NCBI GenBank assembly: GCA_052327205.1
Contig: CM126203.1
Location: forward strand, 153,078,001-153,142,000
Source of the DNA: Somniosus microcephalus
Taxonomy: Eukaryota
Length of the DNA: 64,000 nucleotides
Direction of reading: 5' to 3'
Part shown: positions 1-64,000 of the stretch, piece after piece
Position numbering within the stretch: position 1 is the stretch's first letter
Layout: each line of letters begins with the position of its first letter
Position numbers and translations under genes: made by a program
Notes under the pieces: model-generated
Seen by the model: only the letters and a program-made list of their open reading frames with translations
Database searches by the model: none
Told to the model about the DNA's origin: nothing

Positions 1-54
1 AGGGGACAGTGATGTGTGGATCCCGAGTGGTGATTCCACCCAAGTTAAGGGAGA

Positions 55-1134
55 GTGCTAAATGAGCTTCATGAAGGTCATCTGGGAGGGGTGAAAATGA
101 AAAGCCTTGCTAGGGCTTATGTGTGGTGGCCGGGGATCGATCAACAAATCGAGGACCTAACCAAGAGCTGCTCAGGAAGCCAGAAGGTCCAAAATGCACC
201 ACCACATGCCCCTCTACACCCATGGGAGTGGCCCTCCTCTCCATGGCAATGGGTGCACATTGATTTTGCTGGTCCGTTCATGGACTCAATGTTCTTAATA
301 GCAGTGGATGCTCACTCGAAATGGCCTGAGGTGATAAAAATGTCCTCAACCACTACAGAGAAAACGATTGCAGTCCTACGGACCATATTTGCCAGGAACG
401 GCTTGCCAGAGCAGATGTGCTCTGATAATGGACCACAGTTTGTGTCCGAAGAGTTTCGGAAATTCATGAGAAGGAATGGGGTCAGGCACTACACATCCGC
501 CCCGTATCATCCAGCCACAAATGGATTGGCTGAGAGGTTCGTACAAACCTTTAAAAAGGCGATAAAGGCCATGTGCAACAATGAAATTCCACTACAGCAT
601 AAGGTGGACAATTTCCTATTAGCCTACAGAAATGCGACACATGCAGTCACCAACCAGACCCCGGCCATGATGTTCTTTAACCGAAGGTTGAGATCTCGTC
701 TGGATTTGCTCAGACCAAATGTGCGGAGAAATGTTGAGGATAAACAATTCCAGCACATCAATGAGAAGCCGACAAGGAGCTTCAATGTAGGACAACCAGT
801 CTTGGCCCATGACTACCGAACAGAGAAATGGCAACCCGGAACGATATGCACAAGGCAGGGGCCATTAATGTACACAGTGGATGTCGGGGAGAACATTGTG
901 AGACGCCACGTCGATCAGATCTTAGCGTCACAGGAACGAGTCAACCCCATGTCTCGAGTACCTGGGGATAAACCCGACATACCGGTAGCATCTACCTCAG
1001 AACCAGTAGCAGTGGAAACCGATGAACTAACCGACGAAAAGGGGCCAGAATCGCCTCCGCACCAAGAACAAGAACCTCAGGAAAGGCGCTATCCCAAAAG
1101 GATCAGGAAGCCGCCCCAAAGACTGAATCTATAA
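55..1134 (+). CDS. pol: Gypsy/Ty3 LTR retrotransposon Pol C-terminus (integrase); 5' part lies outside the window
   Basis: Zinc-binding region LHEGH...CSGS (last Cys lost). D,D35E motifs HIDF / SDNG / LAER. C-terminal RRYPKRIRKPPQRL is typical of this group. Followed by a PPT and LTR. Confidence 0.95.
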   Translation: MLNELHEGHLGGVKMKSLARAYVWWPGIDQQIEDLTKSCSGSQKVQNAPPHAPLHPWEWPSSPWQWVHIDFAGPFMDSMFLIAVDAHSKWPEVIKMSSTTTEKTIAVLRTIFARNGLPEQMCSDNGPQFVSEEFRKFMRRNGVRHYTSAPYHPATNGLAERFVQTFKKAIKAMCNNEIPLQHKVDNFLLAYRNATHAVTNQTPAMMFFNRRLRSRLDLLRPNVRRNVEDKQFQHINEKPTRSFNVGQPVLAHDYRTEKWQPGTICTRQGPLMYTVDVGENIVRRHVDQILASQERVNPMSRVPGDKPDIPVASTSEPVAVETDELTDEKGPESPPHQEQEPQERRYPKRIRKPPQRLNL

Positions 1135-1220
1135 ATGGACTATTGTTGTTTAATGTACATGTTAAAGTGTTAATTGTTATTTGAATATTATGGGTACTGC
1201 TAATCTAAAAGGGGAGGAAT

Positions 1221-1407
1221 TGTAGTGTATGTACCTTTAAGAGAGAACTACTTTTACAGCTCCTGTATACTGTAGTACCGGCAGTGACCACACCCGTATA
1301 TAAGCCTTGAGCATGCCTCTGTACCCCCAGTCTTGAGACTACCCTACTCCAGTAAATACTTGTTGATTGTTAAGTTACAGCATCCGTGTGGTTATTGAAA
1401 AACATCA
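1221..1407 (+). mobile_element. Gypsy 3' LTR (~187 bp) preceded by a polypurine tract
   Basis: AAAAGGGGAGGAA PPT at ~1207-1219, then TGTAG...ACATCA. Internal TATATAA and an AGTAAA polyA-like motif. Right end inferred from the CA terminus only. Confidence 0.8.
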
Positions 1408-1432
1408 TACTCTCAGAATCACGGATCTAACA

Positions 1433-2710
1433 AGATTGAAGGGGGAGAGAGGAGTGGAGATTGAAGGGGGAGAGAGGAGAGGAGATTGAAGGGGGGAGAG
1501 AGGAGAGAGCGGATCGAAGGGGAGAGAAGAGAGGAGATTGAAGGGGAGAGAGGAGAGGAGATTGAAGGGGAGAGAGGTGCGAGGATCGAAGGGGGAGAGA
1601 GGAGAGGAGATCGAAGGGGAGAGAGGAGTGGAGATTGAAGGGGGAGAGAGGAGAGGAGATTGAAGGGGGAGAGTAGAGGAGATTGAAGGGGGAAGAGGAG
1701 AGGAGATTGAAGGGGAGAGAGGAGAGGAGATTGAAGGGGAGAGAGGAGAGGAGACTGAAGGGGAGAGAGGAGAGGAGATTGAAGGGGAGAGAGGAGAGGA
1801 GATTGAAGGAGAGAAAGGAGAGGAGATTGAAGGGGGAGAGAGGAGATTGAAGGGGAGAGAGGAGCGAGGATCGAAGGGGGAGAGAGGAGAGGAGATTGAA
1901 GGGGGAGAGGAGAGGAGATTGAAGGGGGAGAGGAGGAGATTGAAGGGGGAGAGAGGAGATTGAAGGGGAGAGAGGAGAGGAGATTGAAGGGGAGAGAGGA
2001 GAGGAGATTGAAGGAGAGAGAGGAGAGATTGAAGGAGGGAGAGGAGATTGACGGGGAGAGAGGAGAGGAGATTGAAGGGGAGAGAGGGGAGGAGATTGAA
2101 GGGGGAGGGGAGAGGAGATTGAAGGGGAGAGAGGAGAGGGGATTGAAGGGGAGAGAGGAGAGGAGATTGAAGGGGAGAGAGGAGAGGAGGTTGAAGGGGG
2201 AGAGAGGAGATTGAAGGGGAGAGAGGAGCGAGGATCGAAGGGGGAGAGAGGAGAGGAGATTGAAGGGGGAGAGGAGAGGAGATTGAAGGGGGAGAGGAGA
2301 GGAGATTGAAGGGGAGAGAGGAGATTGAAGGGGGAGAGAGGAGAGGAGATTGAAGGGGGAGAGAGGAGAGGAGATTGAAGGGGGAGAGGACAGGAGATTG
2401 AAGGGGAGAGAGGAGAGGCGATTGAAGGGGAGAGAGGAGAGGAGATTGAAGGGGGAGAGAGGAGATTGAAGGGGGGGAGAGAGGAGATTGAAGGGGGGAG
2501 AGGAGAGAGAGGAGATTGAAGGGGAGAGAGGAGATTGAAGGGGGAGAGGAGAGGAGATTGAAGGGGGGAGAGGAGAGAGAGGAGATTGAAGGGAGAGAGG
2601 AGAGGAGATTGAAGGGGGAGAGAGGAGATTGAAGGGGGAGAGAGGAGATTGAAGGGGGAGAGAGGAGATTGAAGGGGGAAAGAGGAGAGAGAGGATCGAA
2701 GGGGGGGGAG
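1433..2710. repeat. Purine-rich minisatellite, unit ~20-26 bp (GAGGAGATTGAAGGGGGAGA[GGAGA])
   Basis: Directly visible tandem array, almost entirely A/G on the + strand. Confidence 0.97.
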
Positions 2711-2910
2711 GAGAGGAATTCGGGGGGAGAAAGTCAGGAACTTGTTGGGGGGGAGCATGGTATGAACAGTGGGGAGGGGGGAAGAACGTGATCCAGGTCT
2801 AAAGGAGGGAGGAATGAGAGCAAGAATGTGGTCCAGGTGGGAAGATAGATTGCCTTCTGTTAGGCCTGGATCACGTTCTTCCACCCCCACCCCATTTACA
2901 CCTGCACCAT
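2711..2910 (-). repeat. Copy of an unnamed foldback element (homologous to ~26280-26480, inverted)
   Basis: 22-bp inverted repeat GAAGAACGTGATCCAGGTCTAA / TTAGGCCTGGATCACGTTCTTC. Flanks align to the reverse complement of 26280-26480. Confidence 0.75.
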
Positions 2911-2939
2911 GTTCTCCCTCTCCTCCCCGCCCCCCAGGC

Positions 2940-3008
2940 CGCAGCGGTTCAAGAAGGCAGCTCACGACCACCCTCTCAAGGGCAACTGGGGATAGGCAAT
3001 AAATAAAT
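2940..3008 (+). mobile_element. Short 3' end of a CR1/L2-superfamily LINE (same family as 34140-34827)
   Basis: GCAGCGGTTCAAGAAGGCAGCTCAC...GGCAATAAAT matches ~34715-34777. Confidence 0.8.
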
Positions 3009-3081
3009 TAATTTTGAAAAATGAGAGCCTATTGTGTGTTGGCCCTACAACATGCATAACGTTACATTTATGTGTTATTTG

Positions 3082-3235
3082 CCGGACTCAAATATGCCAA
3101 TGTTCTCCTGGCCAGCCTCCCATCTTCCACCCTCAATGAACTTGAGTTCATCCAAAACTGTGCTGCACGTATCCTAACACGCAGCAAGTTCCATTCACCC
3201 ATCACCCCTGTGCTCGTTGACCTACATTGGCTCAT
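3082..3235 (+). mobile_element. L2 LINE RT C-terminal fragment
   Basis: LKYANVLLASLPSSTLNELEFIQNCAARILTR...SPITPVLVDLHWL is the L2 ORF2 tail; similar to the reverse complement of 50311-50460. Confidence 0.85.
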
Positions 3236-5102
3236 GGTCTACCAAAAACATTCCCTGCTCCATTCTAACTGCCCCCCGCCTGAATTACATTAGGTGGGTG
3301 GCGGGGGGTGGAGGCAGTGGTTAGAGTTCCCCTCACTGAGGCTCGTGTCAGTGTGCTTGGTTATCTTAGCATTTAAAGGAAATCAATCACTAGGTGATGC
3401 ACTGTAGTAATCATACTTTGTGGAACAAGTAAAATTGTTCCACAAAAGCATATTATGCATAATTGTTTTACATGTAAAACATTATGGGCCCGAAAATCCA
3501 TGGCCCTTCCAACGTTGTCCCACCATAAATCCAGCAGAATGCAGTGGAAGGGCTGGGATACATGAGCCCCAGCTTTTCCCACCAGTTCCTGAAGGGTCTT
3601 GTTTAGGGTGGAACCTACATCAGGGGAGAGTGGCTAGGGGACTAGGGGAGGGGACTCCCAGGCCAGGAATGCCCTCATCCCCAGCCAGGTGTACAGCTGC
3701 AGGCTGGTTCACTGAGTGAGTGGAGGTGTACTGGGCTGGTGCAGGTGATGGCCAGCCGCCTGTGCCCCAGAAGATTGTAAACATTTTTGCAGAATTTTTC
3801 CTCTATAAATGGGATGTTTTTCGGATGCCCGTCAGCACCTGTCCCAAAGTAGGCAATCTTTTCCAGAATTAGTAGCCTTCCCTGACTAGCGGGCATCTGA
3901 GCTATGCCCCACGAGAAACGTGTGCAACAGAGGGAAGCACACTTGCCTTTACCTTAGTCCTAATATCAGAACATTTCTTCATTTGCAATCAGGTACAAGT
4001 GAACTGGGTGTCTGGATGGACTTAGTTTACGACCTCCCTCCATCCAGCTGGCATCTGTGCCTTTACTGGAGGGTAGTCTTCAGCACCAAACAGGGCTACC
4101 CTCCTTTGTGGCACCTCCTGCAGCAGGACCTCCAATTCTTTGGTATCAAGGAAGCAGTGTTACCCATACCTCTCCGCTGCTCCATTTTGAATAATTCGTT
4201 TATTCCCCCCTCCCCTCCCCCAACTTGCCCTTTTATGGCAAGCTGACAGGACTTTAAAAGCTGCCTAACTGGAATTTATGGTCCCCAGACAAGTGTGCTA
4301 CAGGCCAAGCTTAGCCTATTCAAAGTAGTGGGCAGGTCTTATGTCCCAAAATTCAGCGCATCCCACCCCTATGCTACGGGTCCAAGTGTGCCCGCTGCAA
4401 TCTCAATTTTGCCAGTTCAGGGCAATAAAGTATCTGTTCCAGTACTGCTGAGACCATCCTTAAGAATGTATTTTCGTTTGGTGACTGGTCTTGATGGTGA
4501 AACTAGGATAGCTGCAGATTCTGATTCCTTCTCACCCTCCAGTGACAACAAGGGTTGGATTATTCAGTCCATGAACTGAGATAATGATTTGATTGGAGTA
4601 CACAGCAAGCCTCAGTGCGCTGACTGAGAACTCAGTGATGATGGAGATGCGGAAATGAGAAATACCTACATCATAATAAAATGCATCATATTCTCCATAG
4701 TCTCCCAGTGTCATATACCAACACAACAGGAATGATGAGTCTCCTTGCCATTTTGTTCTTCGGGAGGTATATTATTACCATTCACTCTTGTACTCAGAAA
4801 TGTGTTGGAAGATTACCAAGACACAAAACCCATTTTGAAGAAAGAATTACTTTAGGTCTTTTTCCCTCTGAGGACTAAAGGAGTAAAAACTAGGGGAAAA
4901 AAAGGTGCTATTAGTCTGACAGGATATTTCTTCCTATCTCCATCACCTATGTAAAAACTGGGATTTTAAATGTCAAAAATGATTGTATCATCTTAGAGAT
5001 GAGTTTTTGAGACATATAATGAGAACAATTTCAGTCATTATCTAACAGGACAAGCATTCACTGATCTTTTCCTTTCCTTTTCAATTTTCTTTTAGAATTC
5101 TG

Positions 5103-5799
5103 GGCCTAGAAATTGGGTTCTGGTCTTGCCAGGGCTGTAGCGCCAGAAAGTTTGCGCCAGCGGTAATGTGGCAGCGCGCGACGAAAATTCGGGTGCGCCG
5201 GGCCCAGACGGCGGCGGGCGCTAAAACCCTCCTTTAGCGCCTCAAAACGGGCGTGAACTTGGGTTTCCCGGCGCTAATCCCCCGCTGCGGCACCTGATGC
5301 GGTGCGGCAGGCGGGGGAACTGCAGGCCTCCTCCTCCTGTTAAGGAGGAGCTGCCTGCAGCCGACAACTGTCCGGCGGATTGACCCGACATCTGACCCCG
5401 GCACCTCGGGGAAGTGCCGGGCTCGCATCAGACACTGATCAGGGCCGCGGGGGGGGAATGCAGGAGTCCGGGAAGGGAGGTGCGGGCAGGCGGCCGCCGG
5501 GAACGCGGCCGGCCGCCGCTCCACCTTTATGCGCCGGCGCACACTGGGGGAAGACTCTGTTGCCAGAGTCTTAGTTGCGCCTGCCACGGGCGAGGCGGGC
5601 GCAACTGAATTTCGGCTTGGGGCCGGGTTACCACGGCAACCGGGACGCTGCGCACACCGATGACGTCATCGGTGCCGGCGCAGCGCTACCGGTGCAACGC
5701 CGATTTAGGGCCCCAGGGAATTTCTCAACTGGCCATAACTCCGGCGCTAGGCCCTCTAGCGCCTCAAATGCGGCGCTAAGCCTACCGAATTTCTAGGCC
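5103..5799. mobile_element. PIF/Harbinger-type MITE, CpG-rich
   Basis: Perfect TIR GGCCTAGAAATT / AATTTCTAGGCC. 3-bp TSD CTG (5100-5102, 5800-5802). Many AGCGCC/GGCGCT motifs. Confidence 0.9.
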
Positions 5800-5952
5800 C
5801 TGATTTCTCATGCTGCTCCTCTTGGAAGTATCAGAAGATAACACGAAACTCTCAGTTAGCATTTCCCTCCCCCCCACCCCCTCCCAACAAGGATACTAAG
5901 TAATATTTTCTACATGTATGTGCTCTGTTTTCATTTGATTAATAGTATGTTT

Positions 5953-6554
5953 CATAGAAACATAGAAAAATAGGAGCAGGAGTAGGCCATTCGGCCCTTC
6001 GAGCCTGATCATGGCTGATCCTCTATCTCAATACCATATTCCCGCTCTCTCCCCATACCCCTGTTCCTGTTGCCTTTTGTGTCTAGAAATCTATCTATCT
6101 CCTTCTTAAATATATTCAGTGACTTGGCCTCCACAGCCTTCTGTGGTAGAGAATTCCACAGGTTCACCACCCTCTGAGTGAAAACATTTCTCCTCATCTC
6201 CGTCCTAAATGTCCTACCCCGTATCCCGAGACTGTGACCCCTCGATCTAGATCCCCCAGCCAGGTGAAACATCCTCCCTGCATCCAGTCTGTCTAGCCCT
6301 GTCAGAATTTTATACGTTTCAATGAGATCCCCTCTCATTCTTCTAAACTCTAGTGAATACAGGCCTAGTCGACCCAATCTCTCCTCATACGACAGTCCTG
6401 CCATCTCAGGAATCAGTCTGGTGAACATTCACTGCACTCCATCTATGGCAAGTATATCCTTTCTTAGATAAGGAGACTAAAACTGCACACAGTACTCCAG
6501 GCGTGGTCTCACCAAGGCCCTGTATAACTGTAGTAGGCCCTGTATAACTGTAGT
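5953..6554 (-). mobile_element. 5'-truncated CR1 LINE (3' end)
   Basis: ORF 6009-6428 FTRLIP...YEERLGRLGLYSLEFRRMRGDLIETYKI; (TTTCTATG)n tail at 5953. Confidence 0.95.
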
Positions 6555-7879
6555 TTCATCCTCTGCTTTTCAAGAATAACATTTTGGAAACAACTTAAGA
6601 ATCTAAAAATGGCCCCCAGTCCTTAAAGGGTTATACAAAATCTATTAAACATTTATCTCTGAGGAGAAACCATGACTGACAAAACCAGAGCACAGGGAAT
6701 AAAGACTGCTGATCTTTGTGATAGCTTTTGATTAATGGCAAATGCTGAATATTACAAGGCAGGTTTAGAGGCATGTACAAAACCAAAATCCTTTCTTCAT
6801 TTCCATTATTCTTCCATTAATGTGCTGCAGGTTAGAAGCGAAAGGGCAGGTATAAATACATGCACTTGTACATGTACATACACAGAAGAAAAATCTACCA
6901 GTTTAGTTTACGCTGTGCATGGACATCATCTTGTGACAAAAGTTTCTTGCAGTATTGTAGGTTTGGTGTCAGACACTGGCAGCTGATGATGGTAGAGAAA
7001 GAGCTTTTAAATTATTTCTGGCCAGTTTCCACTATCTCTAGGGTTATGTATGGTGCTCCTGGGAGGAAGTGCTCAAGAAGGGATATGTGGCTGTGTTGTA
7101 TGGTTGTCTAGTATATATAATGTGAGGAAAATATATCTATATTCTCTATAGGTCCTGGGGGACTATCTACTGGTAGGCATCCATTCAATTTCCTAGCACT
7201 CTAATAGTATTTGGGGAAATATGTTACAATTCCCTGGCTGTTCAGTAGGGGATATGCCAAAGTTCTCTTATCACTGGAGGAGGGAGCATTCTTCCTACTT
7301 GCACATAAGACATAGTTTTCAAACTTTACATTCAGACTGTGTAAGAAACCAAAATTTCAAATCCAGATCCAAGATCCTAATTTGTTTAAATGGTCAATGT
7401 TAATCTCCAGATTTTGTAGTCTTCAATAGGGCATTCCTGTGGTTAATACATAACTGCTTTCTGACTCAGTGGGGTAGATCTTGACTTTATGCAGTAGTCA
7501 AGTCAATGGAAATAAAAATCGGGAGAGATGTAAAACAGGGAGAATCAGCGAGAGCGGACTGACCTGTGAGGGAACAGGTGAAGGAGGAGCGAGGAAATAA
7601 AGCCCGAGGCTCGAGGCCCAGACCGAGCTATTGGGAGTAGCAATGAGAACAGCCCTCAGCAGGCAACATTCGAAAGTGACATCAGAGATTAAAAGTGACG
7701 TCGGCACAAGGGAAGGAGCTGATTGGCAAGTAGGACCTGGTATTTCTACAGTACAGTCGTTAAAGTAAAAGTAAGGTCTCTAGTTTAGAGTAAGTAGTGT
7801 TTAAAGTGAAGTAAGGTCCCTAGTGTATTTAATATTCTTTAATTTAAAGGAAGTAAAGGGAGTAACTTAAGGGTAGGAC

Positions 7880-8830
7880 ATGGCAGAGCAGCTCGGCAGC
7901 GTGGAGTGCTCCTCCTGTGCTATGTGGGAAGTCAGGGACACTATCGGTGTCCAGGGCGAACACATGTGCAGGAAGTGTCTCCAGCTGCAGCTACTCGAAA
8001 TCCGCATTTTGGAGCTGGAGCTGCGGCTGGAGTCACTGTGGAGCATCCGCGAGGCTGAGATCTTCGTGGATAGCACATTTAACGAGCTGGTCACACCGCA
8101 GGTAAAGAGTGCACAGGCAGACAGGGAATGGGTGACCGCCAGACAGAGTAAAAGAACTAGGAAGGTAGTGCAGGAGTCCCCTGGGTCCATCTCCCTCTCC
8201 AACAGATTTTCCATTTTGGATACTGCTGGGGGAGATGGTTTCTCAGGGGAATGCAGCAAGAGCCAAGTCTGTGGCACTGCGAGTGGCTCAGCTGCACAGG
8301 AGGGGAGGAAAAAGAGTGGGAGAGCAATAGTGATAGGGGATTCTATCGTAAGGGGAACAGATAGACGTTTCTGTGGCCGCAGACGTGACTCCAGGATGGT
8401 ATGTTGCCTCCCTGGTGCCAGGGTCAAGGATGTCACTGAATGGCTGCAGGGCATTCTGAAGGTGGAGGGTGAACAGCCAGAGGTCGTGGTCCATATCGGT
8501 ACCAACGACATAGGTAGAAAGAGGGACAAGGTCCTGCAAGCAGAATATAGGGAGCTAGGAAATAAATTAAAAAGCAGGACCTCAAAGGTAGTAAGCTCAG
8601 GATTACTCCCAGTGCCACGTGCTAGCGAGAGCAGAAATAGGAGAATAGACCAGATGAATGTGTGGCTGGAGAGAAGGTGTAGGAGGGAGGGATTTAAATT
8701 CCTGAGGCATTGGGACCGATTCTGGGGAAGGTGGGACCTGTACAAGCTGGCCGGGTTACACCTCGGCAGAAATGGGACCAACATCCTCGCAGGGGGGTTT
8801 GCTAGTGCTGTTGGGAAGGATTTAAACTAG
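7880..8830 (+). CDS. CR1 ORF1p (Cys zinc finger/leucine zipper + SGNH esterase domain)
   Basis: CSSC...HMCRKC, zipper LEIRILELELRL, GDS, GTND, AGLH (DGLH Asp lost). Confidence 0.92.
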   Translation: MAEQLGSVECSSCAMWEVRDTIGVQGEHMCRKCLQLQLLEIRILELELRLESLWSIREAEIFVDSTFNELVTPQVKSAQADREWVTARQSKRTRKVVQESPGSISLSNRFSILDTAGGDGFSGECSKSQVCGTASGSAAQEGRKKSGRAIVIGDSIVRGTDRRFCGRRRDSRMVCCLPGARVKDVTEWLQGILKVEGEQPEVVVHIGTNDIGRKRDKVLQAEYRELGNKLKSRTSKVVSSGLLPVPRASESRNRRIDQMNVWLERRCRREGFKFLRHWDRFWGRWDLYKLAGLHLGRNGTNILAGGFASAVGKDLN

Positions 8831-9740
8831 TTTGTCAGGGGGCTGGGAACCTAAGTGTGGGCCCAGAACAGAGAGAAACAAAGCTGGAAGTGCAAGTTAG
8901 AAAAGTAGTCAGCAAAACTAGTAGGGAGCAGAAACAAAGGCCAACAATCAAGAGGGTCAAAGTGCAGAAAAATATTGAACAGGCAAAGTTGAAGGCACAT
9001 TATCTAAATGCACATAGCATTCACAACAAGGTGGCTGAATTAATGGCACTAATAGAAGTAAATGGGTATGATGTAATTGCCATTACAGAGACATGGTTGC
9101 AGGGTAACCAAAGCTGGGGACTGAATGTTCCAGGGTACTTAACATTTAGGAAGGACAGACAAAAAGGAAAAGGAGGTGGCATAGCGCTGTTAATAAGGGA
9201 TGAGATCGGTACGGTAGATCTTGGCTTGGCAGATCGTGATGTAGAACTGGAATCACTTTGGGTGGAGCTAAGAAACAGCAAAGGGTAGAAAACATTGTGT
9301 ATAGGCCACCAAACAGTAAAGGTAATGTAGGGCACCATATCAATCAAGAGATTAGAAGTGCATGTAACAAGGGCAATACGGTAATCACGGGGGACTTTAA
9401 TTTACATATTGACTGGGCAGATTAAATTACCACTAATGGTGTGGAGGACGAATTCTTGGAATGCATGCGAGATAGTTTCCTGGATCAGTATGTGGAGGAA
9501 CCAACCAGGGAACAGGCTATTCTGGATCTGGTACAGCGTAATGAGAAAGGGCTAATCAATAATCTTGTGGTAAAGAGGCCTTTAGGGATAAGTGACCATA
9601 ATATGACTGAATTTTACATTAAGTTTGAGAGTGATGTAGTCCAGTCTGAAACTAAGGTTTTCAATTTAAACAGAGGAAACTACAAGGGTATGAGGGACAA
9701 GTTGGCCATGGTAGATTGGGAGACTACACTAAAAGGTATG

Positions 9741-12700
9741 AAGGGGAACAGATAGGCGTTTCTGTGGCCGCAAACGTGACTCCAGGATGGTTTGTTGCCT
9801 CCCTGGTGCCAGGGTCAAGGATGTCACTGAGCGGCTGCAGGGCATTCTGGAGGGGGAGGGTGAACAGCCAGTGGTCGTGGTCCACATTGGTACCAACGAC
9901 ATAGGTAAAAAGAGGGATGAGGTCCTGCATCAAGAATTTAGGGAGCTAGGTAACAGATTAAAGGGCAGGACCTCAAAGGGTGTAATCTCTGGATTACTCC
10001 CAGTGCCACGTGCTAGTAAGTATAGGAATGGGAGGATAGAGCAGATGAATGCGTGGCTAAAGAGTTGGTGTAGGGGGGAGGGTTTTACTTTCCTGGATCA
10101 CTGGGCCTGCTTCTGGGAAAGGTGGGACTTGTACAAGTCGGACGGGTTGCACCTGAACCAGAGCGGGACAAATATCCTTGCGGGGAGGTTTGCTAGCACT
10201 GTCGGGGGGGGTTTAAACTAACTTGGCAGGGGGATGGGATACAGAGGGAAGCTGAAATAGGGGGGGATGTGCTGCCAATTATGGAGGAAAAAACAAGTCA
10301 GCTTGGTAGACAGGGCAAATATATAAGGGCAAGGCTGGATGGCATCTATTTTAATGCAAGGAGTCTTGCAAATAAGGTGGATGAACTGAAGGTGTTGATA
10401 AACACATGGGAGTATGATATTGTTGCTATCACGGAGACATGGTTGAGGGAGGGGCAAGACTGGCAGCTCAATATTCCGGGGTACAGAATCTTCAGGCGAG
10501 ACAGAGGGGGAGGTATAAGAGGAGGGGGTGTCGCAATATTAATTAAGGAGTCAATTACTGCAGTAAGGAGGGATGATATATTAGCAGGGTCCTCTAATGA
10601 GGCCATATGGGTGGAGCTTAAAAACAAAAAGGGGGCAAGCACTTTGCTGGGAGTGTACTATAGGCCTCCAAACAGTCAGGGGGAAATAGAGGAACAGATA
10701 TGTAGGCAAATCTCAGAGAAATGTGCAAATAATAGGGTAATAATAATGGGGGATTTCAACTTCCCCAATATTAACTGGGATAGTCAAAGTGTGAAAGGCT
10801 CAGAGGGTGTAGAATTCTTAAAGTGCATCCAGGAGAGCTTTTTGAGCCAGCATGTAGAAAGTCCTACAAGAGAGGGGGCGGTACTGGACCTAATTCTAGG
10901 GAATGTGGCCGGCCAAGTGGAAAAAGTGCTAGTAGGTGAGCACTTTGGTGATAGTGACTATAATATGGTAAGATTTAAGGTGGTCATGGAAAAGGACAGG
11001 GATGGGCCGGAAATAAAGGTTCTAAATTGGGGGAAGGCCGATTTTAATAGGATAAGGCAGGATCTGGCCAAAATGGACTGGGATCAGCTACTTGTAGGAA
11101 AATCCGCATCGGAGCAATGGGAGGCTTTCAGAAGGGAGATTGAGATCATACAAGGGCAACATGTTCCCATAAATGTCAAGAGTGGTTCCAAAAACCACAG
11201 GGAACCGTGGATGTCAGGGGATATACGGGAATGGATTAGGAAAAAAAGGAGGGCTTTTGGTAGATACAAAAGGCTAAAGACGGAGGAAGCCCTAGAGGAG
11301 TACAAAAAGTGCAGGGGGATACTTAAAAAAGAAATTAGGAGATCAAGGAGGGGCCATGAAATAACACTGGCGAGCAAAATAAAGGAAAATCCGAAGATGT
11401 TTTATAAGTATATTAAGGGTAAAAGGATAACTAGGGAAAAAATAGGGCCCATTAGGGACAAAAGTGGCAATCTGTGTGTGGAGCCGGAAGATGTAGGAGG
11501 GGTTCTAAATGAATTTTTTGCATCTGTTTTCACTATGGAGAAGGACGATGTAGACATAGAAATAGAGCGGGGGGACTGTGATATGCTCGAACATATTAAC
11601 ATCGAGAGGGAGGAGGTATTGGCGGTTTTAGCTGGCCTAAAAATGGATAAATCCCCAGGCCCGGATGAAATGTACCCCAGGCTGCTGTGTGAGGCAAAGG
11701 AGGAGATTGCGGGGGCTCTAACACATATATTCAGGACCTCTCTGGCCACAGGGGATGTGCCAGAGGACTGGAGAACCGCTAATGTAGTACCATTATTCAA
11801 GAAGGGTAGTAGGGAAAAACCGGGGAACTACAGGCCAGTGAGCCTAACATCAGTGGTAGGAAAATTACTGGAAAAAATCCTGAGGGACAAAATTTGTCGC
11901 CACTTGGAGAGGCAAGGATTAATCAGGGATAGTCAACATGGCTTTGTCAAGGGAAGATCATGTCTGACTAATTTGATTGAATTTTTTGAGGGGGTGACTA
12001 GGTGTGTGGATGAGGGTAACGCAGTGGATGTGGTATACATGGATTTCAGTAAGGCCTTCGATAAAGTCCCGCACAGGAGACTGGTCAAGAAGGTAAGAGC
12101 CCATGGAATCCAGGGTGCCTTGGCACATTGGATACAAAACTGGCTTAGTGGCAGAAGGCAGAGGGTGATGGTCGAAGGTTGTTTTTGTGACTGGAAACCT
12201 GTGGCCAGTGGGGTACCACAGGGATCGGTGCTGGGTCCCTTGCTGTTTGTGGTCTACATTAATGACTTGGATATGAATGTAAAGGGTATGATCAGTAAAT
12301 TCGCGGATGATACTAAAATTGGTAGGGTGGTAAATAGCGAGGAGGGTAGCCTCAGTCTGCAGAACGATATAGATGGGTTGGTCAGATGGGCGGAACAGTG
12401 GCAAATGGAATTTAACCCGGAAAAGTGCGAGGTGATGCACTTTGGGGGGTCTAACAAGGCAAGGGAATACACAATGAAGGGAAAGACCCTAGGCAAGACG
12501 GAGGGTCAGAGGGATCTGGGTGTGCAGGTACACAGATCCCTGAAGGCGGCGGAACAGGTGGATAAGGTGGTAAAAAAGGCATATGGGATACTTGCCTTCA
12601 TTAGCCGAGGCATAGAATATAAGAGCAAGGAGGTTATGATGGAGCTGTATAAAACACTGGTTAGGCCACAGCTGGAATACTGTGTGCAGTTCTGGTCGCC

Positions 12701-13227
12701 ACACTACAGGAAAGATGTGATCGCGTTAGAGAGGGTGCAGAGGAGGTTCACCAGGATGTTACCAGGGCTGGAGCGCTTCAGCTATGAAGAGAGACTGGGC
12801 AGATTGGGTTTGTTTTCCTTGGAGCAGAGGAGGCTGAGGGGGGACATGATTGAGGTGTACAAAATTGTGAGGGGCATAGATAGGATGGATGCTGAGGAGC
12901 TTTTCCCCTTAGTAGAGGGGTCAATAACTAGGGGGCATAGATTCAAGGTAAAGGGCGGGAGGTTTAGAGGGGATTTGAGAAAGAACTTTTTCACCCAGAG
13001 GGTGGTTGGAGTCTGGAACTCACTGCCTGAAAGGGTTGTGGAGGCAGAAACCCTCACAACATTTAAGAAGCATTTGGATGAGCATTTGAAATGCCATAGC
13101 ATACAAGGCTACGGGCCAAATGCTGGAATATGGGATTAGATTAGACAGGGCTTGATGGCCGGCATGGACACGATGGGCCGAAGGGCCTCTATCCGTGCTG
13201 TATTACTCTATGACTCTATGACTCTAT
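9741..13227 (+). mobile_element. Nested 5'-truncated CR1 LINE (CR1-B) inside CR1-A ORF2
   Basis: Begins in ORF1 esterase sequence (GTDRRFCG), includes ORF1 C-terminus 9787-10221, ends in a (TATGACTC)n tail. Host ORF2 resumes at CAATGG. Confidence 0.95.
10269..13139 (+). CDS. CR1 ORF2p, APE endonuclease + reverse transcriptase, uninterrupted (956 aa)
   Basis: YFNARS, ITETW, GDFN, LDL, SDY (normally SDH), PQGSVLGP, FADD. Confidence 0.95.
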   Translation: MLPIMEEKTSQLGRQGKYIRARLDGIYFNARSLANKVDELKVLINTWEYDIVAITETWLREGQDWQLNIPGYRIFRRDRGGGIRGGGVAILIKESITAVRRDDILAGSSNEAIWVELKNKKGASTLLGVYYRPPNSQGEIEEQICRQISEKCANNRVIIMGDFNFPNINWDSQSVKGSEGVEFLKCIQESFLSQHVESPTREGAVLDLILGNVAGQVEKVLVGEHFGDSDYNMVRFKVVMEKDRDGPEIKVLNWGKADFNRIRQDLAKMDWDQLLVGKSASEQWEAFRREIEIIQGQHVPINVKSGSKNHREPWMSGDIREWIRKKRRAFGRYKRLKTEEALEEYKKCRGILKKEIRRSRRGHEITLASKIKENPKMFYKYIKGKRITREKIGPIRDKSGNLCVEPEDVGGVLNEFFASVFTMEKDDVDIEIERGDCDMLEHINIEREEVLAVLAGLKMDKSPGPDEMYPRLLCEAKEEIAGALTHIFRTSLATGDVPEDWRTANVVPLFKKGSREKPGNYRPVSLTSVVGKLLEKILRDKICRHLERQGLIRDSQHGFVKGRSCLTNLIEFFEGVTRCVDEGNAVDVVYMDFSKAFDKVPHRRLVKKVRAHGIQGALAHWIQNWLSGRRQRVMVEGCFCDWKPVASGVPQGSVLGPLLFVVYINDLDMNVKGMISKFADDTKIGRVVNSEEGSLSLQNDIDGLVRWAEQWQMEFNPEKCEVMHFGGSNKAREYTMKGKTLGKTEGQRDLGVQVHRSLKAAEQVDKVVKKAYGILAFISRGIEYKSKEVMMELYKTLVRPQLEYCVQFWSPHYRKDVIALERVQRRFTRMLPGLERFSYEERLGRLGLFSLEQRRLRGDMIEVYKIVRGIDRMDAEELFPLVEGSITRGHRFKVKGGRFRGDLRKNFFTQRVVGVWNSLPERVVEAETLTTFKKHLDEHLKCHSIQGYGPNAGIWD

Positions 13228-15699
13228 ACAATGGCTAACATTCAAGGAAATAATGCATAATTTGCAACAAACGTATATTCCTCTAGGGCATAAAACCCAA
13301 AAGGAAAAGTGATCCAACCATGGCTAACAAAAGAAATTAAAGCGAGTATTAAGTCAAAGGAGGAAGCTTATAAAGTTGCCAGAAAAAGTGGTCAACCTGA
13401 GGATTGGAATCTTTTTAGAAATCAGCAAAGGGGGACCAAGAAATTGATAAAGAAAGGGAAAATGGAATATGAGCACAAACTGGTGAAAAATATAAAACGG
13501 ATTGTAAAAGCTTCTATAGGTATGTGAAAAGGAAAAGACTAGCAAAGGTAAATGTGGGTCCTTTACAGTCAGAGACAGGAGAATTTATAATGGGGAATGA
13601 GGAAATGGCAGAGAAGTTAAATAAATACTTTGTTTCTGTCTTCACGGAGGAAGACACAAAAAACCTCCCAGAAATACGAGAAAACCAAGGGCGTGATGAG
13701 AATGAGGAACTTAAAGAAATTATTATTAGTAAAAAAAACAGTACTAGCAAAATTAATGGGACTAAAAGTTGATAAATCCCAAGGACCGGATGACCTACAT
13801 CCTAGGGTTTTGAAAGAGGTGGCCATTGGAATAGTGGACGCATTGGTTGTCATCTTCCAAAATTCTATAGATTCTGGAATGGTTCCCGCAGATTGGAGGA
13901 TAGCAAATGTAACCCTGCTATTTAAGAAAGGAGGGAGAGAGAAAATGGGGAACTACAGACCTGTTAGCCTCACATCAGTAGTTGGGAAAATGCTGGAATC
14001 TATTACAGATGCAATAACTGGGCACTTAGAAACTAATCGTGAGATTGGGCAGAGTCAACATGGATTTATGAAAGGGAAATCCTGTTTGACAAACCTATTG
14101 GAGTTCTTTGAGGATGTAACTAGTGGAATAGACAAAGGGGAACCGGTAGATGTGGTGTATCTGGATTTTCAGAAGGCCTTCGATAAGGTCCTACACAAGA
14201 GGTTGGTGAACAAAATTAGGGCACATGGAATTGGGGGTAATATACTAGCATGGATTGAGAATTGGTTAACAGACAGAAAATAAAGAGTAGGGATAAACGG
14301 GTCTTTTTCAGGATGGCAGCTGTGACTAGTGTGGTACCGCAAGGATCGGTGCTTGGGCCCCAGCTATTCACAATCTATATCAATGATTTGGATGAGGGGA
14401 CTAAATGTAACATTTCCAAATTTGATGATAATACAAAGCTAGGTGGCAGTGTCAGTTGCGAAGAGGATGTGAAGAGGCTTCAAGGGGATCGCGACAGGCT
14501 CAGTGAGTGGGCGAGAACATGGCAGATGGAATATAATGTGGATAAATGTGAAGTTATCCACTTTGGTAGAAAAAACAGAAAGGCAGTGTATTTCCTAAAT
14601 GATGAAAGATTGGGGAATGCAGATGCTCAAAGGGACCTGGGTGTCCTTGTACATGAGTCACTGAAAGTGAATGTGCAGGTGCAGCAAGCCATTAGGAAGG
14701 CAAATGGTATGCTGGCCTTCATTACAAGAGGATTTGAGTACAGGAGTTAAGAAGTCTTACTCCAATTATATAGGGCCTTGGTGAGACCACACCTGGAGTA
14801 CTGTGTACAATTTTGGTCTCCTTACCTAAAGAAGGATATAGTTGCCATAGAGGGAGTGCAACGAAGGTTCACAAGATTGATTCCTGGGATGGCGGGACTG
14901 TCGTATGAAAAGAGACTGAGTAAACTAGGCCTGTATTTTCTTCAATTCAGAAGAATGAGAGGGGGTCTCATTGAAGCATACAAAATTATTACAGGGCTTG
15001 ATAGGATGGATGCTGGGAGAATGTTTCCCTTGGCTGGGGAGTCGAGAACCAGGGGCCACAGCCTCAAGATAAAAGGTAGGCCATTTAGGACTGAGATGAG
15101 AAGAAATGTCTTCAGAGGGTGGTGAATCTTTGGAATTCTCTACCCCCGAGGGCTGTGGAGGCTCAGTCATTGGGTATATTCAAAACAGAAGTCGATAGAT
15201 TTCTGACCAGTAAGGGCATCAAGGGATATGGATTTGAGGCAGAAGATCAGCCATGATCTCACTGAATGGCGGGGCAGGCTTGAAGGGCTGAATGGCCTAC
15301 TCCTGCTCCTATTTCTTATGTTCTTATGTTAGGCTGATGAGTCGCTATCACCCATTTTACATGATCGCACAAAGTCAAGATCTAACCCGGTGTGTTAGGG
15401 ATACCACAAGAGGTAATTCACATTTTGACTTGGTAATGGCAAGTGTCCCAAGATAACAGGCTGAGGATGGAAACATTAGTATGTCTGGGCAACAGTGACA
15501 TTAACACAATTACATCTGGTATAATCAGGAATACAACTTTAAAAGGGGCAACTTCAAGTGAATGAGGGAAGAGCTTAAACAATTTAATTGGGGGGGTAGT
15601 ACTCAAGAAAATCTTTAAGGACACATTAACATACATGGAGGTTAAACACATACCAAGTACTAGTAAGTACAGAGTAAACAAATGTGACCCACAATGGAA

Positions 15700-16757
15700 T
15701 AACAAGACAATATGAAGTCAAACAAGTAATAGAGATAAACTCTACAAAGTCTGAATGAAAAACTGAGCAAAATCTCCAAAAGATGTAAAAGAAATGTAGT
15801 TAGAGGAGCAAAGAGGGAAATAAGCGTAGTTGTAAATGTCAAATGCAGCAATAAGAATTTATTCTCGTAATATAGCAGCAAAAGGATTATCAAAAAAAAA
15901 TTAAGATCCCATAAGAATACAAAAAAGGTGGCAACTGATGATGAACTAAAAATAGGTAATGTACTAAATGATTACTTCCAAGAGGGTTTCACTGGGGAAG
16001 ATGCTGGGATCATGGCAACCATCATAGGCACATTTCCAACTAAACTGATTAACTTTGACATCACTTGCATGAAGATCACAGACAGGCTCAAAACCAATGA
16101 ATCCCCATGATATATATCAGAAGGTGCTAAATTAGACTATAGACAAAATCTACAAAATGCTGGCAATCATCATGAATAGCTCAGCAAATACAGGGAAGAT
16201 TCCACCAGATTGGAAATAAGCCAACAATATACCTGTTTTTTAAAAAGGCGGCTTGCCTATTGATACATCCTTTATTTATTTAATGTCTTTTATTTCTTTA
16301 ATGCTTTTTTCTATTACTTGACTGAGATGACAGGCTACATCATCTAACACTGATACTTCCTCTCTGCTTGGTTGTCTGTTTGTTTACATTTCTTCCCTCC
16401 CCTCCTTCATCTGATCTTAATAATATGCTTCTCTGACCTAATTTGTAAGTTTTAAATAAGGGTATAAATGGAAAATGTTGACTTTCTGCTCTATCCACAG
16501 ATGTTGATTAACCAGCTCTGTTTCCAGCTTTTTTTGTTTTATATGCAATATTGAATTGCTGAGCTGATGCAGGATAATAGAACCAGAGGTTATAAATATA
16601 TGTTAGTAAAAAACTAAATTTAGAATAGGTTCCAGTAGTGTAGATTCAGATGTTAAGGGCACTCAAAACTATTGGAACCTAGTCTGAGAGAGAAAGCGGC
16701 TAGACAGACAAGCTTTGAAGGGCCTTTTCTCATCTAGACATTTCTTATGATCTTATA
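15700..16757 (+). mobile_element. Old, heavily decayed CR1 remnant
   Basis: VLNDYF...FTGED; IPPDWK*AN..P.FKKG at ~16200; CR1-like TTTCTTATGATCTTAT tail at ~16741. Confidence 0.65.
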
Positions 16758-17359
16758 CTGAGCTGATTGGTAAAAGGAGTGTGGGAGCACACTTTCGCTA
16801 TAGAACGCCTTCCTATGTCATGTGAACCCTGTTCATGTAACATCATGAATGACAAGTACTGTCCATAGATCACTGTTCATGCTCCTAATGCCACTTGGGA
16901 GAAATATCATCAAATTACTTAAGGAATAGCTCTACAGAAAAGATCTGCTACTAGGCTGACTCAAACCTCAAGTTCTAGAACGTAAAGCACTTGTTCAGGG
17001 ACTTGTTGGAGACTGCAGTCAAAGCACAATTATTTCTACATTTTGGATTAGGGGACAAATCAGTAGAAATCTTTCTTTTACATATATACATGCATATTAT
17101 ATAATATATAAATATATGATTATTAGTTCAGACTTCTATATATGAAATGACTTGAAACAAATGTCTGGCCTTCATTATATATAGATTTATATTTAAACAG
17201 GGCAGGCATTCAGTGGCTTTCCTGCTCCTGAGTGGCTTACTACCACCAGGAAAGAGTGACATGAAGTTTTGTTGCATTATTTAAAAGGCCAGAAATTGAG
17301 AAAGACCTGAAATGGTAGAAGGATGAGAATCATCCGGGCCATCAGCTGAGACACAAGCC

Positions 17360-17572
17360 CTTGGGTTTTCAGAAGCTTCTGTGCCGGTTCTACTGGCAGA
17401 GATAAGGGCAAAGAGGGACCATTTCTTTGGCAAACATGGCAGAAGCCCCAGCAGAGAGTCGTGCAAGCAGTTTGAAAGGAGGTGGCGGAAGCAGTCACCA
17501 ATTCAACCATCCCATGTATGTCAACACAGTGCTGGAAATAGTTTAAAGAACTTACAAGGTAGGCCAAGGTAG
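17360..17572 (+). pseudogene. Decayed Harbinger Myb/SANT-like gene exon
   Basis: FSEASVPVLLAEIRAKRDHFFGKHGRSP...QCWK*FKELTR resembles the Myb/SANT exon at 60277-60513. Confidence 0.6.
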
Positions 17573-19550
17573 GTGAAGTCACAAGTACTCATGCACATCC
17601 TGAAAAATTGCGAGAAGTATGAATCACCTTCATACCTACCATGCCCTCCTAGTGTAAGTGAAGAAAGGGATAAATATTCACAAAGCACCACATGCTGTCC
17701 CTCCCCCAACAACCACAATGCCTTTCCATCGTTCCATCATTCCACTCTGCCTCAACCCAGTGCATAAGACCAAGGATGGTAGTGTTAAACTGAAAAGAGA
17801 AGTGATTGATGCGTAGCCTGCATTTGAAAGCATTCTCAACATGGAATATTTGCAGGCACCTGGGTGAAATTAAATATTGTGTTGACCAAGTGCTGATCTG
17901 TGTTCTTCTTGTGAAGGAAAGGTTTGCCCACAATTAGTAACAAAGAAGTGTCACAGACGAGGGAGGCGGGGTGGGGGGGGAGTTGGTGGCGGGGAGTGAG
18001 GAGATCAACAACTAAGACCACTTAATGCGCGCAAAGAACAAGCTCCTAATTCTACGGCAAACACAGTGGTGAGGCGGCGAGAGATGGGAGTATGGAGGAG
18101 ACCTGCCAGAAACAGGTTAGTAATGGAAGAGATCATCTACAGACATTCACCTCATTTGTAATGACTCCTAACATTGCTTAGTTACTTCTCCTAAATCACA
18201 TGTGGGAGTCTACCCTCCTAAAAATATTCCTTTTGTAACCTGCCTCGGTACTGCACATACAGGTGATCTATTCTCAGAGGCAGTCTGGCACATCCAAAGT
18301 GACCACTCCAATGTCTGAGTCACTAACTCCAACATGGCAGGTTACTTTCTCAAGCACCTGTCCAGATACATGCACTCAGATATAATTAAAGAGACAGTGA
18401 CATGGTGACACACCAAGCACCAGTGAGCGGAAGGAGTGGGAGGGAAAGAGGTGATGCCGGCTGTGCCTCCCTAGAGGTTAGAGACATACCTGCTCTTGGC
18501 TGAGGAACCAAGGGAACCTCCTTTCTCAAGTTGCAGGCAGATTGGTATCTTATAGCACCTCTTCTCCTGCCTGTGTAACTTCTTCATGATCCTGGGGATG
18601 GAGGACTCCACCATATTTGTCCGAGCACCTCAAATGAGACTTCAGTTTTCCAATAATCTGCTCTATCACAAGTCTTGTTGTTCCTCATTATATCTGTTGT
18701 GACCCCCTGATTGCAAATGACTTACAAGAGTCATCAGCCATGAATGCATCAAATATCCCTGATCACCAATCAATCATCCCAATGTATTGGGTTGAGTCAT
18801 CAAAGCTGATATAGTGAAGAATAAAAATCATGACAGCTATCAGTGTAGCGGGCATAGACTTGCAAGATCAGGTGATTTGTATCACACATTAGGTGGACAT
18901 TCATCGATTGAAAGCCCCTCCTATTAATAAAATTCAGGGGTGCTGTCATTGGGGGGCCTTCAAGGCCATATGCATGCCATCAATTGTGTCTCCCAAAACA
19001 AGTGTTCTACTCGGAGCTCCGACACGGCAAGAGAGCCCCAGGTGGGCAGAGGAAATGCTTCAAGGACACCCTCAAAGCCTCCTTGAAAAAGTGCAACATC
19101 CCCACCGAAACCTGGGAATCCCTGGCCCAAGACTGCACAAAGTGGAGGAGAAGCATCCGGGAAGGCACCGAACACCTCGGGCAGGATTTTCATTGGGCTG
19201 TGGAGGCGGGATTGGAGGCGTGTGGGGGTTAATCTCGCGAAATCGGGTGGCACGAACCCATCCCGCCCCCAACCCGCCTCCATGCCAGTTTCAAAGGAGG
19301 CGGATACCCGACCTGTGCTGGGAGCCGCCTCCCCGAGGCGTGAAGGGGATTAGGTAGTTAACGGGCAGTTTATAGCCTAATCACTATTTTTATGCCTGAA
19401 GTGTGGGATTCCCGATGGCTCCAAACCACGCCAAGTTAGTGAGGCGGACCGTCGGGCTGAAGGGCTTGGAGGGTTCAAGATGTCCGGTGTTCAGGTGAGT
19501 GATGGGTGCATGAGTTCAGAGGTAAGTGTGTTTGTTGTGTCTAAAGTGTT

Positions 19551-19670
19551 TAAAGAAGTTTTACTTACCTTTACTTCCCTTAAAGAAGTTTTACTTACCT
19601 TTACTTCCCTTAAAGAAGTTTTACTTACCTTTACTTCCCTTAAAGAAGTTTTACTTACCTTTACTTCCCT
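19551..19670. repeat. Perfect 30-bp tandem repeat x4
   Basis: TAAAGAAGTTTTACTTACCTTTACTTCCCT repeated four times. Confidence 0.97.
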
Positions 19671-20153
19671 TTACAGCCTTCCTTCCTTCAGGTCTCAGAG
19701 CGGCGGCAGCGGCGAGGACCAGGTAGGCCTCAGAGCGACGGCAGCGGCGGACCTGCAGGAGACGAGGCAGCCAAGCGGTGGTGATTTAAAGCAGTGGCGA
19801 GGACCAGGTAGGCCTCAGAGCGGCGGCAGCGGCGGACCTGTGGGAGACGAGGCGGCCGAGCGGCAGTGATTTAAAGCAGCGGCGAGGACCAGGTAGGCTT
19901 ACTAATCTCCGAGCTCAGAGGGAGGGAGAGAAGTAAAAAGTAATCGAAGTGTGATGTCACCAGAAAGCAGGTAAATGATTGGTTGGTGAGTATTTCTCTC
20001 TTTTTAAACTTTAACTCTGTGGTTTATAGTTTTTAAGGTCTCTGTGGTGTAGCGGGGACTGTTAGTAAACCAGGGCCCTTAAATATATCATTTAACTGTA
20101 GTGTAATTGGTGGCATTGATTTGATTTAATTTAATTGCAATTAATTAAAGGGT

Positions 20154-20527
20154 TGTAGGAACGTGGGTTCCTAACTAAAAGACTGAGTTCTACTCAGGCG
20201 ATCAAACAAAACGAACTTTAATGAAACAAACAGGTTTTAACAAGAAACTGCAGGATAACATAGAATGTAGGTCTGCTCTCTTTGGAGGCTCCACGAGGAC
20301 TGCCTCTGCAGTCCCGTGGCTGATGTCATGACGTCATGACGTTCTCCCGCCAGTGGGGAATCACGTGATGAATGGCGTGATGTCATCACGTTTTAGCCGC
20401 GCTGTTAAAGTAACCACGCTCTGTACAGTTAAACAGCATAAATAAAGATACAGACTCAGGCTGTAGCTAACATGTTGTTAAAGGAATTATATACAAATGA
20501 TCTGAGTCCTTTGGTGGCTCCGCCACA
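20154..20527 (-). mobile_element. Solo LTR (374 bp), Gypsy-like, in the CR1-C 5' UTR
   Basis: TG...CA termini; 4-bp TSD GGGT (20150-20153, 20528-20531). Orientation inferred from ATTAAA on the - strand. Confidence 0.85.
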
Positions 20528-20536
20528 GGGTAAGTC

Positions 20537-21487
20537 ATGGCAGGAGAGCCCGGTCCCATGGTATGCTCCTCCTGCGCTATGTGGGAACTCAGGGACACTT
20601 CCTGTGTCCCTGACAACCATGTGTGCAGGAAGTGTGTCCAGCTGCAGCTACTGGCAGACTGCATTGCGGTGCTGGAGCTGCGATTGGATACGTACTGGAC
20701 CATTTGCGATGCTGAGGACGTCATGGATATCACGTTTAAGCAGTTGGTCACACCGCAGGCAAAGGTTGGACAGGCAGAAAGGGAAGGGGTGACCAACAGA
20801 CAGAGTAGTAGGCGCAGGCAGTTAGTGCAGGAGTCCCCTGTGGACATCCCCCTCTCAAACAGATATACCACATTGAATACTGTTGAGGGGGATGGCTTAT
20901 CAGAGGAAGGCAGCAGCAGCCAACTTTCTGGCACCAGGGGTGGCTCTGCTGCACAGGACGGGAGGAAAAAGAGGGGTAGAGCTATAGTAATAGGGGGTTC
21001 TATTGTAAGGGGAATAGATAGGCGTTTCTGTGGCCGCAAACGAGACTCCAGGATGGTGTGTTGCCTCCCTGGTGCAAGGGTCAAGGATGTCTCAGAGTGG
21101 CTGCAGAACATTTTGGAAGGGGAGGGTGAACAGCCAGTTGTCGTGGTGCATATAGGTACCAACGATATAGGTAAAAAACAGGATGAGGTCCTAAAAGCTG
21201 AATATAGGATGTTAGGAGGTAAATTAAAAAATAGGACCTCAAAGGTGGTAATCTCAGGATTGCTACCAGTGCCACGTGCTAGTCAGAGTAGAAATAGAAG
21301 GATATTTCAGATGAATAAGTGGCTACAGGAATGGTGCAAGGGGGAGGGATTCAAATTCCTGGGACATTGGAACCGGTTCTGGGGGAGATGGGACCAGTAC
21401 AAACCGGACGGTTTGCACCTGGGCAGGGCCGGGACCGATGTCCGAGGGGGAGTGTTTGCTATTGCTTTGGGGGAGGGTTTAAACTAA
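20537..21487 (+). CDS. CR1 ORF1p (zinc finger/zipper + SGNH esterase)
   Basis: CSSC...HVCRKC, GGS (GDS variant), GTND, DGLH. Confidence 0.92.
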   Translation: MAGEPGPMVCSSCAMWELRDTSCVPDNHVCRKCVQLQLLADCIAVLELRLDTYWTICDAEDVMDITFKQLVTPQAKVGQAEREGVTNRQSSRRRQLVQESPVDIPLSNRYTTLNTVEGDGLSEEGSSSQLSGTRGGSAAQDGRKKRGRAIVIGGSIVRGIDRRFCGRKRDSRMVCCLPGARVKDVSEWLQNILEGEGEQPVVVVHIGTNDIGKKQDEVLKAEYRMLGGKLKNRTSKVVISGLLPVPRASQSRNRRIFQMNKWLQEWCKGEGFKFLGHWNRFWGRWDQYKPDGLHLGRAGTDVRGGVFAIALGEGLN

Positions 21488-24400
21488 AATGGCAGGGGGT
21501 TGGGAACCTGAGCAGGGAGACAGAGGAAAGGGAAACAAGGATAAAAGCAAAAGATAGGAAGGAGAAAAAAAAAAGTGGCAGTCAGAGAAATCAACGGTTT
21601 AAATCAAACATGGTCACAGTAAATAATAATTCTAATAGGTCTAAGAGCGTTAAAAAAACAAGCCTGAAGGCTTTGTGTCTTAATGCGAGGAGCATTCATA
21701 ATAAGGTGGATGAATTAGCTGCGCAAATAGAGGTAAACAAATATGATTTGTTTGGGATTACGGAAACATGGCTCCAGGGTGGCCAAATATTCAGGAAAGA
21801 TAGGCAAAAAGGAAAGGGAGGTGGGGTAGCATTGCTGGTTAAAGAAGGGATTAACACAATTGTAAGGAAGGATATTAACTCTGATGATGTGTAATCTGTA
21901 TGGGTAGAACTGAGAAATACCAAGGGGCAGAAAATGTTAGTGGGAGTGGTATATAGACCTCCAAACAGTAATGTGGAGGTTGGGGATGGCATTAAAAGGG
22001 AAATTAGAGAAGCGTGCAATAAGGGCACAGCAGTCATCATGGGTGACTTTAATCTACATATAGATTGGGCTAACCAAATTAGTAACAATACTGTGGAGGA
22101 GGAATTCCTGGAGTGTTTATGAGATGGTTTCCTGGACCAATATGTCGAGGAACCAACTAGAGATCAGGCCATCTTAGACTGGGTATCATGTAATGAGAAA
22201 GGATTAATTGGCAATCTTGTTGTACGAGGCCCCTTGGGTCGGAGCAATCATAATATGATAGAATTCTTCATTAAGATGGAGAATGAAGTAGTTGACTCAG
22301 AGACTAGGGTCCTGAATTTAAATAAAGGAAACTACGATGGTCTGAGGCGCGAGTTGGGTAGGATTGATTGGGGATGGTCACTCAAAGGGTTGACGGTGGA
22401 AAGGCAATGGCAAACATTCAAAGGCTGCATGGATGAACTACAGAGTTTGTTCATCCCTGTTTGGCATAAAAATAAAACAAAAAAGGTGACTCAACCGTGG
22501 CTAACAAGGCAAATTAGGGATAGCATAAGATCCAAGGAGAGGACATATAAATTGGCCAGAAAAAGCAGTAAACCTGAGGATTGGGAGCAGTTTAGGATTC
22601 AACAAAGGAGGACAAAGGGATTAATTAAGAAGGGGAAAATAGAATATGAGAGTAAGCTTGCAGGGAACATAAAAACTGACTGTAAAAGCTTTTATAGATA
22701 TGTGAAGAGAAAAAGATTGGTGAAGTCAAGCGTAGGTCCCTTGCAGTCAGAATCAGGGGAATTTATAATGGGAAACAAAGAAATGGCTGACCAATTAAAT
22801 ACATATTTTGGTTCTGTCTTCACAAAGGAGGACACAAATAACCTCCCAGAGATGTCGGGGAACATAGGGTCTGGCGAAAGGGAGGAACTGAAAGAAATCA
22901 GTATTTGTAGGGAAATGGTGTTAGGGAAATTGACGGGATTGAAGGCCGATAAATCCCCAGGGCCTGATAATCTACATCCTAGGGTACTTAAGGAAGTGGC
23001 CCTAGAAATAGTAGATGCATTGCTGATCATCTTCCAACATTCGATGGAATCTGGAACAGTACCCATGGATTGGAGGGTAGCTAATGTTATCCCACTATTC
23101 AAAAAAGGTGGTAGAGAGAAAATGGGGAATTACTGACCGGTAAGCCTGACATCAGTCGTGGGGAAAATGCTAGAGTCCATTATAAAAGATGTAATAGCAG
23201 AGCACTTGGAAAACAGTGACAGGATTGGACAAAGTCAACATGGATTTACAAAAGGTAAATCGTGCTTGACTAATCTACTGGAATTTTTTGAGGATGTATC
23301 TGGTAAAATAGATAAGGAAGAACCAGTGGATGTGGTGTATTTGGAATTTCAGAAGGCTTTCGATAAGGTCCCGCATAAGAGATTAGCGTGTAAAGTTAAG
23401 GCACATGGGCTTGGGGGCAAGGTATTGACTTGGATAGAGAACTGGTTGGCGGACAGAAAGCATTTATGATCTAGACAAGGGAACTAGATGTATTATCTCC
23501 AAGTTTGCAGACGACACAAAGCTGGGTGGGCGTGTGTGCTGTGAGGAGGATGCCGAGAAACTCCAGGATGATTTGGACAGGTTGGGTGATTGGTCAGAAG
23601 CATGGCAGATGCAATATAACGTGGATAAATGTTAGGTTATCCACTTTGGTGGCAAAAACAGGAAGGCAGATTATTATCTGAATGGCAATAGATTGGGAGA
23701 AGGGAAAGTGCAACGAGGCCTGGGTGTCCTTGTGCACCAGTCACTGAAGGTAAGCATGCAGGTGCAGCAGGCAGTTAAGAAGGCAAATGGTATGTTGGCC
23801 TTCGTAGCGAGAGGGTTTGAGTACAGGAACAAGGATGTCTTGCTGCAGTTGTACAGGGCCTTGGTGAGACCACATCTTGAGTATTGTGTGCAGTTTTGGT
23901 CGCCTTATCTGAGGAAGGATGTTCTTGCCATGGAAGGAGTTCAGCGAAGATTCATCAGGCTGATACCTGGGATGGCAGGAATGACGTATGAAGAGAGATT
24001 GGGTTGATTGGGCTTATACTCGCTGGAGTTTAGAAGAATGAGAGGGGATCTCATTGAAACTTATAAAATTCTGACAGGACTGGACAGACTAGATGCAGGA
24101 AGGATGTTCCCGATGGTCGGGGAGTCGAGAAACAGGGGTCACAGTCTAAGGATAAGGGGTAAGCCATTTAGGACAGAAATGAGGAGGAATTTCTTCACCC
24201 AGAGAGTGATGAACCTGTGGAATTCTCTGCCACAGAAGGCAGTAGAGGCCAATTCATTAAATATATTCAAGAAGGAGTTGGATTTACTTCTTAAGGCTAA
24301 AGGGATCAAGGGGTATGGGGAGAAAGCAGGGACAGGGTACTGAATTTGGATGATCAGCCATGATCGCATTGAATGGCGGAGCAGGCTCGAGGGGCCGAAT

Positions 24401-25419
24401 GGCCTACTCCTGCTCCTATCTTCTATGTTTCTATGTTTCTATGAGTCCCTCATCTCACCGGCACAGAAAGCAGAATGGCCGCGAGTTGTCAAAAGTTGCA
24501 GCATTCAGCTTTCTGTTCTGGAGAAATCTCTAAATCAGCCTGAGAGGAAGGAATTAACTTACTGTACAGATTGTCAGTGTTTGACAGCTTCAAAGAGCTG
24601 TCCAACACTGATATTTCATCTGTCAAAAGCTCTTGACAGATGAAATGTCAATCTGTGAAGTCACCTGTTGCCGGGTGGCCCTTAATTGGCCTGCTGAGCC
24701 TGCTGGGCGGGCTTAACAAGGTCAATCAAGTGAAAATCGCGTGGGTTGGCCACAACTCAATGGAGGCGGGACTACAACCCCAAAAGTTGTAGTCCCGTCT
24801 CCTACATGCCTCCAGTATCAAAATCCAGCCCCTCGAGTCTCTTCGCTGAGAGCAAACGGAAGCCAAGCGTAAGGAGCGCACGTCAACGCAAGCACCCCAC
24901 CCACCCGCCCCTTCAACCACTGTCTGCCCCACCTGTGACAGAGACTGTAGGTCCCGCATTGGACTCATCAGTCACCTCAGAACTCATTTTTAATGTGGAA
25001 GCAAGTCATCCTCGGTTCCGAGGGACTGCCTAAGAAGAAGAAGCTTCACGCCGTCAATTGTACTCTGCACCCATGGGAACCCAGCTAGTCTGGGCTACAT
25101 TTATTTGCACCACAAGTGGGTTGGACCAGGTTTCTGATTGGTCCCCTTGGAGGACAAGACACACCCAACAGTTTGTCCAGAATGTGTAATTTGATCCTGC
25201 CTGCTGGAGAGTAATTGAAGGTCTCTGCAATGTGTAATTTGATCCAGTCATTGTCACAGGCAGGCTCCCCGAGCCAATCTGCTCCAGTGCAGCCATGATA
25301 GTGGCATCTACCTGTTAATGTGGAGGGTCACCTAGAAAAGGAAGACAACTCTCACATGGCCACATATGGCCTGCCCTATCGACCTCCTCCCAATCATCAG
25401 TTGAGTGATATAATATAAA

Positions 25420-25530
25420 TTGCTGGAAATGCTCAGCTAGTCAGGCAGCATCTGTGGAGAGAGAACGTGAAAAGTTAACTCTTTCTCTTTCCATAAATGC
25501 TGCCTGATTTGCTAAGTATTTTGTTTTTGA
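25420..25530. mobile_element. Short foldback remnant resembling the Penelope pLTR
   Basis: Inverted arms CAGGCAGCATCTGTGGAGAGAGA / TCTCTTTCCATAAATGCTGCCTG; similar to 47555-47600. Confidence 0.55.
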
Positions 25531-26049
25531 ATCAGCAGAATGATAGTAGGAATCAGCAATGGTGCCATCAGACAACACCTGCACTCCGCTGAGCTGTTCA
25601 CCAATGCTAAGTTCAGGTTGACGTGTGGGCCCCTTCAAAAATGTGACGCCATGAACGAGCGATGCAAGATCATGTGGGATGCTGTAGCCATTTCTCTGAG
25701 GCTGAATTTGACAAATTCACAGCATTGACTATTTTACATAATTTGAGCTGTAAGGTTGTTTGAGTGAGGCACATTTCATTCAACAGGTGAGGGTGCGTCA
25801 TTGCAAGTGACATCACTAGCAGAACCAGAGATTTTTAGCATGCGCTGAGAATGACATCATTGAGTGGCCTGGCTCATGCGCAGGATGACATCACAGATCA
25901 ACCAGATACCAGAGGTAACCACACTGTCGCTAATCACTCTGTCAAACTAAACACTCTGGGTGAGAGCTGCGGTGACTGATGGGACATTGTGTGCGGGTCA
26001 CTGATTGTTAACAGATTTATTGGGTAGGAAGTGAATAGTGACAGTGTCA

Positions 26050-29000
26050 TGACTTCCGGATTTCGTCCAATCCAATGATGTCACTTGCCACACATGCACT
26101 GGGCTTTCCGAGAAATCAACTCACTGCCATTCATGGTCAAGAGTGTGATCCAGGCCTAGGGGAGAGGAGAGGGAGAACTCAGGTGAGAAAAGGTCAGGAG
26201 TTCTCCTTCTCCTCCCCCCTAGACCTGGATCACACTCTTGACTATGAACAGCAGTGAGTTGATTTCTGGGCAAGCCCGGCCCATACTGCAGGTATAAAGG
26301 GGGTGGGGTTGGATGAATGTGATCCAGGTCTAACAGAGGCGGGAGAACTTGATCCGTCTTCCCATCTGGATCATGTTCTGGCCCTGATTCCCCCAACCTT
26401 TAGACCTGGATCACCTTCTTCCCCCATCCCCCCGTTCTCTCCGTGCTCCTCCCAATGAGTTCCTGACCTTCTCCCCCCGGCCACCCGAGCTCCTGACCTT
26501 CTGTCCCCATCCCCGAGCTCCTGACCTTCTCTCCCCCTGCCCCAGCTCCTGACCTTCTCTCCCCCCCACCCCGAGCTCCTGAACTTCTCCTCACCCCCAC
26601 CCCGAGCTCCTGACCTTCTCTCCCCCCGCCCCAGCTCCTGACCTTCTCTCCCCCCCACCCGAGCTCCTGACCTTCTCCTCACCCCCGCCCCGAGCTCCTG
26701 ACCTTCTCCTCACCCCCACCCTGAGCTCCTGACCTTCTCCTAACACCCCACCCCGAGCTCCTGACATTCTCCTCACCCCCACCCCGAGCTCCGGTCCTTC
26801 TCCTCACCCCCACCCCGAGCTCCTGACCTTCTCCTCACCCCCAGCCCAGCTCCTGACTTTCTCCTCACCCCCACCCCGAGCTCCTGACCTTCTTCTGACC
26901 CCCCACCCGAGCTCCTGACCTTCTCCTCACCCCCCACCCAGCTCCTGACCTTCTCATCACCCCCAGCCCAGCTCCTGACTTTCTCCTCACCCCCACCCCG
27001 AGCTCCTGACCTTCTTCTGACCTCCCACCCCGAGCTCCTGACCTTCTCATCACCCCCACCCCAGCTCCTGACCTTCTCCTCACCCCCACCCCGAGCTCCT
27101 GACCTTCTTCTGACCCCCCACCCCGAGCTCCTGAACTTCTCCTCACCCCCCACCCAGCTCCTGACCTTCTCCTCACCCCCACCCCGAGCTCCTGACCTTC
27201 TCCTCACCCCCCATCCCGAGCTCCTGACCTTCTCCTCACCCCCACCCCGAGCTCCTGACCTTCTCCTCACCCCCCACCCCGAGCTCCAGAACCCCCATCC
27301 CGAGCTCCTGACCTTCTCCTCACCCCCCACCCTGAGCTCCTGACCTCCTCACCCCCCACCCCGAGCTCCTGACCTTCTCCTCACCCCCAGCCCCAGCTCC
27401 TGACCTTCTCCTCACCCCCCACCCCGAGCTCCTGACCCCCCATCCCGAGCTCCTGACCTTCTCCTCACCCCCACCCCGAGCTCCTGACCTTCTCCTCACC
27501 CCCACCCCGAGCTCCTGACCTTCTCCTCACCCCCACCCCGAGCTCCTGACCTTCTCCTCACCCCCCACCCCGAGCTCCTGAACCCCCATCCCGAGCTCCT
27601 GACCTTCTCCTCCCCCCAACCCTGAGCTCCTGACCTTCTCCTCACCCCCACCCCGAGCTCCTCACCTTCTCCTGACCCCCCACCCCGAGCTCCTGACCTT
27701 CTCCTCACCCCCACCCCGAGCTCCTGACCTTCCCATCACCCCCACCCCCAGCTCCTGACCTTCTCCTCACCCCCCACCCCAAGCTCCTGACCCCCCATCC
27801 CGAGCTCCTGACCTTCTCCTCACCCCCACCCCGAGCTCCTGACCTTCTCCTGACCCCCCACCCCGAGCTCCTGACATTCTCCTCACCCCCACCCCGAGCT
27901 CCTGACCTTCTCCTCACCCCCACCCCGAGCTCCTGACCTTCTCCTCACCCCCACCCCGAGCTCCTGACATTCTCCTCACCCCCACCCCGAGCTCCTGACC
28001 TTCTCCTCACCCCCACCCCGAGCTCCTGACATTCTCCTCACCCCCACCCCGAGCTCCTGACCTTCTCCTCACCCCCCACCCCGAGCTCCTGATCTTCTCC
28101 TCACCCCCACCCCAGCTCCTGACCTTCTCCTCACCCCCACCCCGAGCTCCTGACCTTCTCCTGACCCCCCACCCCGAGCTCCTGACCCCCCACCCCGAGC
28201 TCCTGACCCCCCACCCCGAGCTCCTGACCTTCTCCTCACCCCCACCCCGAGCTCCTGACCTTCTCCTCGCCCCCCACCCCAGCTCCTGACCTTCTCCTCA
28301 CCCCCACCCCGAGCTCCTGACCCCCCACCCCGAGCTCCTGACCTTCTCCTCACCCCCACCCCGAGCTCCTGACCTTCTCCTCACCCCCCACCCCAGCTCC
28401 TGACCTTCTCCTCACCCCCACCCCGAGCTCCTCACCCCCCACCCCGAGCTCCTGACCTTCTCCTCACCCCCACCCCAGCTCCTGACCTTCTCCTCACCCC
28501 CACCCCGAGCTCCTGACCTTTTCCTCACTCCCACCCCGAGCTCCTGACCTGCTCCTCACCCCCCACCCCGTGCTCTTGACCTTCTCCTCACCCCCCACCC
28601 TGAGCTCCTGACCCCCCACCCCGAGCTCCTGACCTTCTCCTCACCCCCCACCCCAGCTCCTGACCTTCTCCTCACCCCCACCCGAGCTCCTGACCTTCTC
28701 CTCACCCCCCACCCCGAGCTCCTGACCTTCTCCTGACCCCCCACCCCGAGCTCCTGACCTTCTCCTCACCCCCACCCGAGCTCCTGACCTTCTCCTCACC
28801 CCCCACCCCGAGCTCCTGACCTTCTCCTCACCCCCCACCCCGAGCTCCTGACCTTCTCCTCACCCCCCACCCCGAACTCCTGATCTTCTCCCCCCCACCC
28901 TGAGCTCCTGACCTACTCTCCCCCCACCCCGAGCTCCTGACCTTCTCTCCCCCCACCCCGAACTCCTGACCTTCTCTCCCCCCACACCCTCTGATCCCCT

Positions 29001-29177
29001 GTCCTCGCCCCACTCCGATCACCTGACCTTCTCCTGGCAAAAGACACCTGGCATGCGCGGCTCCGGTGCCTGGGCAGGACGGTGTTTCGGCTCGGCCCAG
29101 AGGGCTCGGCTCTGCCCCATACAGGTGCACATGCACAGAACAACTCAAACTTGTTCGTGCAAAGTCACTCCGGCTAG
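26050..29177 (+). mobile_element. Unnamed foldback element with internal minisatellite and Helitron-like 3' end; 5' boundary unresolved
   Basis: Hairpin TGCACAGAACAA/TTGTTCGTGCA (29132-29161), 12-nt spacer, then CTAG|T (29174-29178). Large palindromes at 26101-26277 and 26315-26418. Partial homolog at 2711-2910. Confidence 0.55.
26460..29030. repeat. C-rich minisatellite, unit ~31-33 bp (CCCCACCCCGAGCTCCTGACCTTCTCCTCAC)
   Basis: Directly visible ~2.5-kb array with shorter ~20-bp variant units. Confidence 0.97.
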
Positions 29178-30062
29178 TCTGTAGAATTGGGTTGCGCTCT
29201 CTCCTTTTATTTTGCAGGTTTCATGGAGAAATTAATACAGTGAGACGCCTGCCTGAAGAGAGTGACATAGATTTTACAGAGAACACCTGTGGCTGCCTGG
29301 AATGAATCAAGCACTGAAAAATATCAATGTAGTGGTCACTTTCTCAGCCACAGATAACGCTACACTCTGCATGGGCTGCAACTCTTCTGCCAGCATCGGG
29401 CATAATTCCCTGGAAACATCCAAAGGAAGTACAGCCTTCTGATGCATTGATGGGCTGTGAAATCTAGCTGAGAGTGGTGAGGTCTGTAAACCCTGTGGGG
29501 AGGGTATCTACAGGTTGGAAGCAACCATATTTGGTGAAAGCTATTCCCCCCACCAAAAGTTCAAATTTTCAATCACGTTGCAGAACTAACAGTCCAAAGA
29601 TCACTGTCCTGATGAAGCCTGATAGAGCTATAATAACTTCAGCAAATCTGGCTCCAGCTAGCAGTACCATCTCTGGGATGACACTCTCTGATACTGGCCA
29701 TTATGTACTGACGAGTTAATGGTGGGTGGGTTAGAAATGGAAACAAACACAAATTAAACATGCCCACCCACCTTCATTTATATGCAGCTGGGTGGACGGT
29801 GTCATCAGCTGGATTCGAAAGAAAAATTATTTTTGGCAGTTAGCAAAATGTGCAAGTTCTAAAAGACATTCAGTGATGTGTACCTGTGACAAAACACTTG
29901 CTTTGGGTGTTTTTTTATTGCAGTTCGCTGCTGTTGTGACGAGTTTACTTCACTAGTATTCCAACAGCATACCAAACTACCCTATTTGCCTTCAGTTAAT
30001 GTCATCAACCCTAAAAAAAACTACCTGAAAATGGGCTGGTTTCACAAGGAAAATCCATGCGT

Positions 30063-33000
30063 ATAGAAACATAGAAACATAGAAGATGGAGCAGGAGTAG
30101 GCCATTCGGCCCTTCGAGCCTGCTCCGCCATTCAATGAGATCATGGCTGATCATCCAAATTCAGTACCCTGTCCCTGCCTTCTCCCCATATCCCTTGATC
30201 CCTTTAGCCTCAAGAAATATATCCAACTCTTTCTTGAATATATTTAATGAACTGGCCTCCACCGCCCTCTGTGGCAGAGAATTCCACAGGTTCACCACTC
30301 TCTGGGTGAAGAAATTCCTCCTCATTTCAGTCCTAAATGGCTTACCCCTTATCCTTAGACTATGACCCCTGGTTCTGGACTCCCCGGCCATTAGAAACAT
30401 CCTTTCTGCATCTAGTCTGTCCAGACCTGACAGAATTTTATAGGTTTCGATGAGATCCCCTCTCAATCTTCTAAACTCCAGTGAGTATAAGCCCAATTGA
30501 CACAATCTCTCCTCCTACGTCATTCCTGCCATCCCAGGTATCAGCCTGGTGAATCTTCGCTGCACTCCCTCCTTCCGAAGAACGTCCTTCCTCAGGTAAG
30601 GTGACCAAAACTGCACACAATACTCAAGGTGCGGTCTCACCAAGGCCCTGTACAACTGCAGCAAGACATCCTTGTTCTTGTACTCGAACCCTCTTGCTAC
30701 GAAGGCCAACATACCATTTGCCTTCTTAACCGCCTGCTGCACCTGCATGCTTACCTTCAGCGACTGGTGCACAAGAACACCCAGGTCTCTTTGCACTTCC
30801 CCTTCTCCCAATCTATTGCCATTCAAATAATAATCTGCCTTCCTGTTTTTGCCACCAAATTGGATAACCTCACATTTATCCACGTTATAGTGCATTTGCC
30901 ATGTTTCTGCCCAATCACCCAACCTGTCCAAATCGTACTGGAGTTTCATGACATCCTCCTCGCAGCATACCTTCCCACCCAGCTTTGTGTCATCTGCAAA
31001 TTTGGAGATATTATATCCAATTCCCTCGTCCAGATCATTAATATATATTGTGAACAGCTGGGGTCCTAGGACCGATCCTTGCGGTACCACACTAGTCACT
31101 GCCTGCCACTCGGAAAACGACCCGTTTATTCCAACTCTTTGCTTTCTGTCCGCCAACCAGTTCTCTATCCAAGTCAATACCTTGCCCCCAATCCCATGTG
31201 CCTTAATTTTGCACGCTAACCTCTTATGCGGGACCTTATCGAAAGCCTTCTGAAAGTCCAAATACACCACATCCACTGGTTCTCCCTTATCTATTTTACC
31301 AGTTACATCCTCAAAAAATTCCAGTAGATTAGTCAAGCATGATTTACCTTTTGTAAATCCATGTTGACTTTGTCCGATCCTGTCACTGCTTTCCAAGTGC
31401 TCTGCTATTACATCTTTTATAATGGACTCTAGCATTTTCCCCACTACCGATGTCAGGCTTACCGGTCTATAATTCCCTGCTTTCTCTCTGCCACCTTTTT
31501 TGAATAGTGGGGTAACATTAGCTACCCTCCAATCCATGGGTACTGTTCCAGAGTCTATCGAGTTCTGGAAGATGACCAGCAATGCATCTACTATTTCCAG
31601 GGCCACTTCCTTAAGTACCCTGGGATGTAGATTATCAGGCCCTGGGGATTTATCGGCCTTCAGTCCCATCAATTTTCCTAACACCATTTCCCTACAAATA
31701 CTGATTTCTTTCAGTTCCACCCTTTCATCAGATCCTATGTTCCGCAGTATTTCTGGGAGGTTATTTGTGTCCTCCTTTGTGAAGACAGAACCAAAATATG
31801 TATTTAGTTGGTCTGCCATTTCTTTGCTCCCCATTATAAATTCCCCCGATTCTGACTGCAAGGGACCTACGCTTGACTTCACCAATCTTTTTCTCTTTAC
31901 ATATCTATAAAAGCTTTTACAGTCAGTTTTTATGTTCCCTGAAAGCTTACTCTCATATTCTATTTTCCCTTTCTTAATTAATTCCTTTGTCCTCCTTTGT
32001 TGAATCCTAAACTGCTCCCAATCCTCAGGATTATTGCTTTTTCTGGCCAATTTGTATGTGCTCTCCTTGGATCTTATGCTATCCCTAATTTCCCTTGTTA
32101 GCCACGGTTGAGTCACCTTTTTTGTTTTATTTTTATGCCAAACTGGGATGAACAACTTCTGTAGTTCATCCATTCGGTCTTTGAATGTTTGCCATTGCCT
32201 ATCCACCATCAACCCTTTGAGTGCCATTCCCCAATCAATCCTACCCAACTCGCTCCTCAGACCATCGTAGTTTCCTTTATTTAAATTGAGGACCCTAGTT
32301 TCTGAGTCAACTATTTCATTCTCCATCTTAATGAAGAATTCGATCATATTATGATCGCTCCGACCCAAGGGGCCTCGTACAACAAGATTGCTAATTAATC
32401 CTTTCTCGTTACATAATACCCAGTCTAAGATGGCCTGATCTCTGGTTGGTTCCTCGACATATTGGTCCAGGAAACCATCCCGTAAACACTCCAGGAATTA
32501 CTCCTCCACAGTATTGTTACTAATTTGGTTAGCCCAATCTATATGTAGGTTAAAGTCACCCATGATGACTGCTGTGCCCTTATTGCACGCTTCTTTAATT
32601 TCCCTTTTAATGCTATCCCCAACCTCCGCCTTACTGTTTGGAGGTCTATATACCACTCCCACTAATGTTTTTTTCCCCTTAGTATTTCTCAATTCTACCC
32701 ATACAGATTCCACCTCATCAGAGTTAATATCCTTCATTACAATTGTGTTAATCCCTTCTTTAACCAGTAATGCTACCCCTCCTCCCTTTCCTTTTTGCCT
32801 ATCTTTCCTGAATATTGAATACCCCTGGATGTTGAGTTCCCAGTCTTGGCCGTCCTTGAGCCACGTTTCCGTAATCCCAACCAAATCATATTCGTTTACC
32901 TCTATTTGCGCAGCCAATTCATCCACCTTATTACAAATGCTCCTCGCATTAAGACACAAAGCCTTCAGGCTTGCTTACTTAACGCTCTTAGCCCTATTAG

Positions 33001-33449
33001 AATTATTATTTACTGTGGCCACGTTTGATTTAAACTGTTGATTTCTCTGACTGCCACTTTTGTTTTTCTTCTTCCTATCTTTTGCTTTTATCCTTGTTTC
33101 CCTTTCCTCTGTCTCCCTGCTCAGGTTCCCAACCCCCTTCCATTTTAGTTTAAACCCTCCCCCAGAGCAGTAGCAAACACTCCCCCTAGGACATCGGTTC
33201 CAGCCCTGCCCAGGTGCAGACCGTCCGGTTTGAACTGATCCCACCTCCCCCAGAACCAGTTCCAATGCCCCAGGAACTTGAATCCCTCCCCCTGGCACCA
33301 TTCCTCTAGCCACGTATTCATCTGAAGTATCCTTCTATTTCTACTCTGACTAGCACGTGGCACTGGTAGCAATCCTGAGATTACTACCTTTGAGGTCCTG
33401 TTTTTTAATTTACCTCCTAACTCCCTATATTCCGCTTTTGGGACCTCAT
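30063..33449 (-). mobile_element. 5'-truncated CR1 LINE (CR1-D), same subfamily as CR1-C
   Basis: ORF1 C-terminus 33145-33449; ORF2 pieces 32959-32498, 32368-30515, 30505-30161 (PQGSVLGP, FADD); (TTTCTATG)n tail. Confidence 0.95.
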
Positions 33450-34090
33450 ATAAGTCTGAAGCTGTCATGCTGAAGTTATATTGTGTTCTGTTGAGGCTAC
33501 ACCTTGAGTACAATGTTCAGTGCTGCTCACCAAAGCACGAAGCAAAAGGAGAGGGGCTTTATAAAGGTATATAAGAAACTAAGTGGAATAGAAAAAGTTA
33601 GTCTGGGGAACCCATTTCATTTAGATTACAGCTGCAGGATAAGGGACATAGATGACTAATTGAAATAGACTTCCAGGTAGGGTAGTGGAATCATAAACTG
33701 TGGAATCATTCAAGAGTCAGTTGGATCCTATGATGGTGAAACTAGACACAGAATTACAGAGTGTACAACACAGAATCAGGCTATTCAGCCCAGCTGGTTC
33801 ATGCCCGTGTTGGCGCTCCACACGAGCTTCTCCCACCCCTCTTCATCTAACCCCATCAGCATAACCTTCTATTCCTTTCTCCCTCATGTGTTTATTTAGC
33901 TTCCCCTTAAATGCATCTATGCTATTTGCCCCAACAACTCCCTGTAGTAGCGAGTTCCACATTCTAACCACTCTCTGGGTAAAGTGGACTCTCCTGAATT
34001 CCCTACTGCATTTATTAGTGACTATCTTATATCTTATAATAATAGGCTTCTATGAAAGGATGAACTAGCTGGACTAAATGGCATCCACGA
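33450..34090. mobile_element. Old CR1 remnants (+ strand ~33450-33740; - strand 3' fragment ~33748-34030)
   Basis: YKSEAVMLKLYCVLLRLHLEYNVQCCSP on +; ACCACTCTCTGGGTAAAG is the FTQRVV motif on -. Confidence 0.65.
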
Positions 34091-34139
34091 TCAGAATTTA
34101 ACTTTATAAATACACCACAAATCCTTCCAGCATGCCATT

Positions 34140-34827
34140 GCCCCTCACCATCAACATCCTGGGGGTCACCATTGACCAGAAACTGGACCAGCCACATAAA
34201 TACTGTGGCAACAAGAGCAGGTCAGAGGTTGGGTATTCTGCGGCGAGTGTCTCACCTCCTGACTCCCCAAAGCCTTTCTACCATCTACAAGGCACAAGTA
34301 ATGAGTGTGATGGAATACTCTCCACTTGCCTGGATGAGTGCAGCTGTAACAACACTCAAGAAGCTCGACACCATCCAGGACAAAGCAGCCCGCTTGGTTG
34401 GCACTCCATCTACCACCTTAAACATTCACTCCCTCCACCATCGGCGTACCGTGGCTGCAGTGTGTACCATCTACAAGATGCACTGCAGCAACTCGCCAAG
34501 ACTTCTTCGGCAGCAACTCCTAAACCCGCGCCCTCTACCACCTAGAAGGACAAGGGCAGCAGATGCATGGGAACACCATCACCTTCAAGTTCCCCTCCAA
34601 GTCACACACCATCCTGACTTAGAAGTATATCGCCGATCCTTCATCATCGCTGGGTCAAAATCCTGGAACTCCCTACCTAACAGCACTGTGGGAGTACCTT
34701 CACCACACAGACTGCAGCGGTTCAAGAAAGCGGCTCACCACCACCTTCTCAAGGGAAATTAGGGATGGGCAATAAATGCTGGCCTTGCCAGCGATGCCCA
34801 CATCCCATAAAATGAGTTAAAAAAAAT
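34140..34827 (+). mobile_element. 5'-truncated CR1/L2-superfamily LINE 3' end
   Basis: NILGVTIDQKL...WTSHINTVATRAGQRLGILRR...MEYSPLAW...IQDKAARL, then AATAAA and an A-rich tail. Confidence 0.88.
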
Positions 34828-35262
34828 ACAAATAGGCTATGTTTCCCACCTATTGACTATGAATGGGTGAGAAAATTTAGCCCTATAAAATGTTTGCTAA
34901 AGTGAGGTTAAATCATTAATAAAACATTTGAATTTCATTTCAATACTACCACATTCAAGGTAAAATTGACTTTTAGTGCATGGGTGTAAATTGTGTTTAA
35001 TTGTTTCAATTTAGTATTTGCACTAGAGGAAAATACGAAATGGTGCAGGTAAAAGCAAAATCAGATTTGGTGCATCCAATATAAAGATATTTTGACTTTT
35101 TAACACTGAAGGTGAAAGTGATTTTCTGAAATTATAATCCACTTGTTTTCCTCTTGAGGAATCAAAAACATATTTTCTGCAATGTCAATAAATTTATAAA
35201 CAACCAGGGACATTAGATGTAACCTAAGCTATACTGAAGCATACTCATATTTAATAGTTATA

Positions 35263-36012
35263 GGGGGAAAATTCAGTTGGTAGTGCCACCCGTTAGCGCC
35301 TTAAGAGGGCGCTAAGTGGGGCGCAAACCAACTAGCGCCCGGGCGTGGCACTGCCCACGCCTCCCGCAAAATTCAGCAGGAGGTTAGTGGTGGCGCTAAC
35401 CGGTAGCACCCTGCAGCGCTGCGCCGCTGGCGATGGCGTCATTGGTGTGCGCAGCGCCCCGCTCACGCCCCGGCCGCAATCTTTGGGAGCGCCCCCTGAT
35501 TTACCGCCAGACGCTATGTCTGACAGGGTCAGGGGGGCATATCTGTGGCCGGGGAGGCGCAATTTAAAGGCGAGGTGCGGGGCGGCCATTTTTGTTGCTG
35601 GCAGCCTGCCAGCACCTGCCTGCGATCCCGTCCCCGGCCTCCTGAACACCGCCCCCCCCCCCGCTGCAGAGTGCCAGCTGCGCTCCAAGAGCCCGGCACT
35701 TCTCTTGAGTGCCGGGCTCTTTTGCCTGCATTCCCGATCCCCGGGGGCCCAGCTGGGCCCCAGGTCGCGCTGCACAAGGCCCCTCCCCTTTATGTAGGGG
35801 AGGAAGGCCTGCAATACTGCGGCACGTAGCGCCACGATATTCACTCGCAGCGCCCCAAGAGGGAGGCGGGGCGTTTCCAGTAGCGCCCCGCTTCCCTCTT
35901 GGGGCGCAACCACTGAATTTCCGGCGCAGGGGAGCTAATTTTTCCGGGACGCTACATTTAGCGCCCTGGCGAAGTTAGCGCCTCAATTGCGGCGCTACTC
36001 AATTTTTAGTCC
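35263..36012. mobile_element. CpG-rich Harbinger-type MITE
   Basis: Left end GGGGGAAAATTC is identical to the Harbinger terminus at 59932; right end AATTTTTAGTCC; ATA on both flanks; AGCGCC/GGCGCT motifs as in 5103-5799. Confidence 0.8.
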
Positions 36013-36555
36013 ATAGAATTTTCATACAACAACAACATGTATTTCTATAGCGCCTTTAACGTAGTAAAATGTCCCAAGGCGCTTCACAGGAGTGTTATAA
36101 GACAAAAATTTGACACCGAGCCACATAAGGAGAAATTCGGGCAGATATCCAAAAGCTTGGTCAAAGAGGTAGGTTTTAAAGAGCATCTTAAAGGAGGAAA
36201 AGAGAGCGAGAGAGGCGGTGAGGTTTAGGGAGGGAATTCCAGAGCTTTGGACCTTGGCAGCTGAAGGCACAGCCATTAATGTTTGAGCGATTATAATCAG
36301 GGATGCTCAAGAATTAGAGGAGCGCAGATATAAGAACATAAGAAATAGGAGCAGGAGTAGGCCAATCGGCCCCTCGAGCCTGCTCCGCCATTCAGTAAGA
36401 TCATGGCTGATCTGATCCTAACCGCCAATCCACTATCACAGAACCATCTCCTGAATCTAACAGAATTAGACACACGAAATAGGAGCAGGATCAGGCTACA
36501 CGGCCCCTGGGCCCGCTCCGCTACCCACAGGGCCATGACCGATCCGAACCTAGAC

Positions 36556-39507
36556 TCATGTCCAAATTCCTGCCCGCTCCCCGTAACCCTTAATTCCCTT
36601 TACTTCTAGGAAACTGTCTATTTCTGTTTTAAATTTATGTAATGATGTAGCTTCTACAGCTTTTTGGGGCAGCATATTCCATGGACCTACCACCCTCTGA
36701 GTGAAGTAGTTCCTCCTCATCTCAGTTTTGAAAGAGCAGCCCCTTATTCTAAGACTATGCCCCCTAGTTCTAGTTTCACCCATCATCGGGAACATCTTCC
36801 CCGCATCCACCCGATCCAATCCCTTCACAATCTTATATGTTTCAATAAGATCGCCTCTCATTCTTCTGAACTCCAATGAGTAGAGTCCCAATCTACTCAA
36901 CCTCTCCTCATATGTCCATCCCCTCATCCCCGGGATTAACCGAGTGAACCTTCTTTGTACTGACTCGAGAGCAAGTATGTCCTTTCTTAAGTATGGACAC
37001 CAAAACTGTATGCAGTATTCCAGGTGCGGTCTCACCAATACCTTGTACAACTGAAGCAATACCTCCCTATTTTTATATTCTATCCCCCTAGCAATGAAAG
37101 CCAACATTCCATTGGCCTTCTTAATCACTTGCTGCACCTGCATACTAACCTTTTGAGTTTCATGCACCAGGACCCCCAGATCCCTTTGTACTTCAGTACT
37201 TTCCAGTTTCTTGCCATTAAGATAATAACTTGCTCTACGATTTTTCCTGCCAAAGTGCATAACCTCACACTTTCCAGTATTGTATTCCATCTGCCAAATC
37301 TCTGCCCACTTACTTAGCCTGTCTATGTTCCCTTGCAGGTTTTTTATGTCCTCCTCACTCACTACTTTCCCTCCCATCTTAGTATCATCTGCAAACTTTG
37401 ATATGTTACACTCGGTCCCCTCCTCCAAATCATTAATATAGATTGTAAAGAGTTGGGGACCCAGCACTGACCCCTGCGGAACACCACTAGTTACTGATTG
37501 CCAGTCTGAGAATGAACCATTTATCCCAACTCTCTGCCTTCTGTTAGATAGCCAATCCTGTATCCATGCCAGAATATTACCCCCAATCCTGTGATTTTTT
37601 ATCTTAAGCAATAATCTTTTGTGTGGCACCTTGTCAAATGCCTTTTGGAAATCTAAATACACTACGTCCACTGGTTCCCCTTTATCCACCCTATATGTTA
37701 CTTCCTCAAAGAACTCCAGCAAATTTGTCAAACATGACTTCCCCTTCATAAAACCATGCTGACTTTGTCCTATTAAATTATGATTATCCAAATGTCCTGT
37801 TACTGTCTCCTTAATAATGGACTCCAAAATTTTACCTACCACAGATGTTAGGCTAACCGGTCTATAGTTTCCAGCCTTCTGTCTACTGTCCTTTTTAAAT
37901 AAGGGTGTTACATTAGCAGTTTTCCAGTCTGCCGGGACCTTTGCCGAGTCCAGGGAGTTTTGGAAAATTATTACCAATGCATCCACAATCCCTACCGCCA
38001 CTTCCCTCAAGACCCTAGGATATAAGCCATCAGGTCCAGGTGATTTATCCGCCTTGAGTCCCATTATTTTACTGAGTACCACTTTCTTCATGATTTTGAT
38101 CGTATTTAGCTCCTCCCCCACTTTAGCCCCCTGTTTGTCTAGTGTTGGGATATTCTTAGTGTCTTCTACTGTAAAGACTGATGTAAAATATTCATTCAGT
38201 GTTTTTGCCATCTCCATATTTCCCACCATTAATTTTCCGGTCTCATCCTCTAAGGGACCAACATTTACTTTAGCCACCCTTTTTCTTTTTATATAACTAT
38301 ATAAACTCTTACTATCTGTTTTTATATTTTTTGCTAATTTACCTTTACAATCTATCTTCCCTTTCTTAATCAATCTTTTTGTTATTTTTTGCTGTCTTTT
38401 AAGGTTTACCCAATCCTCTATCTTCCCACTAGATTTGGCTACCTTATATGCCCTTGCTTTTAGTCGAATACAATCCTTAATTTCTTTACTTAGCCACGGA
38501 TGGCTGTCTTTTCTTTTACACCCTTTTCTTCTCAGTGGAATATATTTTTTTTGGAAGTTGTAAAATAACTCCTTAAATGTACACCACTGATCATGTATCG
38601 TCTTACCCTTTAATCTATTTTCCCAATCCACTCTACTCAATTCCGCTCTCATACCTTCATAGTCTCCTTTATTCAAGCTTAGCACGCTTGTTTGAGATCC
38701 AACCTTCTCACCCTCTAGTTGAATATGGAATTCAACCATGTTATGGTCACTCATTCCAAGGGGATCCTTTACTAGGACATTTTTAATTAATCCTGTCTCG
38801 TTACACAGGACCAGACCCAAGGTTGCTTGCCCCCTGGTCAGTTCAGTTACATACTGCTCAAGAAACCCATCCCTAATACACTCAATGAACTCATCCTCAA
38901 GGCAGCCCTGCCCAATTTGATTTGTCCAATTAATATGATAGTTAAAATCCCCCATAATTATAGATGTTCCCTTGTCACAAGCCTCAACTATTTCCTGATT
39001 GATACTCCGTCCAACAGAGTTGCCACTGTTCGGAGGCCTATAGACTACGCCCACTAGTGTTTTTTTCCCCTTATTATTCCTTACCTCCACCCAAACTGTT
39101 TCATTATCCTGATCTTTTGACCCAATATCATTTCTCTGTATTACAGTGATTCCTTCCTTTATTAACATAGCCACCCCACCTCCCCTTCCTTCCTGCCTGT
39201 CCTTCCTGATCATTAAATAACCTGGTATGTTTAATTCCCAGGCATTGTCACCCTGCAGCCATGTTTCTGTAATGGCCACAAGATCATACCCATATGTAGT
39301 TATTTGTGCCATTAACTCGTCTATTTTGTTACGAATGCTACGTGCATTCAGATAGAGAACTTTCAAATATGTTTTGTGACACTTAGTTCCTGCTTTTGCC
39401 CTTTTTATTACTTTACCTTTTACTCCATACCTTCTGCCCCTTCCTGACACACTCTGGTTTTTAATTTCCCCACTGCTACCTAAGTCTATGACCTTCTCTG
39501 TTGTCAT
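36556..39507 (-). CDS. CR1 ORF2p, APE endonuclease + RT, uninterrupted (983 aa)
   Basis: YLNARS, ITETW, GDFN, LGL (normally LDL), SDH, PQGSVLGP, FADD. Confidence 0.95.
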   Translation of the reverse strand: MTTEKVIDLGSSGEIKNQSVSGRGRRYGVKGKVIKRAKAGTKCHKTYLKVLYLNARSIRNKIDELMAQITTYGYDLVAITETWLQGDNAWELNIPGYLMIRKDRQEGRGGGVAMLIKEGITVIQRNDIGSKDQDNETVWVEVRNNKGKKTLVGVVYRPPNSGNSVGRSINQEIVEACDKGTSIIMGDFNYHINWTNQIGQGCLEDEFIECIRDGFLEQYVTELTRGQATLGLVLCNETGLIKNVLVKDPLGMSDHNMVEFHIQLEGEKVGSQTSVLSLNKGDYEGMRAELSRVDWENRLKGKTIHDQWCTFKELFYNFQKKYIPLRRKGCKRKDSHPWLSKEIKDCIRLKARAYKVAKSSGKIEDWVNLKRQQKITKRLIKKGKIDCKGKLAKNIKTDSKSLYSYIKRKRVAKVNVGPLEDETGKLMVGNMEMAKTLNEYFTSVFTVEDTKNIPTLDKQGAKVGEELNTIKIMKKVVLSKIMGLKADKSPGPDGLYPRVLREVAVGIVDALVIIFQNSLDSAKVPADWKTANVTPLFKKDSRQKAGNYRPVSLTSVVGKILESIIKETVTGHLDNHNLIGQSQHGFMKGKSCLTNLLEFFEEVTYRVDKGEPVDVVYLDFQKAFDKVPHKRLLLKIKNHRIGGNILAWIQDWLSNRRQRVGINGSFSDWQSVTSGVPQGSVLGPQLFTIYINDLEEGTECNISKFADDTKMGGKVVSEEDIKNLQGNIDRLSKWAEIWQMEYNTGKCEVMHFGRKNRRASYYLNGKKLESTEVQRDLGVLVHETQKVSMQVQQVIKKANGMLAFIARGIEYKNREVLLQLYKVLVRPHLEYCIQFWCPYLRKDILALESVQRRFTRLIPGMRGWTYEERLSRLGLYSLEFRRMRGDLIETYKIVKGLDRVDAGKMFPMMGETRTRGHSLRIRGCSFKTEMRRNYFTQRVVGPWNMLPQKAVEATSLHKFKTEIDSFLEVKGIKGYGERAGIWT

Positions 39508-39545
39508 TTTTATTATTTGCTCTCTAGGAACCTCCCCCCCACTAG

Positions 39546-40502
39546 TTAGTTTAAAGCCCTCTCTACGGCCCTAGTTATATGATCCGCCAGGACTCTAGTC
39601 CCAGCACTGGCCAAGTAAAGCCCGTCCCAACGGAACAGCTCCCTCCTGCCCCAGTACTGGTGCCAGTGTCCCAGGAAGCAAAACCCATTTCTCCCACACC
39701 AGCCTTTGAGCCACGCATTTAACTCTCTAATTTTATTTGTCCCAGCCAAATTCGCTCGTGGCTCAGGTAATAATCCAGAGATTATTACCCTTGTGGTTCT
39801 GCTTTTTAATTTGGCCCCTAGCTGCTCAAACTCCCTCAGCAGAACCTCCTTCCTTGTCCTATCTATGTCGTTGGTACCAACATGGACCACGACAACTGGA
39901 TCCCCCCCCTCCCACTCCAAGTTTCTCTCCAGCCCAGAGGAGATGTCCTTAACCCTGGCACCGGGCAGGCAACACAGCCTTCGGGACTCTCGCTCTCGGC
40001 TGCAAAGAACTCTATCTATCCCCCTAACGATACTATCCCCTACCACTACAACATTTCTTTTAACTCCCCCCACTTGAATGGCCCCCTGCTCCACGGTGCT
40101 GTGGTCAGGTTGCTCATCCTCCCCGCAGTCCCTGTTCCCATCCTCACAGGGTGTAAGAGCCTCGAACCTGTTGGACAGGTGCAAGGGCTGCGGCTCCTCC
40201 AACACTACCTCCTGGATCCCCGTACCTGCCTCACTTCTAGTCACACCATCCTGACCCTGGCCACGGACTACATCTGAATTAATTAATCTAATTGGTGTGA
40301 ATACCTCGTGATACACAGAGTCCAGGTAACTCTCCCCCTCCCTGATGTGTCTCAGTGTTTGAAGCTCGGACTCCAGCTCTTCAACACGGAGCCGGAGTTC
40401 CTCGAGCAGCCAACACTTACTGCAAATGTGATCACCGTGAGCATCAATGGTGTTCACCAGCTCCCACATATTGCAGCAGCAACACATCGCCTGATCTCCC
40501 AT
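39546..40502 (-). CDS. CR1 ORF1p (zinc finger/zipper + SGNH esterase)
   Basis: CCCC...HICSKC, zipper LRLRVEELESEL, GDS, GTND, DGLY (normally DGLH). Confidence 0.92.
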   Translation of the reverse strand: MGDQAMCCCCNMWELVNTIDAHGDHICSKCWLLEELRLRVEELESELQTLRHIREGESYLDSVYHEVFTPIRLINSDVVRGQGQDGVTRSEAGTGIQEVVLEEPQPLHLSNRFEALTPCEDGNRDCGEDEQPDHSTVEQGAIQVGGVKRNVVVVGDSIVRGIDRVLCSRERESRRLCCLPGARVKDISSGLERNLEWEGGDPVVVVHVGTNDIDRTRKEVLLREFEQLGAKLKSRTTRVIISGLLPEPRANLAGTNKIRELNAWLKGWCGRNGFCFLGHWHQYWGRRELFRWDGLYLASAGTRVLADHITRAVERALN

Positions 40503-40725
40503 TCTATGTAATTAATTACATTTATTAATATTATTCTTAAATACCCTCTGCCTCGATTCTAGATGGTGAATATCACACCTTAGAAACTATAAACCAAAGA
40601 GATTTAAGCTTAAAAAGGGAGAAATACTCACCAACCAATCACTTACCCGCTTTCTGGTGACGTCACACTTGGATTACTTTTTACCTCTCTCCTTCCCTCC
40701 GAGTTCCCAGACCGGAGACTGGTAC

Positions 40726-41311
40726 GCCTTACCTGGGCTCTGGGGCTTTTATAGCCCCGCTCTGCCGCTCAGGATTCCCGCCGACGCTGCGAGGCCTTAC
40801 CTGGTCTCTGGGGACTTTTATACCCCGCTCTGCCGCTCAGGTTTCCCGCCGACGCTGTGAGGCCTTACCTGGTCTCTGGGACTTTTATACCCCGCTCTGC
40901 CGCTCAGGATTCCCGCCGACGCTGCGAGGCCTTACCTGGGTCTCTGGGACTTTTATAGCCCCGCTCTGCTGCTCAGGATTCCCGCCGACGCACTGAGGCC
41001 TTGCCTGGTCTCTGGGGCCTTTTATAGCCCCGCTCTGCCGCTCAGGATTCCCGCCGACGCTGTGAGGCCTTACCTGGGTCTCTGGGACTTTTATAGCCCC
41101 GCTCTGCCGCTCAGGATTCCCGCCGATGCTGTGAGGCCTTGCCTGGTCTCTGGGGCCTTTTATAGCCCCGCTCTGCCGCTCAGGATTCCCGCCGACGCTG
41201 TGAGGCCTTACCTGGGTCTCTGGGACTTTTATAGCCCCGCTCTGCCGCTCAGGATTCCCGCCGATGCTGTGAGGCCTTACTTGGGTCTCTGGGACTTTTA
41301 TAGCCCCGCTC
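40726..41311 (-). promoter_or_regulatory. CR1-E 5' UTR tandem monomers (~68-69 bp x ~8.5)
   Basis: Sense unit CAGCGTCGGCGGGAATCCTGAGCGGCAGAGCGGGGCTATAAAAGTCCCAGAGACCCAGGTAAGGCCTC contains TATAAAAG and CAG|GTAAG. Promoter function is inferred. Confidence 0.7.
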
Positions 41312-41428
41312 TGGGGTTGTGGGGCTGGAGGAGATTACAGATAGGGAGGGGCGAGGCCATGGAGCAATTTGAAAACAAGACTGAGAATTTTGAAATCGAG
41401 GCATTGCTTAACCGGGAGCCAATGTAGG

Positions 41429-42203
41429 TGTACGAAAAGCTGATATTTAAAGATATTTGGTAGATGAGAATCATATATGTATAATTTAAGTGTAGCCATT
41501 GACCAAATAATATTACCCATAATTACTCCTGGGTAACTAGAACGCTAAGACTTGTTCAAAATGTAACTGCAGACAGTTCAAAAGCAGTTTTGACTAAGTT
41601 TTGATAACAAACAGCCACAGACTGCAAGTGAAGGTCAGATCATTAAATTGCTAAGAGAAACATAATGGCCCAGAAATTCGGGTCCCAACACATGAGTACG
41701 CACGGGGTACTCATGCGTGGACCCGATGGAAGTGCCGGTTTCTTGCATGCACTACGCATGCGCGGGAAACCGGCACTTCCGATCCTCTGAACGAAGGGGT
41801 TCAGAGGTCGAACGCGTGCGCACAGGAGTGGCCAGGTTACCAGCCCTAACCTGAGTGACAATGGTATTTTGACCATTAGAACCAATTAAAAAAGGTAATT
41901 TTGTTATATATGGACACTGGCCAACCAAACTGTTGATAAGGAATGGTTTAAAACCTCGATATTCAAACAACAGTTTCACACAGAGTTTTGCTGCGAGAAT
42001 AAGGAACAGACCTGCGACGACGTTGCCTGTGTCCGAAGGGCTCCAGAGACCAAGGGCTGCGAGCTATTTGTTACTATCGCCTAATGTTAAGTATTGATTA
42101 CGCTGTAAGCTTAATAAATCTGATCTATTGCTCAAACATACTGGCTGCTGCCCAATTGTGTCTTGTCCAAGTACTCTGAGTGGTCATTACTGATTGACTC
42201 ACA
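41429..42203 (+). repeat. 5' LTR (internally deleted; carries a MITE fragment)
   Basis: ~41502-41663 and 41824-42203 closely match the 3' LTR; AATAAA near the end; ends in CTCACA. Confidence 0.92.
41667..41823. mobile_element. Harbinger-type MITE left-end fragment inside the 5' LTR
   Basis: Begins GGCCCAGAAATT (compare the TIR at 5103); absent from the 3' LTR; made of three hairpins. Confidence 0.75.
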
Positions 42204-42206
42204 GTC

Positions 42207-42224
42207 TGGCACCCCAGATGGGAT
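42207..42224 (+). other. Primer binding site, tRNA-Arg(CCT)-like
   Basis: TGGCACCCCAGATGGGA lies 3 nt after the LTR and is complementary to the 3' end of vertebrate tRNA-Arg(CCT) as I recall it. Confidence 0.75.
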
Positions 42225-42380
42225 GAGACAAAGTGGCTAGTATTGTGTAATAGACCAGACCTCGAGAGTAGCCTCCTGATCAGCTGCTTCTCTTGGGGAG
42301 GGATAACCCTTCGTGGGGAGAGCCCGTGAATTGTGCGCTGATAGTTATAGATGTTAGAGGTCTGTTAAGAAAACAACAAG

Positions 42381-44230
42381 ATGACTAATAAAAGTTTTGT
42401 TAACACGTATAAGAATAAGTTAGACAGAGGTGCCTGTGAGGAGGAAGTACAGGTACTATTGACGGAATGTTTATGCAAAGGAGAACGAGTCCCCTTTGAC
42501 GAACTGATAAACTTTATTCATGAACGTGTGGATCTAAGAAAGATTAAAAGTGATAAGGCAACTCGGCTACTCGCCTATGCAGTATTTTACTGTGCTCAAA
42601 GATGTGATGAGTACTGTAAGAAACAACGTAAAGAGATAGAAGAGCTAAGAGCACAACACAATGAGTCAAAAGAAAAACATAGGCAGGAGATAGAGGACTT
42701 AAGGAAGCAGCAAGATCTGGAGGTGGAAGACCTAAAAAGAAAGCAGGTTCAGGAAGTGGGAGATTTGAAAAAGTGAATTATTGACTTAGAGAGCCAAACC
42801 TCTCAAGCTGCAGTAGTTCTGCAATAACAAAGCGTGTGTGCAGTCCAGGCAGGAAGCGTTATACATGAACTAGAAGAAACCAAACAGGCGTTACAATCTT
42901 GTGAGATAGAGAGGGAGGACCTTACACATGATTTTCAAGATGCCAGCGGCGCCTTGAGGGAAGCTCTCCAGGGCCCTGATAGAGAGACGGATCACACTCA
43001 GTGTAGGTTGAAGATATACGAACTAGAGGGAAAGCTGGGAAAAGCAGGCTGTTGTGGCTGCTGTTACTGCCAGATCGTATGATTCAGCAGTGGGAGCAGC
43101 AGGAGGAGGAGAAATGATAGACTGGGATGCACTAGAAGGCAAGACATATCAGCACGGTCGACATGATGGTTGGGGAGACCCCGGGGTGTCCTCCATCCAT
43201 GAGGAGAGGCAGTCGACCCTTGTGAGTGTCATAGTTAGAACCCAGACCTATGATGACAAGGGGGAGGAAACCACCTCCGAGAAGCGCACCGTTCCCCTCA
43301 ATGCTGCCGAAGTACAAGCTTGTGTTAATGAATTAGGCCCCATAACAGTATCCGAGTGCCCCCATCGACGTTAAAGTTCGATGGACTGCTTGGAAGTGGG
43401 GACACAACGAATTAGAGGACGCCGATTTGAAACGCGTCCTCCTTGCTTCCACCAACCCCAAGATACGGCAAAATCTTCCGTTCCTGATTTTTAATATTGG
43501 CACTACCTCGAGAGTAGTGATGGAGTCCATTCAGGAACAGTTAGGCATTAACAGCATGGATATGGCTAAAAAATGTTATCAAACAACACAGGGACCAGTA
43601 GAATCACCCACTGTATACAGTGATAGGTGCTACACGGTTTATGGGGGAACCCAAGGGGTTGCTCCTGACTCCAAAGACGAAGGGAAGGACCAGGTACCAT
43701 TCAAGAAACAATTCTTGAATGGCTTGCAAAGCTCATTGAGGCATGCTGTAGGACACACGGTCTCACCTGTGACTGAGTGGCCTGAACTACTCCAGACCAC
43801 CAATCGGGCATGGACTTTTGCAAGGGAGGGGTGTAAGCCAAACAAAACTGTTAGTGTGGTAGAAAAAACTGTCAACGTGGAAGAAAAACCTGTTAGTGTG
43901 GTAGAAGGGCCAGTTATGCCCACTGCACCCCCTACACACGTCGATTAGAAGGAAATTGTTACAATTGTGGGAGACCTGGGCACTATTCTAAATTTTGTAA
44001 GAAACCTCGAAGACAGGGCCAACGGTACCCTCTCTTTCAAGGAAATCTACCCCCACCACCACCAATAATATCCGCTGATCCCCTGGAGACCAAGGTAGAT
44101 CAATTGGCCGGAGAAATGAGTAAAATAACAGCCATACTGAACACCCACCCTGTTACAAGAGCTAATCGGGTGGCGGCCATCTCGGATCCGGCTGGACGAC
44201 AGCCACAGGGATCCCAGGCATCGGCCCAGT
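42381..44230 (+). pseudogene. gag: gag-like gene (coiled-coil N-terminus, CCHC knuckle), disrupted
   Basis: ORF pieces 42381-42776, 42834-43082, 43054-43374, 43427-43948; CYNCGRPGHYSKFC at 43957-43998. Confidence 0.85.
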
Positions 44231-45770
44231 TAAGGGGACGGGCCCCCTCTTGGTCGGAAGTGGGGTTCCGACATGATGTTAACGGGCGACCGGAAATTTT
44301 GGTTGCTCTACCGGGGGGCCGACAACAAATCATGCTTATTAACACCGGTTCATCCGTTACCATCATCCATACCCCACATCCTGAACACCATGCTGCGGCG
44401 GGCAAGGGCTGCTTGACATTACAAGGCTTTGATGGGAGGTCAACCTCTGCTTTTAAGGGAGAAATGATAACTATGCGCACAAACGGGATTGATTTGAATG
44501 TTGATGACCCTGTTTTGATGACAACTCCTGATGGAAGGGGTATATTGGGAAGTGATGTTTTGGAAAGTTACGGGACAATTATTGATTACAACCAGAGGTG
44601 TATTTGGATCGGGACAGGAGGTAGTGAATTGGTTGAAATATCGGATGCCCACTCCGTATTTGCGATTAAGAGGACTTGCTTGTACGAGGCACTAGATCAC
44701 ACAGATGAGCGAGTCAAAGTATTAATTCAAACGCACTCACCCACATTCGCCACTGGTAAGCATGACTGCGGTCGAATGGAGGGTGAGGAGATGATTAATG
44801 GCCTGCCCCACTCCTTTATTAAACAGTACCCAATTCCCAAAGAAAGTCATCCCTATATTAGAGGTGTCATTGATACCCTCTTAAAACAGGGCATTCTGAG
44901 AACAGGCACTTTCACGACCAATTCACCAGCTTGGCCGGTTCGGAAGCCGGACAATAGCTGGAGGCTCACTATTGATTACCGAAGTCTTAACAAGGTTACG
45001 CCCAAGAGCGCCCCTATTGGTTAGGATGCTCCAACCTTATTATCAGACCTCCCAAAAGACTCTAAATACTACTCCACCCTAGACATTGCGAATGGCTTTT
45101 GGAGTATTCCCGTCAGAACAGAGGATTAATATAAATTTGCTTTCACCTTTGAGGACCAGAGTTACACGCGGACATGCCTACCCCAAGGCTTCCACAATGC
45201 CCCGACCATTTTCCATACCAGAATGGTACAGATCCTGAAAGCTTTTTCTAAGCCCCAATGTCTGCTTCAGTATGTCGATGACTTGCTACTGGCTACTAGT
45301 ACAATCGAAGAACACCTTGAACTGTTAGATGAACTTTTAACACTGTTAAGCAGTACAGGCTTGAAAATTAACCCTCGAAAAGCTCAGCCTTTGCAGGAAC
45401 AGGTCACCTATTTGGGAGTGACAATCTCACTGCAGGGTCTAAGTCCTGACGAGCACAAGATAGAGGTCATTCAACGACTCCCGCTTCCTGTATCCAGGAC
45501 AGCGCTCCGATCGTTTTTGGGACTAGTGGGATACCAGCGTAGTTTTATTCCTGGATTTGCAGAACTTGTAAAGCCCCTCTATGAACTGTTAAAAGGAAAA
45601 GAGGATCAAATTTCCTCCTTGTGGGGGTCAGATCACACCGCTGCAGTTAAGAAATTGAAACAGGCTGTTATGCAGGTTACCTGTTTGATATCACCCAACC
45701 CGACACAGCCATTCCATCTCGAGGTCGCATCCACCGACTATAGTCTGACTGCGGTGCTATGTCAAGAACG
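44231..45770 (+). pseudogene. pol: pol (protease, RT, start of connection/tether), truncated
   Basis: LINTGS (DTG decayed), ILGSD, GKHDCG, NSPAWPVRKPDNSWRLTIDYR, LDIANGFWS, LPQGFHNAP, QYVDD, FHLEVAST; two in-frame stops. Confidence 0.92.
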
Positions 45771-45912
45771 ACAGCAGGTCCGGCCGCATCTGTGTAGAGA
45801 GAACAAGCCAATGTCGACTCGAGTCTGGATGACCCTGCGTCAGGTGGGGTTACATGTAGCATGACATGAACCCAAGATCTCGGTTGAGGCCGTCCTCATG
45901 GGTGCGGAACTT

Positions 45913-47506
45913 CTACTCGTGGGCGACTTCTACTGCCTCCCAATGATACACAAAGCCAACACACCCGGATGTCCTGTCGTATCAGGCAACGGAACCCTGT
46001 GTGAGAACCTCTCTGGATATGTCGAGGGCATCCTGAAACCCATCGTACAGGGAACCCCCAGCTTCTGTCGCGACACTACAGACTTCTTACAGAAACTCAG
46101 CACCCACGGACCAGTTGAACCAGGAACACTCCTCGCCACGATGGACATCTCGGCACTCTACACCAGTATCCCCCACGATGACGGCATCGCTGCGACAGCC
46201 TCAGTACTCAACACCAGCAACAGCCAATCTCCAGACGCCATCCTACAACTCATCCACTTCATCCTTGACCACAATGTCTTCACCTTCGACAACCAGCTCT
46301 TTACCCAAACACACGGAACAGCCATGGGGACCAAATTCGCACCCCAATACGCAAACATCTTCATGCACAAGTTCGAGCAAGACTTCTTCGCTGCACAGGA
46401 TCTTCAGCCAACGCTATACACCAGATACATCGATGACATTTTCTTCCTATGGACCCACGGTGAGGAATCACTGAAAAGACTACACGATAACATCAACAAG
46501 TTCCATCCCACCATCAAACTCACCATGGACTACTCCTCAGAATCGGTTTCATTCTTGGACACACGAATGTCCATCAAAGACGGACACCTCAGCACTTCAC
46601 TCTACCGCAAGCCCACAGACAACCTCACGATGCTTCACTTCTCCAGCTTCCACCCTAACCACGTTAAAGAAGCCATCCCCTATGGACAAGCCCTGCGAAT
46701 ACACAGGATCTGCTCAGATGAGGAGGAATGCGATGGACACCTACAGACACTGAAAGATGCCCTTGTAAGAACGGGATATGACGCTCGACTCGTCGATCGA
46801 CAGTTCCGACGGGTCACAGCGAAAAATCGCATAGACCTCCTCAGAAGACAAACACGGGACACAACCAACAGAGTATCCTTCGTCGTCCAGTACTTCCTCG
46901 GAGCGGAGAAACTACGCCATGTTCTTCGCAGCCTTCAACATGTCATCGATGACGACGAACACCTCGCTAAGGCCATCCCCACGCCTCCACTACTCGCTTT
47001 CAAAAAGCCGCCTAACCTCAAACAGACCATCGTTCGCAGCAAATTACCCAGCTTTCAGGAGAACAGCGACCACGACACCACACAACCCTGCCACAGCAAC
47101 CTCTGCAAGACATGCCAGATCATCAACACAGATACCATCATCACACGAGGACACCACCCACCAGGTACATGGTACATACTCATGTGACTCGGCCAACATT
47201 GTCTACCTCATACGTTGCAGGAAAGGATGCCCCGGAGCATGGTACATCAGCGAGACCATGCAGACACTGCGACAACGGATGAACGGACACCGCGCAACAA
47301 TCACCAGGCAGGAGTGTTCCCTCCCAGTCGGGGAACACTTCAGCAGTCAAGGACATTCAGCCTCCGATCTTCGGGTAAGCATTCTCCAAGGCGGCCTTTG
47401 AGACACACGACAACGCAAAATCGTCGAGCAGAAACTGATAGCCAAGTTCCGCACCCATGAGGACGGCCTCAACCGAGATCTTGGGTTCATGTCACGCTAC
47501 ATGTAA
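45913..47506 (+). pseudogene. Penelope RT + Cys linker + GIY-YIG endonuclease (frameshift near 47145, stop at 47399-47401)
   Basis: FYCLPMIHK, MDISALYTSIP, GTAMG, RYIDDIF, CHSNLCKTC, NIVYLIRC...YISET...RMNGH. Confidence 0.93.
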
Positions 47507-47826
47507 CCCCACCTGACGCAGGGTCATCCAGACTCGAGTCGACATTGGCTTGTTCTCTCTACACAGATGCGGCCGGACCTGCTGTGATTTCCAGCAAAAA
47601 AAAAAATGTTTCTTGTCTGTTTTTTTGTTTTTCATACAGACCCCAGCATCTGCATGTTCTTTGATGTAATGTTTTCCTGACTGACCTGTTTGGACACCAT
47701 TCACACCTTTGATTGCTGTGATTATCTCTCTGCTGAGGTGTGATAAATGGCAGTTGGAAAGTTACCTGTAAACATCTGACATTATTCTCTGACTATATAA
47801 GCTGTGCCTTTATGCATTTCTCCACT

Positions 47827-47863
47827 TCACCTGACGAAGGAGCAGCGCTCCGAAAGCTTGTGA
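47827..47863 (+). ncRNA. Minimal type I hammerhead ribozyme
   Basis: TCAC-CTGACGA-A-GGAGC(AGC)GCTCC-GAAA-GCTT-GTGA: helix I TCAC/GTGA, helix II GGAGC/GCTCC, palindromic AAGCTT helix III. Confidence 0.85.
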
Positions 47864-47911
47864 TTTCAAATAAAGCTGTTGGACTATAACCTGGTGTTGT
47901 GTGACTTCTTA

Positions 47912-48775
47912 CAAATAATATTGCCCATAATTACTCCTGGGTAACTAGAATGCTAAGACTTGTTCAAAATGTAACTGCAGACAGTTCAAAATCAGTTTTG
48001 ACTAAGTTTTGATAACAAACAGCCACAGACTGCAAGTGAAGGTCAGATCATTAAATTGCTAAGAGAAACATATTATAATGCTGTTAGAACTTAGAATTCG
48101 CTGAACAAAACTAATTGCAACAATATTTAAAGGATAATTAGTATAAATTCCAATAAATGAGAGAGATCATGCAAGTTAAGGTATTTTTCTGGTAGATTAA
48201 AGTGAGATAGTCTGGATACATCAAGACTAGTGAAACAGCGCTGAAATGATCTGGGCCCTTGGTGTAGAGAAAGGCCTTGTACTGCTTGAGGCATGAAATG
48301 AAAGAGATATGGTAAATTCCAATGGGGTAAAAAGCTATAAACAAGATAACACGACAGCAGAACAGGGTTAATGGAAATGTACTGGAAAAGGAGTGGCCAG
48401 GTTACCAGCCTTAACCTGAGTGACAATGGTATTTTGACCATTAGAACCAATTAAAAAAGGTAATTTTGTTAAAGACCATATATGGACACTGGCCAACCAA
48501 ACTATTGATAAGGAATGGGTTAAAACCTCGATATTCAAACAACAGTTTCACACAGAGTTTTGCTGCGAGGATAAGGAACAGACCTGCGACGACATTGCCT
48601 GTGTCCGAAGGGCTCCAGAGACCAAGGGCTGCGAGCTATTCGTTACTATCGCCTAATGTTAAGTATTGATTACGTTGTAAGCTTAATAAATCTGATCTAT
48701 TGCTCAAACATACTGACTGCTGCCTATTTGTGTCTTGTCCAAGAACTCTGAGCGGTCATTACCGGTTGACTCACA
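47912..48775 (+). repeat. 3' LTR lacking its first ~73 bp
   Basis: Matches the 5' LTR from ~41502 onward and retains ~315 bp that the 5' LTR lacks. Confidence 0.92.
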
Positions 48776-48776
48776 T

Positions 48777-50310
48777 AGAAGGCTGGAAACTAGCCTAACA
48801 TCTGTGGTAGGTAAAATTTTGGAGTCCATTATTAAGGAGACAGTAACAGGACATTTGGATAATCATAATTTAATAGGACAAAGTCAGCATGGTTTTATGA
48901 AGGGGAAGTCATGTTTGACAAATTTGCTGGAGTTCTTTGAGGAAGTAACATATAGGGTGGATAAAGGGGAACCAGTGGATGTAGTGTATTTAGACTTCCA
49001 AAAGGCATTTGACAAGGTGCCACACAAAAGATTTTTGCTTAAGATAAAAAATCACGGGATTGGGGGTAATATTCTGGCATGGATAGAGGATTGGCTATCT
49101 AACAGAAGGCAGAGAGTTGGGATAAATGGTTCATTCTCAGACTGGCAATCAGTAACTAGTGGTGTTCCGCAGGGGTCAGTGCTGGGTCCCCAACTCTTTA
49201 CAATCTATATTAACGATTTGGAGGAGGGGACCGAGTGTAACATATCAAAGTTTGCAGATGATACTAAGATGGGAGGGAAAGTAGTGAGTGAGGACATAAA
49301 AAACCTGCAAGGGGACATAGACAGGCTAAGTAAGTGGGCAGAGATTTGGCAGATGGAATACAATACTGGAAAGTGTGAGGTTATGCACTTTGGCAGGAAA
49401 AATCGTAGAGCAAGTTATTATCTTAATGGCAAGAAACTGGAAAGTACTGAAGTACAAAGGGATCTGGGGGTCCTGGTGCACGAAACTCAAAAGGTTAGTA
49501 TGCAGGTGCAGCAAGTGATTAAGAAGGCCAATGGAATGTTGGCTTTCATTGCTAGGGGGATAGAATATAAAAATAGGGAGGTATTGCTTCAGTTGTACAA
49601 GGTATTGGTGAGACCGCACCTGGAATACTGCATACAATTTTGGTGTCCATACTTAAGAAAAGACATACTTGCTCTCGAGTCAGTACAAAGAAGGTTCACT
49701 TGGTTAATCCCAGGGATGAGGGGATGGACATATGAGGAGAGGTTGAGTAGATTGGGTCTCTACTCATTGGAGTTCAGAAGAATGAGAGGCGATCTTATTG
49801 AAACATATAAGATTGTGAAGGGTGGATGCGGGGAGGATGTTCCCGATGATGGGTGAAACTAGAACTAGGGGGCATAGTCTTAGAATAAGGGGCTGCTCTT
49901 TCAAAACTGAGATGAGGAGGAACTACTTCACTCAGAGGGTGGTAGGTCCATGGAATATGCTGCCCCAAAAAGCTGTAGAAGCTACATCATTACATAAATT
50001 TAAAACAGAAATAGACAGTTTCCTAGAAGTAAAGGGAATTAAGGGTTACGGGGAGCGGGCAGGAATTTGGACATGAGTCTAGGTTCAGATCGGTCATGGC
50101 CCTGTGGGTAGCGGAGCGGGCCCAGGGGCCGTGTAGCCCGATCCTGCTCCTATTTCGTGTGTCTAATTCTGTTAGATTCAGGAGATGGTTCTGTGATAGT
50201 AGATTGGCGGTTAGGATCAGATCAGCCATGATCTTATTGAATGGTGGAGCAGGCTCGAGGGGCCGATTGGCCTACTCCTGCTCCTATTTCTTATGTTCTT
50301 ATGTTCTTAT
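48777..50310 (+). mobile_element. 5'-truncated CR1 (CR1-F), near-identical to the CR1-E 3' part
   Basis: RT ORF aligns almost residue for residue with CR1-E ORF2; same duplicated 3' UTR. Confidence 0.95.
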
Positions 50311-51937
50311 GTCAGTGAGCACAGGGGTGATGGATGAATGGGACTTGGTGTGAGTTAGGACATGGGCAGCCGAGTTTTGGATGACCTCAAGTTTACGTAA
50401 GGTAGAATGTGGGAGGCCAGCCATGTGGGAGTGCATTGGAATAGTCAAGTATAGAGGTAACAAAGGCATGGATGAGGGTTTCAGCAGCAGATGAGCTGAG
50501 GCAGGGGTGGAGATGGGCAATGTTACAGAGGTGGAAATAGGCGGTCTTAGTTATGCCACAAATGTGCGGTCAGAAGCTCATTTCAGGGTCAAATATGACA
50601 CCAAGGTTGAGAAAAGTGTGGTTCAGCCTCAGACAGATGTTAGGGAGAGGGATGGAGTCAGTGGCTAAGGAACGGAGTTTGTGGCGGGGACCAAAAACAA
50701 TGGCTTCAGTCTTCCCAATATTTAATTGGAGAAAATTTCTGCTCATCCTATACTGAATGTTGGACAAGCAGTCTGCAAATGTTGAGACCGTGGAGGGGTC
50801 GAGAGAAGTGGTGGTGAGGTAGAGCTGGGTGTTGTCAGCGTATATGTGGAAACTGACGCTGTGTTTTCGGATGATGTCGCCAAGGGACAGCATGTCGATG
50901 AGAAATAGGAGGGGACCAAGGATAGATCCTTGGGGGACACCAGAGATAACGATGTGGGAGTGGGAAGCGAAGCCGTTGCAGGTGATTCTCTGGCTACAAT
51001 TAGATAGTTAAGAATGGAACCAAGCAAGTGCAGTCCCACCCAGCTGGACGACGGTGGGGAATCGTTGGAGAAGGATGGAGTGGTCAACCGTGTCAAAGGC
51101 TGCAGATAAATCGAGGAGGACGAGGAGGGATGGTTTACCTTTGTCACAGTCACAAAGGATGTCATTTGTGACTTTGATGAGAGCTGTTTCGGTACTGTGG
51201 CTGGGGCGGAAACCTGATTGGAGGGATTCAAGCATGGAGTTCCAGGAAAGGTGGACACAGATTTGCGAGACGACAGCACGTTCAAAGGCTTTGGAGGGGA
51301 AAGGGAGGTTGGCGATGGGGCGGTAGTTTACAAGGACGGAGGGGTCAAGGGTTGTTTTTTTGAGGAGAGGGTTAGGGTTAGATTTGAAGGAGAGGGGGAC
51401 AGTACCCGAGGAGAGAGAACCGTTAACAATGTCAGCTAACAAAGGCCAATAATAAGGGATGTCTTTGCTCATATAAACCAAAGGCATCTACTGTGCTTTT
51501 CTGACAATTTAATGAAGGTACTTTAAGAACATCTTTAATTTCTTTATTTTGTGAAACAATTCAATGCATTTTATTTTCAAAGAGTCGTTGTTTACAGCAA
51601 TCCAGGATACCAACCGAGAGAAGTTGCATTATTTATGGAGACAAATACTTGCTTTAGATCTCTGTAACTACATAATTCCAATGCATTAATCCTATTTTAG
51701 ACCTATTTGGAGCTATTTTAGAAACCAATGCTTTATTTTGCTAGTTTTATGCAACATACACTGTAGTTCATTTCATTACGAACAGTTCCATATTTTTAAA
51801 TCACATGGAGAGATCGATATTTGTGCATTCAAGGTATTTATTTTGTAGTGCAAAGGTGGGATAGATATCTAGATTAATTACATCGGTAAATTGGTACTGC
51901 AATGGATTCTAAGGTCCATATTTTCCTCTTTACGGTT

Positions 51938-52272
51938 CTTTTTAAAAATTCATTCGTGAAATGTGGGCATTGCTGTCTTTATTTCAGCCTTTTTGAACTG
52001 CTGTAGACTTATTACTCTTTCTTGTAGCCGTTTGATTCACCTGAGTGGCTTGCTAGGGAGCATTTAAGAGTCACAGTGGTGTAGGACTGGAGTCACAGAC
52101 AGGATAAACACACCAGGACATTAGTGAACCACTTGAGTTTTTATGAAAATCTGATGACTTCATGGTCAGTTTTATTTATATCAGCATTTTATTTCCAGAT
52201 TTATTTTGAACTATCATCAAATTGAACTCACGTTCTCTGGACTAGTCCAGTAACAGAACCACTACCCTACCA
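51938..52272 (-). mobile_element. Decayed tRNA-derived SINE with a tail like that of the LINE at 34140-34827
   Basis: - strand begins GGTAGGGTAGTGGTT...GAGTTCAA (A/B-box-like) and ends CAGCAATGCCCACATTTCACGAATGAATTTTTAAAAA. Confidence 0.6.
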
Positions 52273-52324
52273 TACCTGGCCTGTTAACTATGGTAGTGAA
52301 GTCATATTCCAGACTTTCCAGACC

Positions 52325-52438
52325 AATTTCTCCTTATGTGGTTCGGTGTCAAAATTTTGTCTTATAATACTCCTGGGAAGCCCCTTGAAATGTTTTATTG
52401 TGTTAAAGGAGCTATATAAATAAAAGTTGTTGTTGTTG
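52325..52438 (+). mobile_element. L2-type 3' tail fragment
   Basis: Matches the reverse complement of 36026-36135; ends in (GTT)n. Confidence 0.85.
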
Positions 52439-52439
52439 A

Positions 52440-55400
52440 CATCAGCAGCCAGTGAAATGCCATCATGTGCATAATGGTAACGTTACCCATTCTACTATAA
52501 CACTTCTAATTCATCTCTTTACTCTCCCACAGGTCCATCAAGTGCCCCCCCCCCCAACTGTCCAGCCAGAGGAGGAAGACGACTCCTCAGAGGAAGCACC
52601 AGCCTCTGAGGGTGCACCACCAGCAGACCCAAGCGCACCCAGCACCATCGCAGATACTCACACCTCAGTGGGTCCTGTGCGCCATATAGTGTTGTCACCT
52701 GGTGTCTCACAATTCACAAGTGAGCAAGAGCAGATGGTGTTGACATGGACAGCAGTGGAGAGTCCTCACCGGAGGGTGCAGGATGCTCCAAGCTCTGCTG
52801 AGCTGCATGCAGGCGCTGAGCCTCGGGGGCCATCGAGAAAGAGGGTGATCTTGGAGGGACAGCAACAATTGCATGAGGCTCTGGCAGCTTTTGCAATCGC
52901 AAATGTGCCAAGAATGGAGGAGTTCATCTCATCTGGAACAAAAGCATCACCATGTCACAAGCGATGGCGACGATGTGGTGTTCCATGGAAAGTATGGCTA
53001 CCTGTATGGAGCAGCTAATGCGCCAGTCACAAGAGCACATGGTAGCTGTGGACATCAGATGGCAGGTGCTCATAGACCTCCTCTCTAGGAGGAATATAAA
53101 CGTAGACTTGGGCATTCATCGCCCCACTGATGTGCAGCAAGGTGCTCGCCAGCTCCTTGCTAGCAGGGAAGTGCGGGTGGCCCATGAGAGGGATGATGGT
53201 GAGAGGGGATGTGGAAGTGGGGGCTCTTCTCAAAGCGCTCCCACTTCTTCCCCATTGCCTCCCCCTCAGTCAGAGTTCTACATGCTTCCTCGGATCCTGA
53301 TGGCCAAGTCTGCCCCTGCACAGTCGCAGGAGGAGCAGACTTTGGCGGGGCCATCACAGGCCCTAAACCTCAGAGGACGTCTGCCAAAAGTGTCTAATGA
53401 GTCACAGCAGTGAAGTGAGCAGCCTGCCTCTACCTCCGCTGAAGCCACAGGGGTTGCACCTCGAAGAAGCACACAGAAAAGGAAATGACACAGAAGTAGA
53501 TGCACAAGGGATGCACATGGGTGTACAAAAAATGTTAGTGTTAAGTTTCAGTTATTCTGATGACACAGATAAATGTTTTTCTTTGCACCACTTTCGGGTC
53601 TTGTCATTTTTGCCTCAAACCTTGGAAGTGGCCTTGTCACTTGGAGTGAATGATGAAACATTACTTAGCCTCAAGCAATGGGGGTTTGGGTGAGAGGAAT
53701 GGCTTGGTTATTGTAGGGATGCTTTATGGTGCTGTTGGGTGGGGGGGTGGGGGGGCTTAGTACAGCATGTGGCAGCCATGTGGCTGCATTGGAGCAAGTT
53801 AAGTAGATCTGGCCATGATGAGGCCATCCCGGGCCTTCTGCGAAGCAATGTGCGCCGCTGCTGCTGCCATCTCCACCTCACGTTCATCCTCTTCCTCCTC
53901 CTCCTGCTCCTCTGAAGAGACTGTGCGCTCTGTGCCTTGCTCCTCCTGCAGCTCCAATCCTCGCTGCTGCACTATGTTGTGCAGTGTGCAGCAAACGACA
54001 ATGATTCTGGAGACCCTGGCTGGTGCATACTGAAGGGCACCTCCAGATCTGTCAAGGCATCTGAAGCGCATCTTCAGCATGCCTATTGCTTGCTCTATGA
54101 CACATCTGGTGGTGATGTGGCTCTCATTATAATGCTCCTTAGCCTCAATACCTGGCATTCTCAAGGGTGTCATGAGCCACATCTTCAGTAGATAGCTCTT
54201 GTCTCCCAACAGCCAGCTGGTAAGTCTGTTTGGAGGTGTGAATAGCTGAGGGAGGGTGGACTGGCGCAGCACGAAAGAGTCATGACAGCTGCCAGAGAAT
54301 CTGGGACACACATGCATGATGATCTTTTTATGGTTGCAGACGAGCTGCACATTGAGGGAGTGGAAGACCTTGCGGTTCACAAACACTCCTGGGTGATGTG
54401 GGGGTGCCTTGACGGCCACATGGGTGCAGTCGATGATGCCCTGCCCCTGTGGGAAGTTAACCAGAGCCATAAAGCCGAGCGCCCGCTCAGTAACACTGGC
54501 TTCATCAGTGGTAAAGTTCACATAATTGGCTGACTTGTCAAATGTGGCATCGGTCACCTGGGTGATGCATCTGTGGGCTGCCGACTGCGAGATCCTGCAA
54601 ATATCTGCTGCAGATCCCTGGAAGGAGCCTGAGGTGAAGAAGTTGAGGGTGGTGGTGACTTTGACAAACACTGGTAAGGAGTGTCCACCAGGTCCTCTGG
54701 GCATCAGGTCTTGTTCCAGTAAGCTACAAATTTTTGAGATGACCTGGCGCAATAGCCTGAGCCTCCTGAAGCACCGCTGCTCAGTCATGTCATCCTCTGC
54801 CTGTATACCCTGTGTTGGGGGTATCGCCTCCAGTGCGCTGCAGCCCTGTGCTGACCCCCTCTCTCCTGTGCAGCATCAGGTCATTGAGGAGAAGGCTGCT
54901 GCTGCTGCTGCTGCTTCTTGTGTGGCTGGTGTTGTTGGTGCTGGGGCTCATCTTGGGATAATTCTAGGGTCAAAGGTGAGGCAGTATAAGCGGCACCCAT
55001 GCTGATGTAATAGATGGCAGGTAAAGTGGAGATCAGCGTCCCAATCCCTCAATGTTGTGATAGTGACTAGCAATGTGGTGAGAGTGGTTTCCGAGGTTTC
55101 AGAAATGACCTGCAAATGGCTGATAACCAAACCTGTGGAAAAATGAAGTGAGCAAGAGCCTTTCCCTGAGGCAAGTAATCAAGTGTAATGTTGGAGTTTT
55201 TTGTGCTTTTCCCAGCTCTGAATGAATGAACTCGCCAATGGCCACTGAGCTTCTGCCTCCCCTTCACAGGCAAGGTACCCGAGCTCCGTGAATCCAGTGC
55301 TCCTGCAGTTAAAGTCAAAAACTGGTGTTAAAAACACTCAGAAGGGTCTCTCAACAAGCAGTTGATGACTTCAATGCAGTCGCCTGCCTCTGCCGATCGG

Positions 55401-55547
55401 GTCCGTGTCGCGCCTTCAAAGCCGCCTGAGTTAAATGCGCGAGGCGGCGGGATGACGGCATGTTCCCAACGCGCTCTCAATTTCCGGAACTTTTACTGCT
55501 GACCCACCCCCAAATCCACACGCTCAGCAACAGCACAATTCCGGCCC
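52440..55547. mobile_element. Harbinger DNA transposon A (left end missing)
   Basis: Right TIR AATTCCGGCCC at 55537-55547; transposase on -; convergent last exon of the Myb/SANT partner gene on + (~52533-53490, frameshifted). Confidence 0.88.
53799..54788 (-). CDS. Harbinger (HARBI1-like) DDE transposase; probable original ATG at 55000 separated by a frameshift
   Basis: [62 protein letters not shown]. Confidence 0.93.
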
Positions 55548-56788
55548 TGGTGTCTGTGAGTGAGAGATGCAGTGACGCAGTGTCTTCTTCTTCTCCCCCC
55601 TCGCTCTTGTGCATCGCCTCGGGGACAGGCTGGTCTGGTGCTTGTTGTTGATTATCTGAAAGCTGAACGGCACAAGAGTCGGTTATGGTGAGGGGATGGG
55701 CGGGGAAGCAAGATGTGCATGCATATATCAGCAGCTTGAAAGTGAGGAGAGATTGCGGAATGAGGGGGAAGTGGGATGTGAGAAGAAGGACTAGGAATGA
55801 CCATACCGTTGTTGTCCCCAAGGGGTTCAACCTTGTCGGTTGCCACAGCCTCTATGATCTGCCGCCCAATGATGTCCAGCACTCTCTCCTCCAGCTGGCT
55901 GAGGTCATGCCTGTCAGCCTGCCCCCTGCCTGTCTGCCGCTGCTCCCTCTGATTATGCGCGACCTTGACCTGCAAGAGAAGGGGAAGTGTGTGAGTGAGT
56001 GTGGTACAATGTGTTTGGGTGATGTGCCTGCCATAGTTGAATAGCGGTCAGTGTGTGCAAGGTGTGAGTGTGAGTGTTGCAGCAGTGGTAAGGTTGTGGG
56101 GGTGAAGTGCAGCTCTGATTGTGAGGTGTGAGTGGAGATAGGTAGAGATTGTTGGTAGGTGAGTGCTGGGGTGTGGTGCATTGAGCAGTGTGTGAGGCTT
56201 GTGGTGCTGATAGTGGGATATGGCATTTGCTGAAGCCTTCACTCATTAAACTTCTTTCGGCACTGGATGGCTGGCCTTGGCACCACAGTGCTGGTCGTGA
56301 CATGAGCGGCTATCTCCTGCCAGAGCCTTTGCGAGGTGTGTGGTGAGGGCTTCCTGCCAGTGTGTGGGAAGAGGACAGCCCCCCTCCTTTCCAGGCCAGG
56401 ACCAGTGCCTCAAGAGCTGCGTCGGAAAATCTGTGGGTTCTCCCCCTTTGATGACGCTCTGCCATGGCTTTGCACTACCTTCTTCTTGCAGCTACAGTTC
56501 TGAGTGGCTTCACAATGAGGTGCTGTAGCATTAATGGGCCTCCCCTTTAAATACTGAATAAAGCCTGTGCCATACATGACTGGGAATTAGACTGGCCCCG
56601 ATATTGGTCCAGCTGTTGAGTGTTAAGCCAATAAGCAGCAGTGTTAGCGCTGAAATCAAGACTACAATTGTGTTAATGAGGACTGAGCATGAATTTTGCG
56701 TGCTACCTAGACCATTTTGACCCAGCGCAGCTTAACATTGTTGGGCCTTAAAATTGCCTGTTTCGTGTCCATATGCAATTTCTAGGCT
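55548..56788 (-). mobile_element. Harbinger transposon B end carrying a decayed three-exon Myb/SANT gene, interrupted by Harbinger A
   Basis: TIR AGCCTAGAAATT ending at 56788; exon 1 RFSDAALEALV...QCRKKFN (~56465-56235); exon 2 VKVAHNQREQRQTG...LEERVLDIIG (~55969-55807); exon 3 from ~55654. Confidence 0.85.
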
Positions 56789-57384
56789 GTTAACTCTTGA
56801 CAACTGAGGATCTTTTATCACTTGTAATGTACATTCATCCTTGTAATAACTTTCTGTCCTCTTTTTCTTCTTCTTCTTCTTCTTAGTAGCAGCCTGTACT
56901 ACAACACAATCAAAACATCCACACCAGAGAAATTAGACCATCCCTGAAAGGAATTGTATAAATTATAGGTGCTGTATAAATGATAAATATTTTAAATGCT
57001 ATGTTCAAGAATATATGCTGCATTACTGCCCCATGTTTCAGAGTTACAGCAGTTAACAATATCTGTTGCTATTATTGGAGCCATATATTTTGAGTAGAAT
57101 CTGAATATGGTTTTCAATCAGTTTACATTTTCTGATGCCACAGCTGTTCTGTCTCATAAATGAACAATGAGGAAGTTCTAAAAAATAGTGTGGGCAGCAG
57201 CTTGATAAGTGGGGAATACTAATTTCAGTGTAGCCAGATAGTTTCGAACATACAGCGGTAGCAGTCTTTATTTCTTTCATTTATCTTGTTAATAAATGTG
57301 CATGAATACAAGACCACTGTTGGCAACAATCTCCATTGAATATTGATTGGAGAACATAAAATATTACTGCACACTGACGTAGTA

Positions 57385-57697
57385 CAGGTTGAGCATCCTG
57401 AATCCGGCAACCTCGGGACCAAGGCCAAGCCGGTTTTCGTGTTTTTCCGGATTTCAGAACATGTTTCTGATGTCCGAAGTCCGGAAATATTGCAACCTGG
57501 GCTCGGGTGTTTCCGGACTTCGGACATCAGAAACACATTCTGAGTCCGGAAATGCCTGGGCCCAGGTCCGGTTTGGAAAGGTGTCCGGATTCCGGAACAT
57601 TTTACGGATTCCGGACAACCCTGCCACCAATCATCCCAGAGCCCGGATTCTGGGGTATTCTGGATTCCAGAACTCCGGATTTTGGACGCTCAACCTG
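57385..57697. mobile_element. Tc1/mariner (pogo/Tigger-like) MITE
   Basis: TIR CAGGTTGAGCATCC / GGACGCTCAACCTG; TA TSD on both sides; many TCCGGA motifs. Confidence 0.92.
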
Positions 57698-58761
57698 TAC
57701 TACATATAACTAACCCCACTACCTCACTCCACAACACATCAAGCAGTTTGGCCAACTCTCAGGATAGAAGCTTAATTTCTCTAGAGTAGAGGTATATCTC
57801 TTTATTCGGAATATCCCCACACAAATACCTAAGCCCTAGCAACACATCAAAAATGTTCTTCATGTGCCTGTGCATAAAATTAACACTCTATTCAAAAGGA
57901 ACTTGCTTTCTCTACTAGCTAACCTACTTGCTGACCTGGACAAATGGAATAGTCTACCCATGCTATCCCTAGAAAAGACACAGGGATATATCATGTCAGA
58001 ATAACATCAGCCTCCACATGAAATTGGAAAAGTACCAAGGTACTCTGGGCTCATTCCCATTACCCCAAGCACCCAAACCTCCCCTGAAGGGAATAGAATT
58101 GTGGGCCTCACTTATGTATTGTACAGCAAGTAAACCTGCATGCAGCAGATGACCACAAATCTGGATACCCGCTCAGGGGTGTATGGCAAATGACCTGCGG
58201 AACGGTCCAGGCGGCGGAAGCATTGCTTGAGCACACCAATTGTTTGTCCGATCATGTTTCTAGAGGAGACATGGCTCTCATTGTAGGCCAGCTCTGCACC
58301 TGTGCCTGGGTTCCTGACAGGAATCATGAGCCATGTCTGGGGGGGATATTCCTTGTAGCCCAGTAGCCAGCCTGTAACCTGATGGCCTGGCTGGAATAAA
58401 GGAGGCACAGAGGACTTGTGCAGGATGAATGAATCATGACTGCTGCCAGGAAACCAGCACAGAGCTGTATGATATGCTGCCTTTGGTCACAAACCAGGTG
58501 TACATTGAGGGAGTGGAATCCCTTTCAATTGATAAAGATGCCAGGCTGGTGATGGGGAGCATGCAAGGCAATGTTGGTGCAATCTATGGCACCTTGCACC
58601 CTGGGGAAGCCTGCAATGCAGCTGAAGCCTAAAGCTCTCTAATCCTGCTTCACTCTGTCCATGGGGAAGGAAATGTAGGTGTTCCTCCTGGTATAGACAA
58701 CCTCAGGAACCACCCTGATACAACGATGGACTGTAAACTGTGAGATGTTGCTGATGTGACG

Positions 58762-59403
58762 TGTCAGCTGTGGCTCAGTGGGTAGCACTGTCACCTCTGA
58801 GTTAGAAGGTCGTGGGTTCAAGTCCCACTTCAGAGACTTGAGCACAACAATCTAGGCTGACACTCCAGTGCAGTACTGAGGGAGTGCTGCACTGTCGGAG
58901 GTGCCATTTATTGGATGAGACGTTAAACCGAGGCCCCATTTGCTCTCTCAGGTGGACGTAAAGGTTCCCTTGGCACCAATGTCCCTGTAAAACTGTGCAA
59001 CCGTGCAGCAGTCTGGAGGTCCCACACAGCCGGCTCACCGACTTTTAAATGGAAAATTGAGCATGCACGAAAATTTGAATGGGCCGCACAGTCTGTTAAT
59101 GGGACCGCATACCCTCAAAAAAATTAGAGGGAACATTGCTTGGCACTATTTCGAAAAAGAGCAGAGGAGTTATGCCTGGTGTCCTGGCCAATATTTATCC
59201 TTTGATCAACATCACAAAAAACAGATTATTTGGTCATTATCAGATTGCTGTTTGTGGGAGCTTGCTGTGTGCAAATTGGCTGCTGTGTTTACTACATTAC
59301 AACAGTGACTACACTCCAAAAGTACTTCACTGGCTGTTAAGCGCTTTGGGGTGTCCTGAGGTCATGAAAGGTGCTATATAAATGCAAGTCTTTATTTTTT
59401 CTT
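58762..59403 (+). mobile_element. Deu-domain SINE (SacSINE1/AmnSINE1-like)
   Basis: tRNA head with A box TGGCTCAGTGG and B box GGTTCAAGTCC; core GCTGTTTGTGGGAGCTTGCTGTGTGCAAATTGGCTGC; L2-like tail GCTATATAAATGCAAGT. Confidence 0.88.
58977..59138. mobile_element. hAT-type MITE (162 bp) inside the SINE
   Basis: 8-bp TSD CTTGGCAC (58969-58976, 59139-59146); TIR CAATGTCCCTGTAA / TTAGAGGGAACATTG. Confidence 0.93.
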
Positions 59404-60276
59404 ATGTCATCTGCTGCAGCCTGGAAGGAGCCAGTTGCATAAAAGTTAAGGGCCACGGTGACCTTTACAGCCACAGTCAGTCTTGTCCATGCCCTGGTGC
59501 GAGGCTGACGTTGTGTCTGCAGTAGGTGATGTAGCTCGGCAACAGCCTCCTTTATGAAGCGAAGGCACCTCATACATTGTCTTAAGTGAAGCTGATGTAG
59601 GAGAAGTGCTCCCTGAATACCCGCTGTCACTATCACCTCCTGCGCAGTGCCCTCTTCCTCCTCTCTCTTGTCGCAAATGCTCCTGCTTTTTGCTGTCTTC
59701 ATTGCTGCTCCTCCAGCCCCAAAGGCAGCCCTACCAGATGGCCCATGATAGCGGTCAAATGGTTTAGAAGCCACCAAAAAACAGTGCAACACCAGAAAAA
59801 TCTTCGCCTCAGCATTTAACAGCTTTCCAGAGTCAAAAAACAGGCCAAAAATGCCCAGAAGTTAACCAGCGGCCTGAAATGACAAACCAGCCACTAACAT
59901 GCAAGCACTGGAAGATCCCTTTAAATATTTAGGGGGAAAAATTCGGTATCGCCCCATATGGGGCGCCATTACTGGCGGTGTGCAAAGTTTAGCGCCTGGC
60001 ACTAATTATCGCCTCCGACAGCAAACTTGGCTTTTATCGCCCCTGGAGGTGATTGGAGCGCTAAATCAGGCGCTACACACCTCTCTTAAGGCGCTAAGGC
60101 CGAGGAGCGAGGCGCTACCTCAGAGGTGCTGTCAGTTAGCGATGGAACACAGACACACTGGCGCCGGTCAGTTCTTAAAGGGGGGGGTCCATCTTGCTCT
60201 GCAGCCACACCCTGCTCATTGGAGCCTTGAATCTCGGCCTGGGCAGACCTGTGGCTAAATCTAGTAACCAAACACT

Positions 60277-61874
60277 ATGGAGAGGGCCAGGGAGCGAGCA
60301 CAGTGCTTCTGCGTGCGGGCCTTGGAGGCTCTGGTTGACGCGGTGGAGCGCAGAAGATCCATTCTGTACCCAGAGAGTGGCAGGAGGCCTTTGCCACGTG
60401 AGTACAGAAGAGTGTGGAGGGAGGTGGCTCAGAGAGTCTGCTCAAGCAGCATGGTGCCTAGGACCCATCTCCAATGTAGGAAAAAGTTCACCGACCTCAC
60501 TCAGGTCGTCAGGGTGAGTGCCTTTTTTCAAAACCTCTTCATCCCTCCATCTCAACCTCACTTTATTGCCAGAGGGTCTTGAAAGCCCCAGTGCCCAACT
60601 CTCATCCAACACCTATGGCCCTTTCATCAAACACACACGCACATTCCACACTTTGCATACAGTAAGGGCTATTTAACCATGGGAGGCATTTCAGGCAAGA
60701 CCATGGCTGCATACAGTAAGGGCTATTCAACCATGGGAGGCATTTCAGGCAAGACCATGACTGCATACAGTAAGGGCTAATCAACCATATTCCACTTGTT
60801 CCTCACAACAGCAGCCTTTGACACTTTCAATCCAAATCACTAAATCGCTGCACTCATGCCTCCCTTGCTGCCACCCTGTCCTCACGCTAAAGCCACTCTT
60901 GTACCTCCCTGCTTTCAGATGGTGATTCCCCAGGTGAGGAGATGGGCCCTCAAGCTGCCAGTGGGAGTGAAGCTGAAGGCGAGGAGGAAGAGGAAGCCGG
61001 ACCATCAGCGCCACCTTCTACCGAGGCAGCCCATGCCTACACTGGGAACACGCTTTCCCAGGAGGGGAGCAGGGGGGAAGGGTCTGATGAGGGTGAAGCT
61101 CCAGGACCCAGCGGGCTACAGCAACGCGATGGGGGTAGGGAAGCTTGGGGGCCTTCTCCCCGGAGGGAGAGTATGGCTTCGAGTCCTGCTGCACTGGACG
61201 CAGAGGAGGAGTGGATCCTCGCTGAAATGAGCGCCCAGGCGGAGCACAGGCACACTGAGCTCATGGCTGCAGTGGCAAGGTTGCCCGAATCCACTGAATC
61301 ACTGGCAAGGAGTGTGGAGCACTTCGCTGTAGCACAGGCGGCTGCCACGCAAATGCTTAGTGCTGCAATGCAGTCAGTGGCTGGTCTCATGCAGACGCAG
61401 ATTGAGGCCACGCGAGCACTGACTGCTGCCACCCTCGCTGGATCGGGCACATTTCCCCGGGGCTCTCACCGCGCCGCAGCAGGCCAGCAATCTGTGCTCC
61501 AGCAGATTGCTCCGGATGCTGAAGTGCTGCCCCGTGGGAGTGCCAGTGTGTCGGTCGAGCAGGGAGTTGCTGTCCTCTCTCAAGATGACAGCATTCCTGC
61601 TGCCACCACTGGCACTTCTCCACTGCAGTTGCCACCACCTGTAGGTCAGACTGCTGCCGCCCATGCAGAGTTGGTGCAGTCTGCAGCCGGGCCCTCCAGG
61701 CCCAGAGCTGGTCCAGGCTGTCCCTCAAGGGCATCTGCAGTCTCAGTTTCTGACAATCAGCAGAAGTCCCCCAGCCTTGCTCCAGCCACTGGGGTCCCAT
61801 TACAGAGGAGCTGCAGGGTGGGAAGGGGGGAATTTCGCACAGGAAGGAGATCACCCTCGAAGGGCAAAAAGTAG
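60277..61874 (+). CDS. Harbinger Myb/SANT-like DNA-binding protein (exons 60277-60513 and 60919-61874)
   Basis: ALEALVDAVERRRSILYP...WREVAQRV...QCRKKFTDL; donor AGG|GTGAGT; acceptor CTTTCAG; low-complexity C-terminus with a basic tail. Exon phases do not match. Confidence 0.8.
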
Positions 61875-62185
61875 GAGGTGTGACAAAATGTTGTTCATTG
61901 TTTTATTAAAGGCCGAGGTTTGTGGTCAAATTTTTGTAACTGTTTTGGACATTGTCTCCAGGTTGTGAGAGCCAGTTATGTGAATGACTGCTTTTCTTTG
62001 TGTTGCTTTCTATTACTTTGTCATTCGGAAATGAGACACACAGAGTTTGGGAAATAAAGAAGTGTCTGTATTCAAAATGTACATGTTTGGTCTTTGCAAT
62101 CATTGTTGCCTTGACCGGCTTAGGGGTTGCGGGATGGTTTCATTCAGGTTGTTTGAATGGCAGAAGCCATTTCCTCAGAGGGAGC

Positions 62186-62650
62186 CTAGAAGCGACTTGC
62201 TATGAGCCTTTGACGGACGGACATTCCACTTTGTGCCTCCCTACCGCCTTGGAGCTGCTGATGATCATCCTCCTCATCTTTCTCCTCCTCTTCCTCCTCC
62301 TCCTCTGCTGGTGCTCCAATGCCTGGTGGCATTGGCTGGGTCCTGAGGATTGCAAGGTTGTGCAGCATGCAGCACACAACAACGAAGTGGGAGACTCGCT
62401 CAGGCGAGTACTGCAGGGCTCCTCCAGAATGGTCCAGACAGCGGAACCGTTGCTTGAGAACGCCGATTGTGTGCTCAACGATGATCCTGGTAGCTTGATG
62501 GCTCTCATCGTATCGTAGCTCAGCAGGGGTGCTGGGCGAACGGAGCGGTGTCATCAGCCAGGTGCACAGAGGATATCCCTTGTCCCCGAGCCAACCTCCT
62601 GGGTGATGCGGTGCCTGGAAAAGGTCTGCCACAGAAGTCTGGTGCAGGGT
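62186..62650 (-). CDS. Harbinger transposase C-terminal part
   Basis: WLGDKGYP, IVEHTIGVLKQRFRCLD, CCMLHN. Confidence 0.93.
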   Translation of the reverse strand, partial: TLHQTSVADLFQAPHHPGGWLGDKGYPLCTWLMTPLRSPSTPAELRYDESHQATRIIVEHTIGVLKQRFRCLDHSGGALQYSPERVSHFVVVCCMLHNLAILRTQPMPPGIGAPAEEEEEEEEKDEEDDHQQLQGGREAQSGMSVRQRLIASRF

Positions 62651-62852
62651 TGTTATGTATTGCGTGTTCTCCTCCCACCTGTGGTGGCGCTGTCACAGCA
62701 GATAAATGGTTGGGTGTTCTCTTGGTTAAGTTTAGCTCTCTTTGTTCGGAACCCTCCAGAACTTTCCTTCTTCCCTGAATAAAGCACTTCATGTTTGAAT
62801 CTCTGAGTTCTGAGTCCTAATTGTGTCTAGGTCGAAAGGTACCGACACAACA
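62651..62852 (+). mobile_element. Gypsy 5' LTR (202 bp) with a tRNA-Ser(GCT)-like PBS at 62856-62873
   Basis: TGTTA...CAACA termini; AATAAA; TGGCGACGAGGATCGGAT 3 nt downstream. Confidence 0.92.
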
Positions 62853-62993
62853 AAGTGGCGACGAGGATCGGATGAATCTGCGTTGTGAGAACTTTCTTGT
62901 TTTCAACTACAAAACACTCGGAACAGAGATTGCAGCATTACATTAACGTTACGGGTGCAGTGAGTAAACAGAAATTTAAATTTGAAACGTGAG

Positions 62994-64000
62994 ATGGCTA
63001 CTATATTAGGAAACATCGGTGATTTTGATGAAAATGTGGAGCAATGGAGCGCTTATACGGAACGTTTTGACTATTTTGTCTTGGCGAATGCGGTGGCAAA
63101 CGAAAGGGTCGTGCCTACCTTTTTGAGTGTAATGGGGCCGAAGACATTCAATTTACTTCGCAGCCTTGTGCAGCCAGATAAGCCAGGAACTAAGACATAT
63201 AAGCAACCGGTGGAAATTCTTGGAGCACATTTTTCACCAAAACCTCTGGTGATTGCTGAGAGATTTAGATTTCACAAACGGAATCAAGAGGAGGGGGAAT
63301 CAGTGATGATGTTTATTGCTGTTTTAAAAAGGTTGTCGGAACACTGCCAGTTCAAGGAGGTGCTGAATGACACCATTAGAAACAGACTTGTGTGTGGTCT
63401 GCAAAGTGCAGCCACACAGAAGCGCCTTCTCACTGAGGACAACCTTACTCTTGAAAAGGCCATTGGAGTTAGTGTCTCCATGGAGATGGCGGAAAAGGAG
63501 GCTCACCAGTTGAGTTCAACAGGGAGAGTTCACAAGGTGTCGTCTGAGTCTAAAGGTGCGCGGAACGGCACATGTTACCATTGTGGGAAAACGGGCCATC
63601 ACGCTAATGACTGCTGGTGTACGGAGCTGGAATGCCGAAATTGTGGCAAAAAGGGTCACATTGAACGCGCCTGTAGAGGTAAAAAAAGAACAGACAGAGC
63701 TGGGAAGCTTGGAAGCAAAATGTCTGTATTTGGACAAGCGAGGAAAAAGAGTGTTCATTCAGTGCAGTATGATGGAACAAGCAAAACAGAGGGGAGCGAC
63801 ACCTCTGAGGAGGAAGAGGTGCACATACTGATGGTTGCAGGTGGTTCAAATGGCTACTGGGTGTCACCACTGGTGGAGGGACAACCAGTACGGATGGAGG
63901 TGGACACAGGCGCGGCTGTGTCCCTTGTTTCAGACACTGACTACAACAAAATGCTAAAGCATCTTACACTTCAGCCAACAAACATTGTGCTAAAGACGTA
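62994..64000 (+). CDS. gag: Gypsy (Mag-like) Gag-protease, open to the window end
   Basis: My translation from ATG 62994: QWSAYTERF, AERFRFHKRNQEEGESV, two CCHC knuckles CYHCGKTGHHANDC and CRNCGKKGHIERAC, protease VDTGAAVS. Absent from the ORF track because there is no stop in the window. Confidence 0.93.
   Translation, partial: MATILGNIGDFDENVEQWSAYTERFDYFVLANAVANERVVPTFLSVMGPKTFNLLRSLVQPDKPGTKTYKQPVEILGAHFSPKPLVIAERFRFHKRNQEEGESVMMFIAVLKRLSEHCQFKEVLNDTIRNRLVCGLQSAATQKRLLTEDNLTLEKAIGVSVSMEMAEKEAHQLSSTGRVHKVSSESKGARNGTCYHCGKTGHHANDCWCTELECRNCGKKGHIERACRGKKRTDRAGKLGSKMSVFGQARKKSVHSVQYDGTSKTEGSDTSEEEEVHILMVAGGSNGYWVSPLVEGQPVRMEVDTGAAVSLVSDTDYNKMLKHLTLQPTNIVLKT

Follow-up and report, generated by a model that had tools for sequence, protein, structure and literature searches.

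Two copies of what is probably a short, non-coding dispersed repeat of the shark genome, built from 24-40-nt purine-rich modules in both orientations, lie 23.5 kb apart and inverted relative to each other in a 64,000-nt stretch of Somniosus microcephalus DNA (the window), and each copy adjoins a kilobase minisatellite. Our explanation is that each copy amplified a different one of two adjacent modules already present in the element, module X in copy A and module Y in copy B; taken as a whole, we give this explanation about an even chance of being right. Because the modules occur in both orientations, the anatomy is foldback-like: on the element strand the order would be X, Y, a core with hairpin H1, and then inverted Y-X. 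The two copies agree in the order of X, Y and the core on that strand.

Positions 2721-2906 (+) align with 26479-26287 (-) at 78.5% identity over 195 columns (E 1.2e-37, BLASTN self-comparison of the array-masked window), and the Smith-Waterman score of the core pair is 180 against a shuffle mean of 20, with none of 1000 shuffles scoring as high. The earlier note had described 2711-2910 as an inverted homolog of about 26280-26480, and the alignment bears this out, the coordinates being off by about 10 nt at most. No third core was found in the self-comparison, which leaves two cores in 64 kb. By self-alignment and folding, the core of copy A occupies 2743-2906 (+), and the core of copy B, together with its core-proximal Y unit, occupies 26287-26479 (-). 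Each contains hairpin H1, with arms at 2771-2809 and 2853-2891 in copy A (82% complementary) and at 26297-26344 and 26389-26436 in copy B (73% complementary). The arm complementarity and the folding z-scores of -5.0 (copy A) and -4.4 (copy B), neither of which was equalled in 200 shuffles, agree with the claim that a foldback is common to both copies. A spaced hairpin-arm motif occurs at three sites in the window (2788, 26145 and 26319), against a maximum of zero in 100 shuffles, the extra occurrence, at 26145, being accounted for by a second hairpin, H2, carried by copy B.

Parsed into units, copy A reads as 55 X, one Y and the core. Tandem-repeat detection places array A at 1433-2717 with a period of 24 and 55.0 copies, and unit parsing resolves 1433-2716 (+) into 55 units of module X, 19-28 nt long and exactly 24 nt in 21 of the 55. 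These units differ from the modal unit by 38 substitutions in 1260 positions (3.0%), and the array holds a block duplication at an offset of 364 nt, with an exact internal repeat of 109 nt. The single module Y, the unit amplified in array B, follows at 2717-2742 (+).

Copy A is interrupted on both sides by other elements. On the left, 1221-1432 (+) has TG...CA ends and directly follows a polypurine tract, and we take it to be the 3' LTR of a retrotransposon, presumably of Gypsy type; the ORF upstream of it (49-1134) contains rve and H2C2 integrase domains (Pfam). The whole of 49-1432 has the makeup of the end of a Gypsy-type element, with an integrase ORF open for 361 codons, a polypurine tract and a 212-nt LTR adjoining array A. 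Since this LTR cuts array A on the left, the 55 units may be only the portion of the array to the right of the LTR. At the other end, a stub at 2911-2939 (+) is homologous to the second H2 arm of copy B (about 26178-26153; 17/18 identity, 1 of 3000 shuffles), the 104 nt of copy B between core and stub being absent from copy A as an alignment gap. The right end of copy A is a fragment of another dispersed repeat at 2935-3004 (+), 86% identical to 34708-34777, and we presume from its appearance that this 70-nt fragment is a LINE 3' end.

In copy B the parsed order is a Y-type word, about 1.5 X, 84-86 Y and the core. Array B was detected at 26457-28985 with a period of 31 and 83.9 copies, and parses into about 84-86 units of module Y at 26463-28965 (-). 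The modal unit is 31 nt long, a 21-nt deletion variant recurs, and the units carry 65 substitutions from the modal unit in 2475 positions (2.6%); an exact internal repeat of 92 nt occurs at an offset of 418. Shorter units of 28-30 nt, similar to the lone Y of copy A, occur at both edges of the array; its interior consists of a derived, longer Y unit. Adjacent copies match at 84% in the arrays (periods 24 and 31). Beyond array B lie about 1.5 copies of module X at 28987-29022 (-), with the 24-nt period seen in array A, and then a Y-type word at 29023-29035 (-), which is the last recognisable part of copy B. The two kilobase arrays reported beside the element are thus present, at about 55 x 24 nt and 85 x 31 nt, both with the head-to-tail units of 10-100 nt that define a minisatellite, and they are purine-rich on the same element strand, as had been stated (purine fractions of 0.91 for array A and 0.77 for array B).

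The earlier note regarded these arrays as new, locus-specific minisatellites. Each locus does have its own unit, but the units appear to have existed beforehand, each being recognisable in the other copy outside the array, Y strongly and X moderately. For Y, sequence comparison makes the link between the copies firm: the Y of copy A (2721-2742) matches the core-proximal Y of copy B (26479-26458) at 21/22 positions, a figure reached by none of 3000 shuffles. This same match upholds the shared junction described earlier, although the 11-letter word quoted for it is exact in copy A only, its first letter being different in copy B.

For X, the link is probable. Positions 29022-28987 agree with consecutive modal A units at 25/36. 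Of the 125,234 positions scanned on the two window strands, array A excluded, this is the highest score, the runner-up having 22; when the local 75 nt were shuffled with dinucleotides preserved, 11 of 5000 shuffles did as well. The query length of 36 nt was picked after the alignment was seen. Across the 10 query lengths tried between 18 and 48, the same site is top or tied for top at 8, being beaten by six sites at length 18 and by one at length 27, and with a second unit as query it is the sole best at all 4 lengths. The GATC words of this X counterpart are 24 nt apart, which is the modal period of array A. The match is of low complexity, and it is weaker when taken ungapped at 24 nt (25 and 138 of 2000 shuffles as good) and when gapped against array A (71 and 112 of 2000). 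A comparison of the A junction with the distal end of copy B was equalled by 229 of 3000 shuffles, and one of X alone with an H2 arm by 414 and 452 of 3000. Elsewhere in the window, each array unit is found solely in the other copy, as a short relic; neither array A nor array B has a second copy there.

The chance that two random cores would both adjoin an array on the 5' side is about 2e-6, a post hoc figure, and the evidence supports the view that the arrays belong with the element and did not come to lie there by chance. The claim of an equivalent position is not right: both arrays lie on the same side of the core, but the junctions themselves are offset by one module (about 25 nt), because copy A keeps one Y between array and core. 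With two adjacent modules amplified, the proposal of one internal site of array birth is not supported. A form of that proposal in which unrelated new units arise repeatedly at one fixed junction would accommodate the differences in unit length and consensus as well as the common side of the core, but it does not accommodate the presence of each unit in the other copy or the offset of the junctions, and we find it hardly credible.

The similarity of the two modules raises another possibility, that one ancestral minisatellite drifted by concerted evolution into X and Y, which would make the arrays homologous along their whole length. The layout of head word, G run and purine tail is common to X and Y; a 33-nt unit at 28998 joins an X-like head to a Y tail; and two Y variants match the modal X at 17/24, equal to the distal X at that length. 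Against this, array A matches the interior of array B no better than shuffles do (621 of 1000 as good), its match to the proximal edge of array B is equalled by 184 of 1000 shuffles, and X and Y have been kept distinct, and in the same order, in both copies. We therefore consider descent of both arrays from a single one unlikely.

The amounts of divergence bear on when the arrays were formed. The cores differ at 28 of 183 positions (15.3%), compared with the 3.0% and 2.6% by which the array units differ from their modal units; the array figures roughly double when expressed pairwise, and even then the units within an array are closer to one another than the two cores are, which supports homogenisation of the arrays at a time after the copies had diverged. 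The 109-nt (offset 364, array A) and 92-nt (offset 418, array B) exact repeats point to multi-unit duplications. Having only two copies, however, we can fit the data both to amplification in place and to two subfamilies, each with its own X-type or Y-type array, that spread by transposition and so carried their arrays to multiple loci. The latter is a possibility that we take seriously, while rating it well short of even. A core difference of 15% is enough for separate subfamilies, and arrays carried in this way would resemble miDNA4 or the central repeats of Helentrons. The VNTR of SVA is likewise an internal array spread by transposition. The window also offers a parallel, in that two CR1 5' ends that are 89% alike carry different but related tandem units. 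Countering this are the lack of a second window copy of either array, with the units occurring elsewhere only as relics, and the suggestion, made for Tetris, that kilobase arrays may disable transposition (PMC4079207).

The CR1-type LINE 5' regions just mentioned lie at 19706-20039 (+) and 40577-41313 (-) and have 130 nt in common at 89% identity. Each is preceded by a different GC-rich unit, one of 85 nt repeated 2.3 times and the other of 69 nt repeated 8.6 times, and the two units are related (SW 34, 1 of 1000 shuffles). This is the same pattern of a shared core with different arrays, and the units are probably promoter monomers.

Hairpin H2 of copy B, located at 26094-26284 by an inverted-repeat search, has 87-nt arms and a 17-nt loop, and its arms are identical at 72/80 positions (90%), which makes them closer to each other than the two cores are. 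Within it, the X-Y junction recurs in inverted form at 26159-26199 (+), matching 2703-2739 with an SW score of 31 that 7 and 31 of 3000 shuffles attain; in a tile scan that excluded copy A and the interior of array B, this match was the best of 10,878 window tiles after the proximal Y itself. This inverted copy is only about 41 nt long and its terminal position in the element is uncertain. Fold-back may have created H2 in copy B once the two copies had separated, or copy A may have lost one arm and the loop.

Beside H2, at 25790-26100, decayed inverted repeats occur together with promoter-like words, and we include this stretch as an uncertain member of the element. It contains 4 of the 15 TGA(C/T)(A/G)TCA words in the window, plus GCATGCGC, CCAAT and CCGGAA words, and no second copy of this cluster was found in the window. 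Also nearby, the palindrome at 25427-25521, like those at 24609-24650 and 57444-57552, is isolated and unrelated to the X-Y-core element; 25420-25466 has a partial second copy at 47552-47597.

The promoter-like words, together with a TATA-like word near 26293 on the + strand, in front of H1, might mark the element as what remains of a retroelement promoter, either a LINE 5' UTR with a monomer array or an LTR, in which case the arrays would be promoter monomers. The arrays do lie on the 5' side of the purine-rich strand, as the CR1 5' arrays of the window do. Yet when the flanks were compared with the window by tblastx, copy B had no LINE or LTR body next to it, and copy A had nothing but short pieces of other repeats; no resemblance to the 69-nt CR1 monomer was seen (equalled by 999 and 864 of 1000 shuffles); and the TATA-like word points opposite to the LINE reading. 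We judge a promoter origin very unlikely.

Without its arrays, the element is about 240-400 nt long and non-coding, in keeping with the size and coding capacity of a MITE, and its nested hairpins and the inverted X-Y junction in H2 (about 41 nt) may be foldback-type features. Copy A is cut on both sides, and the search for termini covered copy B. Around copy B, 4 inverted 11-mers were found where 3.95 are expected, none of them with a target-site duplication, and the left and right flanks show no similarity to each other at E 0.5. A Harbinger-like terminus pattern with a GGG start has no match within 25400-29200. For a comparison with Helitron or Helentron end modules, only one side of the arrays is comparable between copies.

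Harbinger transposases are present in the window, with no feature linking them to the X-Y-core element. Three diverged PIF/Harbinger transposase remnants, 65-69% alike, lie at 53799-54875, 58112-58648 and 62357-62648; the best relatives of the first are in sharks, led by Pristiophorus japonicus at 74-75% identity, and the nearby ORFs at 52440-53413 and 60891-61874 may be the second gene of these elements. Two GC-rich palindromic elements (5102-5800 and 35264-36013) have inverted ends with a GGG start and a 47-nt internal stretch in common, and are presumably Harbinger-type MITEs.

The results on termini would also suit a sequence that was never mobile, namely a hairpin-rich and repeat-prone stretch that was long ago duplicated locally in inverted orientation. 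No termini or target-site duplication were found (for copy B), there are only two copies in the window, and no coding capacity was detected. On the other hand, the shared sequence is limited to about 240 nt plus the modules, although longer shared flanks could have been lost where other elements cut copy A, and most of the window's other multi-copy stretches are assigned to transposable elements. We also count against a local duplication that nested inverted repeats are a usual trait of non-autonomous DNA elements. We regard such an origin as distinctly unlikely, and place it with the promoter relic among the less likely readings of the data.

The surroundings are transposon-dense vertebrate DNA, with Pfam matches in 12 of the 29 long ORFs scanned; the domains include a LINE-type ORF1 esterase, endonuclease/RT, integrase, RT-RNase H, zinc knuckles and DDE_Tnp_4 transposases. 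Young CR1 copies at 36330-37880 and 48777-50302, in inverted orientation, are 97% identical over 1551 nt, and another pair (21183-24442 and 30063-33449) is 92-93% identical.

Searches beyond the window yielded no relatives of the element. Rfam gave 0 matches at the gathering threshold in the whole window. An RNA gene was considered and rejected, as 61 of the 62 sub-threshold Rfam matches in 25300-26600 are to miRNA hairpin models and reflect hairpin shape only; a + strand scan of the element found no hammerhead core word. In bacterial and archaeal genomes the spaced hairpin-arm pattern has 0 matches, a result without bearing on eukaryotes. The translated core (76 aa) gave 1 hit among 1.84 billion proteins, a repetitive SRCR-like protein from a newt (E 6e-5); we dismiss it as chance, its score coming from 9 repeats of a 10/17 match and the copy-B frame giving an E of 0.55. 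The translated core with part of array A found no protein at E 1e-6 among the 8000 candidates scored. Such searches of prokaryote genomes and of proteins would hardly pick up a non-coding shark repeat, and their outcome does not show that it is rare. A word search of the open-access literature found no description of such an element in sharks, repeat libraries not having been covered by sequence.

Returning to amplification of a different resident module in each copy, the element itself suggests how it could have begun. Short direct repeats bracket each module, with GGTCAGG around Y and GATC opening successive X units, and these could have allowed a first duplication by slippage or unequal exchange. 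This would fit the slippage start of the Haber-Louis model as it is described (PMC6947457, PMC3389668). Minisatellite turnover would then have lengthened each array at its own locus, leaving behind multi-unit block duplications and the older-looking edge units; the short edge units and derived interior of array B are what might be expected of expansion from the middle of the locus. Which module was amplified would be a matter of chance. A role for the hairpin in array birth is plausible but hypothetical: the neighbouring hairpin might promote the first slippage by stalling replication or repair. This step and the assignment of the element as a non-autonomous DNA transposon, possibly of foldback or MITE-like type, are the least certain parts of the explanation. 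Canonical G-quadruplex patterns (loops up to 7) number 0 in either array, with 1 and 9 found when loops up to 12 are allowed, and so no G4 drive is indicated.

Short, near-perfect tandem duplications also occur at 19550-19671 (30 nt x 4.1), 60654-60788 (54 nt x 2.5) and 6515-6554 (20 nt x 2.0), showing that early-stage tandem units are common in this region.

The value of the shark pair is that each copy keeps the other's unit unamplified, showing the form of the ancestral element, and the initiation of such arrays is still largely an open question. We can also imagine, though we think it doubtful, that an abundant and undescribed shark element of foldback type acts as a genome-wide minisatellite nursery whose copies each have a few hairpin-flanked, purine-rich modules and independently bring different ones to kilobase length. 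If so, thousands of loci would be replicate minisatellite births with a known ancestral state, and would allow a direct test of a nearby hairpin as the trigger of array birth. Simple tandem repeats are reported to be plentiful in some shark and ray genomes (bioRxiv 10.1101/2025.06.08.657570), and an abundant family with frequent, module-variable arrays might explain part of that load.

Minisatellites born from dispersed repeats are already well documented, in Alu, MaLR, Xstir, miDNA4 and Tetris, so the shark pair alone will not surprise a specialist. The units of the mouse minisatellites Ms6-hm and Hm-2 are reportedly very short. As described, these two likewise lie within copies of one dispersed repeat (MaLR LTRs, Kelly 1994), the parent being an LTR element in the mouse and an unclassified hairpin element in the shark. 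For human, 7,276 of 31,472 minisatellites (23%) are given as derived from transposable elements, with most clusters at a single locus and with positional hotspots in AluS and LTR12 (Ahmed and Liang 2012, PMC3389668). For human arrays that survey recognises the Haber-Louis model, in which an array starts from direct repeats of 5-20 nt on its flanks, and it assigns a mechanism to only 6% of the TE-derived ones; human arrays lacking flanking repeats are mostly of two units (PMC3389668), whereas the shark arrays have 55 and about 85.

The closest counterparts to the shark element are modular. In Xenopus, Xstir (of the Xmix MITE) and miDNA4 are reported to carry an internal motif that can be a single monomer or form arrays of differing length, and they resemble our element in being vertebrate inverted-repeat elements with that property (PMC12628747, PMC9659126). 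They are, however, established MITEs with one shared monomer (PMC12628747, PMC9659126), while here there are two adjacent modules and the arrays are at the level of the locus. In the account of Tetris and its TIR-220 in Drosophila virilis, internal tandem units were amplified to kilobase arrays of up to 66 copies, and the shark element shares with it a modular, inverted-repeat architecture and the amplification of units already inside the element (PMC4079207). Tetris has verified termini with 8-10 nt target-site duplications and TIR-220 units of about 220 nt (PMC4079207); no termini or target-site duplications were found around copy B, the units of the shark element are of 24-31 nt, and in the shark it is two modules that have been amplified in two copies.

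Follow-up and report, generated by a model that had tools for sequence, protein, structure and literature searches.

A defective, probably SnRV-like endogenous retrovirus with later nested insertions in the genome of Somniosus microcephalus

Identity of the provirus

Positions 41429-48775 of the window (the whole 64,000-nucleotide stretch of DNA analysed here) hold a real provirus, with TG..CA LTRs, a primer binding site (PBS), gag, protease-reverse transcriptase (PR-RT) and the start of an RNase H tether all present. We regard it with considerable confidence as a defective endogenous retrovirus (ERV) whose RT falls within the canonical retroviruses and which is likely SnRV-like (clade Huo, or class III), the integrase and any env being missing from this copy. 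The copy is incapable of replicating by itself now. It likely represents a new family within the known SnRV-like ERV group, which has already been published from the elephant shark. The sequence-only reading had proposed a poorly described basal family, and this was overstated, since a complete elephant-shark relative with a conventional env was published in 2015 (PMC4422223). The exact family was not found described in the open literature; it may be catalogued in Repbase or Dfam.

LTRs, target site and primer binding site

The 5' LTR (41429-42203, + strand) starts with TGT, ends with ACA, and forms a direct repeat with the 3' LTR (47912-48775, + strand), apart from an internal replacement described below. 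The 3' LTR also ends with ACA and lacks its first 75 nt at the 5' side; adding these to the 864 nt present gives 939 nt, in agreement with the ~0.94 kb estimated in the sequence-only reading. The divergence of the LTR pair, which had been proposed there as a further measurement, is 3.1% over 541 sites; an age estimate depends strongly on the rate assumed (7 versus 73 Myr).

The left copy of the target site duplication (TSD), TAGG (41425-41428, + strand), lies within an L2-type LINE on the - strand. On the right side the order is TAG, the first three bases of the other copy (48776-48778, + strand), then a 5'-truncated CR1 LINE (48777-50311, + strand), and the host LINE again from 50312, with the fourth base merging with the CR1 tail at 50311. 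The 4-bp TSD claimed before is real, and it is not visible as an exact pair because the later CR1 split the right copy. Uninterrupted copies of the LINE occur in all four of the four runs, where the left-flank sequence runs on into that at position 50312. The TG..CA ends and the 4-bp TSD show an integrase-type insertion into an older L2 LINE.

A PBS was likewise confirmed, as 18 nt starting with TGG (42207-42224, + strand) after a 3-nt spacer; it is presumably of the tRNA-Arg type. The tRNA scan of the 64-kb window returned no genes, and a literature search found no paper with the PBS string. The layout LTR-PBS-gag-pro-RT-tether indicates a tRNA-primed element.

Gag

The gag region (42381-44256, + strand) spans ~625 codons from the ATG at 42381 to the protease start, close to the ~600 codons with a coiled coil and one CCHC knuckle described from the letters alone. 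Its reading is broken by two in-frame stops (42774 and 42825) and three frameshifts (near 43030-43080, 43346-43374 and 43897-43948). The N-terminal part is coiled-coil-like and rich in E, K, Q, R and L (52%), and the protein also has an IDWD motif, a capsid C-terminal region and a single CCHC knuckle (43957-43998). SnRV (L001, 10,688 nt) encodes a Gag of 625 residues in which a coiled coil, IDWD, the matching capsid C-terminal region and a single knuckle succeed one another as they do here; the pieces of the element are collinear with it, and homology between the two Gag proteins was found.

Among 458 proteins, SnRV Gag is the sole match of more than 100 residues to the gag region, with three further weak matches outside the knuckle (E 0.002-0.008). 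The capsid piece scores 90 against SnRV, versus a shuffle maximum of 60 (none of 200 as high), and 36-53 against six other retroviral first ORFs. For the IDWD piece 1 of 200 shuffles was as high, and the N-terminal pieces are at chance level or weak (equalled in 59 and 5 of 200 shuffles). A word-based search with the capsid piece matched none of 782 candidates; in ESM Atlas the leads from this piece stayed below 0.9 and pointed to retrotransposon Gag and caulimovirus coat clusters, and the N-terminal Gag piece gave nothing usable.

Protease, reverse transcriptase and tether

The protease region with its linker (44257-44750, + strand) is in frame with the Gag knuckle, and its alignment to SnRV Pol begins at residue 12. 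The active site, near 44335-44350, carries a defective motif. In SnRV a stop separates gag from pol, but the element's copy can be read across this junction in frame. The RT and connection follow (44751-45711, + strand), with GKHDCG at 44755 and YVDD at 45271. The five RT motifs previously listed (GKHDCG, NSPAWPVRKPD, DIANGFWS, LPQGFHN and YVDD), and FHLEVAST after them, are all present and share one frame, which is interrupted by two in-frame stops (45022 and 45127).

The tether start (FHLEVAST..., 45712-45770, + strand) comprises the first ~20 codons and matches positions 1-51 of the 100 of Pfam RT_RNaseH_2. A Penelope-like insertion cuts the tether at this point, hence a single strand motif carries the tether claim for this copy; the remainder is seen in full-length relatives, where a second RNase H comes after the tether. 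The best long homologues, from Xenopus (52%), one other protein (50%), Latimeria (46%) and two frogs (45%), all carry RT_RNaseH, RNase_H and integrase. The Pols of Xenopus tropicalis (P0002), Latimeria (P0004) and frogs (P0005, P0006 and P0092) are 45-52% identical to the element from the protease to the tether start and show the same tether motif; they come from other hosts and are intact, with RNase H and integrase, whereas the element's copy is broken. Databases file the relatives as 'Gypsy retrotransposon integrase-like protein 1' or 'NYNRIN-like'.

The tether had been put forward as a mark of retroviruses. The full-length relatives combine it with a second RNase H. A tether start of the FHLEV type is not discriminating, because Loki-type proteins share it.

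Phylogeny of the reverse transcriptase

In an RT tree of 70 rows the element lies inside the canonical-retrovirus branch (100/100), from which Loki (100/100) and Gypsy (100/99) are excluded, and a mixture-model tree of 35 rows also places it in canonical Retroviridae (100/98). Both trees were drawn without CmiERV-I, ERV-L, most class II, fish foamy-like ERVs and Odin sequences, and their Loki rows were labelled by the PFGY[AS]NSPA motif and the host, not taken from the published Loki set. The element forms a clade with the Xenopus, Latimeria and frog Pols (95/87 in the 35-row tree; 100/98 with P0002). The comparison with Retroviridae, Loki and Gypsy that the sequence-only reading had proposed puts the element inside the canonical retroviruses (100/100 and 100/98) and outside the Gypsy clade.

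Concerning a Gypsy/Metaviridae retrotransposon whose RNase H motif has decayed, the Gypsy and NYNRIN names of the relatives would agree with it, and the tether left in the element is too short to judge alone. However, the relatives possess two RNase H-type domains, the TDAS-like strand seen in Gypsy-type rows of a motif survey is absent from both the element and its relatives, and the approximately unbiased (AU) test rejects the placement (p 0.0012); these results reject it, and we give this reading hardly any credence. The earlier claim that the element differs from the two Gypsy copies in the window is borne out by both RT trees, this test and the two RNase H domains of the relatives.

Lokiretroviruses (Wang and Han 2021, PMC7947760) have an RT N-terminal motif similar to that of the element, and a tether plus a second RNase H. 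They are defined by a Mononegavirales-F-like Env, and the six chondrichthyan assemblies that Wang and Han screened show no Loki mark, so that a lokiretrovirus here would be news, the first from cartilaginous fish. WPV.KP...WRLTIDYR and the FHLE-type tether start are indeed in common. However, lokiretroviruses form a separate RT clade (100/100) with palm motifs of their own, PFGY[AS]NSPA and IYVDD, unlike the LPQGFH and LLQYVDD of the element; RT-core identity is 59-63 of 139 positions. With AU p values of 0.00048 and 0.0099 the Loki placement is rejected for the Loki rows used in the trees, and a lokiretroviral identity is extremely improbable. Odin retrotransposons, described in PMC9040795 as having an RT sister to Loki, sea-anemone hosts and no env, seem disfavoured as well, the RT of the element lying inside canonical retroviruses and away from Loki.

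By RT-core identity the nearest named virus is SnRV (72 of 139), and the close group reaches 83-89 of 139; the closest stored RT among 431 sequences is P0252. SnRV Pol is 36% identical to the element over ~500 residues, shares FAT..[HN]DCG and D[IL].NGFWS, and includes a tether plus a second RNase H; the PBS of SnRV is different. SnRV is exogenous, with env and accessory ORFs, whereas the element is endogenous and any env is gone; Pfam found no fusion-glycoprotein family in SnRV Env.

A foamy-like fish ERV would be consistent with the best PDB matches to the RT N-terminus, which are foamy RTs (E 4e-15), and with the AU test, which does not reject a clade with foamy viruses (p 0.066 and 0.15). 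No SnRV-like RT is among the PDB matches, so the foamy-first ranking reflects which structures are solved. Only 56 of 139 RT-core positions agree with a foamy virus, fewer than the 72 shared with SnRV or the 83-89 shared with members of the close group; in the Gag of the element there is a CCHC knuckle as well as the match to SnRV, and foamy viruses form a separate clade (100/100, mammalian rows, fish foamy-like ERVs being absent from the trees). We consider a foamy-like identity very unlikely.

Neither tree joins the clade of the element with SnRV, the SnRV-like rows forming a basal grade of Retroviridae whose branching order is not resolved. It could be argued that the element and its Xenopus, coelacanth, frog and elephant-shark relatives form a deep lineage of their own among canonical retroviruses, one that branched before SnRV and foamy viruses, the likeness to SnRV being ancestral; in both trees the group branches below SnRV, foamy viruses and class I, at moderately supported nodes (80/91 and 85/85). 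Against this, the AU test does not reject monophyly with SnRV (p 0.19 and 0.21), Gag is collinear with SnRV Gag, Han 2015 (PMC4422223) puts CmiERV lineage I with SnRV on Pol, and ERV-L, most class II and fish foamy-like rows are absent from the trees that suggest it. We consider such a lineage improbable. Of the three affinities first suggested, lokiretrovirus, spuma or SnRV-like, the last fits and the first fails on the AU test and the lack of PFGY[AS]NSPA.

Relationship to CmiERV lineage I

Clade Huo is reported from all major vertebrate lineages (PMC6001957), and coelacanth ERVs are reportedly for the most part SnRV-like (PMC4977317). CmiERV lineage I, on scaffold 2 of Callorhinchus milii, groups with SnRV on Pol (Han 2015, PMC4422223). 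In a by-eye comparison with that paper's supplement, it shares with the element the motifs HDCG, KES.PY, G.FTTNSP, TALRSFLGLVGY and QPFHLEVA. Both have a coiled-coil Gag, one CCHC, a TG..CA LTR of similar size and a 3-nt spacer before the PBS, and LTR divergence is 0.033 in CmiERV-I versus 0.032 in the element. RT-core identity, counted by eye and outside the computed tree, is 89 of 139, equal to the best of the 431 stored sequences, and suggests close kinship of the two elements. About one third of the RT residues differ, which argues for different families; the PBS sequence is another one and, by eye, there is no evident LTR likeness. CmiERV-I retains a second RNase H, an integrase and a gamma-type env with the LQNRMALD / CX6CC transmembrane signature (by eye), whereas the element's copy is without all three.

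Distribution and significance

Sequencing-run contigs with related sequence come from at least eight coded organism labels. Of 10 ORFs neighbouring the provirus, an exact look-up in the protein collection recovered none. The search for a second copy or a solo LTR within the 64-kb window found none. A metagenome scan found RT relatives in 298 of 517 stretches; among the 80 kept the top identity was 38%, and neither a close copy nor an env context turned up. Viral contigs searched with the single read-through protein gave 18 pattern matches and no relatives.

The ancestor would have had a tether, a second RNase H, an integrase and env, like the full-length relatives, and may have entered the germ line and then multiplied to many copies. 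As the family is apparently high-copy and common to several host species, orthologous insertions could calibrate the slow neutral rate of sharks and the age of SnRV-like viruses. A single defective copy adds little, SnRV-like ERVs being already published from one cartilaginous fish (PMC4422223); the family is of some use to paleovirology, and its RT falls among basal branches of the retroviral tree that are poorly resolved. A bolder proposal, which we think doubtful, is that of a multi-species shark and ray family (at least eight organism labels) in the deepest grade of canonical retroviruses, with uninterrupted copies whose env is unlike the gamma-type env of CmiERV-I. If true, this would record the exchange of an envelope gene within the SnRV-like group and be of help in rooting Retroviridae.

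Later insertions

After integration the provirus decayed through stops and frameshifts, and it received three subsequent insertions, in the 5' LTR, in pol and in the right TSD copy. The first is a palindrome-rich, MITE-like, non-viral high-copy repeat of 159 nt (41665-41823, no strand assigned), where the 3' LTR has 316 nt (48073-48388); summed contig depth is ~3.0 million over it versus ~27,000-62,000 in downstream LTR bins (run X1).

The second, at 45771-47911 (+ strand), we take to be Penelope-like from its motifs and its inverted arms (45771-45912 and 47444-47585). Its RT ORF occupies 45865-47187, and a GIY-YIG-like C-terminus lies in a shifted frame; Pfam found only RVT_1 in this insertion, and no match in the GIY-YIG-like piece. 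The insertion stands in the place of the remaining tether and pol, any second RNase H, the integrase, any env and the polypurine tract, and also of the initial 75 nt of the 3' LTR. Either its insertion or recombination between two Penelope copies may have deleted ~4 kb. Summed contig depth over it is ~1.2 million versus ~1,200-4,800 inside the provirus (run X1), and in two runs a contig tracks the provirus to 45772 or 45776 and then continues with 88 or 116 non-Penelope letters (records 7 and 30).

The third is the CR1, whose first ~330 nt are 95% identical to a CR1 near 37546-37880. The nesting order (L2, then the ERV, then the repeat, Penelope and CR1) makes the locus a tidy example of nested insertion.

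Structure, boundaries and age of the provirus

On the forward strand, the window sequence shows the element opening with TGT at 41429 and closing with ACA at 48775. Its left flank, within an L2-type LINE, ends in TAGG, and its right flank starts with TAG followed by a 5'-truncated CR1, which aligns to another CR1 of the window from 48777 on, the LINE picking up again at 50312. Uninterrupted LINE copies, which from 41429 onward carry the sequence that stands at 50312, were found in 4 of the 4 runs examined. The simplest reading is a 4-bp target site duplication, as the sequence-only reading had proposed, with its right copy split by the CR1. The labels L2, CR1 and Penelope are probable ones, given by motifs plus Pfam RVT_1 matches.

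The LTRs are marked by two direct repeats in the forward strand, 41504-41664 / 47912-48072 and 41824-42203 / 48389-48775. Since the 3' LTR begins at LTR position 76, the full LTR length is 939 nt, in line with the ~0.94 kb reconstructed earlier. In the 5' LTR, 159 nt of palindrome-rich sequence occupy the place of 316 nt in the 3' LTR; contig depth summed over public runs is here ~50-100x that of the downstream LTR bins, so the stretch is a separate repeat. The suggested dating by LTR divergence was carried out: the pair shows 17 differences in 541 aligned sites (13 transitions and 4 transversions; 3.1%, 95% interval 1.8-5.0%; K2P 0.032), corresponding to 73 Myr if the shark rate used in Han 2015 (PMC4422223) is assumed, or to 7 Myr with a mammalian rate, neither rate being derived from this host.

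The gag gene, with its ATG at 42381, carries 3 frameshifts and 2 stops, while pol shows a defective protease motif and 2 stops. The tether, the degenerate RNase H that follows RT, stops at 45770, ~20 codons in, and 45771-47911 is taken up by a Penelope-like element whose inverted arms measure 142 nt, so that this copy has no integrase, second RNase H, env or polypurine tract. Depth in public run X1 is ~1.2 million for the Penelope-like element, compared with 1,200-4,800 in the interior of the provirus. Runs X1 and X9 each have a contig that tracks the element up to the Penelope junction and then runs on into different sequence, which means that this Penelope is missing from other copies.

Phylogenetic placement of the element

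Two RT trees were obtained, the first with 70 rows chosen by hand among stored proteins and ORFs of the loci (269 columns, LG+G4; bootstrap short of full convergence) and the second with 35 rows (363 columns, LG+C20 PMSF). Both place the element within canonical retroviruses, adjoining the stored protein P0252 and Xenopus P0002. Loki (lokiretroviruses), Gypsy, foamy and class I each form a supported clade of their own, and snakehead retrovirus (SnRV) is not joined to the element's clade; the rows exclude ERV-L/S, lenti-, delta- and alpharetroviruses, fish foamy-like ERVs, Odin and published Loki and CmiERV sequences, and a single long beta-like row is in tree 1 only. In P0252, the closest stored RT, the RT is followed straight away by a partial RNase H and no tether is matched; it is probably an internally deleted copy.

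The best Pol homologues (7,997 scored candidates, 887-2,530 residues) come from Xenopus (52% identity), an unnamed source (50%), Latimeria (46%) and frogs (45%), and all of them carry tether, RNase H and integrase. Further Latimeria, frog and unnamed relatives came from a full HMMER scan, and class I, Gypsy and Loki-type proteins from a profile search. The database names of P0002, P0004, P0005, P0006, P0092 and P0100 (frogs, coelacanth), 'NYNRIN-like' or 'Gypsy retrotransposon integrase-like protein 1', are misleading, since these are retroviral Pol proteins of the element's group.

AU tests, based on quick 35-row trees, reject the grouping of the element with Loki (p 0.00048, 0.0099) and with Gypsy (p 0.0012), and do not reject that with foamy (p 0.066, 0.15) or with SnRV (p 0.19, 0.21). 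The features read from the sequence alone are confirmed, and their interpretation is supported in part: of the lokiretrovirus/spuma/SnRV-like options first proposed, the SnRV-like one fits and Loki is not supported; the distinction from Gypsy holds, both by RT phylogeny and by the tether and second RNase H of the full-length relatives. PMC7947760 reports Loki in lampreys, ray-finned and lobe-finned fish, amphibians and reptiles, and shows no Loki mark for six chondrichthyan assemblies.

On sequence comparison, the tie between SnRV and foamy is broken by the Gag match together with a published shark element, CmiERV lineage I (CmiERV-I) of the elephant shark. Four Gag pieces are collinear with SnRV Gag residues ~200-243, 279-353, 434-529 and 541-602. 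The capsid piece scores against SnRV above 200 of 200 shuffles and six control ORFs, whereas the knuckle piece scores higher against two control ORFs and is therefore not specific to SnRV. CmiERV-I clusters with SnRV according to Han 2015 (PMC4422223), and its scaffold-2 RT core, translated and counted by eye, shares 89 of 139 residues with the element; over this segment P0252 reaches a computed 89 identities, Xenopus 83, SnRV 72, two Loki rows 63 and 59, foamy 56, MLV-type 51 and Gypsy 47. CmiERV-I has the same QPFHLEVA tether start, after which, by eye, come a second RNase H, an integrase and an env whose transmembrane signature is gamma-type. The element is thus a defective endogenous retrovirus, likely SnRV-like and so a further member of a group already described.

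Viral collections yielded L001, a 10,688-nt genome agreeing with SnRV in length (PMC12193657) and RT sequence (supplement of PMC7947760). They also gave 11 loci, mostly gamma/epsilon-type, and a pattern search returned 17 matches, 16 of them foamy-type genomes of 11.7-13.2 kb. SnRV Pol (L001 2194-6390) has ~200 extra residues (~790-990) between RNase H and integrase, with no Pfam match; their two H-x-T/S motifs are reminiscent of a 2H phosphoesterase. Pfam gave no F-like family match on SnRV Env, and the env of CmiERV-I looks gamma-type; env type may vary within this group.

Distribution in public runs

Part of the gag-pol stretch was found in 20 of the 24 runs listed (shares 0.15-0.38); these belong to 9 studies and are filed under 8 coded organism labels, with fish gut metagenomes in addition. 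In the four runs examined in detail (organisms A-D) 30 of 30 bins are covered, mostly at 90-99% identity. LTR bins are ~10-20x deeper than interior bins, depth not being copy number, an excess that many solo LTRs would give. Kinship with CmiERV-I, together with a CR1/L2 landscape of shark-like character, makes a cartilaginous fish the probable host.

Other features of the window

The two other pieces read earlier as Gypsy-type, 49-1134 (integrase) and 63009-63998 (RT), both match Gypsy-type queries in tblastn. Two CR1-type LINEs show long open frames, stop to stop, of 1004 and 321 aa (36556-40511, reverse strand) and of 317 and 980 aa (7877-13139, forward strand). The former matches the beginning of the CR1 fragment at 48777 with 95% identity, which makes its family look young, and upstream of it eight ~69-bp units lie in tandem (40735-41306), probably its 5' UTR repeat. 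ORFs at 53799-54875 (reverse) and 60891-61874 (forward) may encode a Harbinger-type transposase and a low-complexity partner protein. At 1405-3007, a long low-complexity purine-rich array gives spurious S/P/L-rich ORFs on the reverse strand.
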